Shown here: piece by piece, positions 1-64,000 of the stretch | How positions within the stretch are numbered: position 1 is the stretch's first letter | How the letters are laid out: each line of letters begins with the position of its first letter | Assembly: GCA_004297215.1 (NCBI GenBank) | Contig: SCUM01000001.1 | Span: 400 to 64,399 of the forward strand | Length of the DNA: 64,000 nucleotides | DNA from: Patescibacteria group bacterium | GTDB taxonomy: Bacteria; Patescibacteriota; Patescibacteriia; UBA9934; GWF2-40-263 | Direction: 5' to 3' | Position numbers and translations under genes: made by a program | Notes under the pieces: generated by a model | What the model was told of the DNA's origin: nothing | The model's input: only the letters and a program-made list of their open reading frames with translations | Databases searched by the model: none

Positions 1-720
1 GCCGCGTGCGCTCCCAACAACCCGCCCTCGGGCGGAGCGGTCGACACCGACAACGATGGGTACTCCACGGTGGCGGACTGCAACGACAACGACCCGAACG
101 TCCACCCCCAGGCGGCCGACGTGTGCGCCGACGGCGTGGACGCGAATTGCGACGGGAGCGACGCGTGCGTCGCCAACCCGGGCAATCCGTCGTCTCCGCC
201 TTCGGCAAGTTATGCCTTGGAGGTGAAGCCTGGGGACGCGAGCGGGCACAAGAAGGAGTTGTGTGGCGTGCCGGTGTTCCACCGGGCGAGCCACCAGGGC
301 GCCCCGGCGTACTGGGTCCCGTTCAAGGGGCACTTCCCGGCCTCGGCCAACATCCAGATGGGAGCCTTGAACGAAAGCCTCAAGGTGTACATGCGGGCTG
401 CGGACGGGAAGTACTGTCTCGACCTTTCCAAGTTCGGGGCGGACGTGACCTTCGAAGGGGTGCTTGTGAGTTCGATCGAGCAGAATTCGGACAGCGCACC
501 CGCGCCCGTGCATATCACGGACCCGGGCGGCTGGGATTACTCCGAGAATTATGAGTTCTGCGGAGCGGGCCGTCCGATCTGCGAGATGGATAGTGACAAC
601 TCGTCCTACTTCCGGGAGAGGGTGAAGTACTCGGCAGCCACGGACACGGCCGTCGAGGACGGGAACGGGTGCGCGTCCGGCCAGGACTACAACCCATTCC
701 AGGACCTCTGCATCGGGTAG
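1..720 (+). CDS. 3' part of secreted Cys-rich protein with MopE-like putative metal-binding repeats; it shares a conserved ~150-aa C-terminal domain with the two downstream paralogs. The frame is open from nt 1, so the gene starts upstream of the window.
   Basis: The frame-1 translation is continuous from nt 1. It contains repeats of the form DCNDNDPNVHPQAADVCADGVDANCDG. The C-terminal block YCLDLSKFGADVTFEG...SDSAPAPVHITDPGGWDYSENYEFC aligns to the C-termini of 892..1716 and 1930..4533. Confidence 0.6.
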   Translation, partial: AACAPNNPPSGGAVDTDNDGYSTVADCNDNDPNVHPQAADVCADGVDANCDGSDACVANPGNPSSPPSASYALEVKPGDASGHKKELCGVPVFHRASHQGAPAYWVPFKGHFPASANIQMGALNESLKVYMRAADGKYCLDLSKFGADVTFEGVLVSSIEQNSDSAPAPVHITDPGGWDYSENYEFCGAGRPICEMDSDNSSYFRERVKYSAATDTAVEDGNGCASGQDYNPFQDLCIG

Positions 721-747
721 GCTCGAGAAGCGAGGCTACGGCGACAC

Positions 748-790
748 GCCCCGAGACATGCGATACGCGCATGGCTCGGGGCTCTTTTTA
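748..790 (+). terminator. Putative rho-independent terminator after paralog 1
   Basis: GC-rich stem ccccgag...ctcgggg followed by ctcttttta. Confidence 0.45.
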
Positions 791-828
791 TGCGCGTGTG
801 ACGGGCCTCTGGGGGTGGGTGTAAGGTG

Positions 829-857
829 TTGACAGAAGAGAATTTTCTTGATAGAAA
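829..857 (+). promoter_or_regulatory. Putative sigma70-like promoter (TTGACA-17-TAGAAA) for paralog 2
   Basis: TTGACA at 829-834, a 17-bp spacer, then TAGAAA. The same layout recurs upstream of paralog 3. Confidence 0.35.
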
Positions 858-891
858 ACTCCCTTCGCTCATTCTTACCAGAAAGGAACCG

Positions 892-1716
892 ATGAAACGC
901 CTATTCTGCGGTCTGTTCCTTGTCGCGTCCGCATACGCCGCCGGGTGCACCCCGCCGGTGTATGCATGCGGGTCCGACGCGGATTGTTCACCAGGAAATG
1001 CCTGTTCGGCCGGCTCGTGTATCGACGTCTCTCAACCGGACCCGGAGCTCGACGGGGGAATCCCTCCGCAGGATGCCGGCACCGATGCCGGGTTCGACGA
1101 TGCGGGGGAGGCTGATGCCGGTGAAACGGACGCCGGTCCTTTCGACGCCGGGGAAGACCCAGACGCCGGTGAGCCTGATGCCGGCGTCGATGCCGGGCCC
1201 GGAGAAGGCGAGGGGGAGGGCGAAGGAGAGCCCGTGTTCGGCCTGGAGAATGAAGATGCAGACCCGGACCCGGAGCTGATCTGCCTTGGCCCAGGCGGGT
1301 TCCATCGACCGTCCCACGAGACGGCTGACGCGTACCTCATCCCGACCAACGGTGCGCTCGGAGTGGGGGTGGCGATCGATGAGCGGTTCCGCATCCCCTA
1401 TCGGCCGGCGGAAAACCGCTGGTGCTTCTCCTGGGCCTCGTTCCTTGTCGACGTCTGCTTCGAAGGATTCGTCGTGAGCGCGCTCGAGCGGAGCTCGGAC
1501 ACCGAACCTGCTCCGCTGAACATGTCGGATCCTGGCAGCTATGACTACTATGAGTTGTTCCCGACCTGCTCGGTAGGGACAACCCTGTGCGATCGCGACC
1601 AGGACAACGTGGACCAGTATCTCATTGATGGATGCTGGCGTGCGGCAGAGGCCAACTTTGAGCCCACCGGGGACGGATGCACGCCAGCCGATCCCGCGGC
1701 ATCCTGTCCTGACTGA
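892..1716 (+). CDS. Secreted lipoprotein with acidic Gly-Glu/Asp-Ala-Gly repeats and the conserved C-terminal domain (paralog 2)
   Basis: Start ATG at 892 with GAAAGGAA 4 nt upstream. Lipoprotein signal MKRLFCGLFLVASAYAAGC. GEGEGEGE tract. C-terminal WCFSWASFLVDVCFEGF...SDTEPAPLNMSDPGSYDYYELFPTC is homologous to the paralogs. Confidence 0.65.
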   Translation: MKRLFCGLFLVASAYAAGCTPPVYACGSDADCSPGNACSAGSCIDVSQPDPELDGGIPPQDAGTDAGFDDAGEADAGETDAGPFDAGEDPDAGEPDAGVDAGPGEGEGEGEGEPVFGLENEDADPDPELICLGPGGFHRPSHETADAYLIPTNGALGVGVAIDERFRIPYRPAENRWCFSWASFLVDVCFEGFVVSALERSSDTEPAPLNMSDPGSYDYYELFPTCSVGTTLCDRDQDNVDQYLIDGCWRAAEANFEPTGDGCTPADPAASCPD

Positions 1717-1721
1717 ATGTC

Positions 1722-1760
1722 TGCCCCCCGAAGCTCATCAGAGCAAAGGGGGGTCTTTTT
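1722..1760 (+). terminator. Weak putative terminator (cccccc...gggggg stem, then tcttttt)
   Basis: 6-bp G/C stem with a long loop, followed by a T-run directly after the 1716 stop. Confidence 0.3.
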
Positions 1761-1761
1761 C

Positions 1762-1790
1762 TTGACAAAATGGAAAAAGCATGATACAAA
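1762..1790 (+). promoter_or_regulatory. Putative sigma70-like promoter (TTGACA-17-TACAAA) for paralog 3
   Basis: TTGACA at 1762-1767, a 17-bp spacer, then TACAAA at 1785-1790. Confidence 0.4.
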
Positions 1791-1820
1791 AAGTAGTCAT
1801 TTTTTGGCTAATGTTCGCTA

Positions 1821-1855
1821 CTTGACCCAGCCTTTTCTTGAAGGGCTGGGTCAAG
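1821..1855 (+). promoter_or_regulatory. Perfect 12-bp inverted repeat (CTTGACCCAGCC / GGCTGGGTCAAG, 11-nt loop) in the 5' leader of paralog 3
   Basis: Exact reverse complement with no T-run after it. A second 6-bp hairpin lies at about 1876-1899. Confidence 0.55.
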
Positions 1856-1929
1856 TCACGACCTTCACAACAGCCCTGCCGCACGTGACTTGTGATGCGG
1901 CATTGGCGACAAACGCGGAGTAGAGACCG

Positions 1930-4533
1930 ATGAAAAGCTCCCTGATGACTCTGATCGGGCTTTTGTTCCTGTTCGTCGCCGGTTGCGGCGGCTGCGGGAA
2001 CGATCCCCCCGCCGAAGGCGAAGGGGAGGGGGAAGGAGAGGGAGAATGCGGACCTGGTGTGTTTTGCCCCGACGGCTTCGGCTGTCGTGACCACGACGAC
2101 GGCATCGGCCCTCATTGCGAGCCGGTCGTCGGCGAGGGAGAAGGTGAAGGTGAAGGAGAGGGGGAAGGTGAAGGAGAAGGTGAAGGAGAAGGCGAGGGAG
2201 AGGGAGAGCCCCCCTGCGAGCGCAAGATCCTGTTTCCCGACACGGACGACGACGGCTTCGGCGACACGGATGCGTCGGCCGCGGATCTCGTCCTCGACTG
2301 CGAACGGGACGGGTATGCGGACAACGACCGCGACTGCGACGATGACGATCCTGACATCAACCCGGGCGCGCAAGAGGTCTGCGACGCTCTCGACGTTGAC
2401 GAGGACTGCGACGGCATCGGCGACGAGCCGACGGCCGAAGGCACGTCCACGTGGCATCGAAATGCCGACGGCGACCCGTACGGCGATGCGAATGACGTGG
2501 GCGTGAATGCCTGCGATCCGTTGCCGGACAGGTCGACGCTCGACGCGACGGATTGTGACGACGGCAACGTCCTCATCCATCCGGGCGCGCCGGAGCTCTG
2601 CGCCACCGTGGACGTCGATGACGACTGCGATGGCGAGAAAGACGAACCCGGCGCCCCCGACGTGACCACGTGGTTCCCGGACGGTGACGGTGATGCCTAC
2701 GGCGATGATGACGCCCCGGTTTCGGAGCTCGTCGTCGCCTGTCAACGACCGGCCGGTTTCGTGGCCATTCGCGGCGACTGCGACGATGGCGACCGGTTCA
2801 CCCATCCGGAAGCCGCCGAGACCTGCGACCACGTCGACAACGACTGCGACGGCGACGTCGACGAAGGGGTCACCGCGACCCTGTTCGAAGACGCCGACGG
2901 CGACGGCAACGGCAACCCGCTCGCGCCGGTGGAGGCGTGCTGGCCCGGCGGTCCTGGGTTGTCGCGAGACGAACTCGACTGCGACGATACGGATCCGAAT
3001 CTCGACGAGCGCGACCGGGACGGCGACCACGACAGCACCTGTTCGGGCGACTGCGACGACCGGGATCGACTGCGACAATCGCTCGACATGGACCGGGACG
3101 GCGACAGCACCTGCGAAGGGGACTGCGACGACCAAAATCCGCGTCGCGCGCCGGGCAAGCCGGAAATCTGCGAACTCGTGAACGGCGCGGCGTTTGACGA
3201 CGACTGCGACGGGAAGGCCGACGATCTCGACACGGACGGCACGGTACTCGGCCGCACGGTGTTCCTGCGCGACCTCGACCGCGACGGGTATGGCGACAGC
3301 GCCGACGCCCTGCTGCGGTGCGTGAGGCCGGACGGGTATGTGGTCCCGCAGGTCGTGAACGATTGCCGCCCGCTCAACGAGGAGATCCATCCCGGCGCCC
3401 AGGACATCTGCGGCAACGGGAAGGACGAGGATTGCAGCGGCACGGACGCGATCTGTCCGGTCCCGGATGCTGGCCCTGCGGAAGGCGAAGGGGAGGGGGA
3501 AGGCGATGCCGGAACCCCGACGCCTTGCGGCGGAAACTGTGGCCCTGGGACGACGTGCAACGAGGTCACGGGCTTGTGCGAGGTCGCTCCGATTCCGCCC
3601 CCGTGCGACGGGCGTTGCGGACCCGGAACGACCTGCGACGAGGCGACCGACCTGTGCATGCCCGATCCGATCCCTCCGGACGCCGGTTCTCCTGATGCCG
3701 GTCCTGCCGACGCGGGATTCCCCGACGCCGGACCCGCCGAGGGCGAGGGTGAAGGAGAGGGAGAAGGCGAAGGCGATGCCGGTACCGCGCTCCCGTGCGA
3801 CGGGCGTTGCGGGCTCGGGACGACCTGTGACGAGACGACGGATCTGTGCATGCCGAACCCCGTCGACGCCGGACCCGCCGAGGGCGAGGGCGAAGGGGAA
3901 GGTGATGCCGGGACTCCGTCGCCCTGTGGCGGGAACTGCGGACCCGGGACGACCTGCAACGAGTCGACCGACCTGTGCGAGCCCGACGCTTCTCCCGATG
4001 CCGGACCCGGAAGCGGGGAAGGCGAGGGAGAGGGAGAGGGTGAAGGCGAAGGTGAGGGCGATGGCGGGGTGACGGTCGGAATCGAAGCGGACGTGAATGG
4101 ACACCAAAACCTGGTGTGCGCCACGCTCGTCTTCAACCTCGCCTGCCATGACGGCGAGGATGCGTTCATCCTCGCCGAACTCGTGAGCGGAGTCCCCGGA
4201 GCTTTGCCGAACGTGTTGAGTGAAAACCTGCGCGTGTCGCCGCGGCTCTCCGACGGGGCGTACTGCTACGACCCGTCCAGGTTCGGCGGGGACGTGCGGA
4301 TCAGGGACGCCTTGTACGTGAGCGCTTTCGAGCGCGACTCGTGCACGGCACCTGCTCCGGCGGACCTGGCGACGACGCAAGATGCGAGCTACGATTACGT
4401 CGACATGCGCTCAGCGTGCGTGGAAGGCGACCCGCTGTTCGGGACCGCAGACACCGGGATCACGTTCGTGTCGTTCCGCTACTTCGCGAGCACGGATACC
4501 ACGGTGGGCACGAACGACGGCACCTGTCAGTGA
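1930..4533 (+). CDS. Large secreted Cys-rich lipoprotein (paralog 3). It has (GE)n tracts, at least 8 MopE-like repeats and 5 CGGNCGPGTTCxExTxLC repeats, plus the conserved C-terminal domain.
   Basis: Lipobox LLFLFVAGCGGC. Repeats of the form DCDDxDPxINPGAxExCDxxDxDEDCDG. Hexanucleotide (GARGGN)n tracts at 2020-2060, 2130-2215, 3480-3510, 3750-3775, 3880-3905 and 4015-4070. C-terminal YCYDPSRFGGDVRIRD...CTAPAPADLATTQDASYDYVDMRSAC matches the paralogs. Confidence 0.7.
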   Translation: MKSSLMTLIGLLFLFVAGCGGCGNDPPAEGEGEGEGEGECGPGVFCPDGFGCRDHDDGIGPHCEPVVGEGEGEGEGEGEGEGEGEGEGEGEGEPPCERKILFPDTDDDGFGDTDASAADLVLDCERDGYADNDRDCDDDDPDINPGAQEVCDALDVDEDCDGIGDEPTAEGTSTWHRNADGDPYGDANDVGVNACDPLPDRSTLDATDCDDGNVLIHPGAPELCATVDVDDDCDGEKDEPGAPDVTTWFPDGDGDAYGDDDAPVSELVVACQRPAGFVAIRGDCDDGDRFTHPEAAETCDHVDNDCDGDVDEGVTATLFEDADGDGNGNPLAPVEACWPGGPGLSRDELDCDDTDPNLDERDRDGDHDSTCSGDCDDRDRLRQSLDMDRDGDSTCEGDCDDQNPRRAPGKPEICELVNGAAFDDDCDGKADDLDTDGTVLGRTVFLRDLDRDGYGDSADALLRCVRPDGYVVPQVVNDCRPLNEEIHPGAQDICGNGKDEDCSGTDAICPVPDAGPAEGEGEGEGDAGTPTPCGGNCGPGTTCNEVTGLCEVAPIPPPCDGRCGPGTTCDEATDLCMPDPIPPDAGSPDAGPADAGFPDAGPAEGEGEGEGEGEGDAGTALPCDGRCGLGTTCDETTDLCMPNPVDAGPAEGEGEGEGDAGTPSPCGGNCGPGTTCNESTDLCEPDASPDAGPGSGEGEGEGEGEGEGEGDGGVTVGIEADVNGHQNLVCATLVFNLACHDGEDAFILAELVSGVPGALPNVLSENLRVSPRLSDGAYCYDPSRFGGDVRIRDALYVSAFERDSCTAPAPADLATTQDASYDYVDMRSACVEGDPLFGTADTGITFVSFRYFASTDTTVGTNDGTCQ

Positions 4534-4564
4534 CCACGCCTGCTGCGCGATGAGGAGGCCTAGC

Positions 4565-4600
4565 TCCGGACCAACGATGGTCCGGGGCTCTTTTTTTTGG
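4565..4600 (+). terminator. Rho-independent terminator (ccggacc-aacgat-ggtccgg followed by T8)
   Basis: Perfect 7-bp stem followed by tcttttttttgg. Confidence 0.6.
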
Positions 4601-4612
4601 TAAAATGCACGC

Positions 4613-6145
4613 ATGCGCATTGATTTGCGGGCGGCGTACCGCCTGTCGGAGGAGCATGGAAGGCGTTTGGTGGCCGGGCTGTTCATCGCGCTGGCGTTGC
4701 TTGCGGCCGCGCAGGCCGTGTTTTCGCCTCTCGTCGTCCTGTCGGCCATCCTCTCGGCCGTGTTCGTGGTGATGACGTTCCTGCGCCCGCTGTGGACCGT
4801 GGCGTTCCTGGCGGTGTATCTCCCGTTTGAGCCGTTCCTGCTCAAGTTCATGCCCGAAGAGATCTACCTGTTCGCGCGGTTCTTTTCGGAAGGGCTCATC
4901 TACCTGCTGTGCGCCGTGGTCGCCTGGCGGTCGGTCACCGGGCAGGGGAAGCTGGAACAGACCCCGGCGGGGCTGCCGTTCATGCTGTTCCTGCTGGTGC
5001 TTGCGGCCTCCGTGGCAATCAACGCAGTGGACCCCACCGTGGCTGCGCTGGGCATCCGCCAGATCATCCGGTTCGTGCTGGTGTTCTTCGTCGTCGTGTT
5101 CCTGCGGCCTCCCAAAGGGTTCGCGCTGCGGCTCACGTACGTGATGCTGGGCGTCGTCTTCCTGCAATCCGTGATCGCGCTCACGCAGTCCTTCATCGGC
5201 GAGCCTTTCGACGCGCTCTTGTTGTCGTCCGACGCCCGGACGTTCGGGGACATCACACTCACCGCGGGCGTGGAGCAGTTCTGGGACCCGGGTTCGCGCG
5301 TGTTCGCCACGCTCGGCCGGTACGACCGGCTGGGGAATTTCCTGGCGTTCTTCCTGCCGTTCGGGGTCGCCATGCTCTATGAGCCGGCCTGGCGCAAGGA
5401 GCGCGGCGACCTGTCCTGGCTGTTCGCGCTCGCGCTTCCGGCCCTGGCGCTCACCTATTCCCGCGCCTCCTGGTTCGCCTTCCTGCTCGCGTTCCTGTTC
5501 ATCGCCCTCGTGCTCAGGCGCGACAAGCGCGTGGCGGCGGCGTTCGCGTCCGTGGCGATCGTCGCCGGCCTCTACGTGTTCGCGAGCGGGTTGAACGTGC
5601 GGTTCATCACCGAGGCGCCCGGACAGACGCTAGTGGAACGCTTCTACGAGACGTTCAGCTATGCAAGGTGGCGCGGGGAATACTACGGGCTCGGGCGCGT
5701 GTTCTGGCTCGTGCAGACCCCGCTCACCGTGGTTCCCGCCTCGCCGCTGTTCGGGTTCGGGCCAGGGCAGTACGGCGGGGGAGCCGTGGCCGCGCTGCAT
5801 AACACCGCCGCCTACGACGCGCTCGGCCTGCCGTTCGGCGTGTTCGGGACCGAAGGGGCCATCGACAACAACTGGTTCTCGATGTGGGGCGAGACCGGCA
5901 CCGTCGGCATCGCCCTGTTCTTGTGGATGTACGTCGGCCTGTTCGCCTACGCCGTGCGCATGGCGCGAGCGCATGCGGATCCGCAGGTGCGCGCGCTCGC
6001 GGCAGGCTATGCCGCGGCGCTCGTCGGTTTCGCGCTCATCGGGCTGTTGTCTACCGCGTTCGAGATCCGCACGAACGGATACTATTTTTGGCTGTTCGGC
6101 GGGTTGTTGGTGGCTTTAAATAGGCGTGAAGGCCTTAGGCGATAA
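4613..6145 (+). CDS. Polytopic membrane protein, O-antigen ligase/polymerase (Wzy_C)-like
   Basis: At least 10 predicted TM helices and a periplasmic loop with Wzy_C-like features. It sits at the head of a glycosyltransferase cluster. TAAAAT lies only 6 nt upstream of the ATG, so the transcript may be leaderless. The last codons and the stop are encoded by the GGCCT repeat. Confidence 0.5.
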   Translation: MRIDLRAAYRLSEEHGRRLVAGLFIALALLAAAQAVFSPLVVLSAILSAVFVVMTFLRPLWTVAFLAVYLPFEPFLLKFMPEEIYLFARFFSEGLIYLLCAVVAWRSVTGQGKLEQTPAGLPFMLFLLVLAASVAINAVDPTVAALGIRQIIRFVLVFFVVVFLRPPKGFALRLTYVMLGVVFLQSVIALTQSFIGEPFDALLLSSDARTFGDITLTAGVEQFWDPGSRVFATLGRYDRLGNFLAFFLPFGVAMLYEPAWRKERGDLSWLFALALPALALTYSRASWFAFLLAFLFIALVLRRDKRVAAAFASVAIVAGLYVFASGLNVRFITEAPGQTLVERFYETFSYARWRGEYYGLGRVFWLVQTPLTVVPASPLFGFGPGQYGGGAVAALHNTAAYDALGLPFGVFGTEGAIDNNWFSMWGETGTVGIALFLWMYVGLFAYAVRMARAHADPQVRALAAGYAAALVGFALIGLLSTAFEIRTNGYYFWLFGGLLVALNRREGLRR

Positions 6146-6153
6146 GGCCTTAG
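6121..6153 (+). repeat. Left terminal inverted repeat (aggcgtgaaggccttaggcgataaggccttagg) flanking the four-helix-bundle cassette; member of the GGCCT repeat family
   Basis: The right copy at 6520-6566 is its reverse complement with 1 mismatch over 33 bp. The stop codon of the upstream gene lies inside the repeat. Confidence 0.7.
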
Positions 6154-6159
6154 GATGGT

Positions 6160-6522
6160 ATGGTGAAGACATTCCAAGACTTGATCGTCTGGCAGAAAGC
6201 GATGGTAGTGACTGAAAGGATTTATGCAATTACGAAATCGTTCCCGAAAGATGAGATGTTCGGTCTCACGTCCCAAATGCGCAGAAGCGCGGTTTCCGTC
6301 CCTTCTAATATTGCCGAAGGTAAATTACGGGGTACTCCTGCTGAGTTCAGACGTTTTCTATCCATTGCGTTCGGTTCTTGCGGAGAGCTTCAAACGCAGC
6401 TGTTGTTAGCGGTCCGCATCGGTTATCTTTCTCAATCGCAAGCGCAGGACATACTGAATCACCTCAATGAGGTGCTTCTCATGACCAACGAACTAATCCT
6501 ACGGAATTCACCCCATTCCTGA
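6160..6522 (+). CDS. Four-helix-bundle protein (TIGR02436, 23S rRNA intervening-sequence / S23-ribosomal type)
   Basis: Signature FQDLIVWQKA...LTSQMRRSAVSVPSNIAEG...CGELQTQLLLA. The gene GC is about 45% against about 65% for its surroundings. Confidence 0.8.
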   Translation: MVKTFQDLIVWQKAMVVTERIYAITKSFPKDEMFGLTSQMRRSAVSVPSNIAEGKLRGTPAEFRRFLSIAFGSCGELQTQLLLAVRIGYLSQSQAQDILNHLNEVLLMTNELILRNSPHS

Positions 6523-6566
6523 GGCCTTATCGCCTAAGGCCTTCACGCCTACGGCCTTATCGCCTT
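6520..6566 (+). repeat. Right terminal inverted repeat of the four-helix-bundle cassette, plus an extra acggccttatcgcc unit
   Basis: Reverse complement of 6121-6153. It ends exactly at the ATG of the next gene (6567). Confidence 0.7.
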
Positions 6567-7781
6567 ATGACAGTCCTCCAGGTCAACAAATTCTGGTTCG
6601 CGCGCGGCGGGGCCGAACGATACGCCCTCGATCTTTCCGACTGGTTGTCCGCGCAAGGCCACGCGGTCGTGCCGTTTGCCATGGCGCATCCGGACAACAT
6701 CCCGACGCCCTATGACGGGTTATTCCCTCCGTTTCGCGACACCGAGCATGTCCGCTTCGGCGCGTCCGGCCTGCGCACCTTCCTTAGCATGGGCTGGAAT
6801 CGGGCCGCGCGTCGGGGGATGAAGACGCTGATACGGCAAACGCGGCCGCACGTCGCCCATGTCCACAACATTTACACCCAGCTTTCGCCATCCGTGCTCG
6901 ATGCGCTTTCCAAAGAAAAGGTCCCGTGCGTGTATACGGTCCATGACCATCACCTGGTTTCCCCGTCATACAACCTCTGGGCGGACGGATGCGGACCGAG
7001 CATCGAAGGGAAAGGTGTCGTCGCGGCAACGATGAGCCGATTCCATAAGAAGTCATACGTCGCGTCGTTCGCGCAGGCATTCACCTTTGCCGCACACCGT
7101 CGATCCAAGGCGTATCAGGTCGGCATAGACGCCTATCTTTGTCCGAGCGAATACATGGCCCGTCGCCTCGTTGCGGCCGGGTTCCCGGAGGAAAAGATCC
7201 GCCATCTTCCTCACGGGATCGATCCTGATGCCGTGGCACCGCGGTTCGACCATGACGGATACGTGCTGTTCGTCGGCCGCCTGGTCCCGGAAAAAGGGGT
7301 CGAGACGGTGCTGCGGGTGGCAAGAGTGCTGCCGGAGGTGCGATTCCGCATCGTTGGGACCGGTCCGGACGAGACGCGGCTGCACGTGCTCGCCCATGGC
7401 CTGACGAACGTGGAATTCCTTGGATCCCGATTCGGGGTCGATCTCGACGAACTCTATCGCGGCGCAGCGGCCGTGCTCATTCCTTCGCGCGTGCACGAAG
7501 TGTTCCCGCTCGTCGCCCTCGAGGCGATGCGCGCGGGAAAGCCGGTGGCGGCGAGCCATGTCGGCGGCATGTCCGAAGTGGTGACGGACCGGGTGACCGG
7601 CTTCCTCGTGAACCCGCTCGACATGCACGGATGGGCCGAGGCCGTGCTGCGGATGGTATACGACGACGCGGCCCGCCGCTCGATGGGCCGTGAAGGGCGG
7701 CGCCAGGCGGAAACGACCTTCCATGTCCGGAGGCATAGGGAGAAATTGATGGGGATATACAGGGAGATAGGAAAAACTTGA
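6567..7781 (+). CDS. Glycosyltransferase family 4
   Basis: GT-B fold. C-terminal EVFPLVALEAMRAGKPVAASHVGGMSEVV (E-x7-E motif). Confidence 0.8.
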   Translation: MTVLQVNKFWFARGGAERYALDLSDWLSAQGHAVVPFAMAHPDNIPTPYDGLFPPFRDTEHVRFGASGLRTFLSMGWNRAARRGMKTLIRQTRPHVAHVHNIYTQLSPSVLDALSKEKVPCVYTVHDHHLVSPSYNLWADGCGPSIEGKGVVAATMSRFHKKSYVASFAQAFTFAAHRRSKAYQVGIDAYLCPSEYMARRLVAAGFPEEKIRHLPHGIDPDAVAPRFDHDGYVLFVGRLVPEKGVETVLRVARVLPEVRFRIVGTGPDETRLHVLAHGLTNVEFLGSRFGVDLDELYRGAAAVLIPSRVHEVFPLVALEAMRAGKPVAASHVGGMSEVVTDRVTGFLVNPLDMHGWAEAVLRMVYDDAARRSMGREGRRQAETTFHVRRHREKLMGIYREIGKT

Positions 7782-7915
7782 AACGTGAAAACTTGAAATC
7801 TTGAAAGGGAGAGGAAAAGGCTGGAAGAATGAAAAAGCGAAACGTTTCAAACCGTTTCGCTTTTTCGTCCTTTCACGTGTCCGTTGGTCCTTCAAGTTTT
7901 CACGTTTCAAGTTTT
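7774..7915. terminator. Bidirectional terminator inside a 25-bp perfect palindromic element (AAAACTTGAAACGTGAAAACTTGAA family)
   Basis: Outer arms at 7774-7798 and 7891-7915 are exact reverse complements. The inner hairpin gaaaaagcgaaacg-tttcaaac-cgtttcgctttttc is flanked by an A-run and a T-run. It lies between convergent GT4 genes. Confidence 0.6.
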
Positions 7916-7918
7916 CGT

Positions 7919-9076
7919 TCACGTCGCTTCCTGCCACGTGCGCTCGGCGAGCGCGGCTTCGTACAGGTAGCCAGTGGTGTCCGCGATGTCGCCCCAGTCA
8001 TAGGAACGGGCCACGTACACGCGGGCCTCGCGACCGATCATACGCGCCTCATCGGGGTGCGTGAGGATCCATTCGAGCTTGATGGCGAGATCGCGCGCAT
8101 CGGCACGGCGGAAGACGAGACCGTGCTCCTCGGTGAGCTCGCGGTTTTCCGGGATGTCCGAGGAGAGCACCGCCTTGCCATGCGACATGGCTTCCAGGAT
8201 CGCGAGCGGGAGCCCTTCGGAATCCGACGGATGGACGTTCGCGGCCGCATGGGCGAACAGGGTGGAAAGCTCAATGCCAGAGCGGGGCCCGGTGAGCACG
8301 ATGGAATCATCGTCCTCGCACGAGGCGCGCAGTTCGTCCACATAGCCGTCGGTGAACGCTCCGCCGCCGACGATGGCCAGCTTCCAACCCATCACGATGT
8401 CCGGGCGGCGCTCACGCAGGGCCTTCCAGGCCTCGACGAGCAGGTGGGCTCCCTTGTGGCGCACGAGGCGGGCGCAGAACATGAGGTACTTGCCCGGCAC
8501 GAGATCGAAGGCTTCGAGGAGGGAAACGTCCGTCCATTCCGGAGCGCGGGCGCCGTTTGGCACATACACCGTGTCGGCCGAGTAGGAGAGGCGGCAGTAG
8601 GACTGCAGCGTCTTCGACACCGCGATGGTGGCATCCGGCGCGTAGCAGGACATCCACTCGCCAAGGTGCAGCGCCATGCGGGCGATCAGGTTCCATTTCT
8701 GATGGTGGCGGTCGATGCAGTGGAAGGTGACAAGCACCGCGGCGCGCGGACGCAGGAGCTTGGGGAGCCAGGAAAGAAGGGCCGGGCCGACGCCGTGGAT
8801 GTGGAACACGTCCGCATCCTCGCGCGCGGCGCGCACGATGGCGAGGAAGGCGTGCGTGATGGCGTCCAGGTGCTTGGTGCGGATGGACGGCACGGTGAGA
8901 CAGCGCACGCCGCGATGGGCATACTCACGCTCCTTGCGCCCGGTGTACCAGGAACGGCAAAACACGAGCACCTCGTGCCCGCGCGCGGCGAGCTCAACCG
9001 AGAGCTCTTCCACGTGGCGCTCAATCCCGCCGGAGACGGCGGGAACGCCCTTTTGTCCGATCATCGCGATTTTCAT
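7919..9076 (-). CDS. Glycosyltransferase family 4
   Basis: MKIAMIGQKGVPAVSGGIERHVEELS...EGLPLAILEAMSHGKAVLSSD. Start taken at the internal Met (9076); an in-frame alternative exists at 9115. Confidence 0.8.
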   Translation of the reverse strand: MKIAMIGQKGVPAVSGGIERHVEELSVELAARGHEVLVFCRSWYTGRKEREYAHRGVRCLTVPSIRTKHLDAITHAFLAIVRAAREDADVFHIHGVGPALLSWLPKLLRPRAAVLVTFHCIDRHHQKWNLIARMALHLGEWMSCYAPDATIAVSKTLQSYCRLSYSADTVYVPNGARAPEWTDVSLLEAFDLVPGKYLMFCARLVRHKGAHLLVEAWKALRERRPDIVMGWKLAIVGGGAFTDGYVDELRASCEDDDSIVLTGPRSGIELSTLFAHAAANVHPSDSEGLPLAILEAMSHGKAVLSSDIPENRELTEEHGLVFRRADARDLAIKLEWILTHPDEARMIGREARVYVARSYDWGDIADTTGYLYEAALAERTWQEAT

Positions 9077-9173
9077 ACGACGCGCAACTATAGCAAAAAA
9101 CCCCTGTTTCGTCAACCCCGACGCTTCGGTCGGGACAGGGGGTTTTCGCCCGTGAAAAACAGGGGGATTTCTG

Positions 9174-9476
9174 CTATGATTTTGAGGCGCCTTCCCCCTC
9201 TTCCAGCAGGGTTTTCGGGTTCGGGGAGTACAGCTTATTGCGGATTTTCCAGTGGTCCACGTATTGGCCTATGCCGGCGCGGTCCCGCTTGTTGCGAACG
9301 GTGGTGGTTTGCTGGCTCCATTTGAGCAGGGATTCGAAATTGATCTTGTAGCGCCCCTGCACCACGACATAGGTGATTTGCCCGTCGGAAATGGCGCGCC
9401 GGATGGTGCGCTGATGCACCCCGAACAGCCTGGCCGCTTCGGAAACGGAGACGCGGATGATGGAAGCGAGAGGCAT
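9174..9476 (-). CDS. Small HTH DNA-binding protein (excisionase / MerR-like helix-turn-helix)
   Basis: SVSEAARLFGVHQRTIRRAISDGQI is a classic HTH. The upstream in-frame extension is a translation of repeat DNA, so the start was taken at MPLASII. The gene GC is lower than its surroundings. Confidence 0.5.
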   Translation of the reverse strand: MPLASIIRVSVSEAARLFGVHQRTIRRAISDGQITYVVVQGRYKINFESLLKWSQQTTTVRNKRDRAGIGQYVDHWKIRNKLYSPNPKTLLEEGEGASKS

Positions 9477-9485
9477 AAGAATCGG

Positions 9486-9567
9486 GAGGCGATAAGGCCT
9501 CAGGCGTAAAGGCATTAAGGCGTTAAGGGTTTTCCCTCAAGCCTTCTTGCCTAAGGCCTTATCGCCC
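9486..9567. repeat. GGCCT-family element: an inverted pair aggcgataaggcctcagg ... cctaaggccttatcgcc separated by about 45 bp (stem-loop / MITE-like)
   Basis: Direct reverse-complement arms, followed by an AT-rich promoter-like stretch upstream of the ECF sigma gene. Confidence 0.6.
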
Positions 9568-9700
9568 GTGCATTTATACAATATTGTAGACAAACATGCC
9601 TATTTTCGTCAACGTGACCCTAAACTATTGAATAAATACGGTTTTTAGGCTATCGTAAGCCGTTCCTGTAACGATTCATGTAACCGACAAGACAGTAATT

Positions 9701-10252
9701 GTGAGTAGCTTGCGAGAACAATTTCTCCTGCATCGGATCAGGGCCTTCAAGGATCAAAGGGCCTTTGGGGAATTGGTCGTGAGTTATCGTTCCACCTCAT
9801 ACCGATATCTCCGTTCCAAGCTCCCCATGGAGCAGGACGCAGAGGATGCGCTAAACACCACGTTGCTCCGGGCGTGGAATTACTTCACGCGTGCGGAACA
9901 TGTGGAGAGCGTGGGCGGCCTCATCTTCACGGTCGCTCGCGGGGTCGTGTCGGAGTTCTATCGACACCGCGTCCCGAACGTCTCGATCGAGTCCATGCAG
10001 GAAGCGGGGATGGACATCGCGGCTGAGCGCTCCGGAGACCGATCCATGACCCAGTCTGCGGACGTGGAGCTGGCGAAGGAGCTGCTCGACCAGCTCGAAG
10101 GGGAGGATCGCCTGATCATCCTCATGCGGCACTTCGAAGGACGCTCCCTGGGCGATATCGCTAAACGTATCGGAAAGAGCGACGGCGCCACGCGCGTCGC
10201 CCTCCACCGGGCCATGAAGAAGCTACGTACTCTCTTTACGCCACGCGCATGA
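9701..10252 (+). CDS. ECF-type RNA polymerase sigma factor (sigma-70 regions 2 and 4)
   Basis: Region 4 is LEGEDRLIILMRHFEGRSLGDIAKRIGKSDGATRVALHRAMKKLR. GTG start. The stop overlaps the next ATG (ATGA). Confidence 0.8.
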   Translation: MSSLREQFLLHRIRAFKDQRAFGELVVSYRSTSYRYLRSKLPMEQDAEDALNTTLLRAWNYFTRAEHVESVGGLIFTVARGVVSEFYRHRVPNVSIESMQEAGMDIAAERSGDRSMTQSADVELAKELLDQLEGEDRLIILMRHFEGRSLGDIAKRIGKSDGATRVALHRAMKKLRTLFTPRA

Positions 10253-11307
10253 CCGAGAAGGACATCGTCAATCTGCTTCATCGAGTAAAAGACGCGCCCG
10301 AACTCGGGGGCGGTTTTGACGATGCGCGCGCCGAGCGGTGCATGAACCGTTTCTGGAACGAGCTCGGCGTCGAGGCTCCGAAGCCGGTTCCCTATGGGCT
10401 GCGCGAATACGCGGATTATGCCCTGTTCGTCCTGTCACATGCCGTCGCGCGTCCGCTCGCCGTCGGTACCTCGGTGTTCGCCCTCATCTTCGGCGGCTGG
10501 GTCACCACGGTGAACGCAAGTTTCTCCAGCCTTCCAGGCGACGTGCTCTACCCAGTGAAGCTTGCCACGGAGCGCATGCAGCTCACGCTCGCAAGCTCCG
10601 GCGTGCGCCGCGCCCGCCTGCATGCGGACTTCGCCTCTCGACGCTTGCAGGAGGTCGGGGAATTGTCCGTCTCCTCCCGCCCGGGCCGCGAGGCCCAGCT
10701 CAAGGCCGCGGTGGAGGGGTTCACCCAGGAGATGGTGTCGGCCAAGGAGCAGCTTGATGCGGTGGGGATCGACAGCCCGTCGGAGGCCGTGGACCTCGCC
10801 CTGGTGCTCGACCAAAAGGCCGATGAGTACCAGGCGCTGCTCACCCAAGGATCTTCCGGAGAGCCGTCGGTCATGCAAGAGGTGGCCGATGCCCAGGCCG
10901 CGGTCGATCAGGTCAATTCCACGGCGGTCGAGACGCTCGTCAACGCGCAAGAGCAGAACGGGGGCGACCCGCGCGTCATCGAAAGGAATTTCCAGTCCCA
11001 GCTCACCTCCGTGCGCAGCCTCATCGCGCTCTCCACGGCGCGGCTCACGGCCATCAAGGAAGCCATCTCCAAGGCCGACGCGCTCGATGCCGATCGCGGG
11101 AGCCGCATCGCGCAGGCGCGCCAGGCGGTCACGAGCCAGGAAAAGCCCATCAGCGAGGCGACCAACGCGTTCGCCGTGGGTGGGTACCGCCGCGCGTTCG
11201 AGGCGCTCGATGCGGTCGAACAGGCGATAGACGGCGTGCAGCCCACCATCCTCGAGCTCGAGCTCTCACTCACGGCTCCCGCACCTGAATCGCCACCCAA
11301 TTTCTAG
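10249..11307 (+). CDS. Putative anti-sigma factor / single-pass membrane protein with an extracytoplasmic coiled-coil domain (DUF5667-like)
   Basis: Translationally coupled to the sigma gene. Cytoplasmic N-terminus, one TM helix (PLAVGTSVFALIFGGWVTTV), then a Gln/Ala-rich helical domain. Confidence 0.4.
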   Translation: MTEKDIVNLLHRVKDAPELGGGFDDARAERCMNRFWNELGVEAPKPVPYGLREYADYALFVLSHAVARPLAVGTSVFALIFGGWVTTVNASFSSLPGDVLYPVKLATERMQLTLASSGVRRARLHADFASRRLQEVGELSVSSRPGREAQLKAAVEGFTQEMVSAKEQLDAVGIDSPSEAVDLALVLDQKADEYQALLTQGSSGEPSVMQEVADAQAAVDQVNSTAVETLVNAQEQNGGDPRVIERNFQSQLTSVRSLIALSTARLTAIKEAISKADALDADRGSRIAQARQAVTSQEKPISEATNAFAVGGYRRAFEALDAVEQAIDGVQPTILELELSLTAPAPESPPNF

Positions 11308-11520
11308 GTCGCTCCGGTCCCGACCGTTGGTCGGGGCCCCGCACCTCTTCCTGTAGGGACAGGGAAGGGTGCGGGGTAGAGAGCCCCGGTCTCTCGCAAT
11401 CCGGACAGATGCCCAAGGTCGAGGTTCCCACAAGGAGCCGCATCCGTTCCAACCTCCAGGCGCGCTAGCGCCGGAGAACACAAAGGTTCGCCCGGCCAAA
11501 AGCCGGGTAAAAATCACGTT
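11308..11520 (+). promoter_or_regulatory. 212-nt structured non-coding leader with at least three GC-rich hairpins ahead of the giant secreted-protein gene
   Basis: Hairpins cccgacc-gtt-ggtcggg, ccgcacctcttcctgt-agg-gacagggaagggtgcgg and cccggc-caaaa-gccggg. Confidence 0.35.
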
Positions 11521-14500
11521 ATGACCCACTCATTGCGCATTGGGAAGCGCGCCCTCACGATCGCGGTCGCTGCCATGACCATCGCTTGGTCCATCGGCAT
11601 TTCCGCGTTCGTGGCCCCGATGACGGCTCGCGCGGCCTCGGCCGGCGACCTCATCAAGGGAACGACCCTTTCGACGCTGTATTACCTCGCGTCGGACGGC
11701 GCCCGTTACGCCTTCCCCAACGAAAAGACCTACATGACCTGGTTCTCGGATTTCTCCGGGGTCCAGACCTTGTCTGACAGCGCTCTCGCTGCGATCCCGC
11801 TCGCCGGGAACGTGGTGTACCGCCCGGGCTCCCGCTGGATCAAGATCCAGTCGGACAACAAGACCTACGCCGTCACCCCGCAGGGTCAGATCCGCTGGAT
11901 CGAGACCGAGCCGGTGGCCGTGGCTCTGGCCGGCGCCAACTGGAACACGTTCATCGACGACGTTGCGGACGTGTTCTTCGTGGACTACTCGGTGGGCGCC
12001 TCGCTCGCGTCGGCCAGCAATGGCTACAACGGCATGGTGCTTTCGAGCGGCGGCAACAACTACCTGCTCTGGAACAACCAGAAGCGGATGGTCACCAGCG
12101 CCGGCTTCTCCGGCAACCGCATGCAGTCGCGTTTCGTGCTCTCGGGTTCCGGCGTCAATCTGGCCGGCATCACCGCGGGCGCTGACGTTTCTGGTGCGGA
12201 GGCAGTGCTGCGCGACGTGGCCCAGCTGGGCGGCGGCGTGACGGGCGGCCTCTCGGTCTCCCTCGCTTCCGACACCCCGGCTTCCGCCACGGTGCCGTCG
12301 CTTGCCTCGTCCGTGGGCTTCACCAAGCTCAAGCTCCTGGCGAACGCGGGTTCGGTCACGATCAACCAGATCGTGCTTACCCTGGGCGGCGTGGGCGCGG
12401 TCGGCAACCTCGACCAGGTGTACCTCTACAAGGGTGACACCCGCCTCACGGACGGCCGCTCGATCAATTCGAGCACCCGCAAGGCGACCTTCTCCGGCCT
12501 CAACCTCTCGTTGGCCGCCGGCGAAATGATCTACCTCTCCGCTCGCGCCGACATCGGCGCCGGCGCGGCCGGCGACACGGCCAGCCTGGGCATCGCTTCT
12601 TCGAGCGACGTCTCCGGCACGGCCACGGTCTCCGGCAACTTCCCGGTGATGGGCAACCTCATGACCTTCTCCACCACGGAGGCGGGTGCGGTGACCATCA
12701 CGAAGAACGGGACGATCGCCAGCCCCACCATCGGCCAGGACGGCGCGACCATCGCGAAGTTCACGGTGGAGGCGGATGGCGAGGATGCCAGCCTCAAGCA
12801 GATCACGCTCAACGTCGACGACTCGGCCGATCACAGCAACTACAAGCTGTGGAAGGGGGCGACCCTGCTCGGCACCGGGACGGTCAGCGGCGAGCTCGTG
12901 ACCTTCGTGCTCACCAACCCGCTCCTCGTGGAGGACGGTGACAGCGAGAACCTGGAGCTCTCCGCCGACATCGGCGGCGAGGCCGGGGACGAGGTCAAGG
13001 TGGCGATCGAGGAAGAGGCGGACGTCCTCGCCGTGGGCGGAGACTTCCTCTTCAACCTGTCCGCGGACATCACGGATTACGACGAGACCGGTTCCCTCTG
13101 CGTGGACGGGACCGACGAGTGCTCGTTCTCCGAGGTGCAAGGCGGCCAGCTCACCTTCGCCTTCAACGGCCCGTCCTCCGACGACATCCAGATCGACGGC
13201 AAGGACCAGGTGCTCATGAAGTTCTCGATCACGGCCGAAGAGTTGGCCGAGATCCAGGAGTTCGAAGTCGACGTGGCGTGCACCAACAGCGCGGCACTTG
13301 ACTGTGACGCGGACAACGCGGACGACGCCGGCGACGACGACGGCGAAGACGATGTGGACGACGGCGGCCTCCTCAACGAGGACGACGACGCCAACCTCCA
13401 GGACATCACCGTCCGCCTCGCCTCCGGCGCGGCCTGGATGGGTCCGGAAGAGTTGAGTGCCGTGGGCGCCGACGACACCCAGACCCTCACCTTCGATGAC
13501 GACCAGACCGTCAACGCGGGCCAGACGCTCGACCTCATGATCACCGCTGACCTCGAGAACGAGGACGGCATCGAAGGCGAGTCCTTCAGCGTCACCATCG
13601 ACATGACCACGGTGATCGCCGAGGACGCCAACGGCGACGATCTCGCTGATAGCGACATCGTCCCGGGCGCGCTGCTCGTGGGCAACGACTTCACGGCTAC
13701 CGACGCGTCGCTCGACGTGGAGGTGGCACAACCGCCCACCAGCGGCACCTTCGTGAAGGGCACCAGCGGCGTGGCAATGGTCGGCTTCAACTTCCAAGCC
13801 GGCGACGCCTCCGACGTGACGGTGACCGACCTTGACCTCAACATCAACGGGGACTCCGATGGCGCGTTCGACGACGACGACGACATCAACGTCTCCGACC
13901 AGATCAGCTCCTGCTCGCTCTATGACAGCGAGTCCGGCGCACTGGTGGACGGTCCGGAATCCATCGAGACGACCGCGGTGGCCACTCCGTTCGACAGCGT
14001 CATCCTGTTCGAGAACTTCGACTGGACGGTGGCTGCGGGCGAGACGGCCAAGCTCATCGCCAAGTGCAACCTGGCCAACGTGGACCAGGTGGGCGCCGGC
14101 GATGACGACTACAACCTCTTCATCGACGCGGCCGCGGACATCCAGGCCGAAGATGAGGACGGCGACGACGTGGTTGCCACCCTCGTGGACGGCAACGAAG
14201 GCGCCGGCGCCGACACGGTGATCTCGGTCATCGACAGCGGCTCCATCACCGTCACGCTCGACGGCGGTACGGCCAACTCGACGATCATCCTTGGCTCGGC
14301 CACGGGGGTCTCGATGTCCAAGTTCAAGTTCGACGCTTCGGACGAGGCCTTCATCGTGAAGGAGCTCACCCTCGACAACTGCGTCGACGCGTCCGACGGC
14401 GACGACACCTGCGGTGACGACGTCGGAGCCGCCGGTTCCGACGACATCGCCGCGACGGTGAAGCTCAGCTACCAGAACCAGGCGGGGACCACGGTCAGCA

Positions 14501-15399
14501 AGACCGGCTTCCTCTCTGGCGGCAGCGCGAACTTCTCCGGCCTCGACTTCTACGTGCCGGTGGATTCCACCCGCGTGCTCTCCGTGATCATCGACACCAA
14601 CGGGGTGTCTTCCACGGGTGCGACCTCGGGTGACCTGATCCAGCTCAACCTGGACGCCACCGACGAGGACGACACGGACAACGACTTCGAAGCGGTCGGC
14701 GCCGGTTCCGGCGAGACGATCACCGAAGCCGATGTCGCGACCTACGTCCCGGCCAACGACATGACGGTGCGCAAGACCAAGCCGACCATCAGCCTCGCCT
14801 CTGGCAGCCCGTCGGGCTCCAGCACGCCTGGCCTCTCGGAGGTCTTCCGCTTCACCGTGGCGGCCGATTCCCGCGGCTCCGTGACCCTCGACGAGGTGGC
14901 GTTCAAGATCACCACGTTCGATGGGACGGGCAGCGGCTGGGCCGACTGCGGCACCATCGGCGATGAGACCCTGTTCGAGTTCTACGACATGGACGACTCG
15001 AGCGAGAAGCTCGACGACGACCTCGGCGAGGACGGCGCGAGCCTTGTCGGCGACTGGACCTTCGCGGAGGCGGACGGCGCTGCGGGATGTACCCTTGGTA
15101 CGGATCCGCTGGCCTACGCCTTCCTCGACATGGAGAGCGACACGACGCATCCGGCCGAGGAAATCAGTGCTGGCGACATCAAGACGTACGTCTTGAAGAT
15201 CGACACCACTGGCGCGGTGGCAGACGATTCGATCCGCGTGGACATCCCGGACCAGTCCGAGGGTGACACTGTGGGCTTCTCTGCCATCGTCTGGGACGAT
15301 GAAGAGTCCGACCTCACGCCCACCACGGGCGCTGACGAGGACATCGACGGGACTCGCGTGAAGAACCTGTCGGTCACCGGCGGCACGCTCGTCTACTAA
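11521..15399 (+). CDS. Giant (1292 aa) secreted acidic repeat protein, likely cell-surface / S-layer-like
   Basis: Signal peptide ...AFVAPMTARA-AS. A globular N-terminal domain is followed by long beta-rich repeats with poly-Asp/Glu tracts. No sortase motif is present. Confidence 0.6.
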   Translation: MTHSLRIGKRALTIAVAAMTIAWSIGISAFVAPMTARAASAGDLIKGTTLSTLYYLASDGARYAFPNEKTYMTWFSDFSGVQTLSDSALAAIPLAGNVVYRPGSRWIKIQSDNKTYAVTPQGQIRWIETEPVAVALAGANWNTFIDDVADVFFVDYSVGASLASASNGYNGMVLSSGGNNYLLWNNQKRMVTSAGFSGNRMQSRFVLSGSGVNLAGITAGADVSGAEAVLRDVAQLGGGVTGGLSVSLASDTPASATVPSLASSVGFTKLKLLANAGSVTINQIVLTLGGVGAVGNLDQVYLYKGDTRLTDGRSINSSTRKATFSGLNLSLAAGEMIYLSARADIGAGAAGDTASLGIASSSDVSGTATVSGNFPVMGNLMTFSTTEAGAVTITKNGTIASPTIGQDGATIAKFTVEADGEDASLKQITLNVDDSADHSNYKLWKGATLLGTGTVSGELVTFVLTNPLLVEDGDSENLELSADIGGEAGDEVKVAIEEEADVLAVGGDFLFNLSADITDYDETGSLCVDGTDECSFSEVQGGQLTFAFNGPSSDDIQIDGKDQVLMKFSITAEELAEIQEFEVDVACTNSAALDCDADNADDAGDDDGEDDVDDGGLLNEDDDANLQDITVRLASGAAWMGPEELSAVGADDTQTLTFDDDQTVNAGQTLDLMITADLENEDGIEGESFSVTIDMTTVIAEDANGDDLADSDIVPGALLVGNDFTATDASLDVEVAQPPTSGTFVKGTSGVAMVGFNFQAGDASDVTVTDLDLNINGDSDGAFDDDDDINVSDQISSCSLYDSESGALVDGPESIETTAVATPFDSVILFENFDWTVAAGETAKLIAKCNLANVDQVGAGDDDYNLFIDAAADIQAEDEDGDDVVATLVDGNEGAGADTVISVIDSGSITVTLDGGTANSTIILGSATGVSMSKFKFDASDEAFIVKELTLDNCVDASDGDDTCGDDVGAAGSDDIAATVKLSYQNQAGTTVSKTGFLSGGSANFSGLDFYVPVDSTRVLSVIIDTNGVSSTGATSGDLIQLNLDATDEDDTDNDFEAVGAGSGETITEADVATYVPANDMTVRKTKPTISLASGSPSGSSTPGLSEVFRFTVAADSRGSVTLDEVAFKITTFDGTGSGWADCGTIGDETLFEFYDMDDSSEKLDDDLGEDGASLVGDWTFAEADGAAGCTLGTDPLAYAFLDMESDTTHPAEEISAGDIKTYVLKIDTTGAVADDSIRVDIPDQSEGDTVGFSAIVWDDEESDLTPTTGADEDIDGTRVKNLSVTGGTLVY

Positions 15400-15456
15400 C
15401 CTCCGGGTTAGCTGACCTGCGCGCGGAAGGGGTAACTCCCTGAAACGCCAAGCAAA

Positions 15457-15490
15457 CCCCGCCTCGAGAGAGGCGGGGTTTTGCGTTTCG
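15457..15490 (+). terminator. Rho-independent terminator (aaccccgcctc-gagaga-gaggcggggtt, then ttgcgtttc)
   Basis: Perfect 11-bp stem; a second hairpin follows at 15508-15535. Confidence 0.7.
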
Positions 15491-15584
15491 GACCGCGCGA
15501 CCTCACCCATGCCCTCTCCTTCGTAAGGAGAGGGGTAGCGGGCTTCTGGACGAGTCTCATTCTTTTCGCTATCCTGCCCCCACT

Positions 15585-16271
15585 ATGCCCCTGCGTCCCA
15601 AACAGCTTCTCGTGATCGTTTCTGCCGCCGTCGTCGTGATCGTGGGCGGGCTTTGGGCGGGGAAGAGCTGGCGCGCGACGCATCCGGCCGCTCCGGCGCT
15701 CCTGGAGCTGGTGGACCGCGGGATCGACGCGGAGAACATGGCCAAGTTTGAGGAGCGCATCGCGGCCCAGGAGGCGGCGGTGGCCGAAGGGGAACGCGAC
15801 ATAAGCGAGCTCCTGGTGTTGGGGAACCTGTATTATTCCGTGGGCGATCTTAAGAAGGCCGCCGCCGCGTACCGTGACATCCTTTCGTCAAACCCCAACG
15901 ACTCGGCGGCGCACGAGAACCTGGCCCAGGCGCTCATCGAGATGGGGGATTACGCGGGAGCGGAGGCGCAGTTGCGCGCGGCGGCCGACGTGAGCGCGTA
16001 CGAGCCCACCTATCTCAAGCTCGCGGACCTCATCGACGAGCATTTCCCGGCGCGCCGGGCGGAGATACAGGTCATCCTCGAAGCGGCCATCGGCAACCTG
16101 GGGCAGACCCCCGGCCTGCTCACCCGCCTGGGCAAGTGGTACGCCGACAACGGCATGCTCAAGGAGGCGATTTCCCACTACGAAGTGGCGCGCCAGCTGG
16201 CCCCCGACGACCAGGCCATCCAGGCGGAAATCGAACGGCTAGAGGCCGAACAACGAAAAAAGGCCAAATGA
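15585..16271 (+). CDS. Membrane-anchored TPR-repeat protein
   Basis: N-terminal TM helix and TPR-like helical repeats (LGNLYYSVGDLKKAAAAYRDILSSNPND...). Confidence 0.6.
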   Translation: MPLRPKQLLVIVSAAVVVIVGGLWAGKSWRATHPAAPALLELVDRGIDAENMAKFEERIAAQEAAVAEGERDISELLVLGNLYYSVGDLKKAAAAYRDILSSNPNDSAAHENLAQALIEMGDYAGAEAQLRAAADVSAYEPTYLKLADLIDEHFPARRAEIQVILEAAIGNLGQTPGLLTRLGKWYADNGMLKEAISHYEVARQLAPDDQAIQAEIERLEAEQRKKAK

Positions 16272-16278
16272 CGCGCCC

Positions 16279-16425
16279 GCAGAGGGCGCGTCATCCTGAA
16301 GGCCATCAGGCCTGAAGGATCTCATGAGCAGAGGGCGCGTCATCCTGAAGGCCATCAGGCCTGAAGGATCTCATGAGCAGAGGGCGCGTCATCCTGAAGG
16401 CCATCAGGCCTGAAGGATCTCGTGT
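16279..16425 (+). repeat. Three tandem direct repeats of a 49-bp unit (gcagagggcgcgtcatcctgaaggccatcaggcctgaaggatctcatga)
   Basis: Units at 16279-16327, 16328-16376 and 16377-16425. Copies 1 and 2 are identical; copy 3 diverges over its last 6 nt. Confidence 0.85.
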
Positions 16426-16426
16426 T

Positions 16427-16462
16427 ACAATAGGCGCCTATGCGGCGCCTATTGTTTTTTCT
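16427..16462 (+). promoter_or_regulatory. Perfect hairpin caataggcgcc-tatgc-ggcgcctattg followed by T6; it contains the subtilase start codon
   Basis: 11-bp perfect stem whose loop contains the ATG (16440). Terminator-like, or a translational control structure. Confidence 0.45.
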
Positions 16463-18203
16463 TGTCACGGCGGGAATCCTCATCGGCCAGCCTGTGTTTG
16501 CGGCCGTTCCCAATGATCCGCTCATCGAGCAGCAGTGGTACTTGGGGAAGATCAAGGCGTTCGACGCCTGGGATACGGCCACCGGATCCGCCAACGTCGT
16601 CGTGGCCGTGCTGGATACCGGACTCGATCTCGATCACCCGGACGTTGCGGGAAACCTCTGGACCAATCCGGGGGAGATTCCCGGCGACGGGTTGGACAAC
16701 GACCAGAACGGGCATGTCGACGACCTGCACGGATGGGATTTCGTGGATGACGACGCCCTGCCCGATCCCTCACCGGCGCCGGGCGACGAGGCGGAAGCCA
16801 CGATCCACGGCACGGCGATCGCCGGGGTGATCGGGGCGATCGGGAATAACGGGACGGGAGTTTCCGGAGTGAACTGGCAGGTGCGCCTCATGCCGCTGCG
16901 CATCCTCGATCGGGAGGGTTCCGGGAATTCGGCGGATGCCACGGCCGCCATCCGCTATGCGATGCGCAGCGGGGCGTCGGTCATCAACTTGAGCTTTACC
17001 GGGGCCGAGGTGGACGGCGTGTTCCGCCAGACGATCAAGGACGCCTACGACGCGGGCGTGGTGGTGGTGGCGGCGGTGGGCAACAAGACGCTCGGCGGGA
17101 CGGACCTGAACCAGGCGCCGTTGTACCCGGTGTGTTTCGAGCAAACCGACGGGGGAGATTCCGTGCTCGGGGTGGCGGCGACCACGCCGCAGGACACCAA
17201 GGCCGGGTTTTCGAATTACGGGTCCTCATGCACCGACATCGCGGCCCCCGGCATCGACATCTTCAACGTGTCCTATCAGGCCGTGGGCACGGACGGGTTC
17301 GCGGAGCCGTATCGCGGCGGCTGGAACGGCACGTCCATCGCGGCGCCCATCATTTCCGGGGCCGTCGCGCTCCTCAAGGGCGCCTTTCCGAATCTCGGCC
17401 CGGCCGACCTGAAGACGGTCCTCCAGTTGTCCGTGGACCCGGTCGACACTGGCGCTCTCCCGCGCGGGGCGCTCGGGGCCGGGCGCGTGAACCTTGCGCG
17501 CGCCCTGGAAGTGGGGAAGGCGGTGTCCGCGGCCAAGGCGCCAGGGACCGCCGCGCCGATCCCGTCCGTGCCTCCCGTCCCTGTGCCGGCGAACGTGATC
17601 GCGCTGCGCGCCACGCGCGTGGTGGTGGCCGCCGGACGCGGTTTTGCCCCGCGCGTGAGCGTGTACGACGGGGAGGGGAAGCGCCTGGCCTCGTTCCTCG
17701 CGTATGCCGAGGGGTTCCTGGGCGGGGTGCAGGCGGCCGTGGGCGACCTCGACCTCGACGGGACCGACGAGATCGTGACCGTGCCCGGAGCCGGCGGCGG
17801 CCCGCACGTGCGCGTGTTCACGCTCGACGGGACGCTCCGCGGCCAGTTCTTCGCTTTCGACGCCGCCGACAGGCACGGGCTTGAGCTGTCCGTCGCGGAC
17901 ACGGACCGCGACGGGCGCGTCGAGATCGTCACGCGCGCGCTCACGGGAGGCCCCTCCGGCATCCGCGCGTTCCGCCTGGACGGGACGCGTCTCGTCGACC
18001 CGGCCTCCTTTGTGGTGCCGGCGTCCCCGCTTACCACCCCCTTCGGCGCCTTCGGTCGCGCGGACTCGACGCTCGCAAGCCTCCTCGCCGACCCCTCCGG
18101 CACGCGCCTTCGGCTCACCGACCGCGCCGGGACGGATCTCGGCGGGTTCGCGCTGCTCGCGCAGGATCGCCCAGCACGTTCGATGGCGGTTTCGTCGCGA
18201 TGA
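16440..18203 (+). CDS. Secreted subtilisin-like serine protease (S8) with C-terminal FG-GAP/VCBS-like repeats
   Basis: Signal peptide. Catalytic Asp (VAVLDTGLDLDHPD), His (HGTAIAGVIG) and Ser (GTSIAAPIISGAVALL). C-terminal DLDLDGTDEIV / DTDRDGRVEIV repeats. Confidence 0.8.
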   Translation: MRRLLFFLVTAGILIGQPVFAAVPNDPLIEQQWYLGKIKAFDAWDTATGSANVVVAVLDTGLDLDHPDVAGNLWTNPGEIPGDGLDNDQNGHVDDLHGWDFVDDDALPDPSPAPGDEAEATIHGTAIAGVIGAIGNNGTGVSGVNWQVRLMPLRILDREGSGNSADATAAIRYAMRSGASVINLSFTGAEVDGVFRQTIKDAYDAGVVVVAAVGNKTLGGTDLNQAPLYPVCFEQTDGGDSVLGVAATTPQDTKAGFSNYGSSCTDIAAPGIDIFNVSYQAVGTDGFAEPYRGGWNGTSIAAPIISGAVALLKGAFPNLGPADLKTVLQLSVDPVDTGALPRGALGAGRVNLARALEVGKAVSAAKAPGTAAPIPSVPPVPVPANVIALRATRVVVAAGRGFAPRVSVYDGEGKRLASFLAYAEGFLGGVQAAVGDLDLDGTDEIVTVPGAGGGPHVRVFTLDGTLRGQFFAFDAADRHGLELSVADTDRDGRVEIVTRALTGGPSGIRAFRLDGTRLVDPASFVVPASPLTTPFGAFGRADSTLASLLADPSGTRLRLTDRAGTDLGGFALLAQDRPARSMAVSSR

Positions 18204-18204
18204 G

Positions 18205-18320
18205 GATGGAGAATGTAGGATGAAGGATGTAGAATGTAGACTGAAGACTGTAGGATGAAGGATGTAGGATGTAGAATTTTCAATAAACTATCCTACAGTC
18301 TACATCCTTCATCCTACATT
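18205..18320. repeat. Palindromic intergenic element of the GATGTAGGATGAAGG family
   Basis: atgtaggatgaaggatgtaga...tgtagga pairs with tcctacagtctacatccttcatcctacat. AT-rich loop. It ends 8 nt before the next ATG. Confidence 0.6.
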
Positions 18321-18327
18321 TCGCTCT

Positions 18328-19344
18328 ATGCCCACCAATCCCACGTTTGAAAAGAAGAACATCCTGGTGACCGGCGGGGCCGGGTTCATCGGGAGCCACC
18401 TGTGCGAACGCTTGCTCAAGGACGGCAATCGCGTGGTGTGCATCGACAATTTCGCGACGAGCAGCGTGCGCAACATCGACAACCTGCTCCCGAACCCGGA
18501 TTTCCAGTTCTTGCGCCTGGACGTGAACCAGCCGTTCGACCTCGAGACGTACGCCGAGCTGTCGGCGTTCAAGCTGCCGTTCCAGGGGATCCAGGAGGTG
18601 TATCACCTGGCGTGTCCCACCTCAATCAAGCAGTTCGACAAGTTCCGCATCGACACGCTCCGGTGCAACGGGGTGGGCAACGAGCATGCGCTCGAGCTCG
18701 CCCGCAAGTACAAGGCCAAGGTGCTGCTCACGGGCAGCTCCGTGGTGTACGGCACCCGCCGCGGCGACCGCATCTTCGTGGAAGAGGGCGACACCGGGAC
18801 CATCGACCAGCTTTCCCCGCGCGCCTGCTATGACGAAGGCCGCCGGTTTTCGGAAACGATGTTCTCCACCTACCGCGCCGTGTACGGCCTCGACACGCGC
18901 ATCGCCCGCGTGTTCCGCACGTTCGGCCCGCGCATGCCGCTCAACGACGGCCATCTCATCCCGGATTTCATCATGAGCGCGCTCGAGGGCAAGGACCTGG
19001 TGGTGTACGGGAAAGGGCAGTTCCGCACCTCCTTCGCCTACGTGCTCGACGTGGTGGACGGGCTGGTGCGCCTCATGAACGCGCCCAAGGACCCGGGACC
19101 GGTGAACATCGGCTCCGACGTGGACATGCCCATCATGCAGGTGGCGGAGATGGTGGTGAAGATGACGCGCTCCGCGTCCAAGATCACGCTGGGCGAAGAC
19201 CTGCTGTTCCTCTCGGAGCTCCCGCTGCCGCGCATCAACAAGGCGCGCGAATTGGGCTGGCTCCCACTCATGCGCTTTGAGGACGGCCTCTCGAAGACCG
19301 TCGAATACATGACCGCCAATCGGTTGCTTTTGTCGGCGATGTGA
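18328..19344 (+). CDS. Extended-SDR NAD-dependent epimerase/dehydratase (UDP-glucuronate decarboxylase/UXS-like) with atypical catalytic residues
   Basis: ILVTGGAGFIGSHLCERL and YHLACPTS are UXS-like. The catalytic YxxxK is instead CYDEGRRFSET (Lys to Arg), and the T-S-E of STSEVYG is TGSSVVYG. Confidence 0.7.
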   Translation: MPTNPTFEKKNILVTGGAGFIGSHLCERLLKDGNRVVCIDNFATSSVRNIDNLLPNPDFQFLRLDVNQPFDLETYAELSAFKLPFQGIQEVYHLACPTSIKQFDKFRIDTLRCNGVGNEHALELARKYKAKVLLTGSSVVYGTRRGDRIFVEEGDTGTIDQLSPRACYDEGRRFSETMFSTYRAVYGLDTRIARVFRTFGPRMPLNDGHLIPDFIMSALEGKDLVVYGKGQFRTSFAYVLDVVDGLVRLMNAPKDPGPVNIGSDVDMPIMQVAEMVVKMTRSASKITLGEDLLFLSELPLPRINKARELGWLPLMRFEDGLSKTVEYMTANRLLLSAM

Positions 19345-19365
19345 GGTAAAGGAAGGCTGTGCGGC

Positions 19366-19421
19366 CGCAGGCGACAAGGCCTCAAGGGAACATCCTCATG
19401 CCTTCACGCCTGCGGCCTTCA
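19366..19421 (+). repeat. GGCCT-family repeat module ending at the GT2 start codon
   Basis: aggcgacaaggcctcaagggaacatcctcatgccttcacgcctgcggccttca. Confidence 0.65.
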
Positions 19422-20108
19422 ATGCCTATGAAGGTGATCGCGGTCATCCCGGCTTATAATGAAGCGGCTCGTCTCGCCCCGGTGCTTTCACGCGTGAAGG
19501 GGCTTGTCGACGAGGTGGTGGTGGTAGACGACGGATCTTCCGACGACACGTTCGAGGCGGCCAAGACCGCCGGCGTCGTGGCGCTCCGGCATGCCATCAA
19601 TCGCGGACAGGGCGCCGCGCTCAAGACCGGCACGATCTCCGCGCTGTCGCGCGGCGCCGACGTGATCGTGCACGTGGACGGCGACGGCCAGCACGACCCG
19701 GAAGGCATTACGGCGCTCGCGCTCCCCATCGTGCGCGGGGAGGCCGACGTGGTGTACGGCTCGCGATTCCTGGGCATCGCCTCGGAAGGGATGCCCGCGT
19801 CGCGTCGAGCGCTGCTCCTTGCGGGCCGCGTGTTCAGCGCCTTCGCGCTGGGGATCCCGCGCACGTTCACCGATCCGCAGAGCGGGCTGCGCGCCATGAG
19901 TGCCGAGGCGGCGCGGCGCGTGACCTTCACCCAGGACCGCAAGGCGCATTGCTCGGAGCTGCTGCGCGCCGTGTCGCGCTCCGGCCTGCGCGTGATCGAG
20001 GTGCCGACGCGCATCACCTATACGCGAGAGACGCTCGCGAAAGGGAACAAGACCGTCGACGCCTTCCATATCGCCTGGCAGCTGCTGCTCGGAGCATTCC
20101 AAAAGTAA
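19422..20108 (+). CDS. Glycosyltransferase family 2 (dolichyl/polyprenyl-phosphate sugar synthase-like)
   Basis: MKVIAVIPAYNEA...VVVVDDGSSDDT...VDGDGQHDP (DxD motif). Confidence 0.75.
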   Translation: MPMKVIAVIPAYNEAARLAPVLSRVKGLVDEVVVVDDGSSDDTFEAAKTAGVVALRHAINRGQGAALKTGTISALSRGADVIVHVDGDGQHDPEGITALALPIVRGEADVVYGSRFLGIASEGMPASRRALLLAGRVFSAFALGIPRTFTDPQSGLRAMSAEAARRVTFTQDRKAHCSELLRAVSRSGLRVIEVPTRITYTRETLAKGNKTVDAFHIAWQLLLGAFQK

Positions 20109-20117
20109 GACGCGAAT

Positions 20118-20480
20118 ATGCTCGTCATCCAAGTCATCCTTGCCGCGACGCTCCTTGCCGCGCTGGCTCTCACCTGGCGGCGCGCCAGGCAAGGCGCCTT
20201 GAGCCGCCGCGCGGCGATCGTCTGGAGCCTCGTTTGGCTTGGCGCCGCCGTCGTCGTGCTGCGCCCGGAGGTCGCCGACCTGTTCGCGAACGTCGTGGGC
20301 GTGGGTCGCGGGTCGGACGCGGTGCTCTACGTGTCCGTGGTGGCGCTCGCGTACCTCATGTTCCGCCTCTTCCTCCGGTTCGACCGCCTAGAGCGGGATA
20401 TCACGAAATTGGTGAGGAGGATCGCGCTGGATGAGGCGACAAGGCCTCAGGCGGACAAGGCCTCAGGGGAAAATCCTTAA
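20118..20480 (+). CDS. Small membrane protein (DUF2304-like GT2 partner)
   Basis: Two or three TM helices, about 120 aa, typical partner of DPM-synthase-like GT2 genes. The C-terminal tail DEATRPQADKASGENP is encoded by the GGCCT repeat. Confidence 0.5.
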   Translation: MLVIQVILAATLLAALALTWRRARQGALSRRAAIVWSLVWLGAAVVVLRPEVADLFANVVGVGRGSDAVLYVSVVALAYLMFRLFLRFDRLERDITKLVRRIALDEATRPQADKASGENP

Positions 20481-20502
20481 CGCCTTCACGCCTGCGGCCT
20501 TC
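20433..20502 (+). repeat. GGCCT-family repeat module (gaggcgacaaggcctcaggcggacaaggcctcaggggaaaatccttaacgccttcacgcctgcggccttc)
   Basis: It overlaps the 3' end of the upstream CDS and ends at the ATG (20503). About 85% identical to the copy at 21615-21686. Confidence 0.7.
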
Positions 20503-21606
20503 ATGCCCCCCAAGATCGCCGTCATCTACCTTTCTTACAACAGCCTCCCGTACCTTCCGGAGGTCGTTTCATCCTGGGAGAAGCTCGATTACCCGCGCGA
20601 GGCGCTTGAGATCGTGATCGTGGACAACGCGAGCGCCGACGGGAGCGCACAGTGGATCCGCGACCACGTGCTTCCCAAGTCCAACAGCGTGCTCCCGCGC
20701 GTCACGTTTTTCCCGTCGGGAGTGAACCTGGGGTTCGCGGGAGGGAACAACCTCGGCATCGACCACGCACTGCTCGAAGGCGCCGACTACGCGTATCTGC
20801 AGAACAACGATGCCAAACTCGACTCTGGCTGCATCCGCGAGGCCGTGGCGCTTGCGCAGTCCGACGAGAACATCGGTTCCGTCCAGTCGTTCATGCGCCT
20901 GTGGCAGGATCCCGAAGTGGTGAACTCCACCGGAGGCATGGTGCATTTCCTCGGGTTCGGGTTCGTGCGCGACAACGGCCGTTACGCGAAGGACGTGACG
21001 GCGACGGACCCATCGACTTCGCTCAGGGTAGACGGCGAAGAGATCGCCTACGGCAGCGGCGCGGCCACGCTCTACCGCGCCACGGCGCTCAAGGCCGCCG
21101 GGCTGCTCGACGACCATCTGTTCCTGTATCACGAGGATCTCGAGCTCGGTTGGCGCCTCCGGCTCGCCGGGTTCCGCAACGTCCTGTCGATGAAGTCGGT
21201 GGCGTTCCATAGGTACGAATTCTCGCGCAGCGTGCAGAAGCTCTACTGGATGGAGCGCAATCGTTGGTTGGTCCATCTTTCGCACCTGAAGGCTGCGTCG
21301 CTCGCGCTCATCGCGCCGTTCATGCTCGTTGAGGAGCTGGCGCTCGCGGCGTTCGCGATCCATGGAGGGTGGTTTTCGCAAAAGCTCAAGGCGTGGGGCG
21401 CCGCGTTCGACCCGCGCACCTGGGCCTACGTCTCGCGCAAGCGCAAGGAGTCGCGCACGATCCGCAAGGTCACGGACGCCGAGATCGTGCGCCTGTGGAC
21501 GGGCAGGATCGAGCACCAGGCGACGAGCAACCCGATCGTGGAGAAGGTGGCGAATCCGGTGTTGGATGCAATATGGAGGGTCGTGAGGAAATGCATTGTG
21601 TGGTGA
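20503..21606 (+). CDS. Glycosyltransferase family 2 (rhamnosyltransferase/WbbL-like)
   Basis: IAVIYLSYNSLPYLPE...IVIVDNASADGS...YHEDLELGWR. Confidence 0.75.
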   Translation: MPPKIAVIYLSYNSLPYLPEVVSSWEKLDYPREALEIVIVDNASADGSAQWIRDHVLPKSNSVLPRVTFFPSGVNLGFAGGNNLGIDHALLEGADYAYLQNNDAKLDSGCIREAVALAQSDENIGSVQSFMRLWQDPEVVNSTGGMVHFLGFGFVRDNGRYAKDVTATDPSTSLRVDGEEIAYGSGAATLYRATALKAAGLLDDHLFLYHEDLELGWRLRLAGFRNVLSMKSVAFHRYEFSRSVQKLYWMERNRWLVHLSHLKAASLALIAPFMLVEELALAAFAIHGGWFSQKLKAWGAAFDPRTWAYVSRKRKESRTIRKVTDAEIVRLWTGRIEHQATSNPIVEKVANPVLDAIWRVVRKCIVW

Positions 21607-21614
21607 AATAGGGA

Positions 21615-21686
21615 AGAAGGCCTCAGGCGGACAAGGCTTCAGGGGAACATCCTTAACGCCCTTACGCCTGAGGCATTATCGCCTTC
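21615..21686 (+). repeat. GGCCT-family repeat module
   Basis: gaaggcctcaggcggacaaggcttcaggggaacatccttaacgcccttacgcctgaggcattatcgcc; it ends 4 nt before the ATG at 21691. Confidence 0.7.
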
Positions 21687-21690
21687 CAGT

Positions 21691-22815
21691 ATGAAAATCG
21701 CCCAGGTCGTCTCGACGTACCCGCCCTATCGCGGCGGCATGGGGCGCGTCGCCCATGAGTATACCGAGCGTTTGCGCGCCCGGGGCGAGAACGTGCACGT
21801 GTTCACGCCGCGCACGCGCAAGGTGATGAGCGACCCCGAGTACGTGCACCGCGTGCCCTCGCCGCTCACAATCGGCAACGGGAGCGTGATGCCGTCGCTG
21901 TACCAGCGCCTCAAGGGGTTCGACCTGGTGCACCTGCACTACCCGTTCTTCGGCGGGGCCGAGCCGGTGATCGTGCGCAAGGCGATCCGAAGCGACCAGA
22001 AGCTGGTGGTCACCTATCACATGGACGCGGTCGCCGACGGGATCCGCGGCGCCATCTTCCGCGCGCACCGCCGGCTCCTGTTCCCCTGGCTCATCTCCCG
22101 CGCGGACCGCATCCTCGTGTCGAGCCGCGAGTACGCGCTGACCTCCGCGCTCGCCGACGTGCCCGGCTGCCTCGACCGCTTGGAAGTGCATCCGTTCGGG
22201 GTGGATCTCGAGCGGTTTCATCCAGGCGACGAGCCGGAGATGCGCACGCGTCTTGCCCTCGACCCGTCCGTCCCGACGATCCTGTTCGTGGGGGGGCTCG
22301 ACGCCGCGCACCACTTTAAGGGGCTCCCCGTGCTGCTTGCCGCGCTCGAACGCGTGGCCGGCCACCCGTGGACCTGTCTCGTCGTAGGCGACGGCGACCT
22401 GCGGCCGAGCCTGCAAGCCACCGTAGAGGCTGGCGCGCTTGCCGGACGCGTGCGATTCCTCGGGAGCGTGAGCGAGGAAGACCTGCCGCGCATCTACCGC
22501 CTCGCGGACGTCCATGCGTTCCCGTCAACCGAGCGTGCCGAAGCGTTCGGACTCGTCGCGCTCGAGGCATCCGCGAGCGGCGTGCCGACCGTCGCGAGCG
22601 ACCTGCCCGGCGTGCGCACGGTGGTGCTCGACGGGGCTACCGGCCTGCTCGTCCCGCCCGGGGACGCGACAAAACTCGCCGATGCGCTCAAGCTGCTCCT
22701 TGAGCGGACCGACTTGCGCGAGCGCCTGGGAGAAAGCGCCCGCAAGCGCGCCGAGGCCGAATTCGCCTGGGAGCCGCTCATCTCGAGATTGCAGGAAACG
22801 TATAAAAGCTTTTAA
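21691..22815 (+). CDS. Glycosyltransferase family 4
   Basis: MKIAQVVSTYPPYRGGMGRVAHEY...ERAEAFGLVALEASASGVPTVASDLPG. Confidence 0.8.
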   Translation: MKIAQVVSTYPPYRGGMGRVAHEYTERLRARGENVHVFTPRTRKVMSDPEYVHRVPSPLTIGNGSVMPSLYQRLKGFDLVHLHYPFFGGAEPVIVRKAIRSDQKLVVTYHMDAVADGIRGAIFRAHRRLLFPWLISRADRILVSSREYALTSALADVPGCLDRLEVHPFGVDLERFHPGDEPEMRTRLALDPSVPTILFVGGLDAAHHFKGLPVLLAALERVAGHPWTCLVVGDGDLRPSLQATVEAGALAGRVRFLGSVSEEDLPRIYRLADVHAFPSTERAEAFGLVALEASASGVPTVASDLPGVRTVVLDGATGLLVPPGDATKLADALKLLLERTDLRERLGESARKRAEAEFAWEPLISRLQETYKSF

Positions 22816-22816
22816 G

Positions 22817-22900
22817 TAGGCGTAAAGGCCTGAGGCGATAAGGCTTCAGGGGACAAGGCCCCAGCAGCTGAGGCCTTCACGCCTAAGGCCTTCACGCCTT
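22817..22900 (+). repeat. GGCCT-family repeat module with three aggcc/ggcct sub-units
   Basis: taggcgtaaaggcctgaggcgataaggcttcaggggacaaggcc...gaggccttcacgcctaaggccttcacgcctt; it ends 3 nt before the ATG at 22904. Confidence 0.7.
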
Positions 22901-22903
22901 CAT

Positions 22904-24115
22904 ATGCGCCTCCTCATCATCTCCAACCTCTATCCTCCCATCCAGCGCGGCGGGGCCGAGCAGGTGGCTTCGCGCATCACGAGCGAGCTGTTCGTGCGCG
23001 GCCACGAGGTGAGCGTGCTTTCCACGATGCCGTACGCGGGGATGGGTTCGCTGCGGTCGCGGGTGACGGAAACCGACCTTGAGCCCATCGAGCGCTTCTA
23101 CCCGCTCAACTTCTACCACACGCTCAACGACCACCGGTACCCGGCGCCCGTGCGCGCGGCCTGGCACATGGTGGACCTGTGGAGCCCGATCCCAAGGCGC
23201 GTCACCCTCGACGTGATCCATCGTCGCGCCCCGGAAGCGGTGCTCACGCACAACCTCAAGGGGATCGGGCTTCAGGTCGCCGCCGCGATCCGCGCCTCCG
23301 GCATCCCGCACGTGCACACCCTCCACGACGTGCAGCTTTCGATTCCCAGCGGCCTGCTCATCGCCGGGGAAGAGCGCGGGCCGTTCAACTCCACCCCGCT
23401 GCGCCTCATGTACGAGGCGGCCACGGGCCGGGCCGTGGGCTCGCCGCACGTCGTCATCTCTCCCTCCCGTTTTCTCGCGGACTTCTACCGCGAGCGCGGG
23501 TTCTTCCCCAAGAGCCGCATCGAGGTGATGCCCAATCCGGCGCCGGACATGGGCACGCGCCCGCAGACCACGCGCCAGGAAGGGCCGCTGCGCCTCCTCT
23601 ACGTGGGCCAGCTCGAGCCGCACAAGGGGATCCGGTTCCTGCTCGAGTCGCTCGAAGGGCTCGACATTCCGTTCCACCTGCACGTGGCCGGCGAAGGGTC
23701 GCTCGCGGCGTTCGTGTCGGATCGGGCCAAGCATGACAAGCGGATCACCTACCACGGGTTCGTGTCGCAGGAACCGCTCATGAAGCTGCTCGCGCTGTGC
23801 GACGCGACCCTCGTGCCGAGCCTCTGCTACGAGAATTCGCCCACCGTGATTTACGAATCGCTCGCGGTGGGGACCCCGGTGGTAGCCAGCCGCATCGGCG
23901 GGGTGGGGGAGCTCATCCGCGACGGGGAAAACGGGTTCTTGTACGAACCCGGCCAGGCCACGGGCCTACGCGAAGCCCTCACGCGCATGGCCGCCAAGGT
24001 CGGGGATTTCCGTGCCCGGGAGGGGGAGATCCGAAAGGGGATGGATGACTACGCGTTGCCCAAGTACGTGGATCGGTTGGAAAAGCTGATTGGGGAGGTG
24101 AAGGATGTAGGATGA
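22904..24115 (+). CDS. Glycosyltransferase family 4
   Basis: MRLLIISNLYPPIQRGGAEQV...ENSPTVIYESLAVGTPVVASRIGG. The last residues (EVKDVG) and the stop are encoded by the GATGTAGG repeat. Confidence 0.8.
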   Translation: MRLLIISNLYPPIQRGGAEQVASRITSELFVRGHEVSVLSTMPYAGMGSLRSRVTETDLEPIERFYPLNFYHTLNDHRYPAPVRAAWHMVDLWSPIPRRVTLDVIHRRAPEAVLTHNLKGIGLQVAAAIRASGIPHVHTLHDVQLSIPSGLLIAGEERGPFNSTPLRLMYEAATGRAVGSPHVVISPSRFLADFYRERGFFPKSRIEVMPNPAPDMGTRPQTTRQEGPLRLLYVGQLEPHKGIRFLLESLEGLDIPFHLHVAGEGSLAAFVSDRAKHDKRITYHGFVSQEPLMKLLALCDATLVPSLCYENSPTVIYESLAVGTPVVASRIGGVGELIRDGENGFLYEPGQATGLREALTRMAAKVGDFRAREGEIRKGMDDYALPKYVDRLEKLIGEVKDVG

Positions 24116-24210
24116 AGGATGTAGGATGAATGAGGACTCATGAAAGAAACGTCCGGAAACGGGCGCTTTTTATATCCTACATACTTCATTCTTCATCCTA
24201 CATTCCGCTC
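24100..24210. repeat. Palindromic element of the GATGTAGGATGAAGG family with an inner terminator-like hairpin and T-run
   Basis: gaaggatgtaggatgaaggatgtaggatgaatgagg pairs with atcctacatacttcattcttcatcctacat. Inner element cgtccg-gaaa-cgggcg followed by ctttttat. Confidence 0.6.
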
Positions 24211-24239
24211 ACCTTAGCCAAATATTCATTCCCTCCCTC

Positions 24240-24270
24240 TTGACAAAACCCCCAAAATATGGTATTTTCT
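24240..24270 (+). promoter_or_regulatory. Putative promoter TTGACA-17-TATTTT
   Basis: TTGACA at 24240-24245. It is followed by RBS aagagagg and a TTG start at 24354. Confidence 0.4.
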
Positions 24271-24353
24271 GTCCACGCTAAAGCACCGTCGGTGCCTAAC
24301 GCGTACAACCAGTAGCCTCCTCGTGGGGTTATTTTCTAGAAAGAGAGGTTCGC

Positions 24354-25034
24354 TTGAACGCTCAAAACCAACAGATTGCGACCAAGGCCGAGACCAAGCC
24401 CGGCCGCGTCCGGGTCGACGTCCTGGTGAAGATCAACGTCACCAAGGACGAGATCGCCCGGCTCCTCGCGGCATCGTCCGACAAGCAGACGGGCCTCTAC
24501 TGCGACGAGAAGGGCCGCCGCGACCTCATCCTCCTCAACGACCGTCACGCCGAGGAGGCGAAGGCGGTCGGGCTCGAGCCGACGCGCTACGAGCAGGACC
24601 TCATCGAGGGCGGCCGTGACGGGAAGGGGGCGGTGAAGAGGGCGGACAGCGGCGTGAAGGTTTTCGGACAGGATGGCCTGTCCCTCGCCCGCATCGACGC
24701 GTACGTCGCCGACCTCAAGGCGGCGGGCGCCAAGCTGGTGGAGGCGCACATCCAGCGCAAGAAGATCAACAACCCCCAGCAGCGGGGCGTGCTGATCCTC
24801 GGCTACATCAGCGGCAACGCCATCCCCGGAAAGGAGCTCACCGCCGAGCTGCTCGGGGCGGTCGACGCGATGATGAAGCGCACCTACGGCGCGATCCACG
24901 TGTGGAAGAACCCGCCGGGGTCCGCCCACACGGTCAACTGCACCGACGTGGTGGGACGCGACTCGCGCGACGATCGCCGCGCGAAGAACGCGCTGCGCTT
25001 CATCGGCGGCGAGTTCACGAACGAGCGCGCCTAG
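24354..25034 (+). CDS. Hypothetical protein (226 aa), no recognised domain
   Basis: TTG start with a good Shine-Dalgarno sequence. Soluble, Lys/Ala-rich N-terminal half. Bracketed by a promoter and a terminator. Confidence 0.4.
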   Translation: MNAQNQQIATKAETKPGRVRVDVLVKINVTKDEIARLLAASSDKQTGLYCDEKGRRDLILLNDRHAEEAKAVGLEPTRYEQDLIEGGRDGKGAVKRADSGVKVFGQDGLSLARIDAYVADLKAAGAKLVEAHIQRKKINNPQQRGVLILGYISGNAIPGKELTAELLGAVDAMMKRTYGAIHVWKNPPGSAHTVNCTDVVGRDSRDDRRAKNALRFIGGEFTNERA

Positions 25035-25081
25035 CGCAATCGCGGCGTCCCGATCACACGGGATGCCGCCACGACATCAAG

Positions 25082-25122
25082 CCCCGCTTGAGCAACACTT
25101 GCTCGCGGGGTGTTGTTTTTTA
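25082..25122 (+). terminator. Rho-independent terminator (ccccgcttgagcaa-cac-ttgctcgcgggg, then tgttgtttttta)
   Basis: Stem with a 2-nt bulge followed by a T-run. The T-run overlaps the truD stop on the opposite strand. Confidence 0.6.
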
Positions 25123-26541
25123 TTCACCAGCGTCCGCTTCCGTCTTCGCCGCCTGGCGGATGAATTCCCCGAGCCGCGCCTTTGCCTCCTCCACCGATCC
25201 GGTGCCGAGGAGCTTTTTCGTATCCACTTCCGTCGTGGTCACCCACTCCGGCGTCCCTTGTGCCACGTCGAACAGGAACATGAGCACCGTCGTCGCATAC
25301 GCCCCTTTCGGCAGGTCGAACGAGATGGCCACGCCCTCGGGGACGCAACGGAAGCCGTGCATCGTCGGTTTGATGCGGGAGGGGATGGACGGGTTGGCGC
25401 CGATGTTCACGAACTTGTCGAACCCTGATTGCCGGAGATGCGATTGGAACTGGCCGGTGCCATGCGCGTCGGTGAGCGTCTTGTAGAACGCTCGGTCGGC
25501 TTCGCGCTGCGAGAGGAGCAGGGGAATGGTGTCGGGCAGGGTATCACCCGAGATCTCGGCTTCCGAAAGGATGAGGTTCGTGAGGAAGCTCGCATAGGCG
25601 CGCACCCACATGTCGGTTTGCTGCGAGACGGCGGCAAGAGCCTTCGTGTACATGTCCGCGCTGCCGCGCTCAAGCTCGGCCAGCATCTGGGTCTCGTGCC
25701 GCAAGGCGTATGGGAGGTCGGTGACGAGCGCGCGAACCGCTTTCCAATCGCCCCATGCCTCCGCGATCCGCTTGCGGCGCTGTGCGAAATACGGGATCTC
25801 GAATGCGCTCGGCGCCGCGAACACCGCCTTCACCGCTTGCTCGTACTCGCCGCGCATGACGTGCATGCCATACATGTGCGACAGGTAGCGCGGCGTGCCG
25901 AACCGCTGCGCGCCATAGTAGTTTGGGACGCCGTTCGCCTTCACCGCTTCCACCAGTTCCGTCATGCGCGCCTCATCGGGCGCTCCGTCCGTACGAATGA
26001 ACAGGGTGAACCGGTTGCCTTTCAATCCGCCGATCGCCACGGCGCCTTTGCCTTCGCCGACTCGGGTCAGGACCAAGTTCGGGATCGAAAGCGCCTTCAC
26101 CGCGTCGACCGTGGTTTGTCGGAAGCTGATGGTCTGCGCCGTGAGCGCGACGGCATCCTTGATGCCGGCGTACCCGATGTGCTTGCGGTCGAGCTTGAGC
26201 GCGGTGGCAAGGCGTCCGGCAGCGTCGATCGTCGAGATCCCGACCTTTACCAAGTCGGCATAGACCGTCCCAACGCCATCCATGAGCGGCTTGCACGCGC
26301 CGGAAAGGTCCGCAGTGGACAGCATGCCGTCGGAGCGCATTTCCTCCACGATGAAATCGAGCGGGGACGATTTCACGCATCCTTTAGGCATGCCCGTCGG
26401 CGTAGAAAGGATTCCCACGCGCTTGTTCACCTCATCGTTCGCGAGATCGGGACGGACGAACAGTTCGGGAACGCGTTCGCGTTCTTTCGTGAGAAAGGCC
26501 TGTTCGCGTTCCCAGAGGGAGTGGTCGGAGGAGGAGGGCAT
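25120..26541 (-). CDS. truD: tRNA pseudouridine synthase TruD/Pus7 family
   Basis: GLKGNRFTLFIR and NYYGAQRFG (NYFGxQRFG), both TruD signature blocks. Confidence 0.7.
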   Translation of the reverse strand: MPSSSDHSLWEREQAFLTKERERVPELFVRPDLANDEVNKRVGILSTPTGMPKGCVKSSPLDFIVEEMRSDGMLSTADLSGACKPLMDGVGTVYADLVKVGISTIDAAGRLATALKLDRKHIGYAGIKDAVALTAQTISFRQTTVDAVKALSIPNLVLTRVGEGKGAVAIGGLKGNRFTLFIRTDGAPDEARMTELVEAVKANGVPNYYGAQRFGTPRYLSHMYGMHVMRGEYEQAVKAVFAAPSAFEIPYFAQRRKRIAEAWGDWKAVRALVTDLPYALRHETQMLAELERGSADMYTKALAAVSQQTDMWVRAYASFLTNLILSEAEISGDTLPDTIPLLLSQREADRAFYKTLTDAHGTGQFQSHLRQSGFDKFVNIGANPSIPSRIKPTMHGFRCVPEGVAISFDLPKGAYATTVLMFLFDVAQGTPEWVTTTEVDTKKLLGTGSVEEAKARLGEFIRQAAKTEADAGE

Positions 26542-26597
26542 AGAGGGGGGGGGTGGTATTTGGGAGTCGGGAGATGGTATGCGCTGACGGCTAACGG

Positions 26598-28802
26598 CTA
26601 TTGGCTGATGGCTTCTGGTGTTGGGGCATCGTATCGGAACACGGTCACGGTGCCATCATCCACCGAGAACCAGTCGTCAGCGGTGGCCTTGGCCTGTTCC
26701 ACGATGCGGTCGCTCTGCCACCAGTAGCGGTTGACGGCGAAGAAGACGGACGTGGGGAGTTCACGCATGCATCCGGATACGCATATGTCATTCACGATAT
26801 CGAAGGCGCTCAATGCCGTCTCCTTGGTCGGCGTATCGTTCATTGCAAGAAATGCCTGATACAGATCGCTGCCCGTCGGGATCGGATAATAAAACTGGTT
26901 GCCGTAGTAGTGCGTGAACCCGAGGCTCCTGATGGCGGCCGCGGATACGGATTGGTTGGCGAGCACGAGATACGGCCGCCCGTTCGCGCGGCGTTCGATC
27001 TCGTACACGGCGTTCACGTCGCCCTGGCTCACGTTGATGCCATGGCCCACCACGAACGCGTCGTGGCGCGGGTAGGTGACGTAGAGCGCGGCGGTCATGA
27101 GCGCGGCCGTGAGCAAGACGGTAAACGCGCGCACGAGGACGGGGGAGACCCGCACGCGGCCGAGGATGATGCCGGCGCCCGCGAGCGCGCACGGGGTGAG
27201 GAAGAACGCGATGAGCGGGACGAGGCGTGCGGCGTAATTCTGGCGTTCGTAGTCGATGAGGAAAGAGAAATCGACGGCCGTGGAAAGCAGGAGATAATTC
27301 ACGCCGAGCACGCCGGCCATCACGAGATACGGCTTGGGCGTCGTGTCGCGTCGGAGCTTCCAGGCGCCCAGCAGCGCGACCAGGAGCAGGACGAGGAACC
27401 CGTTGTGCGCCCACAGTTCGGCGAAGTCGAGCAGGGGGCGGAACCCGTTTTGGAAGAAGAGGCCGAGGTGGAGAGAGGAGAGGAGGAGTGATGGAGTGAT
27501 GGAGGAGAGGTCGAAGCCGCTGCCGGTGCCCGACCGGATCGCGTTCACGACGAATGCGGCTGGGAGCACGATGCTGCCCGCGAGCGCGATGAGCCAGAAT
27601 GCGACGCGTCCGACCGTCTTGTGGGACGTGAAGGAAAGGGAATGCGCAAGGCCGAGTGCCAAGAACACGAGCGCGGGGAGGCCGGCGATGGGGTGGATGG
27701 CTGCCGTTGCCACTGCGCCGACGGTGAGCGCGGCCATGCGAGGGCGCCTGTCCGCCGAAGCCTCAGCGAAGGCGGGCTCGAGTCCCATCAAGGTGGGGAC
27801 GGCGAAAAGGGCGAACAGCAAGGTCCAAAGGTTCGCGAGTCCCTGTGGCGTCGTCGTGATGAACGAGGAAAGCGGAAGGAGGAAGACGAGCGTGAGCGCG
27901 GCCGTCGCTCGCGGCCGATCGCGAAGCAGGTGCGCGGCCGCCCCGTACGCGGCCGGGATGAGCAGCAGCGAGGCGAGCGCGGGAAGCAGCCAGAAATCTA
28001 CCAGGTCGATTGGCAAGGAGAACCCGTGCACGAGGAACAGCTCGAGCGCGTATTGCCCGACGTAGTACAGCGGCTTAGGGCTGATGCTCCCTTGCTCGAC
28101 CACGTGCGAGACCGTCGCGCGGTGGATGAACGGATCGAAGCCGGAGCCGATCGGGAACACGAGAACGGACGCGGACAGGAACACGAACAGCGCGGCACAG
28201 GCGAGCGGGATCGCGAGCGCGCGGGAGCGGCCGCTCACAAGCAAGGCGGCGAGCAGCGCGAAGGCGACGAAGGCGCATAGGAACGCGCTCGGGGAGACGA
28301 CGAGCCAGAGAGAACGGATGGGATCCGTGGTGGCCGCGTCCGCGAACGAGCGGAAGAGCAGGGCGAGGAAGAACAGGCTGATGCCGGTCGCGCCGAGCGC
28401 GGCATGGACCGCATGATGCGACTTCGCCTCCTTGAGCGCATGGGACCAGCGTTCCAGGAGTCCGGGGCGATGCGCGCCGCGCCCGAGCAACAGGCTGACG
28501 GGCACGGACAGGAGGAGGACCACGTACGCGACGCCCGGCGGATACTGCCAGGCGTAGTAGGTCGCCGCGCCCGCGATCATCACGCCGGAGAGGAGCAGCC
28601 AGATGCCGACCGGGAGCCGGAGCGACGCATGCTCGACCGGCGCCGCGCGGCGGCCAAGCTGTGACCCGCACAGGAGCAGCCACGCCCCGAGCAAGGCGCC
28701 ACCGAGGACCGGGGAATGGAGCGCGAACGCGTTCCACGCCCAGGCGGCTAGGAAAAGCGCGGCGAAAATGGTAGGGTGGATACGGAAAAAACCGCCAAGC
28801 AT
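26598..28802 (-). CDS. Large polytopic membrane protein (about 14 TM helices plus a C-terminal extracytoplasmic domain), possibly a GT-C-type glycosyltransferase
   Basis: Hydrophobicity pattern only. The C-terminal domain of about 180 aa is soluble. Confidence 0.4.
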   Translation of the reverse strand: MLGGFFRIHPTIFAALFLAAWAWNAFALHSPVLGGALLGAWLLLCGSQLGRRAAPVEHASLRLPVGIWLLLSGVMIAGAATYYAWQYPPGVAYVVLLLSVPVSLLLGRGAHRPGLLERWSHALKEAKSHHAVHAALGATGISLFFLALLFRSFADAATTDPIRSLWLVVSPSAFLCAFVAFALLAALLVSGRSRALAIPLACAALFVFLSASVLVFPIGSGFDPFIHRATVSHVVEQGSISPKPLYYVGQYALELFLVHGFSLPIDLVDFWLLPALASLLLIPAAYGAAAHLLRDRPRATAALTLVFLLPLSSFITTTPQGLANLWTLLFALFAVPTLMGLEPAFAEASADRRPRMAALTVGAVATAAIHPIAGLPALVFLALGLAHSLSFTSHKTVGRVAFWLIALAGSIVLPAAFVVNAIRSGTGSGFDLSSITPSLLLSSLHLGLFFQNGFRPLLDFAELWAHNGFLVLLLVALLGAWKLRRDTTPKPYLVMAGVLGVNYLLLSTAVDFSFLIDYERQNYAARLVPLIAFFLTPCALAGAGIILGRVRVSPVLVRAFTVLLTAALMTAALYVTYPRHDAFVVGHGINVSQGDVNAVYEIERRANGRPYLVLANQSVSAAAIRSLGFTHYYGNQFYYPIPTGSDLYQAFLAMNDTPTKETALSAFDIVNDICVSGCMRELPTSVFFAVNRYWWQSDRIVEQAKATADDWFSVDDGTVTVFRYDAPTPEAISQ

Positions 28803-28823
28803 AGCGGCGTCATTGTATCAAAC

Positions 28824-29408
28824 ATGTTCGAGAGGCGCGACCCGCATCAGCTGTACCTGCACGACCATCTGCTCGGGGCCACCGTGGTGCGCCTCGTGCC
28901 GCGATTCGTGACCCCGAACATGATCACCGTGTTCCGGTTCGCGGCAACGCCATTCGTGCTCTGGCTCCTGCTTACGCAGCGCTTCGGCCTCGGGCTCGTC
29001 GCGTTCGTCCTCGTCGCGTTCACCGACGCGCTCGACGGGAGCGTGGCGCGCATCCGCCGGAAGGTCACGGCTTGGGGGACCTTCTATGATCCGGTCGCGG
29101 ACAAGCTGCTCATCGGTTCGGTCGTCCTGCTCGTGGTGCTCCCGCGGCTTCCGTTCGAACTCGCCCTCGCGATCGTCGGGTTCGAGATCGCGATCACCGT
29201 CGGGGCCGCCGTCGGCCGGCGCAAGGGCCGCCTCATTTCCGCCAACGGGTTCGGGAAGACGAAGATGTTCCTGCAGGTGGTCGGCGTCTCGCTCGCGCTC
29301 TTGTCGCTCGCGGCCCCGACGATCCCGGAAGCGCTCACGATCGCCGTCGGCATCCTGTGGATGTCCGTCGCGTTCGCGTTCGTGAGCCTGGTCACCTATG
29401 GCCTTTGA
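28824..29408 (+). CDS. CDP-alcohol phosphatidyltransferase family protein
   Basis: Motif DALDGSVARIRRKVTAWGTFYDPVADK (D-G-x2-A-R-x8-G-x3-D-x3-D). Start taken at MFERR to avoid overlap with the divergent gene. Confidence 0.65.
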   Translation: MFERRDPHQLYLHDHLLGATVVRLVPRFVTPNMITVFRFAATPFVLWLLLTQRFGLGLVAFVLVAFTDALDGSVARIRRKVTAWGTFYDPVADKLLIGSVVLLVVLPRLPFELALAIVGFEIAITVGAAVGRRKGRLISANGFGKTKMFLQVVGVSLALLSLAAPTIPEALTIAVGILWMSVAFAFVSLVTYGL

Positions 29409-31080
29409 GCCAAGAGGCGCCCTTCGCGCGGGCACGCTCGCGCTCGCGGCCTCCCTCTCGCTGCTCTTCGGCGCCGCGTTGCTCCCTCGTGACGGGGTAT
29501 ACGTCTCGCCCGACGAGATGAGCAACGCCTTTTTCGCGCACCGGTTCGCCGCCACCGGGACGCTCACCGCGTTCGAGCCCCTCAACGCGGGCCTCGATGA
29601 CGCGATGCATCCGCGCAGCGTCGTCGCGATGGACGGACAGCTCGCCCCCGGCGGATTCCTCGGTCTCCCGGCGCTGTATGGCGGGATCATGGGCGTGCTC
29701 GGGACGTGGGCGCTTCCGCTTATCACCCCGATCCTCGCGTTCCTGGCCGTGTTCGCCTGGAGCGCGGTGGTTTCCCGGGCGTTCGGCCGGCGCATCGGGT
29801 TCGTCTCCGCGCTCGTCCTCGCCCTGCATCCGGCCTGGCTGTACTACACGGCCCGTTCGCTCATGCCCAACGTGCCGTTCGTCGCGTTCCTCATCCTCTC
29901 GGCGTTCGCCGCGTCGGCGCGTCCGCTTGCGCGCCGGTTTCCGGCCCTGAATGGAGGCGCCGCCGACCTGCTCGTCGCGGGGTCGCTCGCCGGCCTTGCC
30001 CTCGCCATCCGTCCGTCGGAACTGCTGTGGCTCGTTCCCTCCGCGTTCGCGGCGTGGTTCGTCGCCGGACGCGTGATGCCGCAAGGGCGATCGGCCATCG
30101 CGTTCTTCGCCGGCGTGGCGTGCGTGGCCGCCCCGATGCTCGCGCTCAACGCCCTCACGTACGGGAGTCCGCTCTCGACCGGGTATCCGGCCTCGTCGGT
30201 CATCGCCGCGTCCGCCGCCCCGTCCGCCGCGCCGAGGGCCTGGGAACGCGTCCAGGAAGTCCTCCGTCCGTTCTTCCCGTTCGGCATCCACCCGCGCAAC
30301 GCGCTTCGCGCCGTCTTAGGACACGGCCTCCTGCTGTTCTGGTGGCTGGTGCCGCTGTCGATCGGCGGAGCGTGGCTGTCGCGCGCCTCGCGCGGGGCGA
30401 CGGCGCGGGAGCGCCCGGCCCGCCGCGCGTATCACGCCTTCTTCCTCGTGAGCGCCGCGTATCTCGCGGTGCTGTACGGGAGCTGGGTGATCCATGACAA
30501 CCCGGATCCCGACGCGGTCTCGATCGCCAACAGCTACGTGCGCTACTGGCTGCCGGCCTTCGCGCTGTCCACGCCGTACGTCGCAGCGGCCTCGCTCTGG
30601 CTCGTGGACCGCGCCGTCACGCCGCAGGGCCGCCGTCTCGTCGCCGGCGCGTTGGCGGCCGCAGGCGCGGCCTTAGCGCTCGTCGCGACCGCGTTCGCGC
30701 CGGGCGACGGGCTTCTTGACGCCAGGACGACCCTCGCGCGCGACGCGGCGACGAAGGCGGCGCTCCTGTCGCTCGTCGAGCCCGACGCCGTGGTGATCGT
30801 GGACCGCGCCGACAAGCTGCTGTTCCCGGAGCGCCGCGTGCGCGTCCCCCTGCGCGACGAAGGCACCTACGCCCTCATGCCCAGGCTCGTCTTGCGCGCG
30901 CCGCTGTATTATTTCGGCATCACGTTGCCGCAGACGGACCTCGAGTACCTGAACGGGGAGAAATTGGAGGGGACGGGACTCCGGTTCGTCCCGGCGGAGC
31001 CGTTCGGGGAGGAGACGCTGTATAGGATTGAACCCGCCTCCGCTGAGGCTACGGCGGGCGGGGGGGGAGAAGGGGTATGA
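29398..31080 (+). CDS. Polytopic membrane protein, GT-C/PMT/ArnT-like glycosyltransferase candidate
   Basis: At least 11 TM helices in the N-terminal 400 aa, then a soluble C-terminal domain. It overlaps the upstream gene by 11 nt. Confidence 0.45.
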   Translation: MAFEPRGALRAGTLALAASLSLLFGAALLPRDGVYVSPDEMSNAFFAHRFAATGTLTAFEPLNAGLDDAMHPRSVVAMDGQLAPGGFLGLPALYGGIMGVLGTWALPLITPILAFLAVFAWSAVVSRAFGRRIGFVSALVLALHPAWLYYTARSLMPNVPFVAFLILSAFAASARPLARRFPALNGGAADLLVAGSLAGLALAIRPSELLWLVPSAFAAWFVAGRVMPQGRSAIAFFAGVACVAAPMLALNALTYGSPLSTGYPASSVIAASAAPSAAPRAWERVQEVLRPFFPFGIHPRNALRAVLGHGLLLFWWLVPLSIGGAWLSRASRGATARERPARRAYHAFFLVSAAYLAVLYGSWVIHDNPDPDAVSIANSYVRYWLPAFALSTPYVAAASLWLVDRAVTPQGRRLVAGALAAAGAALALVATAFAPGDGLLDARTTLARDAATKAALLSLVEPDAVVIVDRADKLLFPERRVRVPLRDEGTYALMPRLVLRAPLYYFGITLPQTDLEYLNGEKLEGTGLRFVPAEPFGEETLYRIEPASAEATAGGGGEGV

Positions 31081-32522
31081 AGGTCGGATATCGGGTGCTG
31101 TCATGGACGTTTCAGCTCGTGATCGTCGCGATCCCGGTCGCGGCGTTCGGTTGGCTGCTTGCGCAGGAACTCGTGCCGTCGGGGACGTTCGTCGTGAACC
31201 ATGCGGTCGGCGAACGGTCGCCGTTCATCGACCGTTTGCTGCCGGACGCGCGGGTGCCGGACGGGCGCACGATCGTGGACGAGCCCGTGACGTTTTTCGC
31301 GCACCCGCATCGCGCGTTCGACGTCATCGACGTGGACGTGCGGTTCAGGAACCAGGGCGCGGGAATCGTGGAACTCGGCGCCCTCGCCGCGGACGGCCGT
31401 TCCTACGACCTGCGTCCGCTCGAGAACTCGCTCATCGACGGTTCGCCCTGGCATCGGCTGGACGCGGACGATCTCGTGCTCCTGCAACGGACGCCCCGAT
31501 ACGCCTCGATCGCCGATTTCCTCGTGAACCTGCCACCGCGGCATGAGATCGCGACGTCCCATTTCACCCTCCCGACCCCGTATCGGATCCCGGGCTACCG
31601 CGCCTCCGACCAGACGCGCGTGATCGACGCCACGCTGCGCGGGTTCCACGCGTTCAAGACGTACGTCGCGGACGAGACGCTCGCCTTCTCCTTCGCGTTC
31701 ATGGACATGAACCGCGACGAGGGCGCCGACCCGGTGTCGGTCGTCGTCACGGATGAGGGCGGGAAGCAGGTCGCGACCACGTCGATCGGCGACGACGGGG
31801 ACGTTTCCGCGCTCGCGCGGCCGTCCTCCATGCGCTCTCTCGACCTGTCCGTGCCCGGACTGCCCGAAGGCGCGTACAAGGTGGAACTTCGCGCCGGCCG
31901 CGACGTCTTCTTCCGCCGCATCACGACGACGCAACAGAAACTGGTGTTCCTGAACGACGTGTTCTTGGGCGACGAAGTGGCGTACAAGGAACCGGCGCGC
32001 CCGGTACGGTTCTGGACCGAGGCCAAGCATCTTTCCTTCTCGACGACCCACGCCGAAGCGGTGCAGGACCTTCAAATCGGCTCCGCGACGGTGGCGATTC
32101 CGGCTCCATATGCGAAGGTCGATGCCTCCGTGTCGGAAGACGGCGTGGTGCGCGTCACCGCCCCCGTTGGCGACGTGCTGGTGGAAGGGGACGGGCATGT
32201 GGCCTTCTCGCCGGAGTCGTTCTTCAACCCCGATCCGGTGCGGCTTGATTGGAACACGGATATCGACCGGCTCGGCGTGAACTTCGTCATCGCCGCGTAT
32301 GAGAGTCCGCGTCGCGAGGGGGAGTGGACCGTGGCGCATGCGAGCTTTGATGCGCGCGCATTGGCCTTCGAACAAGGGGCTTGGAAGTTCGTGTTCTCCG
32401 TGCCGGGCGTGAAGGCGCTCGGCGCCTCGGTGGAAGTGGACCGCATCGACATGGCGTGGCGCCGGCGTGCCTTCCATTGGGAAGATCTGGCGTATGTGAT
32501 ACAACGGAAACTCGGATTATGA
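31077..32522 (+). CDS. Membrane-anchored hypothetical protein (481 aa) with a large extracytoplasmic domain
   Basis: ATGA overlap with the upstream gene. Single N-terminal TM helix. Confidence 0.4.
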   Translation: MKVGYRVLSWTFQLVIVAIPVAAFGWLLAQELVPSGTFVVNHAVGERSPFIDRLLPDARVPDGRTIVDEPVTFFAHPHRAFDVIDVDVRFRNQGAGIVELGALAADGRSYDLRPLENSLIDGSPWHRLDADDLVLLQRTPRYASIADFLVNLPPRHEIATSHFTLPTPYRIPGYRASDQTRVIDATLRGFHAFKTYVADETLAFSFAFMDMNRDEGADPVSVVVTDEGGKQVATTSIGDDGDVSALARPSSMRSLDLSVPGLPEGAYKVELRAGRDVFFRRITTTQQKLVFLNDVFLGDEVAYKEPARPVRFWTEAKHLSFSTTHAEAVQDLQIGSATVAIPAPYAKVDASVSEDGVVRVTAPVGDVLVEGDGHVAFSPESFFNPDPVRLDWNTDIDRLGVNFVIAAYESPRREGEWTVAHASFDARALAFEQGAWKFVFSVPGVKALGASVEVDRIDMAWRRRAFHWEDLAYVIQRKLGL

Positions 32523-32878
32523 ACGACCTCCGAGAACTTGAAACGCAGGTGGCCGCGACGGGACTGCGCGCGAGCGTCGCGGCATGCCTCGTCTTTTGGA
32601 CCGCCGAGCTGGTCCGCCCAGGGTTCGTCTCACGGTTCCTATCCGTGCACCTGTTTCTGCTTTCGGCCTTCGCGTTTGGCGCCTGGTACGCCTCGCGCGT
32701 GGAGCGGTACCGCGATTGGCCGCTCGTCCAGTACGCGGTCGCGGCGCTGCTCGTCCCCGCGTGCGCCTACGCGGCCTGGACGCTCGGACAAGGGCTCGGC
32801 GACCTGCGCCTCCTCGCCGCCGCCTTCGCCGCCCTCGTCCCGCTCCTCATCCTCCCCCTGGCCCGATCTTCTTCCTAA
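32519..32878 (+). CDS. Small integral membrane protein (4 TM helices)
   Basis: ATGA overlap with the upstream gene. The stop lies inside a reverse-oriented GGCCT repeat. Confidence 0.35.
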   Translation: MNDLRELETQVAATGLRASVAACLVFWTAELVRPGFVSRFLSVHLFLLSAFAFGAWYASRVERYRDWPLVQYAVAALLVPACAYAAWTLGQGLGDLRLLAAAFAALVPLLILPLARSSS

Positions 32879-32910
32879 TGCCTTGTCCGCCTGAGGCCTT
32901 CTCCGCCTTC
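32874..32910 (-). repeat. GGCCT-family repeat in reverse orientation
   Basis: The reverse complement contains aaggcctcaggcggacaaggc. It ends 2 nt before the HIT ATG. Confidence 0.55.
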
Positions 32911-32912
32911 TT

Positions 32913-33356
32913 ATGACCGACCCTTCAATAAACTCAGGGTTTAACAACTGCGTCTTCTGCAAGATCGTCACGGGCGACATCCCGTCGCACAAGGTGTACG
33001 AGGACGCCGACACGCTGGCGTTCCTTGACATCCATCCGGTGAACGCCGGGCACACGCTCGTGATCCCAAAGGCGCATTTCGAGAATTTCGCGCAGACGCC
33101 GAAGGAGACGGCCGCGACGCTCCTCCACCTGTCCCAGCGCCTCGCCCCCGGCATCCTCAAGGCGGTCGGGGCCGACGCGTTCAACCTGTCCACCAACAAC
33201 GGCCGCGCGGCCGGACAGCTGGTGTTCCACACCCATTTCCACCTCATCCCGCGTTTCCCGGCGGACGGGCACAAGATGTGGCAAGGTTCCGACGAGCACC
33301 AGGATTTCGCCGCGATGGCATTGAAAATTAAGGAGTGCGTAGGACGTAGTGCGTAG
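32913..33356 (+). CDS. HIT-family (histidine triad) nucleotide hydrolase
   Basis: HTLVIPKAHFENF and the triad FHTHFHLIPR. Confidence 0.8.
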   Translation: MTDPSINSGFNNCVFCKIVTGDIPSHKVYEDADTLAFLDIHPVNAGHTLVIPKAHFENFAQTPKETAATLLHLSQRLAPGILKAVGADAFNLSTNNGRAAGQLVFHTHFHLIPRFPADGHKMWQGSDEHQDFAAMALKIKECVGRSA

Positions 33357-33397
33357 GGTTTTTGCCTACGTACTACTAACTACCAACTACGCACTAT
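33333..33397. repeat. Palindromic element of the GTAGTGCGTAG family; it covers the HIT stop and ends at the rfbB ATG
   Basis: gtaggacgtagtgcgtaggg...ctaccaactacgcact. It shares the 16-mer ctaccaactacgcact with the copy at 34366-34431. Confidence 0.6.
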
Positions 33398-33402
33398 CCA
33401 CT

Positions 33403-34371
33403 ATGAAACTCCTCGTCACGGGCGGCGCGGGATTCATCGGCTCCGCGTTCGTGCGCTACACGATCCGCGAACATGCGGACGACCGGGTCGTGACCCTCGA
33501 CGCATTGACGTACGCGGGGAATCTCGAGAACCTTGCGGACGTGAAGGACAACCCGCGCCACGAGTTCGTCCATGGGGACGTCTGCGACCGGCGTCTCGTG
33601 CGGGAGATCGTAAAGGCGAGCGACGCGGTCGTCCACTTCGCGGCCGAAAGCCACGTGGACCGGTCCATCGCCGGCGCCAGCGATTTCGTACGTACGAACG
33701 TCCTCGGGACGCTGTCGATCCTCGACGCGGTGAAGGAACACGGCAAGCGCCTGCATCACATTTCCACCGACGAGGTGTTTGGCGCGCTCAAGCCCGATGA
33801 CAGGCCGTTTAACGAGCATTCGTGCTACGCCCCGCGCAACCCGTATAGCGCGAGCAAGGCCGCGGCCGACCATCTCGTGCGCTCGTACGTCATCACGCAC
33901 GGCGTGAAGGCGACGATCTCGAATTGCTCGAACAATTACGGCCCGTATCATTTTCCCGAAAAGATGATCCCGCTGTTCATCACGAACCTGCTCTCCGGGA
34001 AGAAGGTGCCGGTGTACGGCGACGGCCAGCAGGTGCGCGATTGGATTTACGTGGAAGACCACGTGCGCGGCGTGGACCTGGCGCTGCGTGAGGGGAAGGT
34101 CGGAGAGACCTATCTGTTCGGCGGCGACGGGGAGATTTCGAACCTTGAACTGACGAAGAAGCTGATCGCCTTGTGCGGTCGTGACGAGAGCGCCATCGAG
34201 AACGTCGCCGACCGCCCGGGCCACGACCGCCGCTACGCCATCGATTACGGGAAGGCCAAGCGTGAGCTTGGCTGGGAGCCGAAGATCGGATTGGACGAAG
34301 GGTTGAAACGGACCGTCAAGTGGTTCAAGGCGAACCAAGACTGGGTGGCGAGGAGCAAACGAAGGGGGTAG
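33403..34371 (+). CDS. rfbB: dTDP-glucose 4,6-dehydratase
   Basis: MKLLVTGGAGFIGSAFVR...YSASKAAADHLVRSYVITHG; about 320 aa. Confidence 0.85.
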   Translation: MKLLVTGGAGFIGSAFVRYTIREHADDRVVTLDALTYAGNLENLADVKDNPRHEFVHGDVCDRRLVREIVKASDAVVHFAAESHVDRSIAGASDFVRTNVLGTLSILDAVKEHGKRLHHISTDEVFGALKPDDRPFNEHSCYAPRNPYSASKAAADHLVRSYVITHGVKATISNCSNNYGPYHFPEKMIPLFITNLLSGKKVPVYGDGQQVRDWIYVEDHVRGVDLALREGKVGETYLFGGDGEISNLELTKKLIALCGRDESAIENVADRPGHDRRYAIDYGKAKRELGWEPKIGLDEGLKRTVKWFKANQDWVARSKRRG

Positions 34372-34431
34372 TGGGTAGTACGTAGTGCGTAGATTATCGT
34401 CCTACGCACTACCACCTACCAACTACGCACT
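34366..34431. repeat. Palindromic element of the GTAGTGCGTAG family (gtagtgcgtag-attatcgtc-ctacgcactac)
   Basis: Perfect 11-bp arms. It overlaps the rfbB stop and ends 8 nt before the rfbD ATG. Confidence 0.65.
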
Positions 34432-34439
34432 GAAGTCTT

Positions 34440-35273
34440 ATGAGCATCCTCATCTTCGGCAAAGGGTTCGTGGGAAACCGCTGCGCGGCCGCGTGGAGCG
34501 ACGCCGTGCTTTCGGACGCGCGCGTGACGGACAAGGAAAGCGCTTTGGCGGAAATTCGGCGCGTGAAGCCCGACGCGGTGCTGAACGCCGCCGGGGTGAA
34601 AGGGAAGCCCAACGTGGACTGGTGCGACAGCCATCGGATGGAAACGATCCTCGGCAACACGCTCGAGCCGATCGTGCTTGCGCAGGCGTGTCAGGAAGCC
34701 GGTGTCTACCTGCTGCATGTCGGTTCCGGCTGTATCTTTTACGGCGACAGCCCGCATTCGGACCGAGCCTGGCGCGAAGACGATTTTGGCAACCCGCGCC
34801 CGACGTACAGCCGCGCGAAGTGGGCGGCGGACCTCGTCCTTTCGACCTTGCCCAACGTCGCCATCGCAAGGATCCGCATGCCCATCGACCATGTCCCGAA
34901 TCCGGGCAACCTGCTGCAAAAGCTGGCGGCGTACCCCAAGGTGATCGACGTGGAGAATTCCATCACCGTGGTGGACGACATGGTGTCCGTGTTCCGCCAG
35001 CTCATGGAACAGAAGGCGCCCGGCATCTTCCATGTGACCAATCCGGGAACCGTGAGGCACAAGGAGATTCTCGGACTGTACAAAGAGTTGGTCGATCCCG
35101 GCCATTCGTGCGAGTGGATTTCCGAAGCGGACCTGGTCGGTCAGGGGTTAGCGACGAAAGCGCGCTCGAACAATTTCCTCGCCTCTACGCGGCTCGCCGA
35201 GTTCGGCATCGCGATGCGGCCGGTCAAGGAGGCGTTACGGGATACGGTTGAAAAATTCGCTCGGGCGTCGTAG
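34440..35273 (+). CDS. rfbD: dTDP-4-dehydrorhamnose reductase (RmlD-like)
   Basis: MSILIFGKGFVGNR... plus the RmlD-type substrate-binding domain; 277 aa. Confidence 0.7.
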   Translation: MSILIFGKGFVGNRCAAAWSDAVLSDARVTDKESALAEIRRVKPDAVLNAAGVKGKPNVDWCDSHRMETILGNTLEPIVLAQACQEAGVYLLHVGSGCIFYGDSPHSDRAWREDDFGNPRPTYSRAKWAADLVLSTLPNVAIARIRMPIDHVPNPGNLLQKLAAYPKVIDVENSITVVDDMVSVFRQLMEQKAPGIFHVTNPGTVRHKEILGLYKELVDPGHSCEWISEADLVGQGLATKARSNNFLASTRLAEFGIAMRPVKEALRDTVEKFARAS

Positions 35274-35285
35274 GGTTTGTCCGGT

Positions 35286-36368
35286 ATGAAAGCGCTCATC
35301 GCGGCGGGAGGGCGGGCCACGCGGCTGCGGCCCATCACCTGGACAACGAATAAGCACCTGATCCCGCTTGCCAACAAGCCCATGTTGGCGCACGTGATCG
35401 AGAAAATCGTGGAGGCGGGGATCACGGACATCATCGTGAACGTGAACCCAGGGGAAGTCGAGTCCATGTCGGCCGTCCTCGGAGACGGTTCAGCGTTCGG
35501 CGCGAAGCTCACCTATCTCGAACAGGTCGGCGGCGCGAAAGGGGTCGCGCACGTCGTCGCGAACGCCGAGGCGCACCTGAAAGGGGAGCGATTCCTGTTT
35601 TTTCTCGGCGACAACATCATCCTCGGGAGCATCAAGAAGTTCGTGGAGCGGTTCGAGGCCGAGAAGCTCGACTGCATGCTCGCCTTCTCGCGCGTGAAGG
35701 ACCCGGCTCGCTTCGGCGTGCCGGAGTTCGACGCGGCAGGGAATCTCGTGCGCGTCGTGGAGAAGCCGGAGCACCCGCCAAGCCCGTTCGCGGTGACCGG
35801 CATCTACCTGTACGACGAGCGGTTCTTCGACGCGTTCAAGACGATCCAGCCGTCCGCGCGCGGCGAGTACGAGATTTCCGACGTGAACTCCTGGTACGTG
35901 AAAAACGGGAAGGTCGGGTACGAGGAGATCACCGGTTGGTGGAAGGACACGGGGACGCCCGACGCGCTGCTCGAAGGCAACGCGCTCATCATGGACGACC
36001 TTGCACGCGATCAGTTCCGCGTCGATGCCGACATCCCCGACTCGTCGCAGGTTCAAGGATTAGTGAGCATCGGCAAGGGGACGGCGATCGGTGCGGACGT
36101 ACTCATCCGCGGCCCGGTGGTGATCGGCAAGGATTGCGTGTTGGAGCATTGCTACGTCGGCCCGTATACGGCGATCGGCGACGGGTGCACGGTGAAGAAC
36201 GCCGAGCTCGAGCACTCCGTGCTGTTCCCCGGTGCCCGGGTGGAAACCGGGCGGCGCATCGTGAACTCGCTGCTCGGCTTCAACGCGACCGTGTCGGATT
36301 CGCGCGAGACGCATCCCAAGAGCGGGCATCGGATGGTGGTGGGGGATGATAGTTTGGTGGAGTTGTAA
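35286..36368 (+). CDS. rfbA: Glucose-1-phosphate thymidylyltransferase, long form (nucleotidyltransferase plus C-terminal left-handed beta-helix)
   Basis: MKALIAAGGRATRLRPITWTTNKHLIPLANKPM; 360 aa long form. An in-frame TTG lies at 35277. Confidence 0.75.
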   Translation: MKALIAAGGRATRLRPITWTTNKHLIPLANKPMLAHVIEKIVEAGITDIIVNVNPGEVESMSAVLGDGSAFGAKLTYLEQVGGAKGVAHVVANAEAHLKGERFLFFLGDNIILGSIKKFVERFEAEKLDCMLAFSRVKDPARFGVPEFDAAGNLVRVVEKPEHPPSPFAVTGIYLYDERFFDAFKTIQPSARGEYEISDVNSWYVKNGKVGYEEITGWWKDTGTPDALLEGNALIMDDLARDQFRVDADIPDSSQVQGLVSIGKGTAIGADVLIRGPVVIGKDCVLEHCYVGPYTAIGDGCTVKNAELEHSVLFPGARVETGRRIVNSLLGFNATVSDSRETHPKSGHRMVVGDDSLVEL

Positions 36369-36514
36369 TGAAAAACTTGAAGAACCAAAACTTGAAGGGC
36401 CAAACGTCGTTCGAAAGGAAGAAGGTGGAAAGGATGAAATTTGAACTTCGTCCCTTTCGGTCTTCAACCTTTCACGTCCCCTTTGGTCCTTCAAGTTTTG
36501 GCCCTTCAAGTTTT
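36369..36514. repeat. Imperfect palindromic element related to the AAAACTTGAA family, between convergent genes
   Basis: aaaacttgaagaaccaaaacttgaagggccaaa pairs with tttggtccttcaagttttggcccttcaagtttt. An inner imperfect inverted repeat gaaaggaagaaggtggaaagg/cctttcggtcttcaacctttc is also present. Confidence 0.55.
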
Positions 36515-37625
36515 ATCGTTGCAACGGTCGCGCGTACAGCCCATGCACCCCATCCACTTCCCCGAACACGTACATCGTGCGCCATTTCGGATCCACCCAC
36601 GGCGTGCCCAAGCCCGATCCTTCCATGAGCCTGGTCACGACATGGCCGCCGCGCGGATCGAGCTCGATGGCGCTCACCCCCGCGTCCTGCACGAACAGGG
36701 CGGTGGTCCCGGACGGATGCCACGCGAGCGTCCGGACGAGGGTCTCCTGTCGCGAGAGCTCCAGGTCCGTCCCGATTTCCGCGTCGAACACGTCGAGCCG
36801 AAACCCGTCGGTGTAGAGGAGGCGTTCGCCGTACCAGGCGAACGAGCGCATCACGGCGTCGAGCACGACGGGCATGTCCGGCTCGTGCAGGTCGATGAGG
36901 CGCGCCTGCCCCGTGACGCGCTCGCGCAGGAGCGCGAACCCGTCCGGCGCGTCCTCGAACCGCCATGCGCCTCCTTCTTCCCACCACTCTTGCCGCCCCG
37001 GGACGCGCGCGGCCGGGGCCGCGGCGCCGGTCTGCGTGTCGATGAGCGTCACGCCGGCCTTGCCCGACTCTCGGAGCGCGAGGTGCGATCCGTCCGGCGA
37101 CAGGGAAAGCGAAAGGACCTGGTCGGATGCCGGGATGCGCGAGAGAAGGCGCCTGCTCGCGGTCTCCGGTTCCATCACCCAGGTCTCGAGCCAACCGCCT
37201 TCGCGGATGGTGTAGGCGAAGCGTCCGGCTTGCGGCGCCGCTTCGGCCACGGTCGGGGAGACGAACGTCGGGAGAGGCGCGGCATCGAGGTACAGAAGCG
37301 TGCCATGGGCGAAGGCGGTGCGACGGCTTTCCACCACGAGGCGCTTTTCCCAGGGGAGATAGCCGTCCTTGCGCAGCGTGAGCACGTGCTCGCCCGGGCT
37401 CACGTCATCCACGACCGACGGGGTGGAGGCCCCGACCGGCTGCCCGTCCACGGCGACATCGGCTCCTTTGGGGATGGTCGACACCGAGATGAGGCCCGTT
37501 TGGACCACGTCGCCCGTGTGCCAGTTGAGACGGTAGCCGGCCGTGAACAGCACCACGGACGGGGCCGAGACGAGGAACGCCAGCAGGAACGCCGCGTAGA
37601 GCAGTTTTCTCCGCCCGGGAGCCAT
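36513..37625 (-). CDS. PEGA-domain membrane-anchored protein with a C-terminal beta-propeller-like domain
   Basis: N-terminal TM helix, then TIPKGADVAVDGQPVGASTPSVVDDVSPGEHVLTLRKDGYLPWEKRLVV (PEGA). Confidence 0.6.
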   Translation of the reverse strand: MAPGRRKLLYAAFLLAFLVSAPSVVLFTAGYRLNWHTGDVVQTGLISVSTIPKGADVAVDGQPVGASTPSVVDDVSPGEHVLTLRKDGYLPWEKRLVVESRRTAFAHGTLLYLDAAPLPTFVSPTVAEAAPQAGRFAYTIREGGWLETWVMEPETASRRLLSRIPASDQVLSLSLSPDGSHLALRESGKAGVTLIDTQTGAAAPAARVPGRQEWWEEGGAWRFEDAPDGFALLRERVTGQARLIDLHEPDMPVVLDAVMRSFAWYGERLLYTDGFRLDVFDAEIGTDLELSRQETLVRTLAWHPSGTTALFVQDAGVSAIELDPRGGHVVTRLMEGSGLGTPWVDPKWRTMYVFGEVDGVHGLYARPLQR

Positions 37626-37667
37626 ACACGGGGCATCCTAGCCGATTTGGCGCGATTCGGGTATCTT

Positions 37668-38894
37668 ATGTCCATTATGCGACCGCTTTCCCGTTCGGTT
37701 TCCCTCATCGGTTTGCTGCTCTTTGGCGTGTTCCTGTTCACCTCCGGGCTGTTCCTCGGCCGAGAGCAGGGGGCGCGCGCTGCGGTGCCCGAAGGCGAGG
37801 GCCGCGTGCTAAACCAGGGCGACGTGCCGTCTTCCTTGTCCGACGACGTGGATTTCCGCCAGTTCTGGGACGTGTGGAACCTGGTGAAGGAGTCGTACGT
37901 GCATCAGCCGGTCTCCGACAAGATGCTGTATTACGGCGCCATGCACGGGCTGGTTTCCGGCGTGGCCGACCCGTATACCACGTACTTCGATCCGGACGAA
38001 GCGCAGGATTTCACCTCGAACCTGGAAGGGAGCTTCCAGGGGATCGGCGCGGAAATCGGCATCAAGGACGAGGCGCTGGTCATCGTGGCGCCTCTTCCCG
38101 AGACGCCGGCCGAGAAGGCGGGGCTCAAGACCGGCGACCGCATCCTGCTCATCGACGGGGAGGATACTTACGGGATGGCGGTCGAGGAGGCCGTTTCCCG
38201 CATCCGGGGGCCCAAGGGGAGCACGGTCACGCTCACGATCGGCCGGGATGGGGCGACGGAGGCGTTCGAGGTGAAGATCGTGCGCGACAAGATCGTGGTG
38301 AAGAGCGTCCGTTCCGAGATCACGGACGGCATCGCGACCGTCGCGATCCACACCTTCAACGACGATACGGTGGGCCTGTTCAACGACGCCGTGAACGACG
38401 CCTTGTCAAAACAGGCGCATGGCCTCATCCTCGACCTGCGCGGCGACCCGGGCGGCCTCCTCAACGCGGCGATCGGCGTGGCCTCCGCCTGGGTGGGGTA
38501 TGACACGGTGGTCATCGAGAAGGGGCAGGACGTGAGCCAGTCGTTCCACGGGGTGAGCGCGCCCCGCCTCGCCGACATGCCCACCGTGGTGCTCGTGAAC
38601 GGCGGGAGCGCGAGCGCGTCCGAGATCGTGGCGGGCGCCTTGCAGGACTACGGGTTCGCCACCCTCGTGGGCACCCAGACGTTCGGCAAGGGGTCGGTCC
38701 AGGATTACCGCGACCTGCCGGACGGCAGCGCCGTGAAGATCACGGTGGCCGAGTGGTACACCCCGAACGGGCGCACCATCCATGAGACCGGCATCACCCC
38801 GGACCACCTCGTCGAATTCACGCAAGCCGACTCCGATGCCAAACGCGACCCACAAACGGCGAAAGCCCTCGAGATCCTCTCCGCGCAGCGCTAG
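37668..38894 (+). CDS. ctpA: Carboxy-terminal processing protease (S41, Ctp/Prc family) with a PDZ domain
   Basis: GDRILLIDGEDTYGM (PDZ) and LILDLRGDPGGLLNAA...NGGSASASEIVAGALQDY (S41 Ser/Lys region). The upstream 410 codons of ORF 36441.. are antisense to the PEGA gene. Confidence 0.75.
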   Translation: MSIMRPLSRSVSLIGLLLFGVFLFTSGLFLGREQGARAAVPEGEGRVLNQGDVPSSLSDDVDFRQFWDVWNLVKESYVHQPVSDKMLYYGAMHGLVSGVADPYTTYFDPDEAQDFTSNLEGSFQGIGAEIGIKDEALVIVAPLPETPAEKAGLKTGDRILLIDGEDTYGMAVEEAVSRIRGPKGSTVTLTIGRDGATEAFEVKIVRDKIVVKSVRSEITDGIATVAIHTFNDDTVGLFNDAVNDALSKQAHGLILDLRGDPGGLLNAAIGVASAWVGYDTVVIEKGQDVSQSFHGVSAPRLADMPTVVLVNGGSASASEIVAGALQDYGFATLVGTQTFGKGSVQDYRDLPDGSAVKITVAEWYTPNGRTIHETGITPDHLVEFTQADSDAKRDPQTAKALEILSAQR

Positions 38895-38925
38895 GCGGCG
38901 CCCGGGAGAACGGTTCGAGCGCGAA

Positions 38926-39357
38926 GTGAGCGCGGGCGGCCTCGTGTTCAAACGCACGCCGCGCGGCGTGCGGTTCGCGCTCATGAAGGATTCCTACGGC
39001 AAATGGGCGTTCCCCAAAGGCCACGTGGAACCGGATGAGACCCGCGAACAGGCCGCGGCGCGCGAGACGCTCGAGGAGCTCGGGCTCGATGAGGTGCGAC
39101 TGCTCGAATACCTGGGCGCCATCGACATCTGGTTCCGCGACCGGTTCGAAAAGAAAGGGACGCTGATCCACAAGGACATCCACTACTTCCTGTTCGAGAC
39201 CGCGGAAGACGCCGAACTGCATCCCGATCCGGAACAGCATGCGTATGACGCGCGCTGGGTGGCCCCCGGGAAGCTCATCGAATCGTCAAGTTACAAGGAC
39301 ATGGAACCGGTCATCAAGCGGGCGCTCGGGTTCATCTCGGCCTTGCATCGCGGATGA
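38926..39357 (+). CDS. NUDIX hydrolase
   Basis: Nudix box GHVEPDETREQAAARETLEELG. The start is uncertain (GTG at 38926, or a later ATG). Confidence 0.55.
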   Translation: MSAGGLVFKRTPRGVRFALMKDSYGKWAFPKGHVEPDETREQAAARETLEELGLDEVRLLEYLGAIDIWFRDRFEKKGTLIHKDIHYFLFETAEDAELHPDPEQHAYDARWVAPGKLIESSSYKDMEPVIKRALGFISALHRG

Positions 39358-39415
39358 CGGATTTCCAGGGCTTTGCTATAGTGTTTTCGTTAGAACTAAC
39401 TTATCCACAAGCGAT

Positions 39416-39697
39416 ATGGGGAAGATGACCAAGAGTCAGACGCTGACGGCCATGGCGGAGGCCACCGGCATGTCCAAGAAAGACGTCGGCACGTTCATGG
39501 AAAAGCTGGTCATGCTCGCCTACAAGGAGTGCAAGGGCAACGGGGAGTTCACGATCCCGGGCCTGGGCAAGCTCGTGAAGGCGCACAGCAAGGCGCGCAT
39601 GGGCCGCAACCCGGCCACGGGCGAGGCGATCTCGATCCCGGCCAAGACCAAGGTGAAGTTCCGCGTGGCCAAGGCCGCGAAGGACTCCATCCTGTAA
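39416..39697 (+). CDS. hup: HU/IHF-family nucleoid-associated DNA-binding protein
   Basis: FTIPGLGKLVKAHSKARMGRNPATGEAISIPAKTKVKFRVAKA; TATAGT about 35 nt upstream. Confidence 0.8.
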   Translation: MGKMTKSQTLTAMAEATGMSKKDVGTFMEKLVMLAYKECKGNGEFTIPGLGKLVKAHSKARMGRNPATGEAISIPAKTKVKFRVAKAAKDSIL

Positions 39698-39699
39698 AC

Positions 39700-39745
39700 C
39701 GAGGACAGGACCGCCTCCCCATTGACGGGGAGGCGGTTTTTTGGT
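39700..39745 (+). terminator. Strong rho-independent terminator (accgcctcccc-attgac-ggggaggcggt, then tttttgg)
   Basis: Perfect 11-bp stem followed by a T-run. Confidence 0.8.
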
Positions 39746-39784
39746 ATGGTGCGGCGTCCATTCAATTCAAGGAGGAGGTGCGGA

Positions 39785-40144
39785 TTGGATCCCGACGACA
39801 TCGATCTTCTTGCCCACGTCCGGAAGCAGCTCGAACGGCCCAACGAGGACATTCTCGAAGCCGTCCGCAGGCGAGGGGTGCCCAACCTGCCGGATCCCAT
39901 GGCCGGGGAAGCCCGCGCGTCGTTCGAAACGGGCCTTACCCAATGCAAAAAGGCGATCCTCAAGCGGGTGGACGAGAAGGATTTCGTCCGTGCCCTCGCC
40001 TTGCTCACGGCCTACGCCGGGACGCTCGTGCGCGACTACGGCCCCGCCGCCGGGACGGAGCATACGCCTTCGGAGGTCGACGCGACCAGGCAATGGCTCG
40101 CCGCGCTCATGCTGGACATCAGCGTCCTGAAGAAGGGATCCTGA
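39785..40144 (+). CDS. Hypothetical protein (about 119 aa)
   Basis: TTG start 6 nt after a canonical AAGGAGGAGG. An upstream in-frame ATG lies inside the terminator and was rejected. Confidence 0.4.
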   Translation: MDPDDIDLLAHVRKQLERPNEDILEAVRRRGVPNLPDPMAGEARASFETGLTQCKKAILKRVDEKDFVRALALLTAYAGTLVRDYGPAAGTEHTPSEVDATRQWLAALMLDISVLKKGS

Positions 40145-40147
40145 TGC

Positions 40148-40185
40148 CCGGCGCCGATACGCTCGGCGCCTTTTTCTTTTTTCGG
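40148..40185 (+). terminator. Rho-independent terminator (ggcgccga-tacgc-tcggcgcc, then tttttcttttttcgg)
   Basis: Perfect 8-bp stem followed by a T-run. Confidence 0.75.
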
Positions 40186-40205
40186 CAATCTGCCAAGATT
40201 CCCCC

Positions 40206-41306
40206 ATGCGATCCGACACCCGCGTCCGCGCCATCCTCGTGGACCTCATCCATCCCCGGATGCTCCCCGAGCATGCGCTTGACCGCCTTTCGGAGCTCGA
40301 GGAGCTCACGCGCACCTACGGCGGCATCGTGGTGGTGAAGGCATACCAGCGCCGGTTCAACCCGCATCCGAGGACCTTCCTGGGGCCCGGCAAGGTGACG
40401 GACCTGGCGGAAGAGGGAAAGGCGCTCGGGGCCAAGCTCCTCGTGGTGAACGACCGGCTCAAGCCCCAGCAGGCGTACAACGTCGAGCAGATGCTCAAAG
40501 GGACGGGCATTGCCGTGTGGGACCGCCTTGACCTCATCCTCAAGATCTTCGCGCGTCACGCGCGCACCACCGAGGCCAAGCTCGAAATCGAGCTTGCGAG
40601 CGTCCGGCACATGGGGCCGCGCATCTTCGGGATGGGGATGGAACTTTCGCGCCAGGGCGGCGGCACGGGCACGCGCGGGGTGGGCGAGACCAACATCGAG
40701 CGCATGAAGCGCCACCTGCGCGAGAAGGAGCGGCGCATCAAGGAGAAGCTCGAGACGCATCACGGCGTGCGCAAGACGCACCAGCAGGGCCGCAAGCGCA
40801 GCGGGTTCAAGACGGTCGCGGTCGTCGGGTACACGAACGCGGGCAAGACCACGCTCCTCAATGCCCTTACGGGTCGCAAGGAATACGCGGCCGACGAGTT
40901 GTTCGCCACGCTCGATACGCGCGTGGGCAAGCTGTATCTCCCGCGCGCGGGCCGCGAGGCGCTCGTTTCCGACACGATCGGGTTCATCAAGCAACTGCCG
41001 CCCGAGCTCTTGAACGCGTTCGCCTCGACATTGTCAGAAGCGGTCGAAGCGGACCTGTTGCTCCATGTCGTGGACGGGTCCGACGCGCACGCCCCGGCGC
41101 ACGTGAAGGTAGTGGATGAGATCCTCATCCGCCTCGGGGCTGCGGACATTCCCAGGCTCATGGTCATCAACAAGGCGGACGCGATGGGGTCCGCCGCGCC
41201 CGTGCCGCTCTCGCGCGCGCTCGACGGCCGACGAAAGGTGCTCGTGTCGGCGGAGACCGGCGGCGGCATCCCGGAGCTCGTCGCGAAGATCGACGGCATG
41301 CTCTGA
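40206..41306 (+). CDS. hflX: GTPase HflX
   Basis: HflX N-terminal domain plus G-domain GYTNAGKTTLLNALTG, DTIGF and NKAD. Confidence 0.85.
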   Translation: MRSDTRVRAILVDLIHPRMLPEHALDRLSELEELTRTYGGIVVVKAYQRRFNPHPRTFLGPGKVTDLAEEGKALGAKLLVVNDRLKPQQAYNVEQMLKGTGIAVWDRLDLILKIFARHARTTEAKLEIELASVRHMGPRIFGMGMELSRQGGGTGTRGVGETNIERMKRHLREKERRIKEKLETHHGVRKTHQQGRKRSGFKTVAVVGYTNAGKTTLLNALTGRKEYAADELFATLDTRVGKLYLPRAGREALVSDTIGFIKQLPPELLNAFASTLSEAVEADLLLHVVDGSDAHAPAHVKVVDEILIRLGAADIPRLMVINKADAMGSAAPVPLSRALDGRRKVLVSAETGGGIPELVAKIDGML

Positions 41307-41312
41307 CAAAAA

Positions 41313-41343
41313 CGAAAACGGGCCGTGAGGCCCGTTTCTTCGC
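41313..41343. terminator. Bidirectional terminator between hflX (+) and rpmB (-): aacgggcc-gtga-ggcccgtt
   Basis: Perfect 8-bp stem. On the minus strand it is followed by ttttcgttttt. Confidence 0.6.
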
Positions 41344-41345
41344 GT

Positions 41346-41579
41346 TTAGCATTCCGCTTTCATCTGGCTCAAGTCGTAGACTTTGCCTTCTTTTCCCCAC
41401 TTCTTGAGGGTGCGCAACCCGCGGTTGCTGATGAACACCTTCACCATGCGGCCCGTGGCCGGGTTGAGAAGGCTGCGCTTGGTGACCGAAGGGTACACCC
41501 AGCGCTTGGTGTGGCGGTTGCTGTGGCTCACGTTGAAGCCGCTGACGGGGGTTTTGCCGGTGACGATGCAGGCAGGCAT
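41346..41579 (-). CDS. rpmB: 50S ribosomal protein L28
   Basis: MPACIVTGKTPVSGFNVSHSNRHTKRW...RMVKVFISNRGLRTL matches the L28 family. The upstream in-frame Pro-rich extension was rejected. Confidence 0.8.
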   Translation of the reverse strand: MPACIVTGKTPVSGFNVSHSNRHTKRWVYPSVTKRSLLNPATGRMVKVFISNRGLRTLKKWGKEGKVYDLSQMKAEC

Positions 41580-41640
41580 AGGAGGTTGGTTTGTCGGGAG
41601 TGTAGGGGAAGGGAGGGAATTTGGCAAGGGAGGTGAGGGA

Positions 41641-41753
41641 AGGACCAAGGTCTGAAGAACCAAGGACCAAAGAAAACGTGAAAGGTCGAAGGAGAAAAGA
41701 GAAAGTTTCCTTTGGTCCTTTTAAAACCTTAAATCCTTGGTCCTTTTCGTTAT
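41641..41753. repeat. Nested imperfect palindromic element (GGACCAAAG / CTTTGGTCC, GGACCAAGG / CCTTGGTCC) in the divergent rpmB/41772 promoter region
   Basis: It shares GGTCCTTCAAGTTTT-type sub-units with the 7774 and 36369 elements and is AT-rich. Confidence 0.45.
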
Positions 41754-41771
41754 GGTATTATTCCCCCCACT

Positions 41772-42143
41772 ATGTCTGATACCTCTCGCCTCCAAGAGCT
41801 CCTGAACGAGATCCGCACCAAGAAACGTCGCGTCAAGGAGATCAAGGATGCCATCAAGGACGAGCTTTCCCAACATGAGCGCTACGCCACCGTGAAGGAG
41901 GAGATGGATACGCTCAAGGCCGAGAAAAAGGGGATCGAGAATGCTGTCCGGGAGAAAGCTCCCAAGGAGAGCGCCGAGCTCGAGGACCTCGTCACGGAAA
42001 TCAAGGCCGACGAGGAGCTGCTCTCGGACCTCGCCATGAACATGATCATGAAGAACGAGTCGATAGAGCTCGTGGACGAGGAAAAGAACAAGTACGTCCC
42101 GCAGCTCATCGTGAAGTTCAAGAAGGACGGGTTCGCGGAGTAA
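41772..42143 (+). CDS. Hypothetical coiled-coil protein (123 aa, Lys/Glu-rich)
   Basis: Heptad-like charged repeats; no recognised domain. Confidence 0.4.
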   Translation: MSDTSRLQELLNEIRTKKRRVKEIKDAIKDELSQHERYATVKEEMDTLKAEKKGIENAVREKAPKESAELEDLVTEIKADEELLSDLAMNMIMKNESIELVDEEKNKYVPQLIVKFKKDGFAE

Positions 42144-42230
42144 ACTTATCCACCCTTGACGGTTGTCGAAAGGACGGGTATCTTTCGCCAACCGTTTCGT
42201 TTTGAGACGGGATGAAGAAGGGGTCCAGCC

Positions 42231-42530
42231 TTGCACACCCACATCACGTTCCCGCCCAAGCCCTCCCGGAGCAAGAACGATCCGCTCGAGCCGCACGTCG
42301 TCGCGAGCCTGGTCAAGAAGAAGGGGGCGGTGGTCAGCAATGACGACCGCATCAACGCCTTGAGGGCGTTCGCCAAGCACCCGGTGCGCAACGTCGCGGA
42401 GCAGAGGGCGTATCGGATCATCATGAACGGCGGCGCCGAGCTCGACGACAAGACCCGTCGCGAGATCAGGAAGGACGCGGCCGCCACGGGCAACCACGGC
42501 ATCGTCGACCTGATTGACAAGCACCTCTGA
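42231..42530 (+). CDS. Small hypothetical protein (99 aa)
   Basis: ORF only; weak call. Confidence 0.3.
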   Translation: MHTHITFPPKPSRSKNDPLEPHVVASLVKKKGAVVSNDDRINALRAFAKHPVRNVAEQRAYRIIMNGGAELDDKTRREIRKDAAATGNHGIVDLIDKHL

Positions 42531-42622
42531 GATCCTCGCGCCACGACTTCGTCGTCGCGCCCACGGTCCGACCCGTCACGGGGTTCGGACCTCTTTTCTT
42601 TTCGTGTTACAATGCCGGGGTT

Positions 42623-43366
42623 ATGCCCAGGAGGAAGAAGACACCCCCACCGGACGTGATGCGCGGCCGCATTTGCCGTGTCCCGTTGCCCGCCGACGAA
42701 TCCGCCGTGCCGTCGTTGCGCACCCCGATGCCGATGCACGAGATCACCTGGCGCATCTTCCGCATCATGGCGGAGTTCGTGGAGGGGTTCCAGTTCATCT
42801 CCTCGTTCTCGCGCGAGGTCACCGTGTTCGGCTCCGCGCGGCTCCCCGAGACGGACCGATGGTACAAGGAGGCCCGCAAGCTCGGCGGGATGCTCGCGGA
42901 GTGCGGGTTCACGGTGATCACCGGCGGAGGCCCCGGCATCATGGAGGCGGCCAACCGCGGCGCGCACGAGCACAAGGGCGAGTCGGTGGGGCTCAACATC
43001 CAGCTCCCCAACGAGCAGCGCATCAACCCGTGGGTGAAGAAGGGGCGCGGGTTCCATTATTTCTTCACGCGCAAGGTGATGCTCGCGGCCTCCGCGCAGG
43101 CGTACGTGTTCTTCCCGGGCGGGTTCGGCACGCTCGACGAGATGTTCGAGATGATCACGCTGGTGCAGACGGGCAAGTCCGCAAGCCTGCCGGTCGTCCT
43201 TGTCGGCAGGAGATTCTGGCAACCGCTTCTTACGTGGATCAGCCAGTCCATCGTGGCCGAGGGGATGATCGACGCCGACGACCAAAAGCTTTACCGCCTG
43301 GTGGATACCGCCGAGGAGGCGTTCGACATCATCCAGGCGGAGTCGAAGGAGCGAAGCTTTTTCTAG
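42623..43366 (+). CDS. LOG-family protein (cytokinin riboside 5'-monophosphate phosphoribohydrolase-like / TIGR00730)
   Basis: TVITGGGPGIMEAANRGA...VFFPGGFGTLDEMFE. Confidence 0.75.
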   Translation: MPRRKKTPPPDVMRGRICRVPLPADESAVPSLRTPMPMHEITWRIFRIMAEFVEGFQFISSFSREVTVFGSARLPETDRWYKEARKLGGMLAECGFTVITGGGPGIMEAANRGAHEHKGESVGLNIQLPNEQRINPWVKKGRGFHYFFTRKVMLAASAQAYVFFPGGFGTLDEMFEMITLVQTGKSASLPVVLVGRRFWQPLLTWISQSIVAEGMIDADDQKLYRLVDTAEEAFDIIQAESKERSFF

Positions 43367-43368
43367 GT

Positions 43369-44718
43369 ATGGCGACGCATTCGCACGACGGCAAGCGGCC
43401 ACGCGCCTGGGTGATCGACGTGGACATGGGGTACGGCCACAGCCGCGCCGCGTTCGCGCTGCGCGACCTTTCCGGCGGCTCCGTGATCACGGCCAACAAC
43501 TATCGCGGGATCCCGGACCTCGACCGGCGGATGTGGAAGGCGAGCCGCCAGGCGTACGAGTTCGTGTCGCGATTGAAGCCCATCCCGTTCGTGGGCGACG
43601 CGGCGTTCAGCCTCATGGACAGGATGCAGCGGATCCCGAGCTTCTATCCCCGCCGCGACCTGTCGAAGCCCAGCCTCCAGGTGCGCCAGACCTACGCGCT
43701 GCTCAACCGCGGATTGTGCCGGCACCTCATCGAGACGCTCGGGAAGAAACCTCTGCCCCTCGTGTCCACCTTCCCGATCCCGGCGCTCGCCGCGGAACAC
43801 TTCGATTACCCGGGGGAGATCTACTGCATCACCACGGACACCGACGTGAACCGCGCCTGGGTGCCGCTTGACCCCAAAGGGAGCCGCATCAGGTATTTCG
43901 CCGCATCCGGACGCGTGGCGGAGCGGCTCAAGCTCTACGGCGTGAGGGAGGACCACATCTATCTCACCGGGTTCCCGATGCCCAAGGAGCTCATCGGCGG
44001 CCCCAAGGCGACCCGGCTCAAGGAGCTCCTGGCCGCCCGGCTGTGCAACCTGGACCCCAAGGGGATCTTCCACGAGCGGTATAAGAAGGTGTTGCACGAG
44101 ACCTTGGGGACCGGCTTGTGCCGGATGACCAAGGCGTCGCACCCGGTCACGATCACCTATTCGGTGGGCGGGGCCGGGGCGCAGCGCCACCTCGGGGTCG
44201 AGCTCATGAAGAGCCTGCGCACGCGCATCTCACGACATGAGTTGCGGCTGAACCTCGTGGCCGGCGTGCGCCACGACGTGGCCGCGTACTACGAGCGAGC
44301 CGCGATCTCGCTCGGATTGCGCGCGCAGCTGGGGAAATGGCTGGTCATTCCCACGTTCGAGTCCAGGATGGGGTACTTCGAGGGGTTCACGAAGCTGCTC
44401 GAGACCACCGACGTGCTGTGGACGAAGCCCAGCGAGCTCTCCTTCTATACCGGGCTCGGCATCGCGATCATCATGGCGCCGACCATAGGGAGCCAGGAGG
44501 ATTTCAACCGGCTGTGGCTGCAATACGTGGGCGGAGGGGTGAGCCAGTTCGAGACCGCGCACGCCGACGAATGGCTGTCCGACTGGATCGATTCCGGCGG
44601 CGTGGCGCGCCTCGCCTGGAACGGGTACATCGAGGCGCCCACGCACGGCACCTACCGCATCGAGGACATCGTGCTCGGGCGTCCCAGCGAGCTGCATAAG
44701 CTGCCCCTCATCGTCTAG
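43369..44718 (+). CDS. GT-B glycosyltransferase, GT28/MGDG-synthase-like
   Basis: N-terminal VIDVDMGYGHSRAAFAL (G-loop) and a C-terminal UDP-sugar-binding half. The family assignment is tentative. Confidence 0.5.
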   Translation: MATHSHDGKRPRAWVIDVDMGYGHSRAAFALRDLSGGSVITANNYRGIPDLDRRMWKASRQAYEFVSRLKPIPFVGDAAFSLMDRMQRIPSFYPRRDLSKPSLQVRQTYALLNRGLCRHLIETLGKKPLPLVSTFPIPALAAEHFDYPGEIYCITTDTDVNRAWVPLDPKGSRIRYFAASGRVAERLKLYGVREDHIYLTGFPMPKELIGGPKATRLKELLAARLCNLDPKGIFHERYKKVLHETLGTGLCRMTKASHPVTITYSVGGAGAQRHLGVELMKSLRTRISRHELRLNLVAGVRHDVAAYYERAAISLGLRAQLGKWLVIPTFESRMGYFEGFTKLLETTDVLWTKPSELSFYTGLGIAIIMAPTIGSQEDFNRLWLQYVGGGVSQFETAHADEWLSDWIDSGGVARLAWNGYIEAPTHGTYRIEDIVLGRPSELHKLPLIV

Positions 44719-44720
44719 TT

Positions 44721-47447
44721 ATGCGACCCATCGGCCGAATGGAACTCCCGTCTTCCCGCAAGCTCTTTCCGATGCTTGCCGGCGTCCTTGCCGTCTGGTG
44801 GCTTTTCCTGCAGTTCCAGGCCGACCACGAGCAGGCGGCCAATTTCCTGTTCAACGTCGGGTATGCCATCCCGCTGTTCTTGGCCGCCATCGGGTTCTTC
44901 GCGGCCGCGTGGCAGTGGAGGGGGAGGGGGTATCCGGAAACCGCGGTGATGGTGCTCGTCGGGATCCGTTTCGCCTTTTACGGCGTCGCGCAGCTCTTCT
45001 GGACCTACTACAACATGGTCGAGGGGATTTCCATCCCGGAATTCACCGGCGCGGACGTGTTCTACCTGTCCGGCCTGTTCGTGGAAAGCGCGATGATCGC
45101 CGGATTCCTGTTCCATCGCGTGCGTGCCAGGTCGTTCACGCGCACGACGGCCGCCTTGATCCTCGCCGCGCTCCTTGCCGCCGCGTTCGCGGCCACGTTC
45201 GTGCTCCTGCGTGCGCTGCCGGCCTATGAGGGGACGATCATCTCGCTGGACTCGCTCTACGTCGTGCTCGGGTTCCTCGCGCTGTTCGGGTGCCTCATCG
45301 CCATCTCGCTTGAGCGGCATCCGGAGATGCAGCCGCTGCTACTGGGTCTGTTCGGCTACCTGTTCGTGGGGGCCGCGGCGGACCTGGCGTACACCGTGCG
45401 CGAATCGGCCGGCGCGTATTGGAACGGCGACGTCGCCGACGGGCTGTACGCGGTCATGGCCCTGGTCGCCTGCTTCGTGGCCTCGAGGCTCATCCCCAAG
45501 CGCATCGACCACGCCTTAGGCGGCGAGAGAGCGCGCATGGGCCGCCGGGCGTTCGGGCTTCTGCTGCTCCCGCTGGGCCTCTCGCTCGTGGGGTTGCTGC
45601 TTTCGGCACGCGTGGCTCAGTCCTCGCATGAGGCGGAGGTCGGACGGCTGGTGCAGGAGGCAGTCGAGAGCGACGACCGCATCGCCACGCTCCTCGGCCA
45701 GGCGTTCCGCGCCGAAGAGGCGGATGTCGTTTCCGTGGTCGCGTTCCTTTCTCAAAGCCAGGAGGTGACGGCCGAGGAATTCGCCGGCTTCATCGAGGAA
45801 TTCAGGGGGCATTTCCCCGGGGTCGTGCGCGTGGGGTTCGTGGACGGCGCCGGCGTGCTCGTGCATGCCCAGGGCGATTCGCTCGGGCCGATCGGGACGG
45901 ACTATGCGGCGGACCCCTCGCGCGAGGAGGTGATGCGTCGCGCCCTCTTAGCGGATGCCCTCGCGGCGGGCGGCCCGTTCGAGAGCGCGGAAGGACCCTC
46001 GCTGTTCTTAAGCCATCCCGTGCGTCGCGACGGCGCGCCGATCGGCTCGGTCGTGGGCGTGCTGCCGCTTTCCCCGTTCCTGGGTGGCCTTTCCGAGGAC
46101 ACCGCGATCAAGATCGCGGACGTGCGTCTGCTCATCGGGGATGTCGAAGTCGCCCGAGACGGGAGCGCGTTTTCGCCCTCGCGCGAGATAGGGGAACCCG
46201 ACGCCGCGGCGCCGGTGCTCCTCGGGGACCTGCCCCTGGTCGTGGAGGCGCGCGTGAACGCGCACTCAGCCGGAGAAGCGTACCGGAACAGTCTGGCCCG
46301 GTTCCTCGCGCTCCTGTTCATCTCGCTCACGGTCTCCGCGGTGATGTTCCTGCTCGTGTCCCAGCGCCGGCGCGTGGAGGAGGAGCTGTCCGATCGCACC
46401 TCCTCGCTGCGCGCCACGATCAAGGACCTCACGCAGGCCAAGTTCTTCCTTGACAACGTGCAGGACGCGGTGGCCGCCACGCTCGGGGACCGCGTCCTGT
46501 ACCACAACCAGGCGTTCCTGCGGCTGTTGGGCGCCAAGGAATCCGCGCCCAAGGGGATGGACCTCATAGGCTTCCTGTCAGACCCGTCCCAGTCCGAAAC
46601 GATCCGGCGCGCGGTGGAAGCGCGCGGGGAATGGTCCGGGGAGGCCAAGGTCCGGCCGGTCGCGGGCAAGGAACGCGACGTGGAGCTCGACGTGCGGATC
46701 ATGCGCGACGAGCGCGGGAAGCCCGTCGCCAACCTCACCGTGGCGCACGACGTGACGGACCGCAAGGCCGTGGAACGCGCCAAGACGCAGTTCGTGTCCA
46801 TGGTGGCGCACCAGCTGCGCACGCCCATGACGCAGCTCCGATGGCTGGTCGAGCAGGTGCTCGAGTCGAAGGGGCTCCCCAAGGCCACGCGCGAGGCCAT
46901 CGGGCAGGCGCAGGAGATCGTGCTTGCCGAGAACCGGTTCGTGGGCGACCTGCTCAACGTGTCGCGCATCGAGCGCGGGGTGCTGAAGCTTGAGAAGAAG
47001 GCCGTGCCGGTCGCGCGGATCGTGGAAGCCGTGATCGAGCCGCTCAAGCCGCTCGCCAAGGAACGCCGCACGTCGCTCAAGGTCGGCGCGCTGCCGGACC
47101 TGTCGGTGGACGTGGACGAGGAGAAGATCGTGCAGGCGGTGCGCAACGTGGTGGACAACGCCGTCAAGTATTCCCCGAAAGGGAACGCGGTGACCGTGAA
47201 GGCGGAGAGGGAAGGCAAGGACGTGATGCTGTCCATCACGGACAACGGGAAGGGGATCCCCGAGGAGCTGTGGGACAAGCTCTACGACATCAAGACCGAG
47301 ATCTCGCCGGGCGCCACCGCCTCCTCGCAAAGCACCGGGTTGGGACTCTACCTCACCAAGAAATTCGTGGACGCCATGGGTGGGAGGATCTCCTTCACGA
47401 CGAGCGCCAAGGGGACCACCTTCGTCATCCGGTTGCCCGCGGCCTGA
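44721..47447 (+). CDS. Sensor histidine kinase with an N-terminal multi-TM (7-8 helix) sensor domain, PAS, HisKA and HATPase_c domains
   Basis: H-box TQFVSMVAHQLRTPMTQL. G-boxes KGIPEELWDKLYD and GLGLYLTKKFVDAMGGRISF. No response regulator is adjacent. Confidence 0.8.
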   Translation: MRPIGRMELPSSRKLFPMLAGVLAVWWLFLQFQADHEQAANFLFNVGYAIPLFLAAIGFFAAAWQWRGRGYPETAVMVLVGIRFAFYGVAQLFWTYYNMVEGISIPEFTGADVFYLSGLFVESAMIAGFLFHRVRARSFTRTTAALILAALLAAAFAATFVLLRALPAYEGTIISLDSLYVVLGFLALFGCLIAISLERHPEMQPLLLGLFGYLFVGAAADLAYTVRESAGAYWNGDVADGLYAVMALVACFVASRLIPKRIDHALGGERARMGRRAFGLLLLPLGLSLVGLLLSARVAQSSHEAEVGRLVQEAVESDDRIATLLGQAFRAEEADVVSVVAFLSQSQEVTAEEFAGFIEEFRGHFPGVVRVGFVDGAGVLVHAQGDSLGPIGTDYAADPSREEVMRRALLADALAAGGPFESAEGPSLFLSHPVRRDGAPIGSVVGVLPLSPFLGGLSEDTAIKIADVRLLIGDVEVARDGSAFSPSREIGEPDAAAPVLLGDLPLVVEARVNAHSAGEAYRNSLARFLALLFISLTVSAVMFLLVSQRRRVEEELSDRTSSLRATIKDLTQAKFFLDNVQDAVAATLGDRVLYHNQAFLRLLGAKESAPKGMDLIGFLSDPSQSETIRRAVEARGEWSGEAKVRPVAGKERDVELDVRIMRDERGKPVANLTVAHDVTDRKAVERAKTQFVSMVAHQLRTPMTQLRWLVEQVLESKGLPKATREAIGQAQEIVLAENRFVGDLLNVSRIERGVLKLEKKAVPVARIVEAVIEPLKPLAKERRTSLKVGALPDLSVDVDEEKIVQAVRNVVDNAVKYSPKGNAVTVKAEREGKDVMLSITDNGKGIPEELWDKLYDIKTEISPGATASSQSTGLGLYLTKKFVDAMGGRISFTTSAKGTTFVIRLPAA

Positions 47448-47471
47448 CCCTGGCGTATCCTGCCCGGGTAT

Positions 47472-47648
47472 ATGTCAGATGTGCCTCTGTCCGCCTTTTG
47501 TCCCCGATGCGGGGCTTCGCGCGAGATGATCGACGATGAGCCCTTGCGCATGCCCGGGCACGGGGCGGCGCGCCGCGCCGTGAAGGGCACATGCGCCACG
47601 TGCGGGGCGGCCTTGTTCAAGATCCTGGAAGATCCTGCCGACCTATGA
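47472..47648 (+). CDS. 58-aa zinc-ribbon micro-protein (CPRCG...CATCG)
   Basis: Below the ORF-track size cut-off. Two CxxC pairs. Its TGA overlaps the next ATG (ATGA at 47645). Confidence 0.4.
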   Translation: MSDVPLSAFCPRCGASREMIDDEPLRMPGHGAARRAVKGTCATCGAALFKILEDPADL

Positions 47649-49207
47649 GCCGACCGATCGATGCCCTGCGCCTGGCGGTCAGCCAGGAGAAATCCTTGTC
47701 CGCGGCGCCTCCGGAAGCCGACGTCATCGTCGTGAGCGATACCGTGTCCGCGGCCGCGAGCGTGTACGAGACCCTGCGCAACACGCTCGAGTACGACGAG
47801 GAGCACCTGCTCCGGCGCAACGCCATCCGCCGCATCCTCAAGCGCCGCCTCGACGAAGAGGCGGCGGATGCCGTTTCCTCCGAGCTCCTGCGCGAGCTCA
47901 TCTGGGCGCGCTACCTTCCCAACAAGCGCGTCCCGGAACGCCTCTCGCGCGCGCTCGCGTCGCTCTTGCGCAAGTATCGGCCGCTCTTTTCCTCGGCGCA
48001 CGAGGCGCCTGACCCCGGATACGCCGAGGAGTGGCTGCTCGACGCGGTCTCGAGCGAGGTGGAATACGCGCTCTCCCCGCCGCTTGCCGACGAGGCGCTC
48101 GCGAGCTTCGCCTATGCCGAGCTCAAGGCCCGCGCGCGCTGGCCCGCGTCCATGGCACAGGGCGACCGCGAGCTGCAGCTCTACATCGCCGTGCACCGCG
48201 CGGTGCTCAAGAGCAATCTCGCCACCTTGCGGTTCCGCACCCTCACCCTGTTCTATCCGGGCTGGAGCGGCGCCTCGCCGGACGATCCGCTCGTCGCGGA
48301 GGTCGCGGCGAACCTGCCCAAGGTGATCGCCTCCGTGGACCGGCAGATCGCTCACCCATGGGCGGACCACATGTTCCGGCTCGTGCGCCGGTACGCCGTC
48401 GTGTTCCATCTCATCCGCGACGTGGTTGACAAGCAGCCGGAGGCGATGGAAAGCGCCGACCGTGCCACGGTGGACGCGGCGATCGAGCGCGCGGCCCGCG
48501 CGCGGTACGCCCGCTTTTCCGAGCGCCTGCGCCGCGGGGTGTTTCGCGCGGTGCTGTTCCTCTTGTGCACCAAGACCGTGCTCGCGCTCGCGATCGAGCT
48601 CCCGTATGAGCGTCTCGTGATCGAGGAGACCTCGCTTGCCCCCCTCATCGCCAACATCCTGTTCCATCCGCTGTTGCTCGGGGTCATCGGGCTCACGGTG
48701 GGCATCCCCGCCAAGAAGAACACCGCGCGCATCCTCGAGCTTTCCCGAGGCATCCTCGGGTTCGGCGACGACTTCGTCGTTCCCGTGAAAGGGCTGCGCG
48801 CGCCGCCGGGAGGGGCGCTGGCCTTCGTGTTCAACCTGCTGTATTTCTCCTTCTTCGCCGTCACCGTGGGAGGGATCACCGCCCTCTTGTCCGCCCTCGG
48901 GTTCAACCCGGTGTCCATCGCGTTCTTCCTGTTCTTCCTCGCGCTCGTCACCTTCTTCGGCCTCAAGATCCGGAATTCCCGCCGCGAGCTGGTGATCATC
49001 GAGACGGGCGGAGGGATCCTCGGCACCGTCATGGACGTGCTGTTCCTGCCGGTGGTGCGCCTGGGCCGGTGGATCTCGCTGCGCGCGCCGCGCGTGAACG
49101 TGTTCCTGTTCTTCTTCGACTACATCGTGGAAGCGCCGTTCAAGGGGGCGATCCGGCTCATGGAGGGATGGCTCGCGTTCCTGCGCGAGAAGAAAGAGGA
49201 GATATGA
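47645..49207 (+). CDS. Hypothetical protein with a C-terminal multi-TM region (520 aa)
   Basis: Soluble N-terminal 350 aa followed by 4-5 TM helices. Confidence 0.4.
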   Translation: MSRPIDALRLAVSQEKSLSAAPPEADVIVVSDTVSAAASVYETLRNTLEYDEEHLLRRNAIRRILKRRLDEEAADAVSSELLRELIWARYLPNKRVPERLSRALASLLRKYRPLFSSAHEAPDPGYAEEWLLDAVSSEVEYALSPPLADEALASFAYAELKARARWPASMAQGDRELQLYIAVHRAVLKSNLATLRFRTLTLFYPGWSGASPDDPLVAEVAANLPKVIASVDRQIAHPWADHMFRLVRRYAVVFHLIRDVVDKQPEAMESADRATVDAAIERAARARYARFSERLRRGVFRAVLFLLCTKTVLALAIELPYERLVIEETSLAPLIANILFHPLLLGVIGLTVGIPAKKNTARILELSRGILGFGDDFVVPVKGLRAPPGGALAFVFNLLYFSFFAVTVGGITALLSALGFNPVSIAFFLFFLALVTFFGLKIRNSRRELVIIETGGGILGTVMDVLFLPVVRLGRWISLRAPRVNVFLFFFDYIVEAPFKGAIRLMEGWLAFLREKKEEI

Positions 49208-50163
49208 GGAACGGCGCCGTGATGCTCGTCATCGCGGCCCTCGCGGGCCTTGCCGCCGCTGTCGTCGACCGTCCGGCGCCGCTTCAGATTGGCGTGACCT
49301 TCTCGACCGCGTACGCGAACGAGCTCGGCGAGGATCCCGAGGCGGCATTCCGGGCGGTCGTTTCCGAGCTCGGGGTCCGCCGGATCCGGTTGCCGGTGTA
49401 TTGGTCCGAGGTGGAAGGGGAGCGCGATGCGCCGGATTTCGCCGCGTACGACCGCCTGGTGCGCTTGGCGGAGGAGCGCGGCGTCGCGCTCACGCTCGCG
49501 ATCGGGGCCAAGGTCCCGCGCTGGCCCGAATGTTTCGTGCCGGATTGGGCCGCCGGCTTGCCGAAGGACGCCTTCCGGGAGGAGCTTTTTTCGTTCCTGC
49601 GGGAAACGGTCGAGCGCTATCGCGGGAGTCCGGCCGTCGAACGTTGGCAGGTGGAGAACGAGGCTCTGTTCCCGTTCGGCGTGTGTCCGAAGCCAGATCT
49701 GCCCCGATTGCTCGACGAGGTCGCGCTCGTGCGGTCGCTCGACCTGCGTCCCATCCAGGCGACCGCGAGCGGCGAGCTCGAGAGCTGGGCGCTTCCGGCC
49801 ATCCCCGCCGACATCCTCGGCGTCTCCATGTACCGCACCACCTGGAATGACTGGTACGGCTATTTCCGCTACCCGATCCCCCCGTGGTTTTATCGCCTGC
49901 GCTCCGCCCTCGTCTCCCCGCTCGTCCGGGAAACGGTCATTTCCGAATTGCAGGCCGAACCGTGGTTCAACGGCCCCGTCGCGTCGCGTCCGCTCGCCTA
50001 TTGGGCGAAGGCGTTCACGCCGCACGACCTCAAGGAGAACGTCGCGTTCGCCGCGCGCACCGGCATGGGCGAGGCATACCTGTGGGGAGCGGAGTGGTGG
50101 TATCATCTGCGGCAGAACGGTTTGCCTGAACTTTGGGATACGGCCAAGACCTTTTTCCGATGA
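49204..50163 (+). CDS. Membrane-anchored putative glycoside hydrolase (TIM-barrel, GH5/GH113-like)
   Basis: ATGA overlap with the upstream gene. Signal anchor. Family-level guess only. Confidence 0.45.
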   Translation: MRNGAVMLVIAALAGLAAAVVDRPAPLQIGVTFSTAYANELGEDPEAAFRAVVSELGVRRIRLPVYWSEVEGERDAPDFAAYDRLVRLAEERGVALTLAIGAKVPRWPECFVPDWAAGLPKDAFREELFSFLRETVERYRGSPAVERWQVENEALFPFGVCPKPDLPRLLDEVALVRSLDLRPIQATASGELESWALPAIPADILGVSMYRTTWNDWYGYFRYPIPPWFYRLRSALVSPLVRETVISELQAEPWFNGPVASRPLAYWAKAFTPHDLKENVAFAARTGMGEAYLWGAEWWYHLRQNGLPELWDTAKTFFR

Positions 50164-50165
50164 GG

Positions 50166-50240
50166 TTTGAAAGGTTGTAAAAGTGATAAAGGTGTTGGAA
50201 CCTTTTTATCAAAAATATTCCACCACCTTTCAAACCTTTC
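50166..50240. repeat. AT-rich intergenic inverted repeat (aggtttgaaaggt ... acctttcaaacct)
   Basis: 13-bp perfect arms separated by about 45 nt. Confidence 0.5.
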
Positions 50241-50263
50241 CCACCCTTACAACCTCCGTCATT

Positions 50264-51706
50264 ATGTCCAAGACTTCCACCTACGACGTGATCGTGATCG
50301 GAGCCGGCTCGGCCGGTTTTTCTGCTGCCGAAGAAGCGCGTCGGCTTGGCGCTTCGGTGTGTCTGGTGGAGAAAGGGAAGTTAGGCGGCGAATGCCCCAA
50401 TTGGGCGTGCGTGCCGAGCAAGGCGCTGTTGCGCGGGGCCAAGCTGATGCGCGAGGCGCGCGCCGCCGAGCGGTTCGGGGTGAAGACCGGCGCGGTGTCG
50501 CTCTCCTTGCCCGACGCGTTCGCGTATCGCTCCAAGGTGGTCGCGTCGATCACCGGCGGCGGGGAGCGCGGCGCGCGGTACGAGCGCCTCACCGCGCGCG
50601 CCGGCATGGACGTCGTGTACGGCGAAGCGGCCTTCACCGACCCATACGCCCTCGAGGTGGGGGAGAAACGCCTCATCGGCAAGGCGTTCGTGATCGCCAC
50701 GGGAACGGAAGAATTCCTCCCGCCCGTGCCCGGGCTTTCCGACATCGGCTACCTCACGTCGAAGACCGTCCATGAGCTCACGCGCGCCCCCAAATCCATC
50801 GCCATCGTTGGCGGCGGACCGGTGGGATGCGAGTACGCCACGTTTTTCAGCGCATGCGGGACGCGCGTCGTGCTCATCCAAAGCGCGCCGAGGCTGCTCA
50901 ACCGCGAAGATCCGGAGATTTCGGCCCTGGCGCGCAAGACGCTCGAAAGCCAAGGGGTGGAAGTGGCCTGCGGCGCCAAGCTCGTCGAAGTCATCAACGG
51001 GCGCGGCGGGGTGTATGGCCTCAAGACCGAGGGCGCCGACGGGAACCTGCCTGCCGGCAGGCAGGACGCCACGCATGCGGTGGAAGCCGTCCTTGTCGCG
51101 GCGGGCAAGCGCGCGGCCGTGGCAGGGCTGAACCTTGCCGATGCGGGCGCTTCGCTCGACGCGCAGGGGTTCGTGAAGACCGACCGGAGCGCGCGGACGA
51201 ACCTCAAGCACGTGTTCGCGGCCGGCGACGTGGATGGCGGCTCCCTGTTCACGCACGTGGCGCACCACGAGGGCGTGGTGGCCGGACACAATGCCGCCCT
51301 GGTCGCGCGGGGGAAGCGGGCGGGATTCCAGCAAGTGGACGAGCGCGTGGTCCCGCGCGTCACGTTCGTCGACCCCGAGGTGGCATCGGTCGGGTTCACG
51401 GCCGAGGAAGCCAAGGCCAAGTTCAAGCTCAAGAAGGTGCTCGTGGGCCGGTTTCCGATCCAGGCGCTCGGCCGCGCGGCCACGGATCATGCGGCGGAGG
51501 GGATGGTGAAGCTCGTCGCGCACCCGAAGACGGGCAAGCTCCTCGGCGGCCATATCGTCGCCGAGCGCGCCGGGGAGATGATCCACGAGGTCGCCCTCGC
51601 CATCCACCTGGGCGCGACGGCGGAGAAGCTGGGTTCGATGATTCATGCATATCCGACGTATAGCGAAGCGGTTTTGGCAGCGGCGAACAGCCTGGTCACT
51701 GAGTGA
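50264..51706 (+). CDS. Pyridine nucleotide-disulfide oxidoreductase (dihydrolipoamide dehydrogenase / mercuric reductase family)
   Basis: DVIVIGAGSAGFSAA (FAD) and redox-active GGECPNWACVPSK. A second Rossmann motif and the dimerisation domain are present. Confidence 0.8.
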   Translation: MSKTSTYDVIVIGAGSAGFSAAEEARRLGASVCLVEKGKLGGECPNWACVPSKALLRGAKLMREARAAERFGVKTGAVSLSLPDAFAYRSKVVASITGGGERGARYERLTARAGMDVVYGEAAFTDPYALEVGEKRLIGKAFVIATGTEEFLPPVPGLSDIGYLTSKTVHELTRAPKSIAIVGGGPVGCEYATFFSACGTRVVLIQSAPRLLNREDPEISALARKTLESQGVEVACGAKLVEVINGRGGVYGLKTEGADGNLPAGRQDATHAVEAVLVAAGKRAAVAGLNLADAGASLDAQGFVKTDRSARTNLKHVFAAGDVDGGSLFTHVAHHEGVVAGHNAALVARGKRAGFQQVDERVVPRVTFVDPEVASVGFTAEEAKAKFKLKKVLVGRFPIQALGRAATDHAAEGMVKLVAHPKTGKLLGGHIVAERAGEMIHEVALAIHLGATAEKLGSMIHAYPTYSEAVLAAANSLVTE

Positions 51707-51708
51707 CC

Positions 51709-51719
51709 TTGTGCTATAC
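51709..51719 (+). promoter_or_regulatory. Extended -10 promoter element TGcTATACT
   Basis: TGnTATACT lies 12 nt upstream of the exonuclease ATG. A 6-bp inverted repeat gtcact-g-agtgac sits just upstream. Confidence 0.4.
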
Positions 51720-51730
51720 TTTCGCCCATT

Positions 51731-52312
51731 ATGGCTGGAAAGGAAGTGGTGCTAGACATCGAGACGGCGAATACGTTCCAGGAGGTGGGAGCCTATGACC
51801 ATTCGAAATTGATCATTTCGGTCATTGGAGTCTATTTCTACGAGAACGACGAATACAAGGCGTACGAGGTGCCCGAACTCGCGGAGCTCTGGCCCAGGCT
51901 CGAACGGGCCGACCGCATCATCGGGTTCAATACGCTCGGGTTCGATTTGCCGGTGATGAATAACTATTACCCGGGCAATTTGATGACGTTTTGCAATTTG
52001 GACCTCATGGCCGAGGTGGAAAAGGCGCTCGGTCACCGCATGAAGCTCGACGACCTCGCGAGCGCGAGCCTCGGACACGGCAAGACCGGTCACGGGCTGC
52101 AGGCCGTGGAGTGGTGGAAGCAAGGTCGCAAGGAAGATGTGAAGAAATACTGCCTCGACGACGTACGGGTCACCAAGGAACTGTACGAATACGGCCTCAA
52201 GTACAAGGCGCTCGCGTACGAGGATCGGCTTGGGGGTCGAAAAGGCATTCCCGTGGACTTTTCTCCCAAGGCGCACGAGGCAACGAAGATAAACCTGACG
52301 ATGCCGTTCTAA
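51731..52312 (+). CDS. DEDD-family 3'-5' exonuclease (RNase H-like fold)
   Basis: Exo motif I VLDIETANTF. Motif II GFNTLGFDLPV. Motif III YCLDDVRVTKELY. Confidence 0.6.
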   Translation: MAGKEVVLDIETANTFQEVGAYDHSKLIISVIGVYFYENDEYKAYEVPELAELWPRLERADRIIGFNTLGFDLPVMNNYYPGNLMTFCNLDLMAEVEKALGHRMKLDDLASASLGHGKTGHGLQAVEWWKQGRKEDVKKYCLDDVRVTKELYEYGLKYKALAYEDRLGGRKGIPVDFSPKAHEATKINLTMPF

Positions 52313-52501
52313 ATCCCATCGCGTGTTATCCACAGCTGAAAAAACACCTAACCACTGGTGTTTTTTGGCGCTTGAAGCGCCCTAGGCAACGGCCTACAAT
52401 GACGAAGCACCGTAAGGCATTTCCTTGCGTGGCCTCTCGTCGCTGGTGGCATGGTCTTGTTGGACAATCCATGCAATCGGGTTGTTTTTTTCTGCCTCAT
52501 T

Positions 52502-54277
52502 ATGAACGACCGAGCCAACAACGCGCACGCGCAGGCAGGCCGCTTCTATTTCACGTCCATCAAGTCCGTCCGCGCCCCCGACGGCCGCACCGAGGCGTTC
52601 GACCCGGCGCGCCTCGAGCAATCCGTTCGGGACGCCTTTTTGGCGGCCGGCATCACGGGCGAGCAGAACGAGCAGATGGTGCTGCACGTCACCGACGAGA
52701 CCGTGGCCAAGCTCACCTTTGCCTACGGCGACCAGGAGCCGGAGCGCTTCGACGTGCGGCAGATCACGCATTCGGTGCTCATCGACAACAACCTGTCGCT
52801 CGTGGCCTCCGCCTACCTCATGCGCACCGAGGGGCCGCGCCTGCTCCAGGGAGAGGAGCCGCACGTGCCCAGCGGCAAGAAAGGCCCGCCCATCGCCTCC
52901 CGCCGCCGGCTCCCCAACGAACGCGCTTCCATCACGCATAAGTTCCAGATCGGCTCGCACCGCGGGTACGTCACGGTGGGCCTGTACGAGGACGGCTCCC
53001 CCGGCGAGATCTTCGTCCGGATGAGCAAGGAGGGGAGCACCATGGCGGGCCTGCTCGACAGCCTCGCCACCTCGGTGTCCATCGCCCTCCAGTACGGGGT
53101 GCCGTTGCGCGTCCTCGTCGACAAGTTCAGCCATGTCCATTTCGAGCCCAGCGGCTTCACCGAGCACCAGAACGTCCGGTACGCCAAGAGCGTGGTGGAT
53201 TACCTCTTCCGCTGGCTCGGCATCAAGTTCCCGGAGGCGATGGCGCGACAGAAGTCGCTTGACGCGGACGCGCCGGAGGAAGCCGCCCCGGCGAGCGCGG
53301 AAGGGATCAGCAAGGGGCTCATCGGCACCTGTCCGATGCTCACCCCGCGCAAGGTGTACAAGCCGATGGAGTACCCCCAGTACTTCGACTATTTCCAAAA
53401 GCAGAACCAGGCGCACTGGATGCCGCTTGAGGTGCCGATGGAGTCGGACATCAACGATTACAAGCACAAGCTGACGGCCGAGGAGCGCAACCTCGTCATC
53501 AACATCCTCCGGTTCTTCACGCAGGGCGACCTCGAGGTCAACAACAACTACAACAGCCACCTCATCCCGTTCTTCCCCAAGCCCGAGATCAAGATGATGC
53601 TCACCGCCTTCGCCCAGATGGAGGGGATCCACGTGTGGGCGTACTCCTACCTCAACGACTCGCTGGGCCTGCCGGACGCCGAGTACAGCGCGTTCCTCGA
53701 CATCAAGTCGATGCGCGCCAAGTACGACTACATCCAGAACTTCGACGTGCGCACGCTCGAGGACCTGGCCGTGAACCTGGCCGTGTTCGGCGGGTTCATG
53801 GAAGGGGTGAGCCTGTTCTCGAGCTTCGCGATCCTCATGCACTTCCCGCGCATGGGCAAGCTCAAGGGCGTGGGGCAGATCGTCACCTGGAGCATCCGCG
53901 ACGAGTCGCTGCATTCCATGGGCGTGTGCAACCTGTTCCGCGACCTCATTTCCGAGAATCGCCTCATCTGGACCGACGAGCTGCGAAAGACGCTCTACGG
54001 CGCCTGCCAGGACATGGTGGGCCTCGAGGACGCCTTCATCGACACCTGCTTCCAGATGGGCGACGTCCCCGGCCTGACGGCGGACGAGGTCAAGCAGTAC
54101 ATCCGTTACATCGCCGATCGCCGATTGAACGACCTCGGGCTCGACGCGGCGTACGGCCTCGTCAAGAACCCGCTCCCGTGGCTCGACACCATGATCAACG
54201 CCAAGGAGCACGTCAACTTCTTCGAGAATCGCGCCACCGAGTACACGAAGGGAGGAGTGATAAACGATTGGACATAA
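52502..54277 (+). CDS. nrdB: Ribonucleotide reductase radical-generating subunit NrdB, fused N-terminally to an ATP-cone and a segment resembling the C-terminal (TSCPD-like) domain of class II NrdJ
   Basis: ATP-cone IKSVRAPDGRTEAFDPARLEQSV...VRQITHSVLIDNNLSLVASAYLMRTEG. Middle block THKFQIGSHRGYVTVGLYEDGSPGEIFVRMSKEGSTMAGLLDSLATSVSIALQYGVPL...GTCPM. R2 ferritin-like domain with FAQMEGIHVWAYSY (Glu/His/Tyr) and IRDESLH. Single uninterrupted ORF. Confidence 0.7.
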   Translation: MNDRANNAHAQAGRFYFTSIKSVRAPDGRTEAFDPARLEQSVRDAFLAAGITGEQNEQMVLHVTDETVAKLTFAYGDQEPERFDVRQITHSVLIDNNLSLVASAYLMRTEGPRLLQGEEPHVPSGKKGPPIASRRRLPNERASITHKFQIGSHRGYVTVGLYEDGSPGEIFVRMSKEGSTMAGLLDSLATSVSIALQYGVPLRVLVDKFSHVHFEPSGFTEHQNVRYAKSVVDYLFRWLGIKFPEAMARQKSLDADAPEEAAPASAEGISKGLIGTCPMLTPRKVYKPMEYPQYFDYFQKQNQAHWMPLEVPMESDINDYKHKLTAEERNLVINILRFFTQGDLEVNNNYNSHLIPFFPKPEIKMMLTAFAQMEGIHVWAYSYLNDSLGLPDAEYSAFLDIKSMRAKYDYIQNFDVRTLEDLAVNLAVFGGFMEGVSLFSSFAILMHFPRMGKLKGVGQIVTWSIRDESLHSMGVCNLFRDLISENRLIWTDELRKTLYGACQDMVGLEDAFIDTCFQMGDVPGLTADEVKQYIRYIADRRLNDLGLDAAYGLVKNPLPWLDTMINAKEHVNFFENRATEYTKGGVINDWT

Positions 54278-54284
54278 CCCCGCT

Positions 54285-56192
54285 ATGGCCGCCTACGCAT
54301 CCGTCATAGACGCGTTGTCGAAGAACGACCTTTGGGGCGCGCGCGACGTGCTCCTCGAGAAGATCCTCAAGGAGGTAGAAGGCCGCCACAGCTGGGACGC
54401 CCCGTGGTACAGCGCGGACAAGGCGGTCCAGCAGGGCATCCGGCTCGCCCCGGAGCGCAACAAGCTGTTCTCGTATTTCGGGCTGGAGAACCTGTACGAC
54501 CGCTACCTCCTGCGCGACGAGGCGGGAAAGATCGTGGAGGAGCCGCAGACGTTTTACGCGCGCATCGCGACCGGCATCGCGCGCGGGGACGCCGCCTTCG
54601 CGCAGGAGCTCTATGACATCATGAGCCGTCACTGGTTCCTGCCGGCCACGCCCGTGCTCATGAACGTCGGCACCGACAAGGGCCTGCCCATCTCCTGCTT
54701 CCTCAACACCGTGCCGGACACGCTCGAGGGGATCTTCGACCTGTATCGGGAGAACGCCTTCCTTGCCAAAAACGGCGGGGGGATCGGCACAGACTGGTCG
54801 CGCCTGCGCGGGAACAACGCCCCGCTCAAGAAGAGCGGCCTCAAGTCCTCCGGGGTGATCCCGTTCCTCAAGGTCATGGATTCCGAGACGCTCGCCATCT
54901 CGCGCAATTCCATCCGCCGCGGGGCCGCCGCCGCCTACCTGCGCATCGACCACCCGGACATCGAGGAGTTCCTGGAGATCCGCAAGCCCACGGGCGGGGA
55001 CATCGACCGCAAATGCCTCAACCTGCACCAGGCCGTGGTGCTCACCGATGATTTCATGCGCGCGGTGGAGAAGGGGGAGACGTATCCGCTCGTCGACCCG
55101 CACTACAAGACGGTCGCCAAGAAGCTGGATGCGGTGGAGATGTGGCGCAAGATCCTCACGATGCGCGCCGAGACCGGGGAGCCGTACATGATGTTCCTCG
55201 ACACGGTGAACCGCGCCGTCCCGCCGCATCACCGGCAGAAGGGGCTCCTGGTGAACCAGAGCAACCTGTGCGCGGAAATCGTGCTTCCGACCAACGACGA
55301 GCGCACGGCCGTCTGTTGCCTGTCCAGCCTCAACCTCGAGCGCTACGACGAGTGGAGGGACCGGATGGGGCATGTGGTGGCGCTCGCCGTGAAGGCGCTT
55401 GACAACAACCTCGACACCTTCATCGAGATGGCCGATCCCGTGGAATTCAAGAAGGCGATCTTCTCGGCCAAGTCGGAACGGTCCGTGGGCCTCGGGGTGA
55501 TGGGGTACCACGGCTACCTCATGAGCAAGGGATTCCCGTTCGAGAGCGTGGCCGCGCGCGCGTTCAACAAGGAGTTCTTCGCCCTCCTCCAGGCGCACGC
55601 CAATGCCGCGTCGGAAGCGCTCGCCAAGGAGCGCGGGCTCCCGCTCGACGGGGGGACGCGTCGCAACAGCTATCTGCTGTCGCTCCAGCCCACCGCGTCC
55701 ACCGCGTTTTTATGCGGCGAGGCATCCCCTTGCGTCGAACCGATCACCGGCAACGCCTACCTGCAGAAGACCCTTTCCGGCAGCTTCCTCGTGAAGAACA
55801 AGTATCTAGACAAGCTGCTCACCGAAAAGGGGATCAACGACGAGGAAACGTGGAAGTCCATCATCGCCGGGCGCGGGAGCGTGCAGCACCTCGATGCGCT
55901 CACCGACGCCGAGAAGGCGCTCTACCGCACCGCCGAGGAGATGAACATGCGCGAGATCGTGCAGCAGGCGGCGGACCGCCAGCCGTTCATCTGCCAGGCC
56001 CAGTCCATCAACCTGTTCTTCCGAGCGCCCATCTCGGGCAAGTACATGCACGAGACGCACATGCTCGCCTGGAAGGCCGGGGTGAAGACGCTCTACTACC
56101 TGCGCTCCAGCGCGCCCATCGAGGCCGACAAGATCGACATGAAGTCGTTCAAGCGCGACCTTGCCAACGAGGAATGCGCGGTCTGCCAATGA
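54285..56192 (+). CDS. nrdA: Ribonucleotide reductase catalytic subunit NrdA (class I-type 10-stranded barrel) lacking an ATP-cone
   Basis: NLCAEIVLPT (Cys-Glu), LRIDHPDIEEF, QSINLFF, LYYLRS. C-terminal CAVCQ (CxxC tail). Confidence 0.8.
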   Translation: MAAYASVIDALSKNDLWGARDVLLEKILKEVEGRHSWDAPWYSADKAVQQGIRLAPERNKLFSYFGLENLYDRYLLRDEAGKIVEEPQTFYARIATGIARGDAAFAQELYDIMSRHWFLPATPVLMNVGTDKGLPISCFLNTVPDTLEGIFDLYRENAFLAKNGGGIGTDWSRLRGNNAPLKKSGLKSSGVIPFLKVMDSETLAISRNSIRRGAAAAYLRIDHPDIEEFLEIRKPTGGDIDRKCLNLHQAVVLTDDFMRAVEKGETYPLVDPHYKTVAKKLDAVEMWRKILTMRAETGEPYMMFLDTVNRAVPPHHRQKGLLVNQSNLCAEIVLPTNDERTAVCCLSSLNLERYDEWRDRMGHVVALAVKALDNNLDTFIEMADPVEFKKAIFSAKSERSVGLGVMGYHGYLMSKGFPFESVAARAFNKEFFALLQAHANAASEALAKERGLPLDGGTRRNSYLLSLQPTASTAFLCGEASPCVEPITGNAYLQKTLSGSFLVKNKYLDKLLTEKGINDEETWKSIIAGRGSVQHLDALTDAEKALYRTAEEMNMREIVQQAADRQPFICQAQSINLFFRAPISGKYMHETHMLAWKAGVKTLYYLRSSAPIEADKIDMKSFKRDLANEECAVCQ

Positions 56193-56215
56193 ATGGAGAA
56201 GGCGTAAGAATCAGC

Positions 56216-56246
56216 AAAAGAGACGATGAATCGTCTCTTTTGTACG
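56216..56246 (+). terminator. Rho-independent terminator (aagagacga-tgaa-tcgtctctt, then ttgt)
   Basis: Perfect 9-bp stem directly after the nrdA stop. Confidence 0.65.
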
Positions 56247-56250
56247 AACT

Positions 56251-56538
56251 ATGGTTTTTAACGACGAACAGAAAAAAAAATTCGTTCAACATCTTGATTC
56301 AGTTTGGGAAAAACAAAACTGCTGGATTTGTTCTTCAGATAACTGGACAATTCTAGACAAAGCTTTTCAAGTAACCGAATTTTTTCCAGGTTCCTTACTG
56401 ACTGCGGGAAAAGTGATGCCATTCGTTGCGCTGGTGTGCAACAAGTGTGGCAATACCCTTTTCCTCAACGCTTATAAGGTCGGCGTGCTTAAAGTGGAGC
56501 CGACAGAGGTTGAGAAAGGTCATGCCGAAGAAAAATAG
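56251..56538 (+). CDS. Small zinc-finger-like protein (95 aa; CWIC ... CNKCG)
   Basis: Two CxxC pairs. Low GC. First gene of the island. Confidence 0.35.
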   Translation: MVFNDEQKKKFVQHLDSVWEKQNCWICSSDNWTILDKAFQVTEFFPGSLLTAGKVMPFVALVCNKCGNTLFLNAYKVGVLKVEPTEVEKGHAEEK

Positions 56539-56878
56539 TAAAATGACTTCTGGCTTCGGGATTCTGACCGAGATGCCCGATCCTGCCCACGAAACTCGCC
56601 TTGCGATTCGGAAGGCTGATTGGAACCGCCTGAAGAAGGGGGTTGCTACAATCTGCGAAGAGGGCTGGTTTGATGTTAGGATTCGGGATATCGGAGTCGG
56701 GGCCCTTGTTGGAGGACTTACTATGCTGATTACGGGTCCGAGGGAATGGGGAGCCGCACTCGTTGCTGCTTCGGTGTTGATTTTGTGGGCAGACAGCATT
56801 CGCCATAAAGGACGGAAAAGCATCTGCCAGCATCTCCACGAAGACATGGTTTCCGTCGAAGAGACCTTCCAAAAGTAA
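56522..56878 (+). CDS. Small membrane protein (118 aa, 2 TM helices)
   Basis: Overlaps the upstream small ORF by 17 nt. Helices IGVGALVGGLTMLITG and AALVAASVLILWA. Confidence 0.35.
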   Translation: MPKKNSKMTSGFGILTEMPDPAHETRLAIRKADWNRLKKGVATICEEGWFDVRIRDIGVGALVGGLTMLITGPREWGAALVAASVLILWADSIRHKGRKSICQHLHEDMVSVEETFQK

Positions 56879-56977
56879 GACACTCATGACGGGGGTATTT
56901 GTCGCTTGATGCATGGTAGAATAATTGTGCGTTCGAAGTTGAGGAGTGCAGGTCCGGAAGGAAACCTGACAATCCGT

Positions 56978-58327
56978 ATGCCTAACAAGCGTTTTAAGAC
57001 CATTTCTCTTTTTTCTGGTGCGATGGGTCTTGATATTGGCCTGGAAAGGACTGGGGCTTTCGATTTGCTCGCGGCCGTCGAAAAAGAGCCAGTTTTTTGT
57101 GAAACAATTCGACAAAATTGTGCCGCTGGTAGGGTTGGAAATAAAAAACTTTGGGTATACGAAGGGGACATAACAGGATTTGATCCAAAGAGGGTGATGA
57201 AGGATGTCGGCGTCAGCCCAGGAGAACTCGACCTTCTCGTTGGTGGTCCGCCTTGTCAGAGTTTCAGCACTGCTGGTAAGCGAGGGACGGTTTCGGATCC
57301 GAGAGGTACGTTGATTTGGCAGTTCCTCCGCTTCGTCGAGATAATGCGCCCACGCTTCTTTTTGATGGAGAACGTGCGCGGCCTTCTTTCTGCGGCGCTA
57401 AAACAGAGACCAGTAAAAATGAGGCCGGATCGGGGAGGCCCTCCACTTGAGGACGACGAACTTCCCGGGTCGGTCGTCAGGCGATTCGCGGCAGATTTCG
57501 AAAAGATCGGTTATCGTTTTGATTGTTTCGAGGTCAACGCGGTCAATTACGGTGCACCACAAATTCGAGAAAGGGCATTATTTATCGGGAATCGGTTCGG
57601 TGAAGTGGTGGATTTTCCCATGCCGACTCATGGAGTTGGGGACGAACAAATAGCTCAGACGAAGCTGCTCGCTTCAGGTATAACCATGTTCCAACCACGC
57701 CGGACGCTCCGTAACGCGATTGGCGACTTACGAGAAGTGAATCCGGTAATTTTGGATTTCAGTCCGCGGAAAAAACGGTTTCTTTCCCTGATTCCACAAG
57801 GGGGAAACTGGCGTTCATTGCCAGAGGAATTGCAAAAGGAATCGATGGGGAAAGCTTGGAAAGCGAAAGGGGGGCGTTCTGGCTGGTGGCGGAGATTGAA
57901 TTTTGATTTACCCTCGCCAACAGTCGTGACGATGCCAAATCACGCAAGCACAGCTTTGTGTCACCCCACGGAAGTTCGAGCATTGACTTTGAGGGAGTGC
58001 GCGCGGATACAGGAGTTTCCTGATGCGTGGCAGTTCTGCGGAACCGCTCAGCAGCAGTACGCTCAAGTCGGGAATGCGGTTCCAACACGACTTGGTCACG
58101 TGGCTGGCCAGACACTTGTCGGATTGTTGCAAAAACATGTTAGTAAAAAAGGGGAGGCCATTTCTCCACTTGCGCCAAGCCGAGTCATTTATCTTCAATC
58201 ACATATTCGTACACGGCAGTGGTTCAAGAGCGGCCAAGCTGTAATTTGGAAAGACGGGAAGGAAAATCATCAGATGGCACCGAAGACAGTTCGGGCCGAA
58301 AGAGCATTAGCAAGTTATGCCCGGTAG
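56978..58327 (+). CDS. DNA (cytosine-5)-methyltransferase (Dcm-type)
   Basis: Motif I ISLFSGAMGLDIG. Motif IV GGPPCQSFS. Motif VI LMENVRGL. Motif VIII QIRERALF. Motif X QVGNAVP. Confidence 0.85.
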   Translation: MPNKRFKTISLFSGAMGLDIGLERTGAFDLLAAVEKEPVFCETIRQNCAAGRVGNKKLWVYEGDITGFDPKRVMKDVGVSPGELDLLVGGPPCQSFSTAGKRGTVSDPRGTLIWQFLRFVEIMRPRFFLMENVRGLLSAALKQRPVKMRPDRGGPPLEDDELPGSVVRRFAADFEKIGYRFDCFEVNAVNYGAPQIRERALFIGNRFGEVVDFPMPTHGVGDEQIAQTKLLASGITMFQPRRTLRNAIGDLREVNPVILDFSPRKKRFLSLIPQGGNWRSLPEELQKESMGKAWKAKGGRSGWWRRLNFDLPSPTVVTMPNHASTALCHPTEVRALTLRECARIQEFPDAWQFCGTAQQQYAQVGNAVPTRLGHVAGQTLVGLLQKHVSKKGEAISPLAPSRVIYLQSHIRTRQWFKSGQAVIWKDGKENHQMAPKTVRAERALASYAR

Positions 58328-59408
58328 ATCGTTAGATGAGTTTTACATGACGCAACGGAGGCGCACGTCTTTCGATCCGAAGGAGCTGAAGGAACTTTTC
58401 CGTCAGATGGATCAAAAGCGCGTTAAGGCTTTGGCTTCGAGCATCGCGGCGCACATTGCTGCGAATTTGCAACGAACGGTCGAAAGGAAATCGAAGTTGT
58501 CTGACTACCGCACCAGCCCATACGTTCTTACTGCCATTTCGAGCGTGATGAATCTGGCCAAGCCTTTAGATTTAGCGCGATTTCTTCTCGATACCAAGTT
58601 GTATACTGGTTTGGAAACCTCATTTGGCAAACAGATTGAAAGCGCATTCGTACAACATTATCCTTCGCTTGATGGGTTGTCTGGCCGATGGACTGACCCA
58701 ATCGAGAAGTTGGAAGAATTCGCTGGACTCAAAGGGCTTACCAGAGAGACGAAAGCCTCAAAGAGGTCGCATTCGGTTTGGCGAGAGATCGATAAGGAAT
58801 GCACGGTAGGCGACCGCAGATATCTAGTTTCGATAAAAAGCGGTCCGCACTGCATCAATGATACGCAGGTGGCGGGTATGGTTCATGCGATTAAAGAAAA
58901 CTATTTGGAATGGTTGCAGGCAAGCAAGAAAGCGAATCCAAAAGTTAAAGGAATTGATGTAGTTATCGGCTTGACGTATGGGACGCCAGCGACCACCAAT
59001 AATAAAGAAAATCAAATTCTTGTTAAATTAAGGGGAGATGGATTTGAGCCTTTGAAGGGAAAAAATGGAGTACTCGTCGACAAGAGAACAAAATCCGTTC
59101 GGGTTTATCGAGCTGTTGGAATTGACTTCTGGTCATTCATCGGTGACCCCCGTAGTCCAAATAAGGCTCGTCACACATTCCTTGAAGCATTACTTGCATT
59201 ATCTTTGGCCATGCGAGCTGGCGAAGGGCGTGAATCACTTCTTGATTCAATTCAGGCACGAGGCATAGCACTTGCCCGTGCAATTGAAGCAATCGTGTTG
59301 AGTTTTCCCCAAAGCCTTTTCCCCAAATGGGCACATCGGGAATTATCCGATGATGAATTCCTTTGGTTGAGTACGGCCATCACATCATTCTACGATGAGG
59401 GAGTATAA
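58317..59408 (+). CDS. Putative type II restriction endonuclease cognate to the adjacent methyltransferase
   Basis: Overlaps the methyltransferase by 11 nt. 363 aa with no recognisable motif beyond a candidate PD-(D/E)xK-like VGD...LVSIKSG. Assigned mainly from position. Confidence 0.4.
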   Translation: MPGRSLDEFYMTQRRRTSFDPKELKELFRQMDQKRVKALASSIAAHIAANLQRTVERKSKLSDYRTSPYVLTAISSVMNLAKPLDLARFLLDTKLYTGLETSFGKQIESAFVQHYPSLDGLSGRWTDPIEKLEEFAGLKGLTRETKASKRSHSVWREIDKECTVGDRRYLVSIKSGPHCINDTQVAGMVHAIKENYLEWLQASKKANPKVKGIDVVIGLTYGTPATTNNKENQILVKLRGDGFEPLKGKNGVLVDKRTKSVRVYRAVGIDFWSFIGDPRSPNKARHTFLEALLALSLAMRAGEGRESLLDSIQARGIALARAIEAIVLSFPQSLFPKWAHRELSDDEFLWLSTAITSFYDEGV

Positions 59409-59494
59409 TGACAGAAAGACTCCCGACGCGATGTCGTGGGTTTGCGTTTGACCCATTCGACAGCGCAGGCAAAACGCCGTACAACATGCTGTAT

Positions 59495-60256
59495 ATGCAG
59501 ACGCGCGTCGTCATCCTCGCGGCCGGCAAGGGAACGCGGATGAAGCAGGACCTCCCCAAGCCGCTTACGCCGGTTTGCGGCAAGCCCATCCTCCAGTACC
59601 TGGTCGAGGCCGTCGAAGGGGCAGGGATCGGGGTGGGGGAGCCGATCGTCGTGGTGAACAAGGACCGGCCGGCGCTGTGCGAGGCGTTCGGGAAGAGCTG
59701 CGCGTATGCCGTGCAGGAAGAGCAGCGCGGCACGGCGCACGCGGTCGCGTCGGCCCGCGAGGCGCTGGTCGGCGCGGAGGCGATGATCACCCTCTACGGC
59801 GACCATCCCTTCGTCTGCGCCGACACCGTCCGGCGGCTCGCGGCGTTGCACGCCTCCGCCGCGGGACCGCTCAGCATGCTCACGTTCACCGTGCCGGATT
59901 TTTCCGGGTGGCGCGGCGCCTTCGAGCACTGGGGGCGGGTGCTTCGCGACGGGGCCGGGAACGTCGTCGGCGTACGCGAGTTCAAGGACGCGAGCGAAGA
60001 GGAGCGCCGCATCCTGGAAATCAACCCTTCCTTCTTCTGTTTCGACGTGGCCTGGTTCTTCGGAAACGTCCATCGCGTAAGCGACAAGAATGCCCAGGGC
60101 GAGCATTACCTTACCGACATGGTCGCCGTGGCCGTCTCGGACGGCCACCGCATCAAGGCCGCGTCGGTGGATCCGCAGGAGGCGATCGGCATAAACACCC
60201 AGGAAGAACGGCGGTTTGCCGAGGAGCTCTTGCAAAAACGCCCGTTTCATGCCTAG
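59495..60256 (+). CDS. Sugar-phosphate nucleotidyltransferase resembling the N-terminal domain of GlmU, with no acetyltransferase domain
   Basis: VVILAAGKGTRMKQDLPKPLTPVCGKPILQY. In-frame alternative starts at 59408 and 59486. Confidence 0.65.
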   Translation: MQTRVVILAAGKGTRMKQDLPKPLTPVCGKPILQYLVEAVEGAGIGVGEPIVVVNKDRPALCEAFGKSCAYAVQEEQRGTAHAVASAREALVGAEAMITLYGDHPFVCADTVRRLAALHASAAGPLSMLTFTVPDFSGWRGAFEHWGRVLRDGAGNVVGVREFKDASEEERRILEINPSFFCFDVAWFFGNVHRVSDKNAQGEHYLTDMVAVAVSDGHRIKAASVDPQEAIGINTQEERRFAEELLQKRPFHA

Positions 60257-60303
60257 ACTGTAGTGCCTCTGTCGGCATCATCTGCACGTTTCGGGGAGAG
60301 AGA

Positions 60304-60888
60304 ATGGTGGAAAAGCTACGCGAACAGGAAATGACCGGGCGGGAGATCCAACGGGTCTACTGCATGAATGACGGGGCGGAACGCAGCTTCGTCGTCCGGG
60401 CGGACAAGGACGTCGCCGTCACGGTGGCGTTCGACCTCGAAGGGATGGTGCTGCTGTGCAGGCAGTTCCGTCCCGGGCAGGAGCGGTTCGTGGACGATCC
60501 GCCGGGCGGCATGGCCGAGCCCGGGGAGGATCCGGAAACGACCGCGGCGAGGGAGCTCCTCGAGGAGACGGGCTACGAGGCCCGAGAGCTCATGCGCGTG
60601 TGCGCGCATCCGATGGTCACCAATTCGACCAGGACGGTGTACGGCTTCCTGGCTCGCGGGTGCAAGCGGGTCGCCGAACCCGCCTTGGACGACGGCGAGC
60701 ACATCGAGCTCGTCCGCAAGCCCCTTCCGGAGTTCGTGCAACAGGTCGCGCGCGGCCTGGTGAGCGACTACGGGGCGGCACAGGCGGCGCTGTTGCGCGA
60801 GCTCGTGCCGATGCTCGGAGACGGCGAGCGCGCCGCCTTCGCCGCCATGCAGCTGCAGGTCCTCGCCGGACTGCCGCTGTCGCAGTGA
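60304..60888 (+). CDS. NUDIX hydrolase
   Basis: Nudix box PGGMAEPGEDPETTAARELLEETGYEA. RBS ggagagag. Confidence 0.7.
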   Translation: MVEKLREQEMTGREIQRVYCMNDGAERSFVVRADKDVAVTVAFDLEGMVLLCRQFRPGQERFVDDPPGGMAEPGEDPETTAARELLEETGYEARELMRVCAHPMVTNSTRTVYGFLARGCKRVAEPALDDGEHIELVRKPLPEFVQQVARGLVSDYGAAQAALLRELVPMLGDGERAAFAAMQLQVLAGLPLSQ

Positions 60889-60910
60889 GCGACGCGCGTC
60901 CATGACGGGC

Positions 60911-60950
60911 GACCGAACCAGCGCGTGGTCCGGTCGTTTTTCTTTTTGCC
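60911..60950. terminator. Putative bidirectional terminator (cgaccg ... cggtcg, then tttttcttttt) between convergent NUDIX and mgtE genes
   Basis: 6-bp perfect stem with a 15-nt loop, followed by a T-run. Confidence 0.45.
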
Positions 60951-60958
60951 CGTCGACG

Positions 60959-61993
60959 TCAGATCAGCAGCCAGGAGGCCACGGCGAAGTAGATGGAGAG
61001 CGAAAGCAGGTCCTGGACGATGGTGGTGAACGGCCCGCCGCCCACGGCCGGGTCGCGGCCGAACTTGCGCAAAAGCTCGGGGATGGCGATTGCCACCGGG
61101 CCGGCCGCGACCATCACGAGGAACATGGAAAGCGAAACGATGGCCGCGACCTGCGGCATCCCGGTGAGCAGGAGGGCGAACGGGCCGATGAGCAGGGCGG
61201 ACACGAGGCCCATGGTCGCGTCCACGGCGACCTCGCGCGCGAAGTAGTGGCGCTTGTCGAGGGCCTCGAGCGCGAGCGAGCGCACGTAGATCGTCTGCGT
61301 CTGCGTGCCCACGGCGTCGCCCATGTATACGATCACCGGGATGAAGAAGGCGAGCGCGATCACCGATTCGAGGTCCTGCCTGAACCCGTCCACGAGCAGG
61401 GTGGCGAGCATCCCGCCGAAGAGGCCCACCACGAGCCATGGCGTGCGCCAGGCGATCAATTGCGGCAGGCGCGCGGCGATCACTTCGGAGAATCGCGCGC
61501 GCGTGGCCGCGAGACCGGACGCCGAAAGCACGCTTCGCACGTGTTCCGCCTCGAGGGTCGAGAGGATCTCGTCGGTGCCCACGGCGCCCATGAGCGTCCC
61601 GTCGTGGTCCACCACGGGGAGCATCTTCACCCCGCGGGCGATGGCGCGCGCGGCGGCCACGCGCACGTCCGAGTGCGGATGCACGACGGCGAGGTTGCGT
61701 TTCGCGAACGCGCGCATGGCCTGCATCCCGTCCGAGCGCAACAGCTCCTTGATGGAAACGACGCCCAGGAGGTGGCGCTCGTCATCCACCACATAGACGT
61801 AGGAGACGCTATCCCAAACGGCCTTTGGGTCGGTGAGCCGCCGGCGGGCCGAGGAGACGGTCTCCTCCGGCGGGGCCGTCGGGATCCGAAGCAACATCCG
61901 CCGCGCCGCCGCGTCGGGGGGGAAGTGCGACTTCGCGCGTTGCCGTTCGAGCCCGTTCCTCCTCACATGCGTCGAAGTATAGCGCAAAAACAA
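60959..61993 (-). CDS. mgtE: Magnesium transporter MgtE family (CBS pair plus MgtE transmembrane domain)
   Basis: CBS domains (VYVVDDERHLLGVVSIKELL / MLPVVDHDGTLMGAVGTDEIL) and five C-terminal TM helices. Confidence 0.7.
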   Translation of the reverse strand: MFLRYTSTHVRRNGLERQRAKSHFPPDAAARRMLLRIPTAPPEETVSSARRRLTDPKAVWDSVSYVYVVDDERHLLGVVSIKELLRSDGMQAMRAFAKRNLAVVHPHSDVRVAAARAIARGVKMLPVVDHDGTLMGAVGTDEILSTLEAEHVRSVLSASGLAATRARFSEVIAARLPQLIAWRTPWLVVGLFGGMLATLLVDGFRQDLESVIALAFFIPVIVYMGDAVGTQTQTIYVRSLALEALDKRHYFAREVAVDATMGLVSALLIGPFALLLTGMPQVAAIVSLSMFLVMVAAGPVAIAIPELLRKFGRDPAVGGGPFTTIVQDLLSLSIYFAVASWLLI

Positions 61994-62030
61994 AAGGCCG
62001 TCCGCATGGACGGCATCTTGTGGTCGGGCC

Positions 62031-62106
<76 letters not shown>

Positions 62107-62159
62107 AGGATAGCGGATGCCGGATGCCATGGCAAGGGACATGGTAGGATGGGGCACCT

Positions 62160-62675
62160 ATGCATTGGCTGGCGCTTATCGGTCTGTTTCTCCTCGCCTC
62201 GGTCGCGTATGCGGCTTGGCGCGGGGCGCCGTGGGTGCCCACCTGGCGGCGCGACCTGGACCGTCTGGCCGGCCTTGCCGCTCTCAAGCCCGGGGAGCAC
62301 TTCGTGGAGCTCGGGTGCGGCGACGCCCGCGTGTGCGTCGAGATGGCGCGCCGGTCCGGCGCGCGCGCGACCGGGGTCGAGCTCGGGCTGCCGCAATGGG
62401 CCGCCGCCCGCCTGCGAGCCTGGCACTCGCGGCTTCCCGTGCAGATCGCGCTTGGCGACGCGTTTTCCTTTCCGCTCGCGGACGCGGACGTGGCATATCT
62501 CTTCCTCATGCCAGACGCGCTCGCGAAGCTCGCTCCCAAGCTCGCGGCGGAGCTGCGACCGGGCGCCCGGGTGGTGAGCTACGTGTGGCCCGTGCCGGGG
62601 ATGCAGGTGGTGCGGGAAGATCATGTGGAGGGATCGCCGGTGATCTTCCTACAGGTGAAAAAACTTGAAACGTGA
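62160..62675 (+). CDS. Class I SAM-dependent methyltransferase (small, membrane-anchored)
   Basis: Motif I VELGCGDARV plus an acidic post-I motif. The last codons and the stop lie inside the AAAACTTGAA repeat. Confidence 0.6.
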   Translation: MHWLALIGLFLLASVAYAAWRGAPWVPTWRRDLDRLAGLAALKPGEHFVELGCGDARVCVEMARRSGARATGVELGLPQWAAARLRAWHSRLPVQIALGDAFSFPLADADVAYLFLMPDALAKLAPKLAAELRPGARVVSYVWPVPGMQVVREDHVEGSPVIFLQVKKLET

Positions 62676-62786
62676 AAACTTGAAACGGTGAAAGGACACG
62701 AGAAAACATGAAACCTTTGAAACGTTTCATCTTTCATCCTTTCCCAAAAACTTTCAAGATTTCAAGTTTTCATGTTTCAAGTTTTC
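62656..62786. repeat. Palindromic element of the AAAACTTGAAACGTGAAAACTTGAA family (near-copy of 7774-7915)
   Basis: aaaaacttgaaacgtgaaaacttgaaacgg pairs with ctttcaagatttcaagttttcatgtttcaagtttt. The AT-rich core holds an inner inverted repeat atgaaacc/cgtttcat. Confidence 0.65.
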
Positions 62787-62843
62787 CCCCTTGGCATTCC
62801 CAAGGGCTGTGCGTATAATCGCCGCAAACACCTTATTGACGTT

Positions 62844-63290
62844 ATGACGATTGACCAACTCCTCTCCGCATCCATCGGGACCGAATGCACCGTGCACAAC
62901 GAGCCGTTCGCCTACGTCGGCCGCGCCGACGTCACCCTCGACGGGGGCGACGTGCGACGCTGGCTCTATGGCGGGGGCGGCGACGTCCTCGCCATCTCTC
63001 CCGACGACGAGGAGATCATCCTGTTCAAGGTCGTCGAGGAGGAGCTGGAGCCCCAGGGCGACACCGTGCTCTACGGCGGCAAGGAATACGAGTTCAGTTA
63101 CGAGGATTCCGGCATCGTTTCCGGCGTGGAAGGGGACGCCTCCGAGGAGTGCGAGGACCGCCTCACGTTCAGCGAATACCAATCCGAGGACGGCGAACGC
63201 CTCCGCCTGGTGACCAGCGAGAACCGGAGCGAGACCTCGGCGTACCTCGGCACGACCGTCGTGGAGGAGGACATCCTCCCGATCGAATGA
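62844..63290 (+). CDS. Hypothetical acidic protein (148 aa)
   Basis: Start placed after the repeat element. No recognised domain. Confidence 0.35.
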   Translation: MTIDQLLSASIGTECTVHNEPFAYVGRADVTLDGGDVRRWLYGGGGDVLAISPDDEEIILFKVVEEELEPQGDTVLYGGKEYEFSYEDSGIVSGVEGDASEECEDRLTFSEYQSEDGERLRLVTSENRSETSAYLGTTVVEEDILPIE

Positions 63291-63299
63291 CCGCGCCGC

Positions 63300-64000
63300 A
63301 TGGGGGATGAGCGCCGATCACGCTGGAAACCGCGTACCGCGACGGGCGATCGGCGCACCGGCGTGTTCCGCGGCCTCATGGCGCTGTTCGCCGTCGCGCT
63401 CGTGGGGAAGCTGTTCCTCCTGCAGGTGATGGACCACCCGCTGTACGCGGCGCTCGCGAGCGGCCAGCACGGCATCTTCCAGCGGCTGTTCCCCAGCCGC
63501 GGCGACATCCTCATCCACGACCTCAAGGACGACGCGCTCATCCCGGCGGCCACCAACCAGCGCCTCGCCATCGTCTTTGCCGACCCGCGAGGCGTGGAGG
63601 ACCCGGAAAAGACCGCCGCGCTCGTGGGCGAGGCGTTCGGGTACGACGAGGAGAAGGTGGCGTCGCTCGCGCGGCGGCTGTCGCGCCGCGACGACCCCTA
63701 CGAGCCGATCGAACGCCGCGTTCCTGAAGCGACGCTCGCGCGCGTGCTCGCGCTCGCGCTTCCCGGGATACGGGTCGCGAGCGAGGAGACGCGCTTTTAC
63801 CCGGAGAAGGAACTGGGCGGGCACGTGTTCGGGTTCCTGGGGCCAGACGACGACGGCGCGATGACCGGAAAATACGGCATCGAAGGCTGGTTTGACGAGG
63901 AGCTTGCCGGCACGCCCGGGTACCTGAAGAGCGAGCGCGACATCAGCGGGCGCATCATCGCGGTCGGGGAGCAGTCGGTGATGCCGGCCGTTCCCGGGTC
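63300..64000 (+). CDS. ftsI: Penicillin-binding protein / peptidoglycan D,D-transpeptidase FtsI (N-terminal part; runs off the window end)
   Basis: Signal anchor LMALFAVALVGKLFLLQV and PBP dimerisation-domain motifs GGHVFGFLGPDDDGAMTGKYGIEGWFDEELAGTPGY. No stop before the window end. Confidence 0.7.
   Translation, partial: MGDERRSRWKPRTATGDRRTGVFRGLMALFAVALVGKLFLLQVMDHPLYAALASGQHGIFQRLFPSRGDILIHDLKDDALIPAATNQRLAIVFADPRGVEDPEKTAALVGEAFGYDEEKVASLARRLSRRDDPYEPIERRVPEATLARVLALALPGIRVASEETRFYPEKELGGHVFGFLGPDDDGAMTGKYGIEGWFDEELAGTPGYLKSERDISGRIIAVGEQSVMPAVPG

Follow-up and report, generated by a model that had tools for sequence, protein, structure and literature searches.

A candidate intervening-sequence-type cassette with a four-helix-bundle gene in a protein-coding operon of Uhrbacteria-like Patescibacteria

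Positions 6121-6566 of the analyzed window (the whole 64,000-nt stretch of DNA considered here) are probably occupied by an intervening-sequence-type cassette, in which a four-helix-bundle (4HB) gene is nested in a hairpin within an mRNA operon of an Uhrbacteria-like member of the Patescibacteria. The architecture is that of ORF-bearing rRNA intervening sequences (IVSs), seen here in a protein-coding operon. At one conserved junction, alleles that are empty, have a hairpin alone or have a hairpin and a gene form a natural series, in a lineage of which hundreds of relatives are sequenced.

Anatomy of the element

The element is 446 nt long and lies between two genes of the same orientation. The features distinguished in this region are as follows.

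4613..6145, strand +: upstream host gene, Wzy_C/O-antigen-ligase-like membrane protein (PF04932, E 1.7e-8)
6121..6155, strand +: left (5′) arm, the 15-nt unit twice in tandem, AGGCGNNAAGGCCTT, then TAGGA
6160..6522, strand +: intact 4HB ORF of 120 aa, PF05635/TIGR02436 (profile matches)
6517..6551, strand +: right (3′) arm, pairing with the left one at 34/35 positions
6552..6566, strand +: third right-hand unit CGGCCTTATCGCCTT, adjoining the GT4 start codon
6567..7781, strand +: downstream host gene, GT4 glycosyltransferase

A repeat search delimited two arms of 35 nt each (97% complementary, separated by 361 nt), whose sole mismatch, a T opposite G, would be a U-G wobble in RNA. The inverted repeat (IR) score at this gene is 32.5, far above the 99th percentile (10-12; median 8) of 688 control ORFs scored in the same way, so chance pairing is excluded. 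The single-mismatch inverted repeat described in an earlier, sequence-only reading of this DNA is thus real, although the string given there begins at 6122 rather than 6121, a 1-nt offset. The arms are built of tandem 15-nt units (AGGCGNNAAGGCCTN), of which the left side has two and the right side three. That reading had also let the right repeat run to the next ATG; the best arm ends at 6551, and it is the third unit that prolongs the repeat as far as the GT4 ATG at 6567.

As had been noticed, the left repeat provides the stop codon of the upstream gene: the final 8 Wzy codons and the stop TAA (6143-6145) are encoded by the left arm. This arm is G-rich and contains a Shine-Dalgarno (SD)-like AGGA (6151-6154) 5 nt ahead of the 4HB start, while the 4HB stop TGA (6520-6522) is overlapped by the right arm. 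GT4 of the window lacks an SD sequence. MFE and centroid RNA folding alike predict a terminal stem of 37 bp (z = -6.0), and a scan of 5800-6800 for sigma-70 promoters and intrinsic terminators gave nothing above chance. The element has terminal complements, a long stem and an ORF in the loop, as expected of an IVS, and these complements are at the same time terminal inverted repeats (TIRs).

Three other classes of element were considered and rejected. In contrast to an integron gene cassette, which has a single attC at its 3′ end, the arms flank the ORF on both sides and pair mutually, and no integrase is encoded among the neighbours. A free-standing homing endonuclease gene is excluded by the lack of a nuclease domain in the 4HB protein, this feature being confined to the DUF559 and GIY-YIG cargos of other lineages. 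A true 23S rRNA location is excluded as well, since the Rfam gathering scan of the window found no rRNA and the flanks are Wzy-like and GT4 coding genes. A tRNA-Pro was all that the Rfam and tRNA scans detected in the window; rRNA was absent, and the hairpins matched no known RNA family.

The 4HB gene

The predicted product matches PF05635 over residues 6-110 (137.6 bits, cut-off 33.8, E 2.2e-40) and TIGR02436 (126.6 bits, cut-off 24, E 4.5e-37). Both matches are above the curated cut-offs and cover the full domain, which bears out the proposed membership in this family of "23S rRNA intervening sequence proteins". The pentameric 4HB protein of PDB entry 2gsc is also matched (E 2.3e-24). No nuclease family was found in the protein by profile searches or PADLOC, and PADLOC returned no defence-system match. 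More than 7,000 proteins, among 7,343 candidates scored, match the 4HB family at E < 1e-10, and the contexts of homologues comprise R-M/SNF2 operons, positions before lexA, pilin clusters, viral contigs and rRNA.

The GC content of the ORF is 47.7%, compared with 65.9% for Wzy, 62.8% for GT4 and 64.1% for the window; the lower GC reported earlier holds, at a value somewhat above the approximately 45% given then. Codon usage, which had been proposed as a check, differs in the same direction (GC3 of 0.53, versus 0.89 in Wzy and 0.75 in GT4). Comparison with the copy of locus L001 gave a pN/pS of 0.148/0.856, and the gene is under purifying selection.

Weak similarity to accessory factors of diversity-generating retroelements (DGRs) was also detected (bAvd PF22296, 27.5 bits; NF033474, 30.9 bits; PHROG 3206 "Avd protein of DGR", E 5e-9), and the element might be imagined as a DGR remnant with the 4HB protein as its Avd factor. 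This is hardly credible: the PF22296 and NF033474 scores fall under the curated cut-offs (40 and 80 bits) and far from the 137.6 bits of PF05635, the best family, and neither a reverse transcriptase nor a TR/VR pair is located within a few kb, the neighbours being Wzy and GT4.

Comparison of the Wzy-GT4 junction

Wzy orthologues sharing 46-74% identity were found in 80 loci, and the median Wzy-GT4 gap, calculated for 74 loci, is 11 nt. In the nearest long relatives, L007 and L008 (Wzy 74% identical), the site is empty. Because Wzy and GT4 overlap there (by 23 nt in L007 and as ATGA in L008) with nothing between them, the 4HB element is an insertion relative to these relatives; where the site is empty, GT4 either overlaps Wzy or directly adjoins it. 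The search for orthologous loci without the insertion, suggested by the sequence-only reading, was therefore successful. The C-terminal tail of Wzy differs between empty and filled sites, with the element substituting about 17 nt of it. The target-site duplication that was also to be looked for is not visible: no direct repeat was found at the boundaries when filled (window, L009) and empty (L007, L008) sites were compared.

A 4HB gene is present at 6 of about 76 orthologous junctions, i.e. in the window and in L001, L009, L042, L044 and L050. Other junctions carry different cargo, namely DUF559 (L022, L024 and L031) or GIY-YIG (L057), or hairpins without a gene (L040, L045, L077, L084, L033, L085, L053 and L035). 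At least three unrelated 4HB lineages are represented at the junction (about 75 orthologous junctions); the 4HB proteins of L042 and L050 occupy ranks 116-123 of 123 in the comparison with that of the window. No further copy of a 4HB, DUF559 or GIY-YIG gene was detected by hmmsearch and phmmer in approximately 0.87 Mb of flanking DNA of the compared loci. The window likewise contains no match to DUF559, GIY-YIG, PDDEXK_3, Y1 transposase or RNase III, and the additional 4HB copies that had been thought worth searching for were not found in it by tblastn. These distributions indicate that the junction is an insertion hot spot, which could partly reflect its tolerance of insertions and not targeting.

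The history of individual copies can be traced in several loci. The Wzy C-terminal regions of L001 and L009 are 95% identical (dN 0.033), whereas their 4HB proteins share just 56% identity (dN 0.37); the two cassettes are non-orthologous. In L001 a left unit of the L009 type lies outside a left arm of the window type. In L101-L103 the cassette is 93-98% identical, including its arms, while the flanks are 70-85% identical, which fits a lateral spread of cassette and arms together. The window 4HB shares 79% aa identity with its only sister, that of L001, and the respective Wzy proteins 84.5%. The window copy is thus not recent, being as diverged from its sole sister as the host genes are, and the earlier description of a cassette "caught in place" overstates its recency.

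The SD sequence has been lost at occupied junctions, its strength at GT4 starts having a median of -1.7 kcal/mol there, compared with -5.65 kcal/mol otherwise (p = 0.008).

A wholly different view would be that the 4HB protein is an ordinary resident with a role in the polysaccharide operon, the inverted repeat being a regulatory or attenuator structure. The ORF is indeed intact and under purifying selection, co-oriented and tightly packed with its neighbours, and retained at the same place in the sister L001. Yet a 4HB gene occurs at so few of the orthologous junctions, the others having nucleases or nothing, and its GC3 (0.53 against 0.75-0.89 in the neighbours), the unrelated contexts of its homologues, the missing PADLOC match and the lack of a functional link to its neighbours make this explanation very improbable.

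Gene-less hairpins of the same repeat family

The 15-nt unit occurs 16 times in the window, compared with 0.97 occurrences expected. The same units make up at least five hairpins without a gene, located in further spacers of this DNA, and one half element was distinguished in addition.

9484..9566, no strand assigned: gene-less hairpin in the divergent spacer between HTH and sigma-70 genes (z -5.5)
19360..19430, strand +: gene-less intercistronic hairpin (z -4.7)
20430..20506, strand +: gene-less intercistronic hairpin (z -3.7); the upstream ORF continues through its left arm
21610..21690, strand +: gene-less intercistronic hairpin (z -3.4), ending at the following ATG
22815..22900, strand +: gene-less intercistronic hairpin (z -6.3)
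32880..32912, strand +: half element of right-arm-type units alone, adjoining the following ATG, with no stable fold

The hairpin at 22815..22900 is composed of the unit variants AGGCGATAAGGC and AGGCGTGAAGGCC, as are the arms of the 4HB element, and that at 9484..9566 is missing from the orthologous spacer of L007. Among the compared loci, no orthologues above 40% identity were found for the hairpin-flanked genes at 18-24 kb. The 15-nt units in the window thus form multi-copy extragenic palindromes of one sequence family, and the hairpin family to which the 4HB arms belong also has cargo-free members in the same genome. Both the tandem structure of the units and the gene-less hairpins had been overlooked in the sequence-only reading. 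Its view of the arms as terminal inverted repeats specific to the cassette has to be abandoned, and the ordinary REP-like pairs that it named as a refutation are present in part, as gene-less hairpins of the same units. What remains of the mobile cassette proposed there is a genuine insertion, with an intact inverted repeat around the 4HB gene and no transposase, and turnover (empty L007 and L008, non-orthologous cassettes in L001 and L009), and not the private terminal repeats. An exact search for the two-unit arm pattern among 185,579 GTDB representative genomes gave only 5 stray matches in unrelated taxa, which indicates that the repeat is lineage-specific.

It is possible, if doubtful, that the hairpin came first, i.e. 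that a REP/REPIN-like host hairpin, one of many set between cistrons of this genome, was already present at the Wzy-GT4 junction when the 4HB ORF, by itself, landed in its loop. The repeats would then be the target and lie outside the mobile unit, by the same logic as for IVSs at the tips of rRNA helices. Such an order of events would agree with the gene-less hairpins made of the same units in the other spacers and with those at the same junction in the loci named above, with the AGTAGCA-type units common to L045 (no gene) and L050 (4HB), and with the nesting of the window-type cassette of L001 in an L009-type left arm. REPs are documented insertion targets of IS elements (PMC3184786), which also speaks for a hairpin as target. 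However, window-type arms accompanied the window-type 4HB gene in L001, the high-identity block of L101-L103 takes in the arms and, in other loci, arm units occur within +/-6 kb only beside a cargo gene. This explanation overlaps with the preferred one, of an IVS-type cassette, and the sole difference between them is what moves.

Long terminal IRs, filled and empty sites, and several short derivatives with common ends are also features of a classical non-autonomous TIR transposon, i.e. a MITE with cargo, for which a transposase gene in another part of the genome would provide mobility in trans. Its internally deleted MITE derivatives would then be the gene-less hairpins; the absence of the 9484-9566 hairpin from the L007 spacer and the RAYT-like Y1 transposase flanked by GTAG-REPs in L067 (also found in L092 and L066) are consistent with this. 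Nevertheless, we regard a MITE as unlikely: no target-site duplication was found, and the arms consist of variable numbers of tandem units (two versus three) instead of defined ends, their sequences being wholly different between lineages while the architecture is constant. Moreover, as the earlier reading had stated, no transposase of any kind is adjacent to the element, nor is a Y1_Tnp gene encoded anywhere in the 64-kb window, and the steady G-rich-upstream polarity relative to the ORF is unexpected for TIRs acting at the DNA level.

Inverted repeats around other 4HB genes

All six 4HB genes of the Wzy-GT4 junction are bracketed by IRs of 19-59 nt, whose sequences differ; methyltransferase controls have none. 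Among 25 different 4HB genes whose contigs are unrelated, 21 gave an IR score above the control 99th percentile of 10-12 (MWU p = 1.7e-9), and the IR is missing at the remaining four, as well as at L090 and L094. In L129, L130 and L131 the 4HB gene is located between two complete hairpins and not inside one. In the upstream arm, G outnumbers C in 20/23 cases (p = 5e-4). Tandem-unit hairpin arms, usually G-rich upstream of the ORF, are therefore a family-wide hallmark of 4HB genes. In the openly accessible literature, we found no account of hairpin-flanked 4HB genes outside rRNA.

The stem of L001 is degraded (26/31 paired). Comparison of the window stem with that of L001 revealed one clearly compensatory change and several disruptive ones, and so gives no support for selection on pairing.

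Proposed mechanism

We propose that a small, functional 4HB gene occupies the loop of a long hairpin. This IVS-type cassette would have been inserted where the co-transcribed Wzy-like and GT4 genes formerly overlapped. The element would be transcribed as part of the operon, and its arms would pair in the transcript to form a dsRNA stem of about 37 bp. By analogy with the ORF-bearing 23S rRNA IVSs this stem may be a substrate of RNase III (the 64-kb window contains no rnc gene), or else it may serve as a splint that places the Wzy stop beside the GT4 start. In either case the insert would be neutralized at the RNA level, and the flanking cistrons could still be expressed despite the loss of the GT4 SD sequence. 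The purine-rich left arm presumably gives stop codons to the upstream gene and a ribosome-binding site to the 4HB gene. Movement at the DNA level is not self-encoded. Lateral spread with the arms may occur by recombination or by hairpin-targeted insertion, possibly helped in trans; genes for RAYT-like Y1 transposases accompanied by GTAG-REPs are available in the related loci L067, L092 and L066.

Several points become testable at this junction: RNase III processing, downstream expression without a ribosome-binding site, and whether the arms travel along with the gene or serve as its target. The alternative cargos point to a link between 4HB and small nuclease genes at the same sites. More tentatively, we hypothesize that 4HB and small PD-(D/E)xK (DUF559, PDDEXK_3) and GIY-YIG genes might all be cargo of an undescribed class of hairpin-nested cassettes, which colonize the loops of rRNA helices and intercistronic hairpins and are tolerated because their tandem-unit stems are removed or bridged at the RNA level. 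If this is true, such cassettes amount to "introns" of bacterial operons that are protein-free and spliceless. The pentameric 4HB protein might also bind tandem-unit stems within the hairpin family to which it belongs, of which this genome has at least five gene-less members. For annotation, we suggest tandem-unit IRs with a G-rich upstream side as a rule to flag the very large, uncharacterized 4HB family.

Comparison with known systems

ORF-bearing rRNA IVSs have been known since the 1990s. The IVS of Coxiella burnetii is 444 nt long and carries the S23p ORF in its loop; its terminal stem of 28 bp, interrupted by one mismatch and a bulge, is cleaved internally by RNase III, which excises the IVS; its GC content is under the genome level, and IVSs of this type are sporadic, with evidence of horizontal acquisition and without a mobility gene (PMC4990558). 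In CPR bacteria, 23S_rRNA_IVP ORFs are found at scattered insertion sites in rRNA, alongside homing endonucleases (PMC11270868). The window element resembles the 23S IVSs of Coxiella and Leptospira in size (446 versus 444 nt), in the PF05635 cargo located in the loop of a long stem (35-37 bp here, 28 bp in Coxiella), and in its lower GC than the host, sporadic distribution, signs of horizontal acquisition and lack of a mobility gene. It differs in that the host is the transcript of a protein-coding operon and not 23S rRNA, the stem replaces a translationally coupled gene overlap and not the tip of an rRNA helix, and the arms are tandem short units, also found in gene-less hairpins.

With REP/REPIN-RAYT systems and BIMEs the element shares multi-copy palindromes of lineage-specific sequence, placed exactly between operon stops and starts; in related Uhrbacteria loci GTAG-REPs surround a RAYT-like gene, and this very junction is occupied by a REPIN in L053. 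However, its tandem 15-nt units lack a GTAG head, its "spacer" contains a 363-bp ORF, and no RAYT is encoded in the window.

The Correia elements of Neisseria are co-transcribed MITEs whose hairpins are targeted by RNase III, and the palindromic elements of Rickettsia lengthen ORFs. They similarly have terminal IRs, filled and empty sites and insertions in transcribed regions. The window element also supplies the 3′ end of a host ORF, and repeat elements that lengthen protein genes at their 3′ ends are documented (PMC3184786). In contrast to these elements, the one described here shows no target-site duplication, carries a conserved protein gene and has an arm sequence that differs from host to host.

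Free-standing homing endonuclease genes, such as seg/mob of phage T4, are likewise small selfish ORFs lodged between strongly conserved genes, and the resemblance extends to the alternative cargo at the junction (GIY-YIG and a Vsr-like DUF559 nuclease) and to a cassette more conserved than its flanks (L101-L103). They differ from the window element in that the 4HB protein has no nuclease domain and hairpin arms are not a feature of homing endonuclease genes.

Finally, cyanobacterial STRR heptamer repeats were reportedly found by Vioque in 1997 (cited in PMC2858038) inside structured RNA genes. Like the window arms they are short tandem units that lengthen an RNA helix, inserted at helix tips, although no ORF cargo is described for them and they belong to another phylum; a relationship between the two is conjectural.

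Structure of the 4HB element

The four-helix-bundle (4HB) gene lies between a gene encoding a Wzy-like membrane protein (4613-6145; locus tag EPO34_00040, with orthologues annotated as Candidatus Uhrbacteria) and a GT4 glycosyltransferase gene (6567-7781).

6121-6155, left arm, paired with the right arm at 34 of 35 positions
6160-6522, + strand, 4HB ORF of 120 aa, bracketed by the arms
6517-6551, right arm, paired with the left arm at 34 of 35 positions

The inverted repeat (IR) reported around this gene in the sequence-only reading is thus present, with coordinates shifted by one base. Its sole mismatch, a T opposite a G, becomes a wobble pair in RNA. The IR score of the element is 32.5; 688 control ORFs put through the same scoring have a median of 8, with the 99th percentile at 10-12. 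This excludes chance and confirms the basic observation of a 4HB ORF inside an inverted repeat. As had been proposed, the left arm holds the stop codon of the upstream gene (TAA, 6143-6145); the right arm contains the 4HB stop codon (TGA, 6520-6522). The right repeat had been described as ending at the next ATG, but the paired arm stops at 6551 and it is a third repeat unit (6552-6566) that reaches the GT4 start codon. The low GC content of the gene also held, at 47.7% (GC3 0.53) rather than about 45%, below the Wzy-like (65.9%, GC3 0.89) and GT4 (62.8%, GC3 0.75) genes.

The encoded protein is a bona fide member of the TIGR02436/PF05635 family, scoring far above the cut-offs of both models (126.6 and 137.6 bits, respectively) and matching the pentameric four-helix-bundle structure PDB 2gsc (E 2e-24). 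Its identification as a DGR Avd protein was rejected, because the scores were below the cut-offs and no RT was present. Comparison with the copy at the related junction L001 revealed purifying selection (pN/pS 0.148/0.856).

Empty and occupied Wzy-GT4 junctions

Looking up gene contexts and scanning metagenomes with a Wzy alignment gave more than 80 orthologous loci (L-numbers denote retrieved loci). Both genes could be located in 74 of them, with a median gap of 11 nt between Wzy and GT4. The closest long relatives are empty: L007 (Uhrbacteria RIFCSPHIGHO2_01_FULL_63_20; Wzy 74% identical) has a 23-nt overlap of the two genes, and L008 an ATGA overlap. Judged by this comparison, the window element is an insertion relative to its relatives. 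At filled sites the left arm begins directly after the conserved '...LVALN-R' codons of Wzy, replacing the last 6-7 codons; no target-site duplication, a check proposed with the sequence-only reading, is visible against the empty L007 and L008. Upstream of the Wzy-like gene, an 867-aa ORF (1930-4533) contains extended (GE)n stretches and numerous repeats rich in Asp and Cys. Many metagenome contigs start near it, possibly as a result of assemblies breaking at these repeats.

Contents of occupied Wzy-GT4 junctions
PF05635 gene: window, L001, L009, L042, L044, L050
DUF559 (Vsr-like) nuclease gene: L022, L024, L031
Small GIY-YIG gene: L057
Ordinary methyltransferase gene: L051, L066, L074
Gene-less hairpin of 100-230 nt: L019, L033, L035, L040, L045, L053, L077, L084, L085

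This junction is a hot spot whose cargo varies between loci. No 4HB, DUF559 or GIY-YIG gene was found away from it when all ORFs of at least 60 aa in about 0.87 Mb of loci were searched with hmmsearch and phmmer. By our calculation, the location of all eight independent cargo genes at the junction has p ~3e-9 under a uniform model in which it represents about 8% of gene boundaries. Highly conserved flanks, as in rRNA, may be the cause, allowing recombinational spread among relatives.

Several comparisons indicate that the junction 4HB genes do not descend vertically from a single gene. At least 115 homologues of other phyla are closer to the window protein than those of L042 and L050 are. L001 and L009 have Wzy C-terminal regions that are 95% identical (dN 0.033) and 4HB proteins that are only 56% identical (dN 0.37), while the L001 and window 4HB proteins share 79% identity. 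The Wzy tree places L008, which is empty, next to L001 and L009.

Inverted repeats of 4HB genes

All six junction 4HB genes lie inside IRs of 19-59 nt abutting the ORF. The IR sequences are unrelated between lineages, and all are composed of short tandem units, e.g. AGTAGCAG, AGAGTGNN, GGCTTAAGG and GGCCCGCA. The same analysis found no bracketing IR around the junction methyltransferase genes. Inverted repeats are a hallmark of the 4HB family: 21 of 25 distinct 4HB genes exceeded the control 99th percentile (MWU p = 1.7e-9; 33 unrelated viral-collection contigs). Further bracketed examples are found at L092 and L095; the genes of L090 and L094 have no IR, and in L129, L130 and L131 the 4HB gene lies between two complete hairpins, not inside one. 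In the non-CPR loci L094 (3001-3423) and L095 (3001-3366) the gene is wedged into restriction-modification or SNF2-helicase operons (N6_N4_Mtase-4HB-HATPase; SNF2-4HB-DUF4391), with AGTGGCGAG-type units upstream in both despite the different organisms.

In 20 of 23 cases G outnumbers C in the arm upstream of the ORF (p = 5e-4), and 18 of the 23 upstream arms are rich in purines. Transposon ends acting at the DNA level would not be expected to show such a polarity relative to transcription. The polarity is consistent with a role at the RNA level or in translation, given the many stop codons and Shine-Dalgarno (SD)-like motifs in upstream arms.

Similar brackets surround DUF559 (L022, 42 nt), GIY-YIG (L057) and PDDEXK_3 (L033) genes. 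The last, a PF13366 PD-(D/E)xK ORF (11133-11438, minus strand) within a 38-nt IR of ACGAAACT-type tandem units (11103-11527), represents a fourth small-gene family with an IR bracket.

Gene-less hairpins and models of movement

Tandem copies of the 15-nt unit AGGCGNNAAGGCCTN make up the arms, two on the left side and three on the right side. The window holds 16 occurrences of this unit (0.97 expected). Five spacers besides that of the 4HB element contain stable gene-less hairpins built of units of its family (RNA-fold z-scores -3.4 to -6.3), and most of these hairpins fill stop-to-ATG gaps of a co-directional glycosyltransferase operon. Two further tandem-unit families were distinguished.

9484-9566, gene-less hairpin, AGGCGNNAAGGCCTN family
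19360-19430, gene-less hairpin, AGGCGNNAAGGCCTN family
20430-20506, gene-less hairpin, AGGCGNNAAGGCCTN family
21610-21690, gene-less hairpin, AGGCGNNAAGGCCTN family
22815-22900, gene-less hairpin, AGGCGNNAAGGCCTN family
~32880, half element, AGGCGNNAAGGCCTN family
18220-18319, hairpin, TGTAGGA/TGAAGGA heptamers
24099-24202, hairpin, TGTAGGA/TGAAGGA heptamers
33334-33395, hairpin, CGTAGTG/CGTAGGA units containing GTAG
34363-34431, hairpin, CGTAGTG/CGTAGGA units containing GTAG

The repeats had been taken as terminal repeats of the cassette; as gene-less hairpins share their unit, they are not transposon ends exclusive to it.

The heptamer hairpins (arms 29-30 nt, 83-90% complementary) occupy intergenic spacers of the polysaccharide gene region. 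The third family lies on either side of a dTDP-glucose-dehydratase-like gene (33349-34371), an ordinary gene that nevertheless looks IR-bracketed. The 137-nt spacer between convergent GT4 genes (7781-7919) folds into one long palindrome (-54 kcal/mol); the orthologous L007 spacer has 11 nt. In the spacer at 16271-16440, before the S8 peptidase gene, a 49-nt motif containing CATCCTGAAGGCCATCAGGCCTGAAGGATCTC occurs three times in tandem. It is single-copy in the closest relative (L007 12028-12098), so a small conserved hairpin has expanded locally. In L040 the GT4 orthologue has a hairpin on each side (4853-4949 and 6218-6312; IR score 64), the two being nearly identical, about 95 nt long and made up of AGGTGGNN units, an example of successive cistrons punctuated by hairpins.

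Two models of movement are suggested. In the first, arms and ORF travel as one unit, as L001 and L101-L103 would illustrate. In the left flank of L001 the L009-type unit GGCCCGCAGGCCCGCAGG precedes a window-type left arm, which suggests a window-type cassette with arms nested in, or replacing, an L009-type one; the contig ends within the right flank. L101-L103 (around 2400-2870) show 93-98% identity over the cassette and its arms and 70-85% over the flanking DNA, which suggests that the cassette has recently spread laterally to one locus of diverged genomes. No such excess is seen for the window copy, its divergence from L001 equalling that of the host genes. In the second model a hairpin is there first and the ORF inserts into its loop; this is suggested by the gene-less hairpins built of arm units, the comparison of L045 (gene-less hairpin) with L050 (4HB gene) and, by analogy, rRNA helix tips. 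Both models may apply. The 'mobile cassette' first proposed is supported in part and calls for refinement: the insertion is borne out, cassette-specific terminal repeats are not.

The absence of a transposase was borne out: none is present at the element, and no Y1 transposase was found within the 64-kb window. RAYT-like Y1 transposases flanked by GTAG-REPs occur in the related Uhrbacteria loci L067, L092 and L066. The L067 ORF (Y1_Tnp, IS200/RAYT-like; 5995-6614) lies between inverted GTAGCCGCAGGCTTTAGCCTGCG REPs; a matching doublet, a classical REPIN, fills the L053 junction (1872-1954), and a single REP that of L067.

Proposed action at the RNA level

RNA folding of the 446-nt element predicted a 37-bp terminal stem in both MFE and centroid structures (z = -6). 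Scanning detected no sigma-70 promoter or intrinsic terminator within the element, which is therefore most simply assumed to be transcribed together with the operon. The 23S rRNA intervening sequence (IVS) of Coxiella has 444 nt, a 28-bp stem with one mismatch and a bulge, an S23p ORF in the loop and GC content below that of the genome, and RNase III cuts within its stem (PMC4990558). In CPR bacteria, insertion sites in rRNA also harbour 23S_rRNA_IVP ORFs, beside homing endonucleases (PMC11270868). From the match in architecture with the ORF-bearing Coxiella IVS we infer that both arms would pair in the operon transcript. RNase III would then cleave the stem, or the stem would keep the Wzy stop close to the GT4 start; in both cases the insert would be functionally removed. 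No RNase III gene was found within the 64-kb window.

The GT4 SD is lost at occupied junctions (median anti-SD duplex -1.7 vs -5.65 kcal/mol at empty sites, p = 0.008). All five scorable 4HB-occupied junctions are essentially SD-less, and a C/T-rich right arm abuts the GT4 ATG in them; L001 was left out because its contig ends before the GT4 start. This loss would fit functional removal of the insert at the RNA level.

Relation to known systems

The element differs from rRNA IVSs in location and agrees with them in those structural features tested. It resembles MITEs and free-standing homing-endonuclease genes in single respects and lacks at least one defining feature of each; its likeness to REPINs is likewise confined to single respects. 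We classed it as an IVS-type element in an mRNA operon. In the searchable literature, which excludes subscription journals, no description was found of hairpin-nested 4HB genes outside rRNA, of tandem-unit arms, or of alternating 4HB/DUF559/GIY-YIG cargo.

Another low-GC island (56200-59410; 48-50% vs 64% for the window) directly follows a ribonucleotide-reductase-like gene. Its ORFs are one for a C5 cytosine DNA methyltransferase-like protein (56906-58327; motif GGPPCQSFS), an overlapping one of 363 aa (58317-59408) and one of 95 aa (56251-56538), and the island resembles a type II restriction-modification unit gained by horizontal transfer.

Follow-up and report, generated by a model that had tools for sequence, protein, structure and literature searches.

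Family-A repeats are hairpins and resemble genomic parasites

The short repeats found at gene junctions in the 64-kb stretch of DNA analyzed here (the window), which comes from a compact, Uhrbacteria-like Patescibacteria genome, are imperfect hairpins of one family (family A) that occupy sites empty in relatives and include a composite form built around a four-helix-bundle (4HB) gene. We consider it likely that they are mobile, or at least copy-and-paste, palindromic elements that have invaded the operon spacers of a compact genome and are tolerated there as parasites similar to rRNA intervening sequences (IVSs). On our best reading, they would be selfish elements resembling both rRNA IVSs and cyanobacterial STRR hairpins. 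The pattern looks like genomic parasitism rather than a special organization of sugar-coat genes.

The original prediction described eight repeat modules, and all eight stretches do exist where it placed them: AAGGCCTCAGGCG, with up to two mismatches, matched 20 times in the window, compared with 2.57 matches expected, and none of 100 shuffles gave 20. Nineteen of the 20 matches fell inside seven family-A loci, all of which lie outside conserved coding sequence. The modules are not eight separate ones, however, since 6121-6153 and 6520-6566 belong to a single 446-nt element, as its two arms. Neither the palindromic nature of the repeats nor their link to the 4HB (intervening-sequence) gene had been part of that prediction.

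Every full family-A copy folds as an imperfect hairpin, with plus-strand motif matches in the 5' arm and minus-strand matches in the 3' arm. The 5' arm consists of one to three tandem words of about 15 nt, AAGGCCTCAGGCGAY (13 to 16 nt per unit), and the 3' arm is the reverse complement of the same words. Folding of the full hairpins gave minimum free energies of -34 to -53 kcal/mol and z scores of -3.3 to -5.5. The short copies carry no open reading frame (ORF), measure 56 to 88 nt, have interrupted stems of 19 to 33 pairs, and share their arms with the 446-nt long form; six copies could be aligned over their full length. Their outer 5' ends, which we compared with the GTAG/CGTC tag of REP elements, read GTAGGCG in A4 and ATAGGCG in the composite and in its L137 ortholog, and the remaining copies begin differently. 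A TIGR-Tas or CRISPR array was also considered and rejected. TIGR-Tas arrays have regular repeats, variable spacers, and an adjoining Tas (Nop-domain) gene (PMC12045711); family A has no variable spacers, only one to three units per arm, and mutually complementary arms, and neither a Nop nor a cas gene was found in the window. The sole match of an Rfam scan of the window at the gathering threshold was a tRNA, no rRNA was found in that scan, and an E-value scan gave only subthreshold, miRNA-like matches on two other hairpin families (B and C, below). Of the 842-kb genome, 64 kb were searched, and scans of the sequence collection recovered no further family-A copies.

Family-A copies lie at gene junctions

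All family-A copies lie between protein-coding genes, one of them making up almost all of a 5' untranslated region (UTR). Four plus-strand hairpins fall in an operon at 18.3 to 24.1 kb, in which a scan found no internal promoter or terminator. Hairpin A1 (19363-19420; -43.3 kcal/mol, z = -4.15) separates an epimerase gene (stop codon at 19342-19344) from a GT2 gene (ortholog-supported ATG at 19428) and sits between a retained Shine-Dalgarno (SD)-like string, GGTAAAGGAAGG, and the GT2 ATG. Hairpin A2 (20441-20501; -39 kcal/mol, z = -3.3) lies between a DUF2304 gene and a GT2 gene whose ATG at 20503, fixed by ortholog N termini, follows it after 1 nt; A2 takes the place of the last ~6 DUF2304 codons and provides the stop codon, TAA, at 20478-20480. 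Hairpin A3 (21612-21687; -34.1 kcal/mol, z = -3.3) is found between the GT2 gene (stop codon at 21604-21606) and a GT4 gene (ATG at 21691), and hairpin A4 (22818-22900; -53.4 kcal/mol, z = -5.35), each arm of which has two to three words, between a GT4 gene (stop codon at 22813-22815) and another GT4 gene (ATG at 22904).

The remaining short copies lie outside this operon. Hairpin A5 (9487-9567, minus strand, oriented by alignment) forms almost the whole 5' UTR of a minus-strand HTH_17 gene (match E value of 3.8e-9) whose ATG is the reverse complement of 9474-9476; a promoter-like TTGACG-18-TACAAT lies nearby on the minus strand at 9612-9583. Its minus strand folded at -53.5 kcal/mol versus -47.6 kcal/mol for the plus strand (-53.5 versus -44.7 kcal/mol on 9484-9570). 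The copy at 32874-32912 (plus strand), flanked by an HIT gene (ATG at 32913) and the ORF of a small membrane protein (32519-32878), had been described as reversed; it is in fact a solo 3' arm lacking a 5' partner, which matches the motif on the minus strand and does not fold significantly (z = -0.29).

Measured from the last paired or repeat base, the ortholog-supported start codon lay 0 to 4 nt away in six cases, as had been claimed for the repeats generally, but about 7 nt away for the GT2 gene at 19428 and about 10 nt away for the HTH gene. All six orientable copies were co-oriented with the downstream gene (13 of 15 pairwise comparisons agreed), A5 being inverted together with its minus-strand gene. 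Such co-orientation in all six need not be expected of a neutral element. Comparison of sense and antisense folds gave no consistent advantage to the sense strand across hairpins, and there was thus no clear signature of RNA-level selection on them.

A composite element carries a 4HB gene between family-A arms

The long form of the family (6121-6566, plus strand, 446 nt) consists of a 5' arm (6121-6155), an ORF (6160-6522), and a 3' arm (6517-6566). Its arms are 35 nt long, 97% complementary, and separated by 361 nt, and they pair into a duplex of ~38 bp (-82.8 kcal/mol) around the ORF, which matches PF05635 (E value of 2.2e-40) and TIGR02436 (4.5e-37) and encodes a four-helix-bundle "23S rRNA intervening-sequence protein" (4HB/23S_rRNA_IVP). 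The upstream Wzy-like gene ends within the 5' arm, at a TAA stop codon (6143-6145), and the element directly abuts the ATG of a GT4 gene at 6567. The predicted repeat-encoded C-terminal tails were confirmed, both for the Wzy-like protein (...ALNRREGLRR*) and for the DUF2304 protein (...DEATRPQADKASGENP*). L137 has an orthologous composite, where the tail is 8 amino acids longer because the arm is longer, so that the proposed check for tail-length polymorphism came out positive; the arms of the two composites, compared by eye, appear to differ by paired changes.

The 4HB-in-hairpin arrangement recurs across phyla. We examined 11 PF05635 loci, six from Patescibacteria or Chloroflexota and five on cyanobacterial plasmids, and found similar tandem-word inverted arms flanking the gene in 10, in Uhrbacteria, an Anaerolineae bacterium, and cyanobacterial plasmids. 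Inverted-arm scores were 12 to 32, compared with at most 14 in shuffles; nine loci scored above every shuffle, and the Leptolyngbya locus, at 12, did not.

Junctions are empty or differently filled in relatives

Gene order is identical in relatives at 73 to 77% protein identity, and the syntenic regions of L122, L123, and L124 have empty, tight junctions where the window has family-A hairpins (for example, TGGTGA-T-ATG, ATGA overlaps, or a 9-nt spacer). The A1 junction is empty in all three. DUF2304 orthologs end in HENRK*, AQAKK*, or FEHRK*, and then either overlap the next gene (ATGA) or leave a 3-nt gap, at the site of A2; in relatives, the A3 junction has a spacer of 1 to 5 nt, and at the A4 junction the genes overlap (ATGA) or are 9 nt apart. 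The solo-arm junction exceeds its L124 counterpart by about 29 nt. Both L124 and L147 carry different, unrelated hairpins at junctions that family A fills in the window, a small one in L147 at the A4 junction, and occupancy varies between lineages and between junctions. Junctions that are empty or differently filled in relatives therefore indicate lineage-specific insertions. The suggestion of MITE-like insertions is borne out to this extent: relatives are empty where the window has hairpins of 60 to 88 nt, and the copies can be aligned from end to end. No target-site duplication emerged when filled sites were compared with empty ones at four junctions, and neither a transposase partner nor any other insertion signature was found for family A, so mobility is argued only from presence or absence and from copy similarity.

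Other claims of the original prediction fared less well. Cassette shuffling is not supported, given the identical gene order in hairpin-free relatives, and neither is a cassette specific to the polysaccharide locus, given the family-A copies before the HTH and HIT genes and other hairpin families at rml, peptidase, and pyridine nucleotide-disulfide oxidoreductase genes. Nor do the elements need to have truly targeted stop/start junctions: junctions are almost the only noncoding DNA in this compact genome, and selection alone therefore yields the junction pattern.

These observations fit a model in which the long form, with PF05635 in its loop, and the ORF-less copies of 56 to 88 nt would be one element family that invaded the tiny spacers of cotranscribed genes and one 5' UTR. 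Insertions would survive only in those spacers, giving the appearance of precise junctions, and an insertion that clipped the 3' end of a gene would provide it with a new tail and stop codon. Tolerance may follow from the hairpin's folding on itself in the polycistronic RNA, leaving the start codon free, and RNase III probably cleaves the long stems, as it does those of rRNA IVSs.

Other hairpin families share the same grammar

The window contains at least four further word families (B, C, D, and F), which follow the same grammar as family A at other junctions and are all listed here on the plus strand. Family C, with ATGTAGGATGAAGG words, includes hairpin C1 (18212-18320), between the S8 peptidase and epimerase genes and 7 nt before the ATG at 18328; in relatives, this junction is a 24- to 27-nt spacer with a -10 box 9 nt upstream of the ATG. 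Family D, with GTAGTGCGTAG words, lies upstream of an rmlB-like gene (33349-33400; ATG at 33403) and an rmlD-like gene (34363-34431; ATG at 34440). Family B, with AAAACTTGAAACGTG words, occurs between convergent GT4 genes (7773-7915; 25-nt arms, 100% complementary, with a bidirectional terminator-like hairpin in the loop), between rmlA-like and S41 peptidase genes (36372-36514; 62-nt arms, -88 kcal/mol), and between methyltransferase and DUF4178 genes (62660-62785; 54-nt arms). The family-F hairpin, with GAGGTTTGAAAGG words (50171-50260), stops 3 to 4 nt short of the ATG at 50264.

It is very improbable that family A consists of factor-independent terminators or attenuators between genes. Although its hairpins are strong, GC-rich, and located 3' of stop codons, no T-tract follows any of them, and they lie within an operon that is contiguous in relatives. 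Canonical stem-plus-T-tract terminators occur elsewhere in the window, at 4562-4589, 25090-25118, and 24150-24165, the last, with its T-tract, in the apical loop of a second family-C hairpin (24099-24206).

Gene starts and the fate of the transcript

The absence of an SD sequence at the repeats, noted in the original prediction, is real but not special: only 8 of the 43 gene starts in the window have an SD-like 4-mer. A -10 box lies 6 to 11 nt upstream of 13 of the 43 starts, compared with a background of 1.2%. The first genes of operons look leaderless, and SD sites appear rare genome-wide.

These features bear on the idea that the hairpins are adaptive intercistronic processing cassettes, at which RNase III cuts just upstream of each ATG. 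By analogy with T7 early-gene sites, the products would be monocistronic mRNAs with short leaders or none, in an organism that initiates mostly without SD sequences. Stems of 20 to 38 bp do end 0 to 10 nt before start codons, the frequencies of -10 boxes and SD-like sites make translation look leaderless or coupled, the copies are co-oriented with transcription, C1 separates a relict -10 box from the ATG of its gene, which in relatives is leaderless, and RNase III acts on rRNA IVS stems (PMC4990558). We nevertheless regard this account as unlikely. Relatives express the same operon from genes that overlap or abut, without any hairpins, which are thus not required, and occupancy differs by lineage and junction; RNase III cuts within stems and would leave a leader of 10 to 25 nt rather than a 5' AUG, stability is not biased toward the sense strand, and the HIT gene tolerates a 3' arm on its own. 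No rnc gene was found in the window.

Alternatively, the hairpins could be structural bridges for translation, keeping the downstream ATG next to either a distal SD-like string or the stop codon upstream. They might thereby preserve termination-reinitiation coupling or form a split ribosome-binding site like that of phage T4 gene 38. We consider this explanation improbable. The geometry is suitable: stop codons lie within the stem or 2 to 18 nt before its base, and ATGs lie 0 to 10 nt past the base; purine-rich, SD-like strings lie upstream of A1 to A3, and an ancestral TAAGG-like string has been kept just 5' of the hairpin at the epimerase/GT2 junction. Bridging would explain the tolerance of the hairpins but not their origin, however, the solo arm and the 5'-UTR copy do not fit it, and SD-like strings are rare at other genes.

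Comparison with known systems

A reading of family A as mobile elements raises the question of classical REP/REPIN elements, moved in trans by a RAYT (a Y1 tyrosine transposase). Like these, family-A copies are extragenic imperfect palindromes that form inverted hairpin doublets, make up a within-genome family, and lie at gene 3' ends. Uhrbacteria commonly carry RAYT-like Y1 transposases (7,738 homologues, to some of which JGI gives the name RayT), NF047646 is matched weakly, and one such gene lies 2.3 kb from a 4HB element. We still think this origin rather improbable. The Uhrbacteria RAYT-like genes are flanked by a different palindrome of their own, GGGGTCAGRTCCGG, which neither the window nor any 4HB locus contains; no cognate RAYT or other Y1 transposase is encoded in the window, and none of the 120 matches listed, of the 7,738 homologues, came from the 842-kb source contig. 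Family-A arms are moreover tandem-word arrays rather than single REPs of 20 to 40 nt, and the gene between them is 4HB, not a transposase.

As mobile palindromes, family-A elements resemble MITEs such as the Correia elements of Neisseria in being small, with inverted ends, near gene starts, cotranscribed, and missing from the same sites in relatives. Unlike MITEs, they have no target-site duplication and no known parent insertion sequence, the whole element rather than its ends forms the hairpin, and the sole longer element with the same arms encodes the 4HB protein instead of a transposase. Correia elements are RNase III substrates. The RNase III hairpins of phage T7 early genes, which are likewise intercistronic, imperfect, and near the next start in a polycistronic RNA, offer a parallel for a possible mode of action only; they have no sequence or evolutionary relation to family A, for which cleavage is presumed.

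In architecture alone, family A is analogous to cyanobacterial STRRs, whose short tandem words also fold into hairpins in the spacers of cotranscribed genes, such as hupS and hupL (PMC2670836). Proposed functions for them are transcript stability or translational coupling (PMC2670836). STRR units are 7 nt long and specific to cyanobacteria, whereas those of family A are 13 to 16 nt long and found in Patescibacteria. The literature searched contained no link between STRRs and PF05635 genes; heptamer arrays of the STRR kind bracket 4HB genes on the cyanobacterial plasmids examined here.

IVSs interrupt 23S rRNA at helix 9, 25, or 45, or a helix of 16S rRNA, and RNase III removes them from the transcript with no subsequent ligation. 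Those of Coxiella burnetii and Leptospira contain an S23p/PF05635 ORF, and ORF-less IVSs are found in Salmonella, Yersinia, and Campylobacter. The Coxiella IVS has a 28-bp stem, measures 428 to 444 nt, and is cut by RNase III in midstem (PMC4990558). Family A differs from IVSs in its location, which is a 5' UTR or the spacers of protein-coding genes rather than rRNA, in having arms of tandem short words and many copies per genome, and in that RNase III excision is presumed here. Like IVSs, it has terminal inverted repeats that form a long stem (~38 bp) around a PF05635 ORF, in a composite of 446 nt that compares with the 428 to 444 nt of Coxiella; it exists in both ORF-bearing and short, ORF-less forms; and it lies inside a transcribed unit, with a sporadic, lineage-specific distribution that suggests mobility.

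Anatomy and orientation of the repeat

The GC-rich stretches (family A) that the original prediction had placed at gene junctions were all present in the window sequence, at 6121-6566, 9486-9567 (minus strand), 19363-19420, 20441-20501, 21612-21687, 22818-22900, and 32874-32912. Its list of copies nevertheless has to be parsed differently in three places: the copy at 9486-9567 is inverted along with its gene (see below), 6121-6153 and 6520-6566 belong together as the two arms of one 446-nt composite element (6121-6566; each arm 35 nt long, with 97% complementarity and a gap of 361 nt between the arms, giving a duplex of ~38 bp at -82.8 kcal/mol), and 32874-32912 is a solo 3′ arm without a partner (fold z = -0.3), not a reversed element. 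The core word AAGGCCTCAGGCG, with up to two mismatches, occurred 20 times in the window versus 2.57 expected, a number reached in 0 of 100 shuffles. Each full copy carries this word on the plus strand on its 5′ side and on the minus strand on its 3′ side, and each full module is therefore an imperfect hairpin. The 5′ arm consists of one to three tandem words of ~15 nt (AAGGCCTCAGGCG plus a 2- to 3-nt spacer), the 3′ arm consists of their reverse complements, and a short apical part, AGGGGAAMATCCTTAACGCC, is common to the copies. Predicted RNA folds ranged from -34 to -53 kcal/mol (z = -3.3 to -5.5). The six best copies, of which five are in the window and the sixth in "Ca. Uhrbacteria" RIFCSPHIGHO2_01_FULL_63_20 (locus L062), could be aligned end to end with a mean column identity of 64%. 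The modules are copies of one element and not independent low-complexity runs.

With each copy oriented by its downstream gene, the same-orientation score was the higher one in 13 of 15 pairwise alignments, and all orientable copies followed the direction of transcription. The minus-strand copy at 9486-9567 is inverted together with its downstream minus-strand HTH_17 gene; immediately 5′ of it is a promoter-like site (TTGACG-18-TACAAT), and this copy is in essence a 5′ untranslated region. A scan of 596 Gb of genome contigs used a 17-base pattern that was too short, and its 120 matches were mostly due to chance; the only true family-A-like hairpin among them was the L062 copy. In a metagenome scan with a two-unit pattern, none of the six matches was convincingly family A, and we rejected them as simple hairpins or direct tandem arrays.

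Filled and empty junctions in relatives

The window covers a cell envelope polysaccharide region (Wzy-like protein, GT4 and GT2 glycosyltransferases, DUF2304, epimerase, and rmlABD-like genes). Its GT2 protein is identical to a public one from a member of the Patescibacteria, and the nearest named relatives are "Ca. Uhrbacteria." Three syntenic loci were recovered at 73 to 75% protein identity (L122, from "Ca. Uhrbacteria" 63_20, L123, and L124), all with the gene order of the window: epimerase, GT2, DUF2304, GT2, GT4, GT4. With start codons fixed by orthologues, the GT2-to-GT4 junction reads TGGTGA-T-ATG in the relatives and spans 84 nt in the window, and the GT4-to-GT4 junction is 9 nt or an ATGA overlap in the relatives versus 88 nt in the window. 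Between DUF2304 and GT2 the relatives have an ATGA overlap or 3 nt, whereas in the window a hairpin replaces the last ~6 codons, so that tails of HENRK, AQAKK, and FEHRK before the stop become ATRPQADKASGENP. The epimerase-to-GT2 junction has 18 to 20 nt with a TAAGG-like string in the relatives; the window keeps this string, with the hairpin between it and the ATG. The elements are thus palindromic copies inserted in transcribed spacers, and where they clip the 3′ end of a gene they donate its tail and stop codon. The suggestion of MITE-like insertions is supported by these empty sites. No target site duplication was visible when filled and empty junctions were compared. Apparent strain-level indels between locus L121 and L122 were rejected as scaffold gaps.

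The same junctions carry other hairpins in other lineages. In L124, the DUF2304/GT2 junction holds an unrelated hairpin with a 27-bp stem that ends 3 nt before the ATG; in a relative with 77% identity (L147), the same junction holds a family-B-like hairpin and the GT4/GT4 junction one built of CCTATCA words, while GT2/GT4 is tight. These junctions have been struck independently. The idea that the modules drive cassette shuffling found no sign in its favor, because the gene order is constant throughout, hairpin-free relatives included. The public model of the window's GT2 (P0001, 391 amino acids [aa]) starts 24 codons too early, at the ATG at 20431, which lies within both the DUF2304 gene and the hairpin; its extra N terminus is made of 24 repeat-encoded residues, and the orthologues start at the equivalent of the ATG at 20503.

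Other hairpin families in the window

Hairpins with the same grammar as family A and different words occur elsewhere in the window: family B (words AAAACTTGAAACGTG; 7773-7915, 36372-36514, and 62660-62785), family C (ATGTAGGATGAAGG; 18212-18320 and 24099-24206), family D (GTAGTGCGTAG; 33349-33400 and 34363-34431), and family F (50171-50260). Most of them end 3 to 8 nt before a start codon, and in each the 5′ arm is rich in purines and the 3′ arm in pyrimidines. Such hairpins are almost missing from the syntenic stretch in the relatives; a general proliferation has therefore taken place in the genome of the window. That the hairpins are an organizing principle of the polysaccharide locus, as had been proposed, is not supported: they are absent from the relatives, and other families lie elsewhere in the window. 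The tempting reading of "junction cassettes" gives way to one of insertions that are not specific to the glycosyltransferase locus. Since coding density is very high and spacers are nearly the only DNA that tolerates insertion, the precise placement at junctions is sufficiently explained.

In two hairpins (7773-7915 and 24099-24206), the apical loop contains a canonical terminator (a stem followed by a T-tract); either arms were added around a terminator or an element was inserted into one. In the relatives, the ATG of the epimerase gene is preceded at 9 nt by a -10 box (TAGAAT or TATACT; L122, 7925-7948; L123, 7466-7491), and in the window (18199-18328) a family C hairpin separates a relict GAGAAT from the epimerase ATG. 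The family C insertion appears to have turned a leaderless start into a structured leader of ~110 nt. Family-B-like words (CCTTTCACGTTTTC, GGTCCTT) also occur within a long pyrimidine-rich run (41580-41720, minus strand) upstream of the gene for ribosomal protein L28.

The L147 contig begins within a family-B-like hairpin (1-90), and many four-helix-bundle (4HB) homologues are on contigs of ~1 kb; hairpin repeats probably break short-read assemblies. In practice, the repeats probably disrupt assemblies, as in these cases, and they mislead gene callers, as with the GT2 start.

Translation signals and other sequence features

A -10-like TANNNT hexamer ended 6 to 11 nt upstream at 13 of 43 starts in the window versus 1.2% of random positions (e.g., 4613, 16440, 28802 [minus strand], 9076 [minus strand], 51731, 41772, 62160, and 61966 [minus strand]). 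The absence of a Shine-Dalgarno (SD) sequence at the repeats was correctly noted but is not specific to them, any SD-like 4-mer being found at only 8 of the 43 starts window-wide. With few SD-like strings and TANNNT close to starts, the first genes of operons look leaderless; the internal operon genes of the relatives overlap or abut. Translation appears to be largely leaderless or coupled.

Between 56000 and 60000, GC content falls from ~0.64 to 0.50 to 0.54, and three open reading frames (ORFs) there (56489-57397 [minus strand], 57423-57653, and 59056-59268) have no Pfam match; this stretch may be foreign DNA. Upstream of the S8 peptidase promoter (16271-16420), a 49-nt unit beginning GCGCGTCATCCTGAAGGCCATCAGGCCTGAAGGATCTC is repeated directly in tandem, with three copies in the window and a single one in L122; this repeat type is unlike the hairpins.

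Four-helix-bundle genes inside hairpins

The loop of the composite element encodes a 120-aa protein (6160-6522) that matches PF05635 (23S rRNA intervening-sequence protein; E = 2.2e-40) and TIGR02436 (four helix bundle protein). At the orthologous locus L137, the same composite with family A arms accompanies a Wzy-like protein with 80% identity and a 4HB protein with 79% identity. The 5′ arm is longer there, giving a Wzy tail longer by 8 residues, the kind of length polymorphism in repeat-encoded tails that had been predicted. By eye, the arms of the window and L137 seem to differ at two positions where both strands of the stem have changed and pairing is kept.

Among 11 loci examined, 10 non-rRNA PF05635/TIGR02436 genes lay between inverted tandem-word arms (window 6160-6522, L132, L135, L137, L141, and L142 to L146), and one, in Lentisphaerae (L140), had no bracketing arms. 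Arm scores were 12 to 32, and shuffles reached no more than 14; nine loci scored above all shuffles, and that of Leptolyngbya (12) did not. The arm words were AGGCAGTAGGC and CCTACAACC/GTAGGTGG in two other Uhrbacteria lineages and GATATTAG in an Anaerolineae bacterium, where the element sits between genes for an aldehyde dehydrogenase and a glyoxalase. On plasmids of Pseudanabaena and Anabaena sp. 90, GCTAAAA and GGTGACA heptamers, respectively, surround a 4HB gene between cas6 and cas4, and plasmids of Calothrix, Geminocystis, and Leptolyngbya have 4HB genes bracketed in the same way. A 2013 survey listed 18 PF05635 genes within cas loci and did not mention arms (PMC3936711), and the literature searched did not describe tandem-word hairpins around PF05635 genes. 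The embedding of these genes in tandem-word hairpins within operons recurs across phyla and is apparently undescribed, and it makes up the main interest of family A.

Tolerance, processing, and function

With a self-contained hairpin, the downstream AUG would stay unpaired and the stop codon would remain near the start codon in space; an operon that is compact, poor in SD sequences, and dependent on coupling could thus survive the insertion. The 20- to 38-bp stems would also be plausible RNase III substrates, as in rRNA intervening sequences (IVSs), and cleavage would separate one cistron from the next and release a short leader rich in pyrimidines. On our analysis, we lean against such processing occurring at all, and that it is adaptive seems unlikely.

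A required function of the hairpins is at odds with their absence from relatives that have the same operon, with an occupancy that varies between lineages, with the tolerated solo arm, and with the lack of any systematic stability advantage of sense-strand over antisense folds. Some RNA-level constraint is a separate matter: sense versus antisense folding energy, taken as a test of RNA-level selection, gave a mixed result, and the alignment of all orientable copies with transcription, the minus-strand one included, speaks in its favor.

Comparison with known systems

The composite element has the same anatomy as ORF-bearing rRNA IVSs but does not lie in rRNA, the location that defines them. 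The Coxiella IVS, whose origin and mobility are unknown, is 428 to 444 nt long, with a 28-bp terminal stem that RNase III cuts at its middle and an S23p ORF (PMC4990558); insertions in CPR rRNA genes also contain PF05635 ORFs (PMC11270868). One could imagine PF05635 genes and tandem-word hairpins as pan-bacterial "operon intervening sequences," with the 23S rRNA IVS as their rRNA-resident special case. Such elements would colonize any transcribed spacer and be removed or neutralized by RNase III cleavage of the stem, and the ORF-less forms here would serve as standard cistron separators, each downstream gene having its own short-leader mRNA; we regard this scheme as rather doubtful. Should 4HB genes in general prove to be carried by operon-inserted tandem-word hairpins, the origin of IVSs and the role of S23p would become testable, and cultivable cyanobacteria offer a system for such tests, e.g., at the cas6-4HB-cas4 locus of Anabaena sp. 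90.

Several other classes were rejected: terminators, as family A hairpins lack T-tracts; TIGR or CRISPR arrays, on anatomy and because the window has no Tas or cas genes; and known RNA (Rfam) families. MITE membership fails on target site duplication and a transposase parent, and REP/REPIN membership fails on the RAYT. The window encodes no transposase, reverse transcriptase, Nop domain protein, or RNase III gene. In Uhrbacteria, RAYT-like Y1 transposase genes are common; at the two loci followed, a conserved perfect palindrome that includes GGGGTCAGRTCCGG and is absent from the window stands on either side of the gene (L138, 2416-2472 and 3411-3475; L139, 2441-2482 and 3354-3395). This is the classical layout of REPs around a RAYT, and it bears no relation to the tandem-word hairpins.

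Functional and architectural analogues of the window's hairpins are the cyanobacterial STRR hairpins between hupS and hupL, for which roles in stability or coupling have been proposed (PMC2670836). Family A consists of IVS-like, STRR-like, and REP-like palindromic elements, and it joins three topics that are usually separate: rRNA IVSs with their S23p/4HB ORF, cyanobacterial STRR hairpins, and REP-like intergenic palindromes.

Follow-up and report, generated by a model that had tools for sequence, protein, structure and literature searches.

The closest described counterparts of the locus reported here are found among class I ribonucleotide reductases (RNRs) that carry an ATP-cone on the radical subunit, and among the vitamin-B12-dependent class II enzymes (NrdJ). 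In the ATP-cone::NrdB enzymes, such as Leeuwenhoekiella blandensis NrdBi and the Grx::ATP-cone::NrdBi of Facklamia ignava, the cone stands at the N-terminus of the radical subunit and a cone-less NrdA is encoded just downstream. In these enzymes dATP drives the formation of inactive beta4 tetramers, which block the active alpha2beta2 complex (PMC5794259, PMC6187632). Class II NrdJ ends in a C-terminal domain (CRD) described as an "IscU-like domain" plus a zinc finger. Electron transfer is performed by its six-Cys array; once the CRD is deleted, dATP and dGTP no longer induce tetramers and hexamers, the dimers are less stable and effectors are bound with lower affinity (PMC5704485); the IscU-like part of the domain has been assigned no role (PMC9669993). 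In the Pseudomonas aeruginosa NrdJa+NrdJb system, the module sits on a polypeptide of its own, NrdJb, which associates in trans with the catalytic subunit (PMC4520616). NrdJb also bears the redox zinc finger, and the role assigned to it is thiol-disulphide exchange for the class II barrel. The published experiments were performed with the whole CRD or with NrdJb (PMC5704485, PMC4520616), so that the binding and oligomerisation roles apply to module plus zinc finger taken together.

The window (the whole 64,000-nucleotide stretch of Patescibacterial DNA that was analysed) contains a class I operon that resembles the ATP-cone::NrdB systems in having an N-terminal cone on the radical subunit and a cone-less NrdA just downstream. 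Unlike in those systems, a folded NrdJ-derived module of 113 aa separates the cone from the NrdB core, the cone itself is of the type found in Patescibacterial NrdJ, and the host belongs to the Patescibacteria rather than to the Flavobacteriia or Firmicutes. The module is the N-terminal, non-cysteine part of the NrdJ CRD, but here it forms part of a class I beta subunit, lacks the six-Cys array entirely and follows a cone instead of a barrel. An earlier note on this DNA knew of no description of such an interposed module, and searches of the accessible literature likewise located no description of a cone-module-NrdB combination.

Architecture of the fusion gene and its operon

The features of the locus, all on the plus strand, are as follows (window coordinates):

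51731..52312, plus strand: RNase_H_2-family (3'-5' exonuclease-like) gene, identified by Pfam; synteny anchor for class I and class II loci
52326..52334, plus strand: DnaA-box consensus TTATCCACA in the nrd leader
52372..52400, plus strand: sigma-70-like promoter TTGAAG-17-TACAAT, a consensus match only (scan)
52462..52487, plus strand: hairpin and U-run just before the start codon, a terminator-like site
52502..54277, plus strand: nrdB fusion gene, 591 aa; single ORF with three Pfam families
52565..52822, plus strand: ATP-cone of the Patescibacterial NrdJ type, residues 22-107; Pfam 25.3 bits
52823..52894, plus strand: linker 1, residues 108-131; 23% mean pairwise identity, 20-41 residues across the family, pLDDT < 50
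52895..53233, plus strand: Cys-less TSCPD/"IscU-like"/CRD-N module, residues 132-244; Pfam TSCPD 44.2 bits
53234..53329, plus strand: linker 2, residues 245-276; 22% identity, 29-37 residues
53330..54277, plus strand: NrdB core, residues 277-591, with metal ligands, radical-site Tyr and C-terminal tail
54285..56192, plus strand: nrdA, 635 aa; PF00317 and PF02867; NF006577 722 bits

The fusion gene is one unbroken plus-strand frame (52451/52502..54277 in the ORF listing), with its start codon placed at 52502 (MN...), where the homologues begin. The domain order is ATP-cone, linker, Cys-less NrdJ-type module, linker and NrdB core, and all three Pfam families are matched by 35 of the 35 aligned family members. 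The earlier note had read the frame as uninterrupted and as encoding a cone, a module from the NrdJ C-terminal region and a complete NrdB; the ORF listing bears out the first point and the Pfam and NCBIfam profile matches the second, and the case in which cone and TSCPD part would form a separate small protein does not occur in this window. About 40 Patescibacterial (Uhrbacteria) protein clusters, drawn from NCBI, JGI, ENA and Logan assemblies, show the same architecture at 62-89% identity, and this recurrence excludes an assembly artefact for the fusion. Among the 35 members, mean pairwise identity is 85% in the module, 81% in the NrdB core, 48% in the cone and 22-23% in the linkers. The arrangement of the domains relative to each other is without a confident AF2 model (pTM 0.45). 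Linker 2 is also the site of the gene boundary in split relatives, where L008/L009 have a stop codon and the NrdB start codon.

The Pfam profile PF03477 scores 25.3 bits on the fusion cone, 0.5 under the gathering score of 25.8; across the 35 family members all match at E <= 0.01 (best 3e-12), and the homologous NrdJ cone reaches 46 bits. A cone HMM built from the family scores 73-104 bits on 24 NrdJ N-terminal cones as against 19-21 on cone-only NrdB relatives, and fusion residues 6-121 align with residues 40-163 of the NrdJ at locus L025, whose identity as a genuine B12-dependent RNR is borne out by a profile score of 1440 bits (cutoff 859). The AF2 model of the cone is a helical bundle with a beta-hairpin (pLDDT 85-90). 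The canonical K-R before the DG turn is replaced by A-P in the window cone (VRAPDG), and other subclades read IRRSDG or VRSRDG at this position; a downstream E and an aromatic residue are retained. The nucleotide-contacting roles of these residues are taken by us to be those of E. coli NrdA. Given the sub-threshold Pfam score and the A-P replacement, the window cone may bind nucleotides differently from canonical cones.

The NrdB core is matched by PF00268 (Ribonuc_red_sm) at residues 283-557 with 237.5 bits against a cutoff of 33.6, by NF007186 with 439 bits (cutoff 237), and by the Francisella-type Grx-NrdB model NF009398 with 316 bits. Residues D343, E374, H377, Y381, E434, E468 and H471 are invariant in the 35 sequences, as is Y581. 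They provide six carboxylate/His ligands and, four residues past the first His ligand, the radical-site Tyr Y381, and presumably correspond, judging by motif spacing, to E. coli D84/E115/H118/Y122/E204/E238/H241. The core is thus the complete ferritin-like R2 that had been read from the sequence, with Asp as its first ligand. That Asp and the radical-site Tyr set it apart from L. blandensis NrdB, to which it is distantly related (5olk, 96 bits, as against 312 for its closest solved relative, 9dws_A); F. johnsoniae 6cwo gives 132. As regards the NrdBi/class Id question, these core scores stand beside an NrdA whose closest solved structure is 6dqw, a class Id alpha. The motif GTCPM, which the earlier note had counted as part of the TSCPD segment, turned out to be a conserved N-terminal motif of this NrdB clade: module-less and split NrdBs have the counterparts LFGACPLLTHR and SMCNMLTPR, and the Cys varies to S/A within the family.

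NrdA comprises Ribonuc_red_lgN and the barrel and ends in EECAVCQ; a Pfam search found no ATP-cone in it. Across seven operons N327/C329/E331, C138, C344/C345, Y604/Y605 and the EECAVCQ tail (C631/C634) are invariant, in agreement with the cone-less NrdA with catalytic Cys/Glu and a CxxC tail noted earlier. The tail is kept alike in fusion, split, cone-only and module-less operons. The NrdA proteins are collinear, and no position discriminates module-associated from module-less operons, a comparison underpowered by the presence of only three of the latter.

The cysteine-free module

The domain search proposed for the middle segment returned PF12637 (TSCPD) at residues 147-239, with 44.2 bits against a gathering score of 22.8 and profile positions 6-84 of 88 covered. 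In addition, positions 739-870 of the 960-position B12-dependent NrdJ model PRK06556 (NCBIfam) align to residues 130-261 with an E value of 2.6e-50. The NrdJ-type or TSCPD identity claimed for this block was therefore upheld; its claimed extent of about 200 aa was not, since the folded module spans about 113 aa and is flanked by two variable linkers. The module is exactly 113 aa long, without indels, in 35 of 35 members; it is the best-conserved part of the fusion protein and is evidently under strong purifying selection. It is 72% identical to residues 893-993 of the L025 NrdJ and 60-74% identical to many NrdJs, and in isolation it is modelled by AF2 with a pLDDT of 88 and a pTM of 0.81. In the NrdJ C-terminal domain, a conserved unit of 150-220 aa, the part matched by the module is the N-terminal one, which is hydrophobic and contains single conserved polar residues. 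Tandem copies of the module also occur after a ThsA/LmuA-like SIR2 domain.

The eponymous TSCPD motif and its conserved Cys are absent from the module, the motif position reading AKSVVDY, and the family alignment holds no conserved Cys anywhere in the N-terminal extension (residues 1-270). A six-Cys zinc-finger/redox array with the consensus DAPxCxxCG...CYKCxNCG..GCS comes after the module in NrdJ, that of L025 included; the fusion lacks this tail, DAPACDTCGSMMVRNGACYKCLNCGATSGCS, and has the variable linker 2 and NrdB in its place. By these alignments the module represents no more than the Cys-free first half of NrdJ's C-terminal domain; in this class I operon it precedes NrdB instead of following a class II barrel. 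The suggestion in the earlier note that the redox tail had moved onto the small subunit does not hold, as the six-Cys array and conserved Cys are lacking and NrdA retains EECAVCQ. A redox or Fe-S function of the module was considered and rejected on the same three grounds.

A shared slot for class II and class I genes

Three arrangements of the module with class I operons are encountered: fused to NrdB, as part of a separate cone-plus-module gene, and as a module-only gene. The nrdB-fusion to nrdA operon is also present at loci L002-L004 and L012. The separate cone-plus-module gene occurs on six contigs (including L008/L009) and encodes a protein of 314 aa, its natural occurrence in the L008/L009 lineage supporting the reality of the unit. 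The module-only gene, encoding about 160 aa, lies upstream of nrdB-nrdA in at least eight species-level genomes. Such separate genes would suggest an autonomous unit that acts in trans. These stand-alone proteins are formally analogous to NrdJb, from which they differ in being Cys-free and in accompanying class I NrdAB.

The RNase_H_2 gene precedes all class I loci that have the module, and its orthologue lies directly upstream of the RNR gene at 21 NrdJ loci and 10 small/split loci, at the fusion loci and at L006, a locus without the module. At L043, which matches the window in this respect, the order is Pyr_redox, RNase_H_2 and nrdJ. One chromosomal slot is thus shared by nrdJ and the class I operon, with an oxygen-dependent class I RNR here and a vitamin-B12-dependent RNR at the same spot in relatives. 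A shared slot could also arise from a functional linkage of RNase_H_2 with any RNR.

The leader elements are shared as well. The DnaA box, of which the window has two exact matches where 0.08 would be expected, recurs in the RNR leaders of many related loci of every arrangement, and the DnaA box and paired NrdR-like operators are common to nrdJ and class I leaders. Hexamers like those of the sigma-70-like promoter are also found in L012 and L004, as is a hairpin-like element; with a folding z-score of only -0.8, the hairpin and U-run at 52462..52487 are at best a possible leader attenuator.

Origin and possible roles of the N-terminal extension

Patescibacterial NrdJ (cone, class II N-domain, barrel, TSCPD, zinc finger; about 1040-1120 aa) shares the slot and leader elements with the fusion operon. 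It is a complete B12-dependent enzyme, whereas the fusion keeps the two ends and uses a ferritin-like radical generator and a separate NrdA. The 245-residue N-terminal extension, cone plus module, comprises both non-catalytic ends of the lineage's NrdJ type, and by sequence both have clear Patescibacterial NrdJ affinity. In neighbour-joining (NJ) domain trees, in which support is low at deep nodes, the fusion modules nest among Patescibacterial NrdJ modules. Patescibacterial NrdJ is the likely donor of both add-on domains.

The best explanation, which we hold with modest confidence, is that the accessory ends of NrdJ were retained on a class I NrdB, the module working with the cone as an interaction or oligomerisation appendage. 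Judging by the synteny, a class I nrdBA operon would have replaced nrdJ in situ; the catalytic barrel and the terminal six-Cys zinc/redox finger would have been lost, and the two non-catalytic ends kept because they remained functional alongside NrdA, whose catalytic barrel is homologous. The module would dock on the alpha subunit and/or self-associate, like its counterparts in NrdJ and NrdJb, and the adjacent ATP-cone would make assembly responsive to ATP/dATP. Control of activity would in that case run through quaternary structure by way of the beta subunit, as in the ATP-cone::NrdB enzymes, with active-site reduction left to NrdA's own CxxC tail.

The module might itself be a small-molecule sensor, that is a second nucleotide site (for example for purine dNTPs) that drives oligomerisation, giving two sensors in tandem. 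We regard this role as unlikely, and it is compatible with, not exclusive of, the retention of the NrdJ ends as an oligomerisation appendage. It would account for the polar residues that are invariant in both NrdJ and fusion (in A2 numbering R8, E14, R15, T19, H20, D38, K50, D60, S67, Q71, Y72, E89, S91, K103, S104, D107, Y108, R111 and W112), which cover the positions of the cysteines in Cys-containing TSCPD domains, and for the tandem module behind the SIR2 domain, the usual sensor position of defence proteins. However, sensor domains of SIR2 proteins can bind proteins too, the searches gave neither a nucleotide-binding motif nor a similar fold (no Foldseek hit in the PDB at E < 0.1), and Loderer's direct binding assays were inconclusive. 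An adaptor that recruits the physiological reductant, kept after the class switch because the reductant was unchanged, appears improbable. In its favour, S. nassauensis NrdJd is reduced by neither thioredoxin nor glutaredoxin and so needs a different donor, the module lies immediately before the redox zinc finger in NrdJ, and a pyridine-nucleotide disulphide oxidoreductase gene is found near the RNR in the window (50183-51706, two genes upstream), at L006 and at L043. Against it, this linkage is not general, the oxidoreductase gene being missing on either side of the operon at L002-L004 and L012; thioredoxin or glutaredoxin are the usual reductants of CxxC-type class I NrdA tails, and the cone-only operon L005 comes with a thioredoxin gene. 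Nothing ties the module to any redox protein.

Very little probability is given to an IscU-like scaffold that helps to assemble the dimetal-tyrosyl cofactor of NrdB. Burnim et al. report structural homology of the NrdJ domain with IscU (PMC9669993), IscU entries rank 6 and 25 in Foldseek, and the module is fused to the metal-containing subunit; those matches are non-significant (E 0.5-0.9, TM about 0.27), hhalign against E. coli IscU gives 0.7% probability and no similarity, the Cys/Asp/His cluster ligands of IscU are all absent, with no conserved Cys, and B12-dependent NrdJ, an enzyme without a dimetal cofactor, carries the same Cys-less module in highly conserved form. Least credible of all is a scar or artefact, be it a chimera created by the assembly, a pseudogene with a frameshift or a remnant of a disrupted nrdJ that has no function. 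The extension does resemble leftover nrdJ ends at an old nrdJ locus, and the window cone is somewhat degenerate, but the architecture is intact in the roughly 40 clusters from independent assemblies, the module is most conserved and free of indels while the adjoining linkers drift freely, and intact stand-alone versions persist in the genomes and contigs described above.

A wider proposal is advanced tentatively, as possible though rather doubtful: the Cys-less module may be a third component of RNRs irrespective of class, one that sets the oligomeric state as an adaptor on the conserved catalytic barrel and/or as a sensor of purine dNTPs. In Patescibacteria it would have survived the in-situ switch from B12-dependent class II to O2-dependent class I in fused form, as part of a cone-bearing subunit or as a free subunit of about 160 aa, and it would have been recruited in tandem as the sensor of SIR2 defence proteins. 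The fusion also provides clean access to this accessory domain for the study of its role.

The fusion gene and its class II-type module

The small-subunit gene in the window, nrdB, encodes a fusion of 591 amino acids in which an ATP-cone, a first linker, a class II-type module, a second linker and an NrdB core follow one another, and the gene for the catalytic subunit of this class I ribonucleotide reductase (RNR) lies directly behind it.

Coding features of the RNR operon and domains of the fusion protein
52451/52502..54277, + strand: fusion nrdB ORF, one frame without interruption (ORF listing)
Residues 22-107: ATP-cone, Pfam 25.3 bits, marginally short of the 25.8 gathering score
Residues 147-239: TSCPD, Pfam 44.2 bits (gathering score 22.8)
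Residues 283-557: Ribonuc_red_sm, Pfam 237.5 bits
54285..56192: nrdA, 635 aa, NF006577 722 bits, all-alpha and barrel domains, no ATP-cone, tail EECAVCQ

The start at 52502 is favoured since aligned homologues begin with the MN... codon. In NCBIfam, residues 130-261 match positions 739-870 of the 960-position model PRK06556 for vitamin B12-dependent NrdJ (E 2.6e-50), the class II reductase, and the C-terminal half matches the NrdB model NF007186 (439 bits). An earlier note had claimed an unbroken frame at 52502-54277 that joins an ATP-cone, a TSCPD-like segment and NrdB in one polypeptide, followed by a cone-less NrdA with a CxxC tail, and the ORF listing, the Pfam and NCBIfam matches and the NrdA tail bear this out. 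AlphaFold2 models the whole fusion as three units, each folded by itself, with linkers of low confidence between them and no reliable mutual arrangement (pTM 0.45), and the module alone, when aligned with NrdJ-derived homologues, as a three-stranded sheet followed by helices (pLDDT 88, pTM 0.81).

With D343, E374, H377, Y381, E434, E468, H471 and a C-terminal Tyr kept in the family alignment, the NrdB core appears to have a dimetal site of the conventional Asp/Glu/His kind and a radical-site tyrosine; we take these to match the ligand and tyrosine residues of E. coli NrdB. Compared with known structures, the core scores 312 bits against 9dws_A (328 aa, 'ribonucleoside-diphosphate reductase'), for which a literature search found no paper, with the next best at 145 bits and L. 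blandensis 5olk at 96; it is not clearly an NrdBi. Among solved structures, 6dqw, a class Id alpha, comes nearest to the NrdA, and this class I RNR is predicted to be regulated through its beta subunit.

Judged by its sequence, the module (residues 132-244) corresponds to the N-terminal portion, free of cysteines, of the C-terminal domain in class II enzymes. This domain has been defined as a CRD of 150-220 aa, in which a conserved, largely hydrophobic part precedes six invariant cysteines that serve as zinc ligands and redox pair (Loderer et al., PMC5704485), and the same region of NrdJ has been described as an 'IscU-like domain' plus zinc finger, with the IscU cysteines missing from most copies and no role reported (Burnim et al., PMC9669993). 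Sequence homology of the module to IscU found no support in hhalign (probability 0.7%), and the name is not endorsed here beyond citing the literature. When aligned with the window module, the NrdJ-derived copies run on into DAPxCxxCG...CYKCxNCG..GCS, one complete Patescibacterial NrdJ ending in ...DAPACDTCGSMMVRNGACYKCLNCGATSGCS. The fusion is without this array: its module is followed by a variable linker and then NrdB, and the family alignment holds no conserved cysteine in the N-terminal 270 residues. The suggestion that a redox-tail module had been moved onto the small subunit is consequently rejected, because the module is cysteine-free, the six-cysteine array of NrdJ is missing and NrdA keeps its own EECAVCQ tail, as it does in fusion, split, cone-only and module-less operons alike. 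The motif GTCPM, which had been counted as part of the class II-type block, belongs instead to the NrdB N-terminus and is no TSCPD remnant; NrdBs of the module-less, split and cone-only types read LFGACPLLTHR or SMCNMLTPR at the same site, and within the family the Cys of the motif can be S or A.

The architecture is recurrent. Among 5.8 billion proteins searched, about 40 full-length clusters, 62-89% identical, have the same three Pfam domains; they come from NCBI, JGI, ENA and Logan assemblies, the named hosts being Patescibacteria, Candidatus Uhrbacteria or Parcubacteria. All 35 aligned family members match the three Pfam families, and a fusion nrdB followed by a cone-less nrdA of about 635 aa is also found in the related loci L002, L003, L004 and L012. 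The closest species-level genome is that of Candidatus Uhrbacteria bacterium RIFOXYB12_FULL_58_10 (78% over residues 5-282). Public annotation calls the fusion proteins simply 'ribonucleotide-diphosphate reductase subunit beta'.

Mean pairwise identity of the segments of the fusion family
Module (residues 132-244): 85%, exactly 113 residues in all family members
NrdB core: 81%
ATP-cone: 48%
Linker 1: 23%, 20-41 residues
Linker 2: 22%, 29-37 residues

Published N-terminal fusions to NrdB comprise ATP-cone::NrdBi, Grx::ATP-cone::NrdBi and Grx::NrdB (including PMC5794259 and PMC6187632), and known descriptions of the IscU-like/CRD module place it only in class II enzymes and NrdJb, whereas here it stands beside a class I enzyme. 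In mostly open-access literature, no pairing of TSCPD with ribonucleotide reductase was found and TSCPD alone gave nothing relevant; work on the IscU-like domain of RNR (the Burnim papers) has no mention of NrdB, and that on Patescibacteria RNR or NrdB did not yield a cone-module-NrdB architecture. Within that literature, the view that an interposed class II-type module is undescribed holds. The fusion is not a strict member of the CRD or NrdJb families, because these are defined by the six-cysteine array and a class II context, and it has neither.

Probable NrdJ ancestry and gene arrangements of the extension

Counting one genome per species, about 30 NrdJ loci of Patescibacteria/Uhrbacteria can be set beside the fusion, all in the order ATP-cone, barrel, module and zinc finger, with ORFs of about 1060-1180 residues from stop to stop. 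The NrdJ of locus L025 (1040 aa) is, on its domain content, a bona fide B12-dependent RNR: it scores 1440 bits against PRK06556 (cutoff 859) and carries the Pfam domains ATP-cone, Ribonuc_red_2_N, barrel and TSCPD. An HMM built from the cones of the fusion family gave 73-104 bits for the N-terminal cones of 24 Patescibacterial NrdJs, 55 bits for the cone of the split relative P0253, and 19-21 bits for those of P0068 and P0069, relatives with a cone-only NrdB. Window residues 6-121 align with residues 40-163 of the L025 NrdJ, and 143-243 with 893-993 at 72% identity. In a neighbour-joining (NJ) tree without support values, fusion modules and stand-alone or split modules each form a clade of their own, both among Patescibacterial NrdJ modules and with the NrdJs of other phyla outside. 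Because of these cone scores, alignments and tree positions, the N-terminal extension is best described as the two ends of a local NrdJ, minus a catalytic middle of about 750 residues and the zinc finger.

A shared origin of the fusion cone with the cones of P0068/P0069 is rejected on 21% identity and the low HMM scores; their NrdB cores nonetheless group with the fusion family. Together with that of P0072 they (P0068/P0069/P0072, L005:5001-6347, ATP-cone::NrdB proteins lacking the module) join fusion subclade B with 92% NJ bootstrap, in an NJ tree of 60 replicates whose deep nodes are weak. In its context L005 resembles a mobile element or phage, with many small ORFs, an intein-containing helicase and a thioredoxin gene behind nrdA.

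The module is widespread, occurring in thousands of proteins among 1.84 billion representatives searched with HMMER (877 at E <= 1e-30); of the 50%-identity representatives, P0011 alone spans cone and module from end to end. Besides the fused form of the window, two other arrangements were encountered. P0253 (314 aa; L008:6001-6945, L009:2825-3769) is a cone and module without NrdB, and lies in the order RNase_H_2, P0253, separate NrdB (321 aa), NrdA (644 aa); it ends in ...SHSV-TGA, and NrdB starts 7 nt further on in another frame (MSQLLGACPLLT...), at a point that coincides with the end of linker 2 in the fusion. This split arrangement is present on 6 contigs. In eight further species-level genomes of Uhrbacteria/Patescibacteria a module-only gene of about 160 aa lies immediately upstream of nrdB-nrdA (L036:2125-2628, with equivalents in L040, L041, L042, L044, L050, L054 and L055). 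Its product, a candidate third subunit of the class I RNR, has TSCPD alone, with neither cone nor zinc finger; its N-terminus reads G[DE]xF[VI]PRRRRL, and an SFLSR[LI][DE]-like motif is conserved at the C-terminus. Since all three arrangements are seen, the cone/module unit appears to work both fused and in trans, as expected of a subunit that binds the holoenzyme.

Other relatives of the module are found outside RNR operons. P0121 (L001:2098-2985) is a stand-alone protein of 295 aa with two tandem cysteine-free modules and an NrdJb-like CxxC...CxxC zinc-ribbon tail, whose gene has translation-related neighbours on a 6-kb contig that contains no RNR gene; with this architecture and unrelated context it was rejected as a split fusion. 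P0244 (L010:5519-7273) and P0246, of about 575-585 aa, carry an N-terminal SIR2_2 domain (best PADLOC matches ThsA, LmuA and Dsr1) followed by two tandem cysteine-free NrdJ-type modules, and the P0244 gene has genes for a phage integrase and an M78 peptidase in its vicinity. They look like an undescribed defence-type architecture with the RNR module as C-terminal, perhaps sensor, domain.

The chromosomal slot shared with nrdJ

Features flanking the RNR operon in the window
50183-51706: Pyr_redox, pyridine-nucleotide disulphide oxidoreductase with CxxxxC active site and dimerisation domain, two genes upstream of the operon
51731-52312: RNase_H_2-family gene (Pfam), directly upstream of nrdB
52326-52334: DnaA-box consensus TTATCCACA in the nrd leader
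52372-52400: sigma-70-like promoter TTGAAG-17-TACAAT
52462-52487: hairpin and U-run directly before the start codon
56251-56538: small CxxC...CxxC ORF, in the low-GC island
56906-58327: C-5 cytosine DNA methylase, in the low-GC island
58317-59408: EcoO109I-like type II restriction endonuclease, in the low-GC island

An RNase_H_2 orthologue immediately precedes nrdJ in 21 loci; all ten small or split class I loci have one directly upstream as well, as do the fusion loci and L006, a class I locus without the module. Locus L043 has the order Pyr_redox, RNase_H_2, nrdJ, and the window Pyr_redox, RNase_H_2, fusion nrdB, nrdA; the Pyr_redox order recurs in L006, and the window's Pyr_redox is a possible dedicated reductant partner of the RNR. 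The DnaA box TTATCCACA has 2 exact matches in the 64 kb where 0.08 are expected, and related loci of both class I and class II keep it in their RNR leaders. Two CCACWAGATSTWGTGG palindromes, spaced by 32 bp with a TATAAT between them, stand ahead of nrdJ, of small-gene operons and of fusion subclade B (L002:7800-7815, L036:1956-2003, L025:1237-1252 and 17 other loci), and are absent from the window (0 matches at <=3 mismatches), L012 and L004. They resemble what we take to be the consensus of NrdR operators. An element similar to the leader hairpin of the window, GGGAYAA...GGTTGTTTTTT, occurs in L012 and L004, which likewise lack NrdR-like boxes. The leader hairpin may weakly suggest an attenuator (z -0.8, three sequences, no Rfam match), and Rfam found no riboswitch or known RNA in the nrd leader.

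Because class I and class II operons occupy the same slot beside RNase_H_2 and have leader elements in common, we infer that nrdBA replaced nrdJ in situ while keeping the accessory ends of NrdJ. The synteny can alternatively be read as functional linkage of an exonuclease-like gene with any RNR. Among 45 loci from a pattern-limited scan, no assembly supplied both an NrdJ and a module-associated class I operon, an absence that is only suggestive.

Elsewhere in the window, the second DnaA box (39401-39409) lies in an inter-ORF gap of about 600 nt (38.9-39.5 kb), where 39164 marks a further box with one mismatch. The low-GC island at 56200-59410, directly downstream of nrdA (GC 0.50-0.54 against about 0.65; GC3 about 0.47), is probably a horizontally acquired restriction-modification system.

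Proposed role of the module

Published work offers a basis for function. The NrdJb of P. aeruginosa, which comprises module and zinc finger, has a Kd of 690 nM for the catalytic NrdJa; dATP lowers this to 91 nM, and dATP together with substrate and cofactor to 54 nM (PMC4520616). S. nassauensis NrdJd minus its CRD retains DTT-driven catalysis, loses the tetramers and hexamers induced by dATP/dGTP in a shift to monomers, and binds effectors with more than ten-fold lower affinity; kinetics in that work also hint at a third nucleotide site (PMC5704485). ATP-cones on NrdB switch the enzyme off through dATP-induced beta4 tetramers (PMC5794259, PMC6187632). Because the barrels of NrdA and NrdJ are homologous and the module is strongly constrained through the change of class, its partner is probably the catalytic subunit and/or the module itself, and by this analogy module and NrdJ-type cone would jointly govern, depending on ATP/dATP, which quaternary state the class I holoenzyme adopts. 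This docking reading is given somewhat better than an even chance. Counting against it, no NrdA indel or discriminating residue separates 14 module-associated from 3 module-less operons (a comparison of low power, in which no fusion-specific NrdA insertion turned up either), the window cone carries A-P in place of the canonical K-R and scores just under the Pfam cutoff, and the published NrdJ/NrdJb data leave module and zinc finger together.

A module that senses nucleotides itself is the less probable reading, and one compatible with docking and oligomerisation. It is distinctly improbable that this cysteine-free module acts as a reductant adaptor, and a metal scaffold is more doubtful still. 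That the extension is a scar or artefact is hardly credible, given the same architecture in about 40 clusters from independent sources and the recurrence of the operon in L002, L003, L004 and L012.

Most non-monomeric class II RNRs possess the first half of the NrdJ C-terminal domain, in very highly conserved form, and earlier published experiments had it tied to the redox zinc finger or the class II barrel. The Patescibacterial operons separate it naturally, without cysteine, beside a class I enzyme and either fused or as a free small protein, so that its role in alpha docking, oligomerisation or nucleotide sensing becomes directly testable. The repertoire of beta-subunit regulation is thereby widened beyond ATP-cone::NrdBi and Grx fusions, and a concrete case is provided of accessory domains passed between RNR classes at a single chromosomal locus, which bears on how genome-reduced, cofactor-scavenging Patescibacteria move between B12-dependent and O2-dependent dNTP synthesis.
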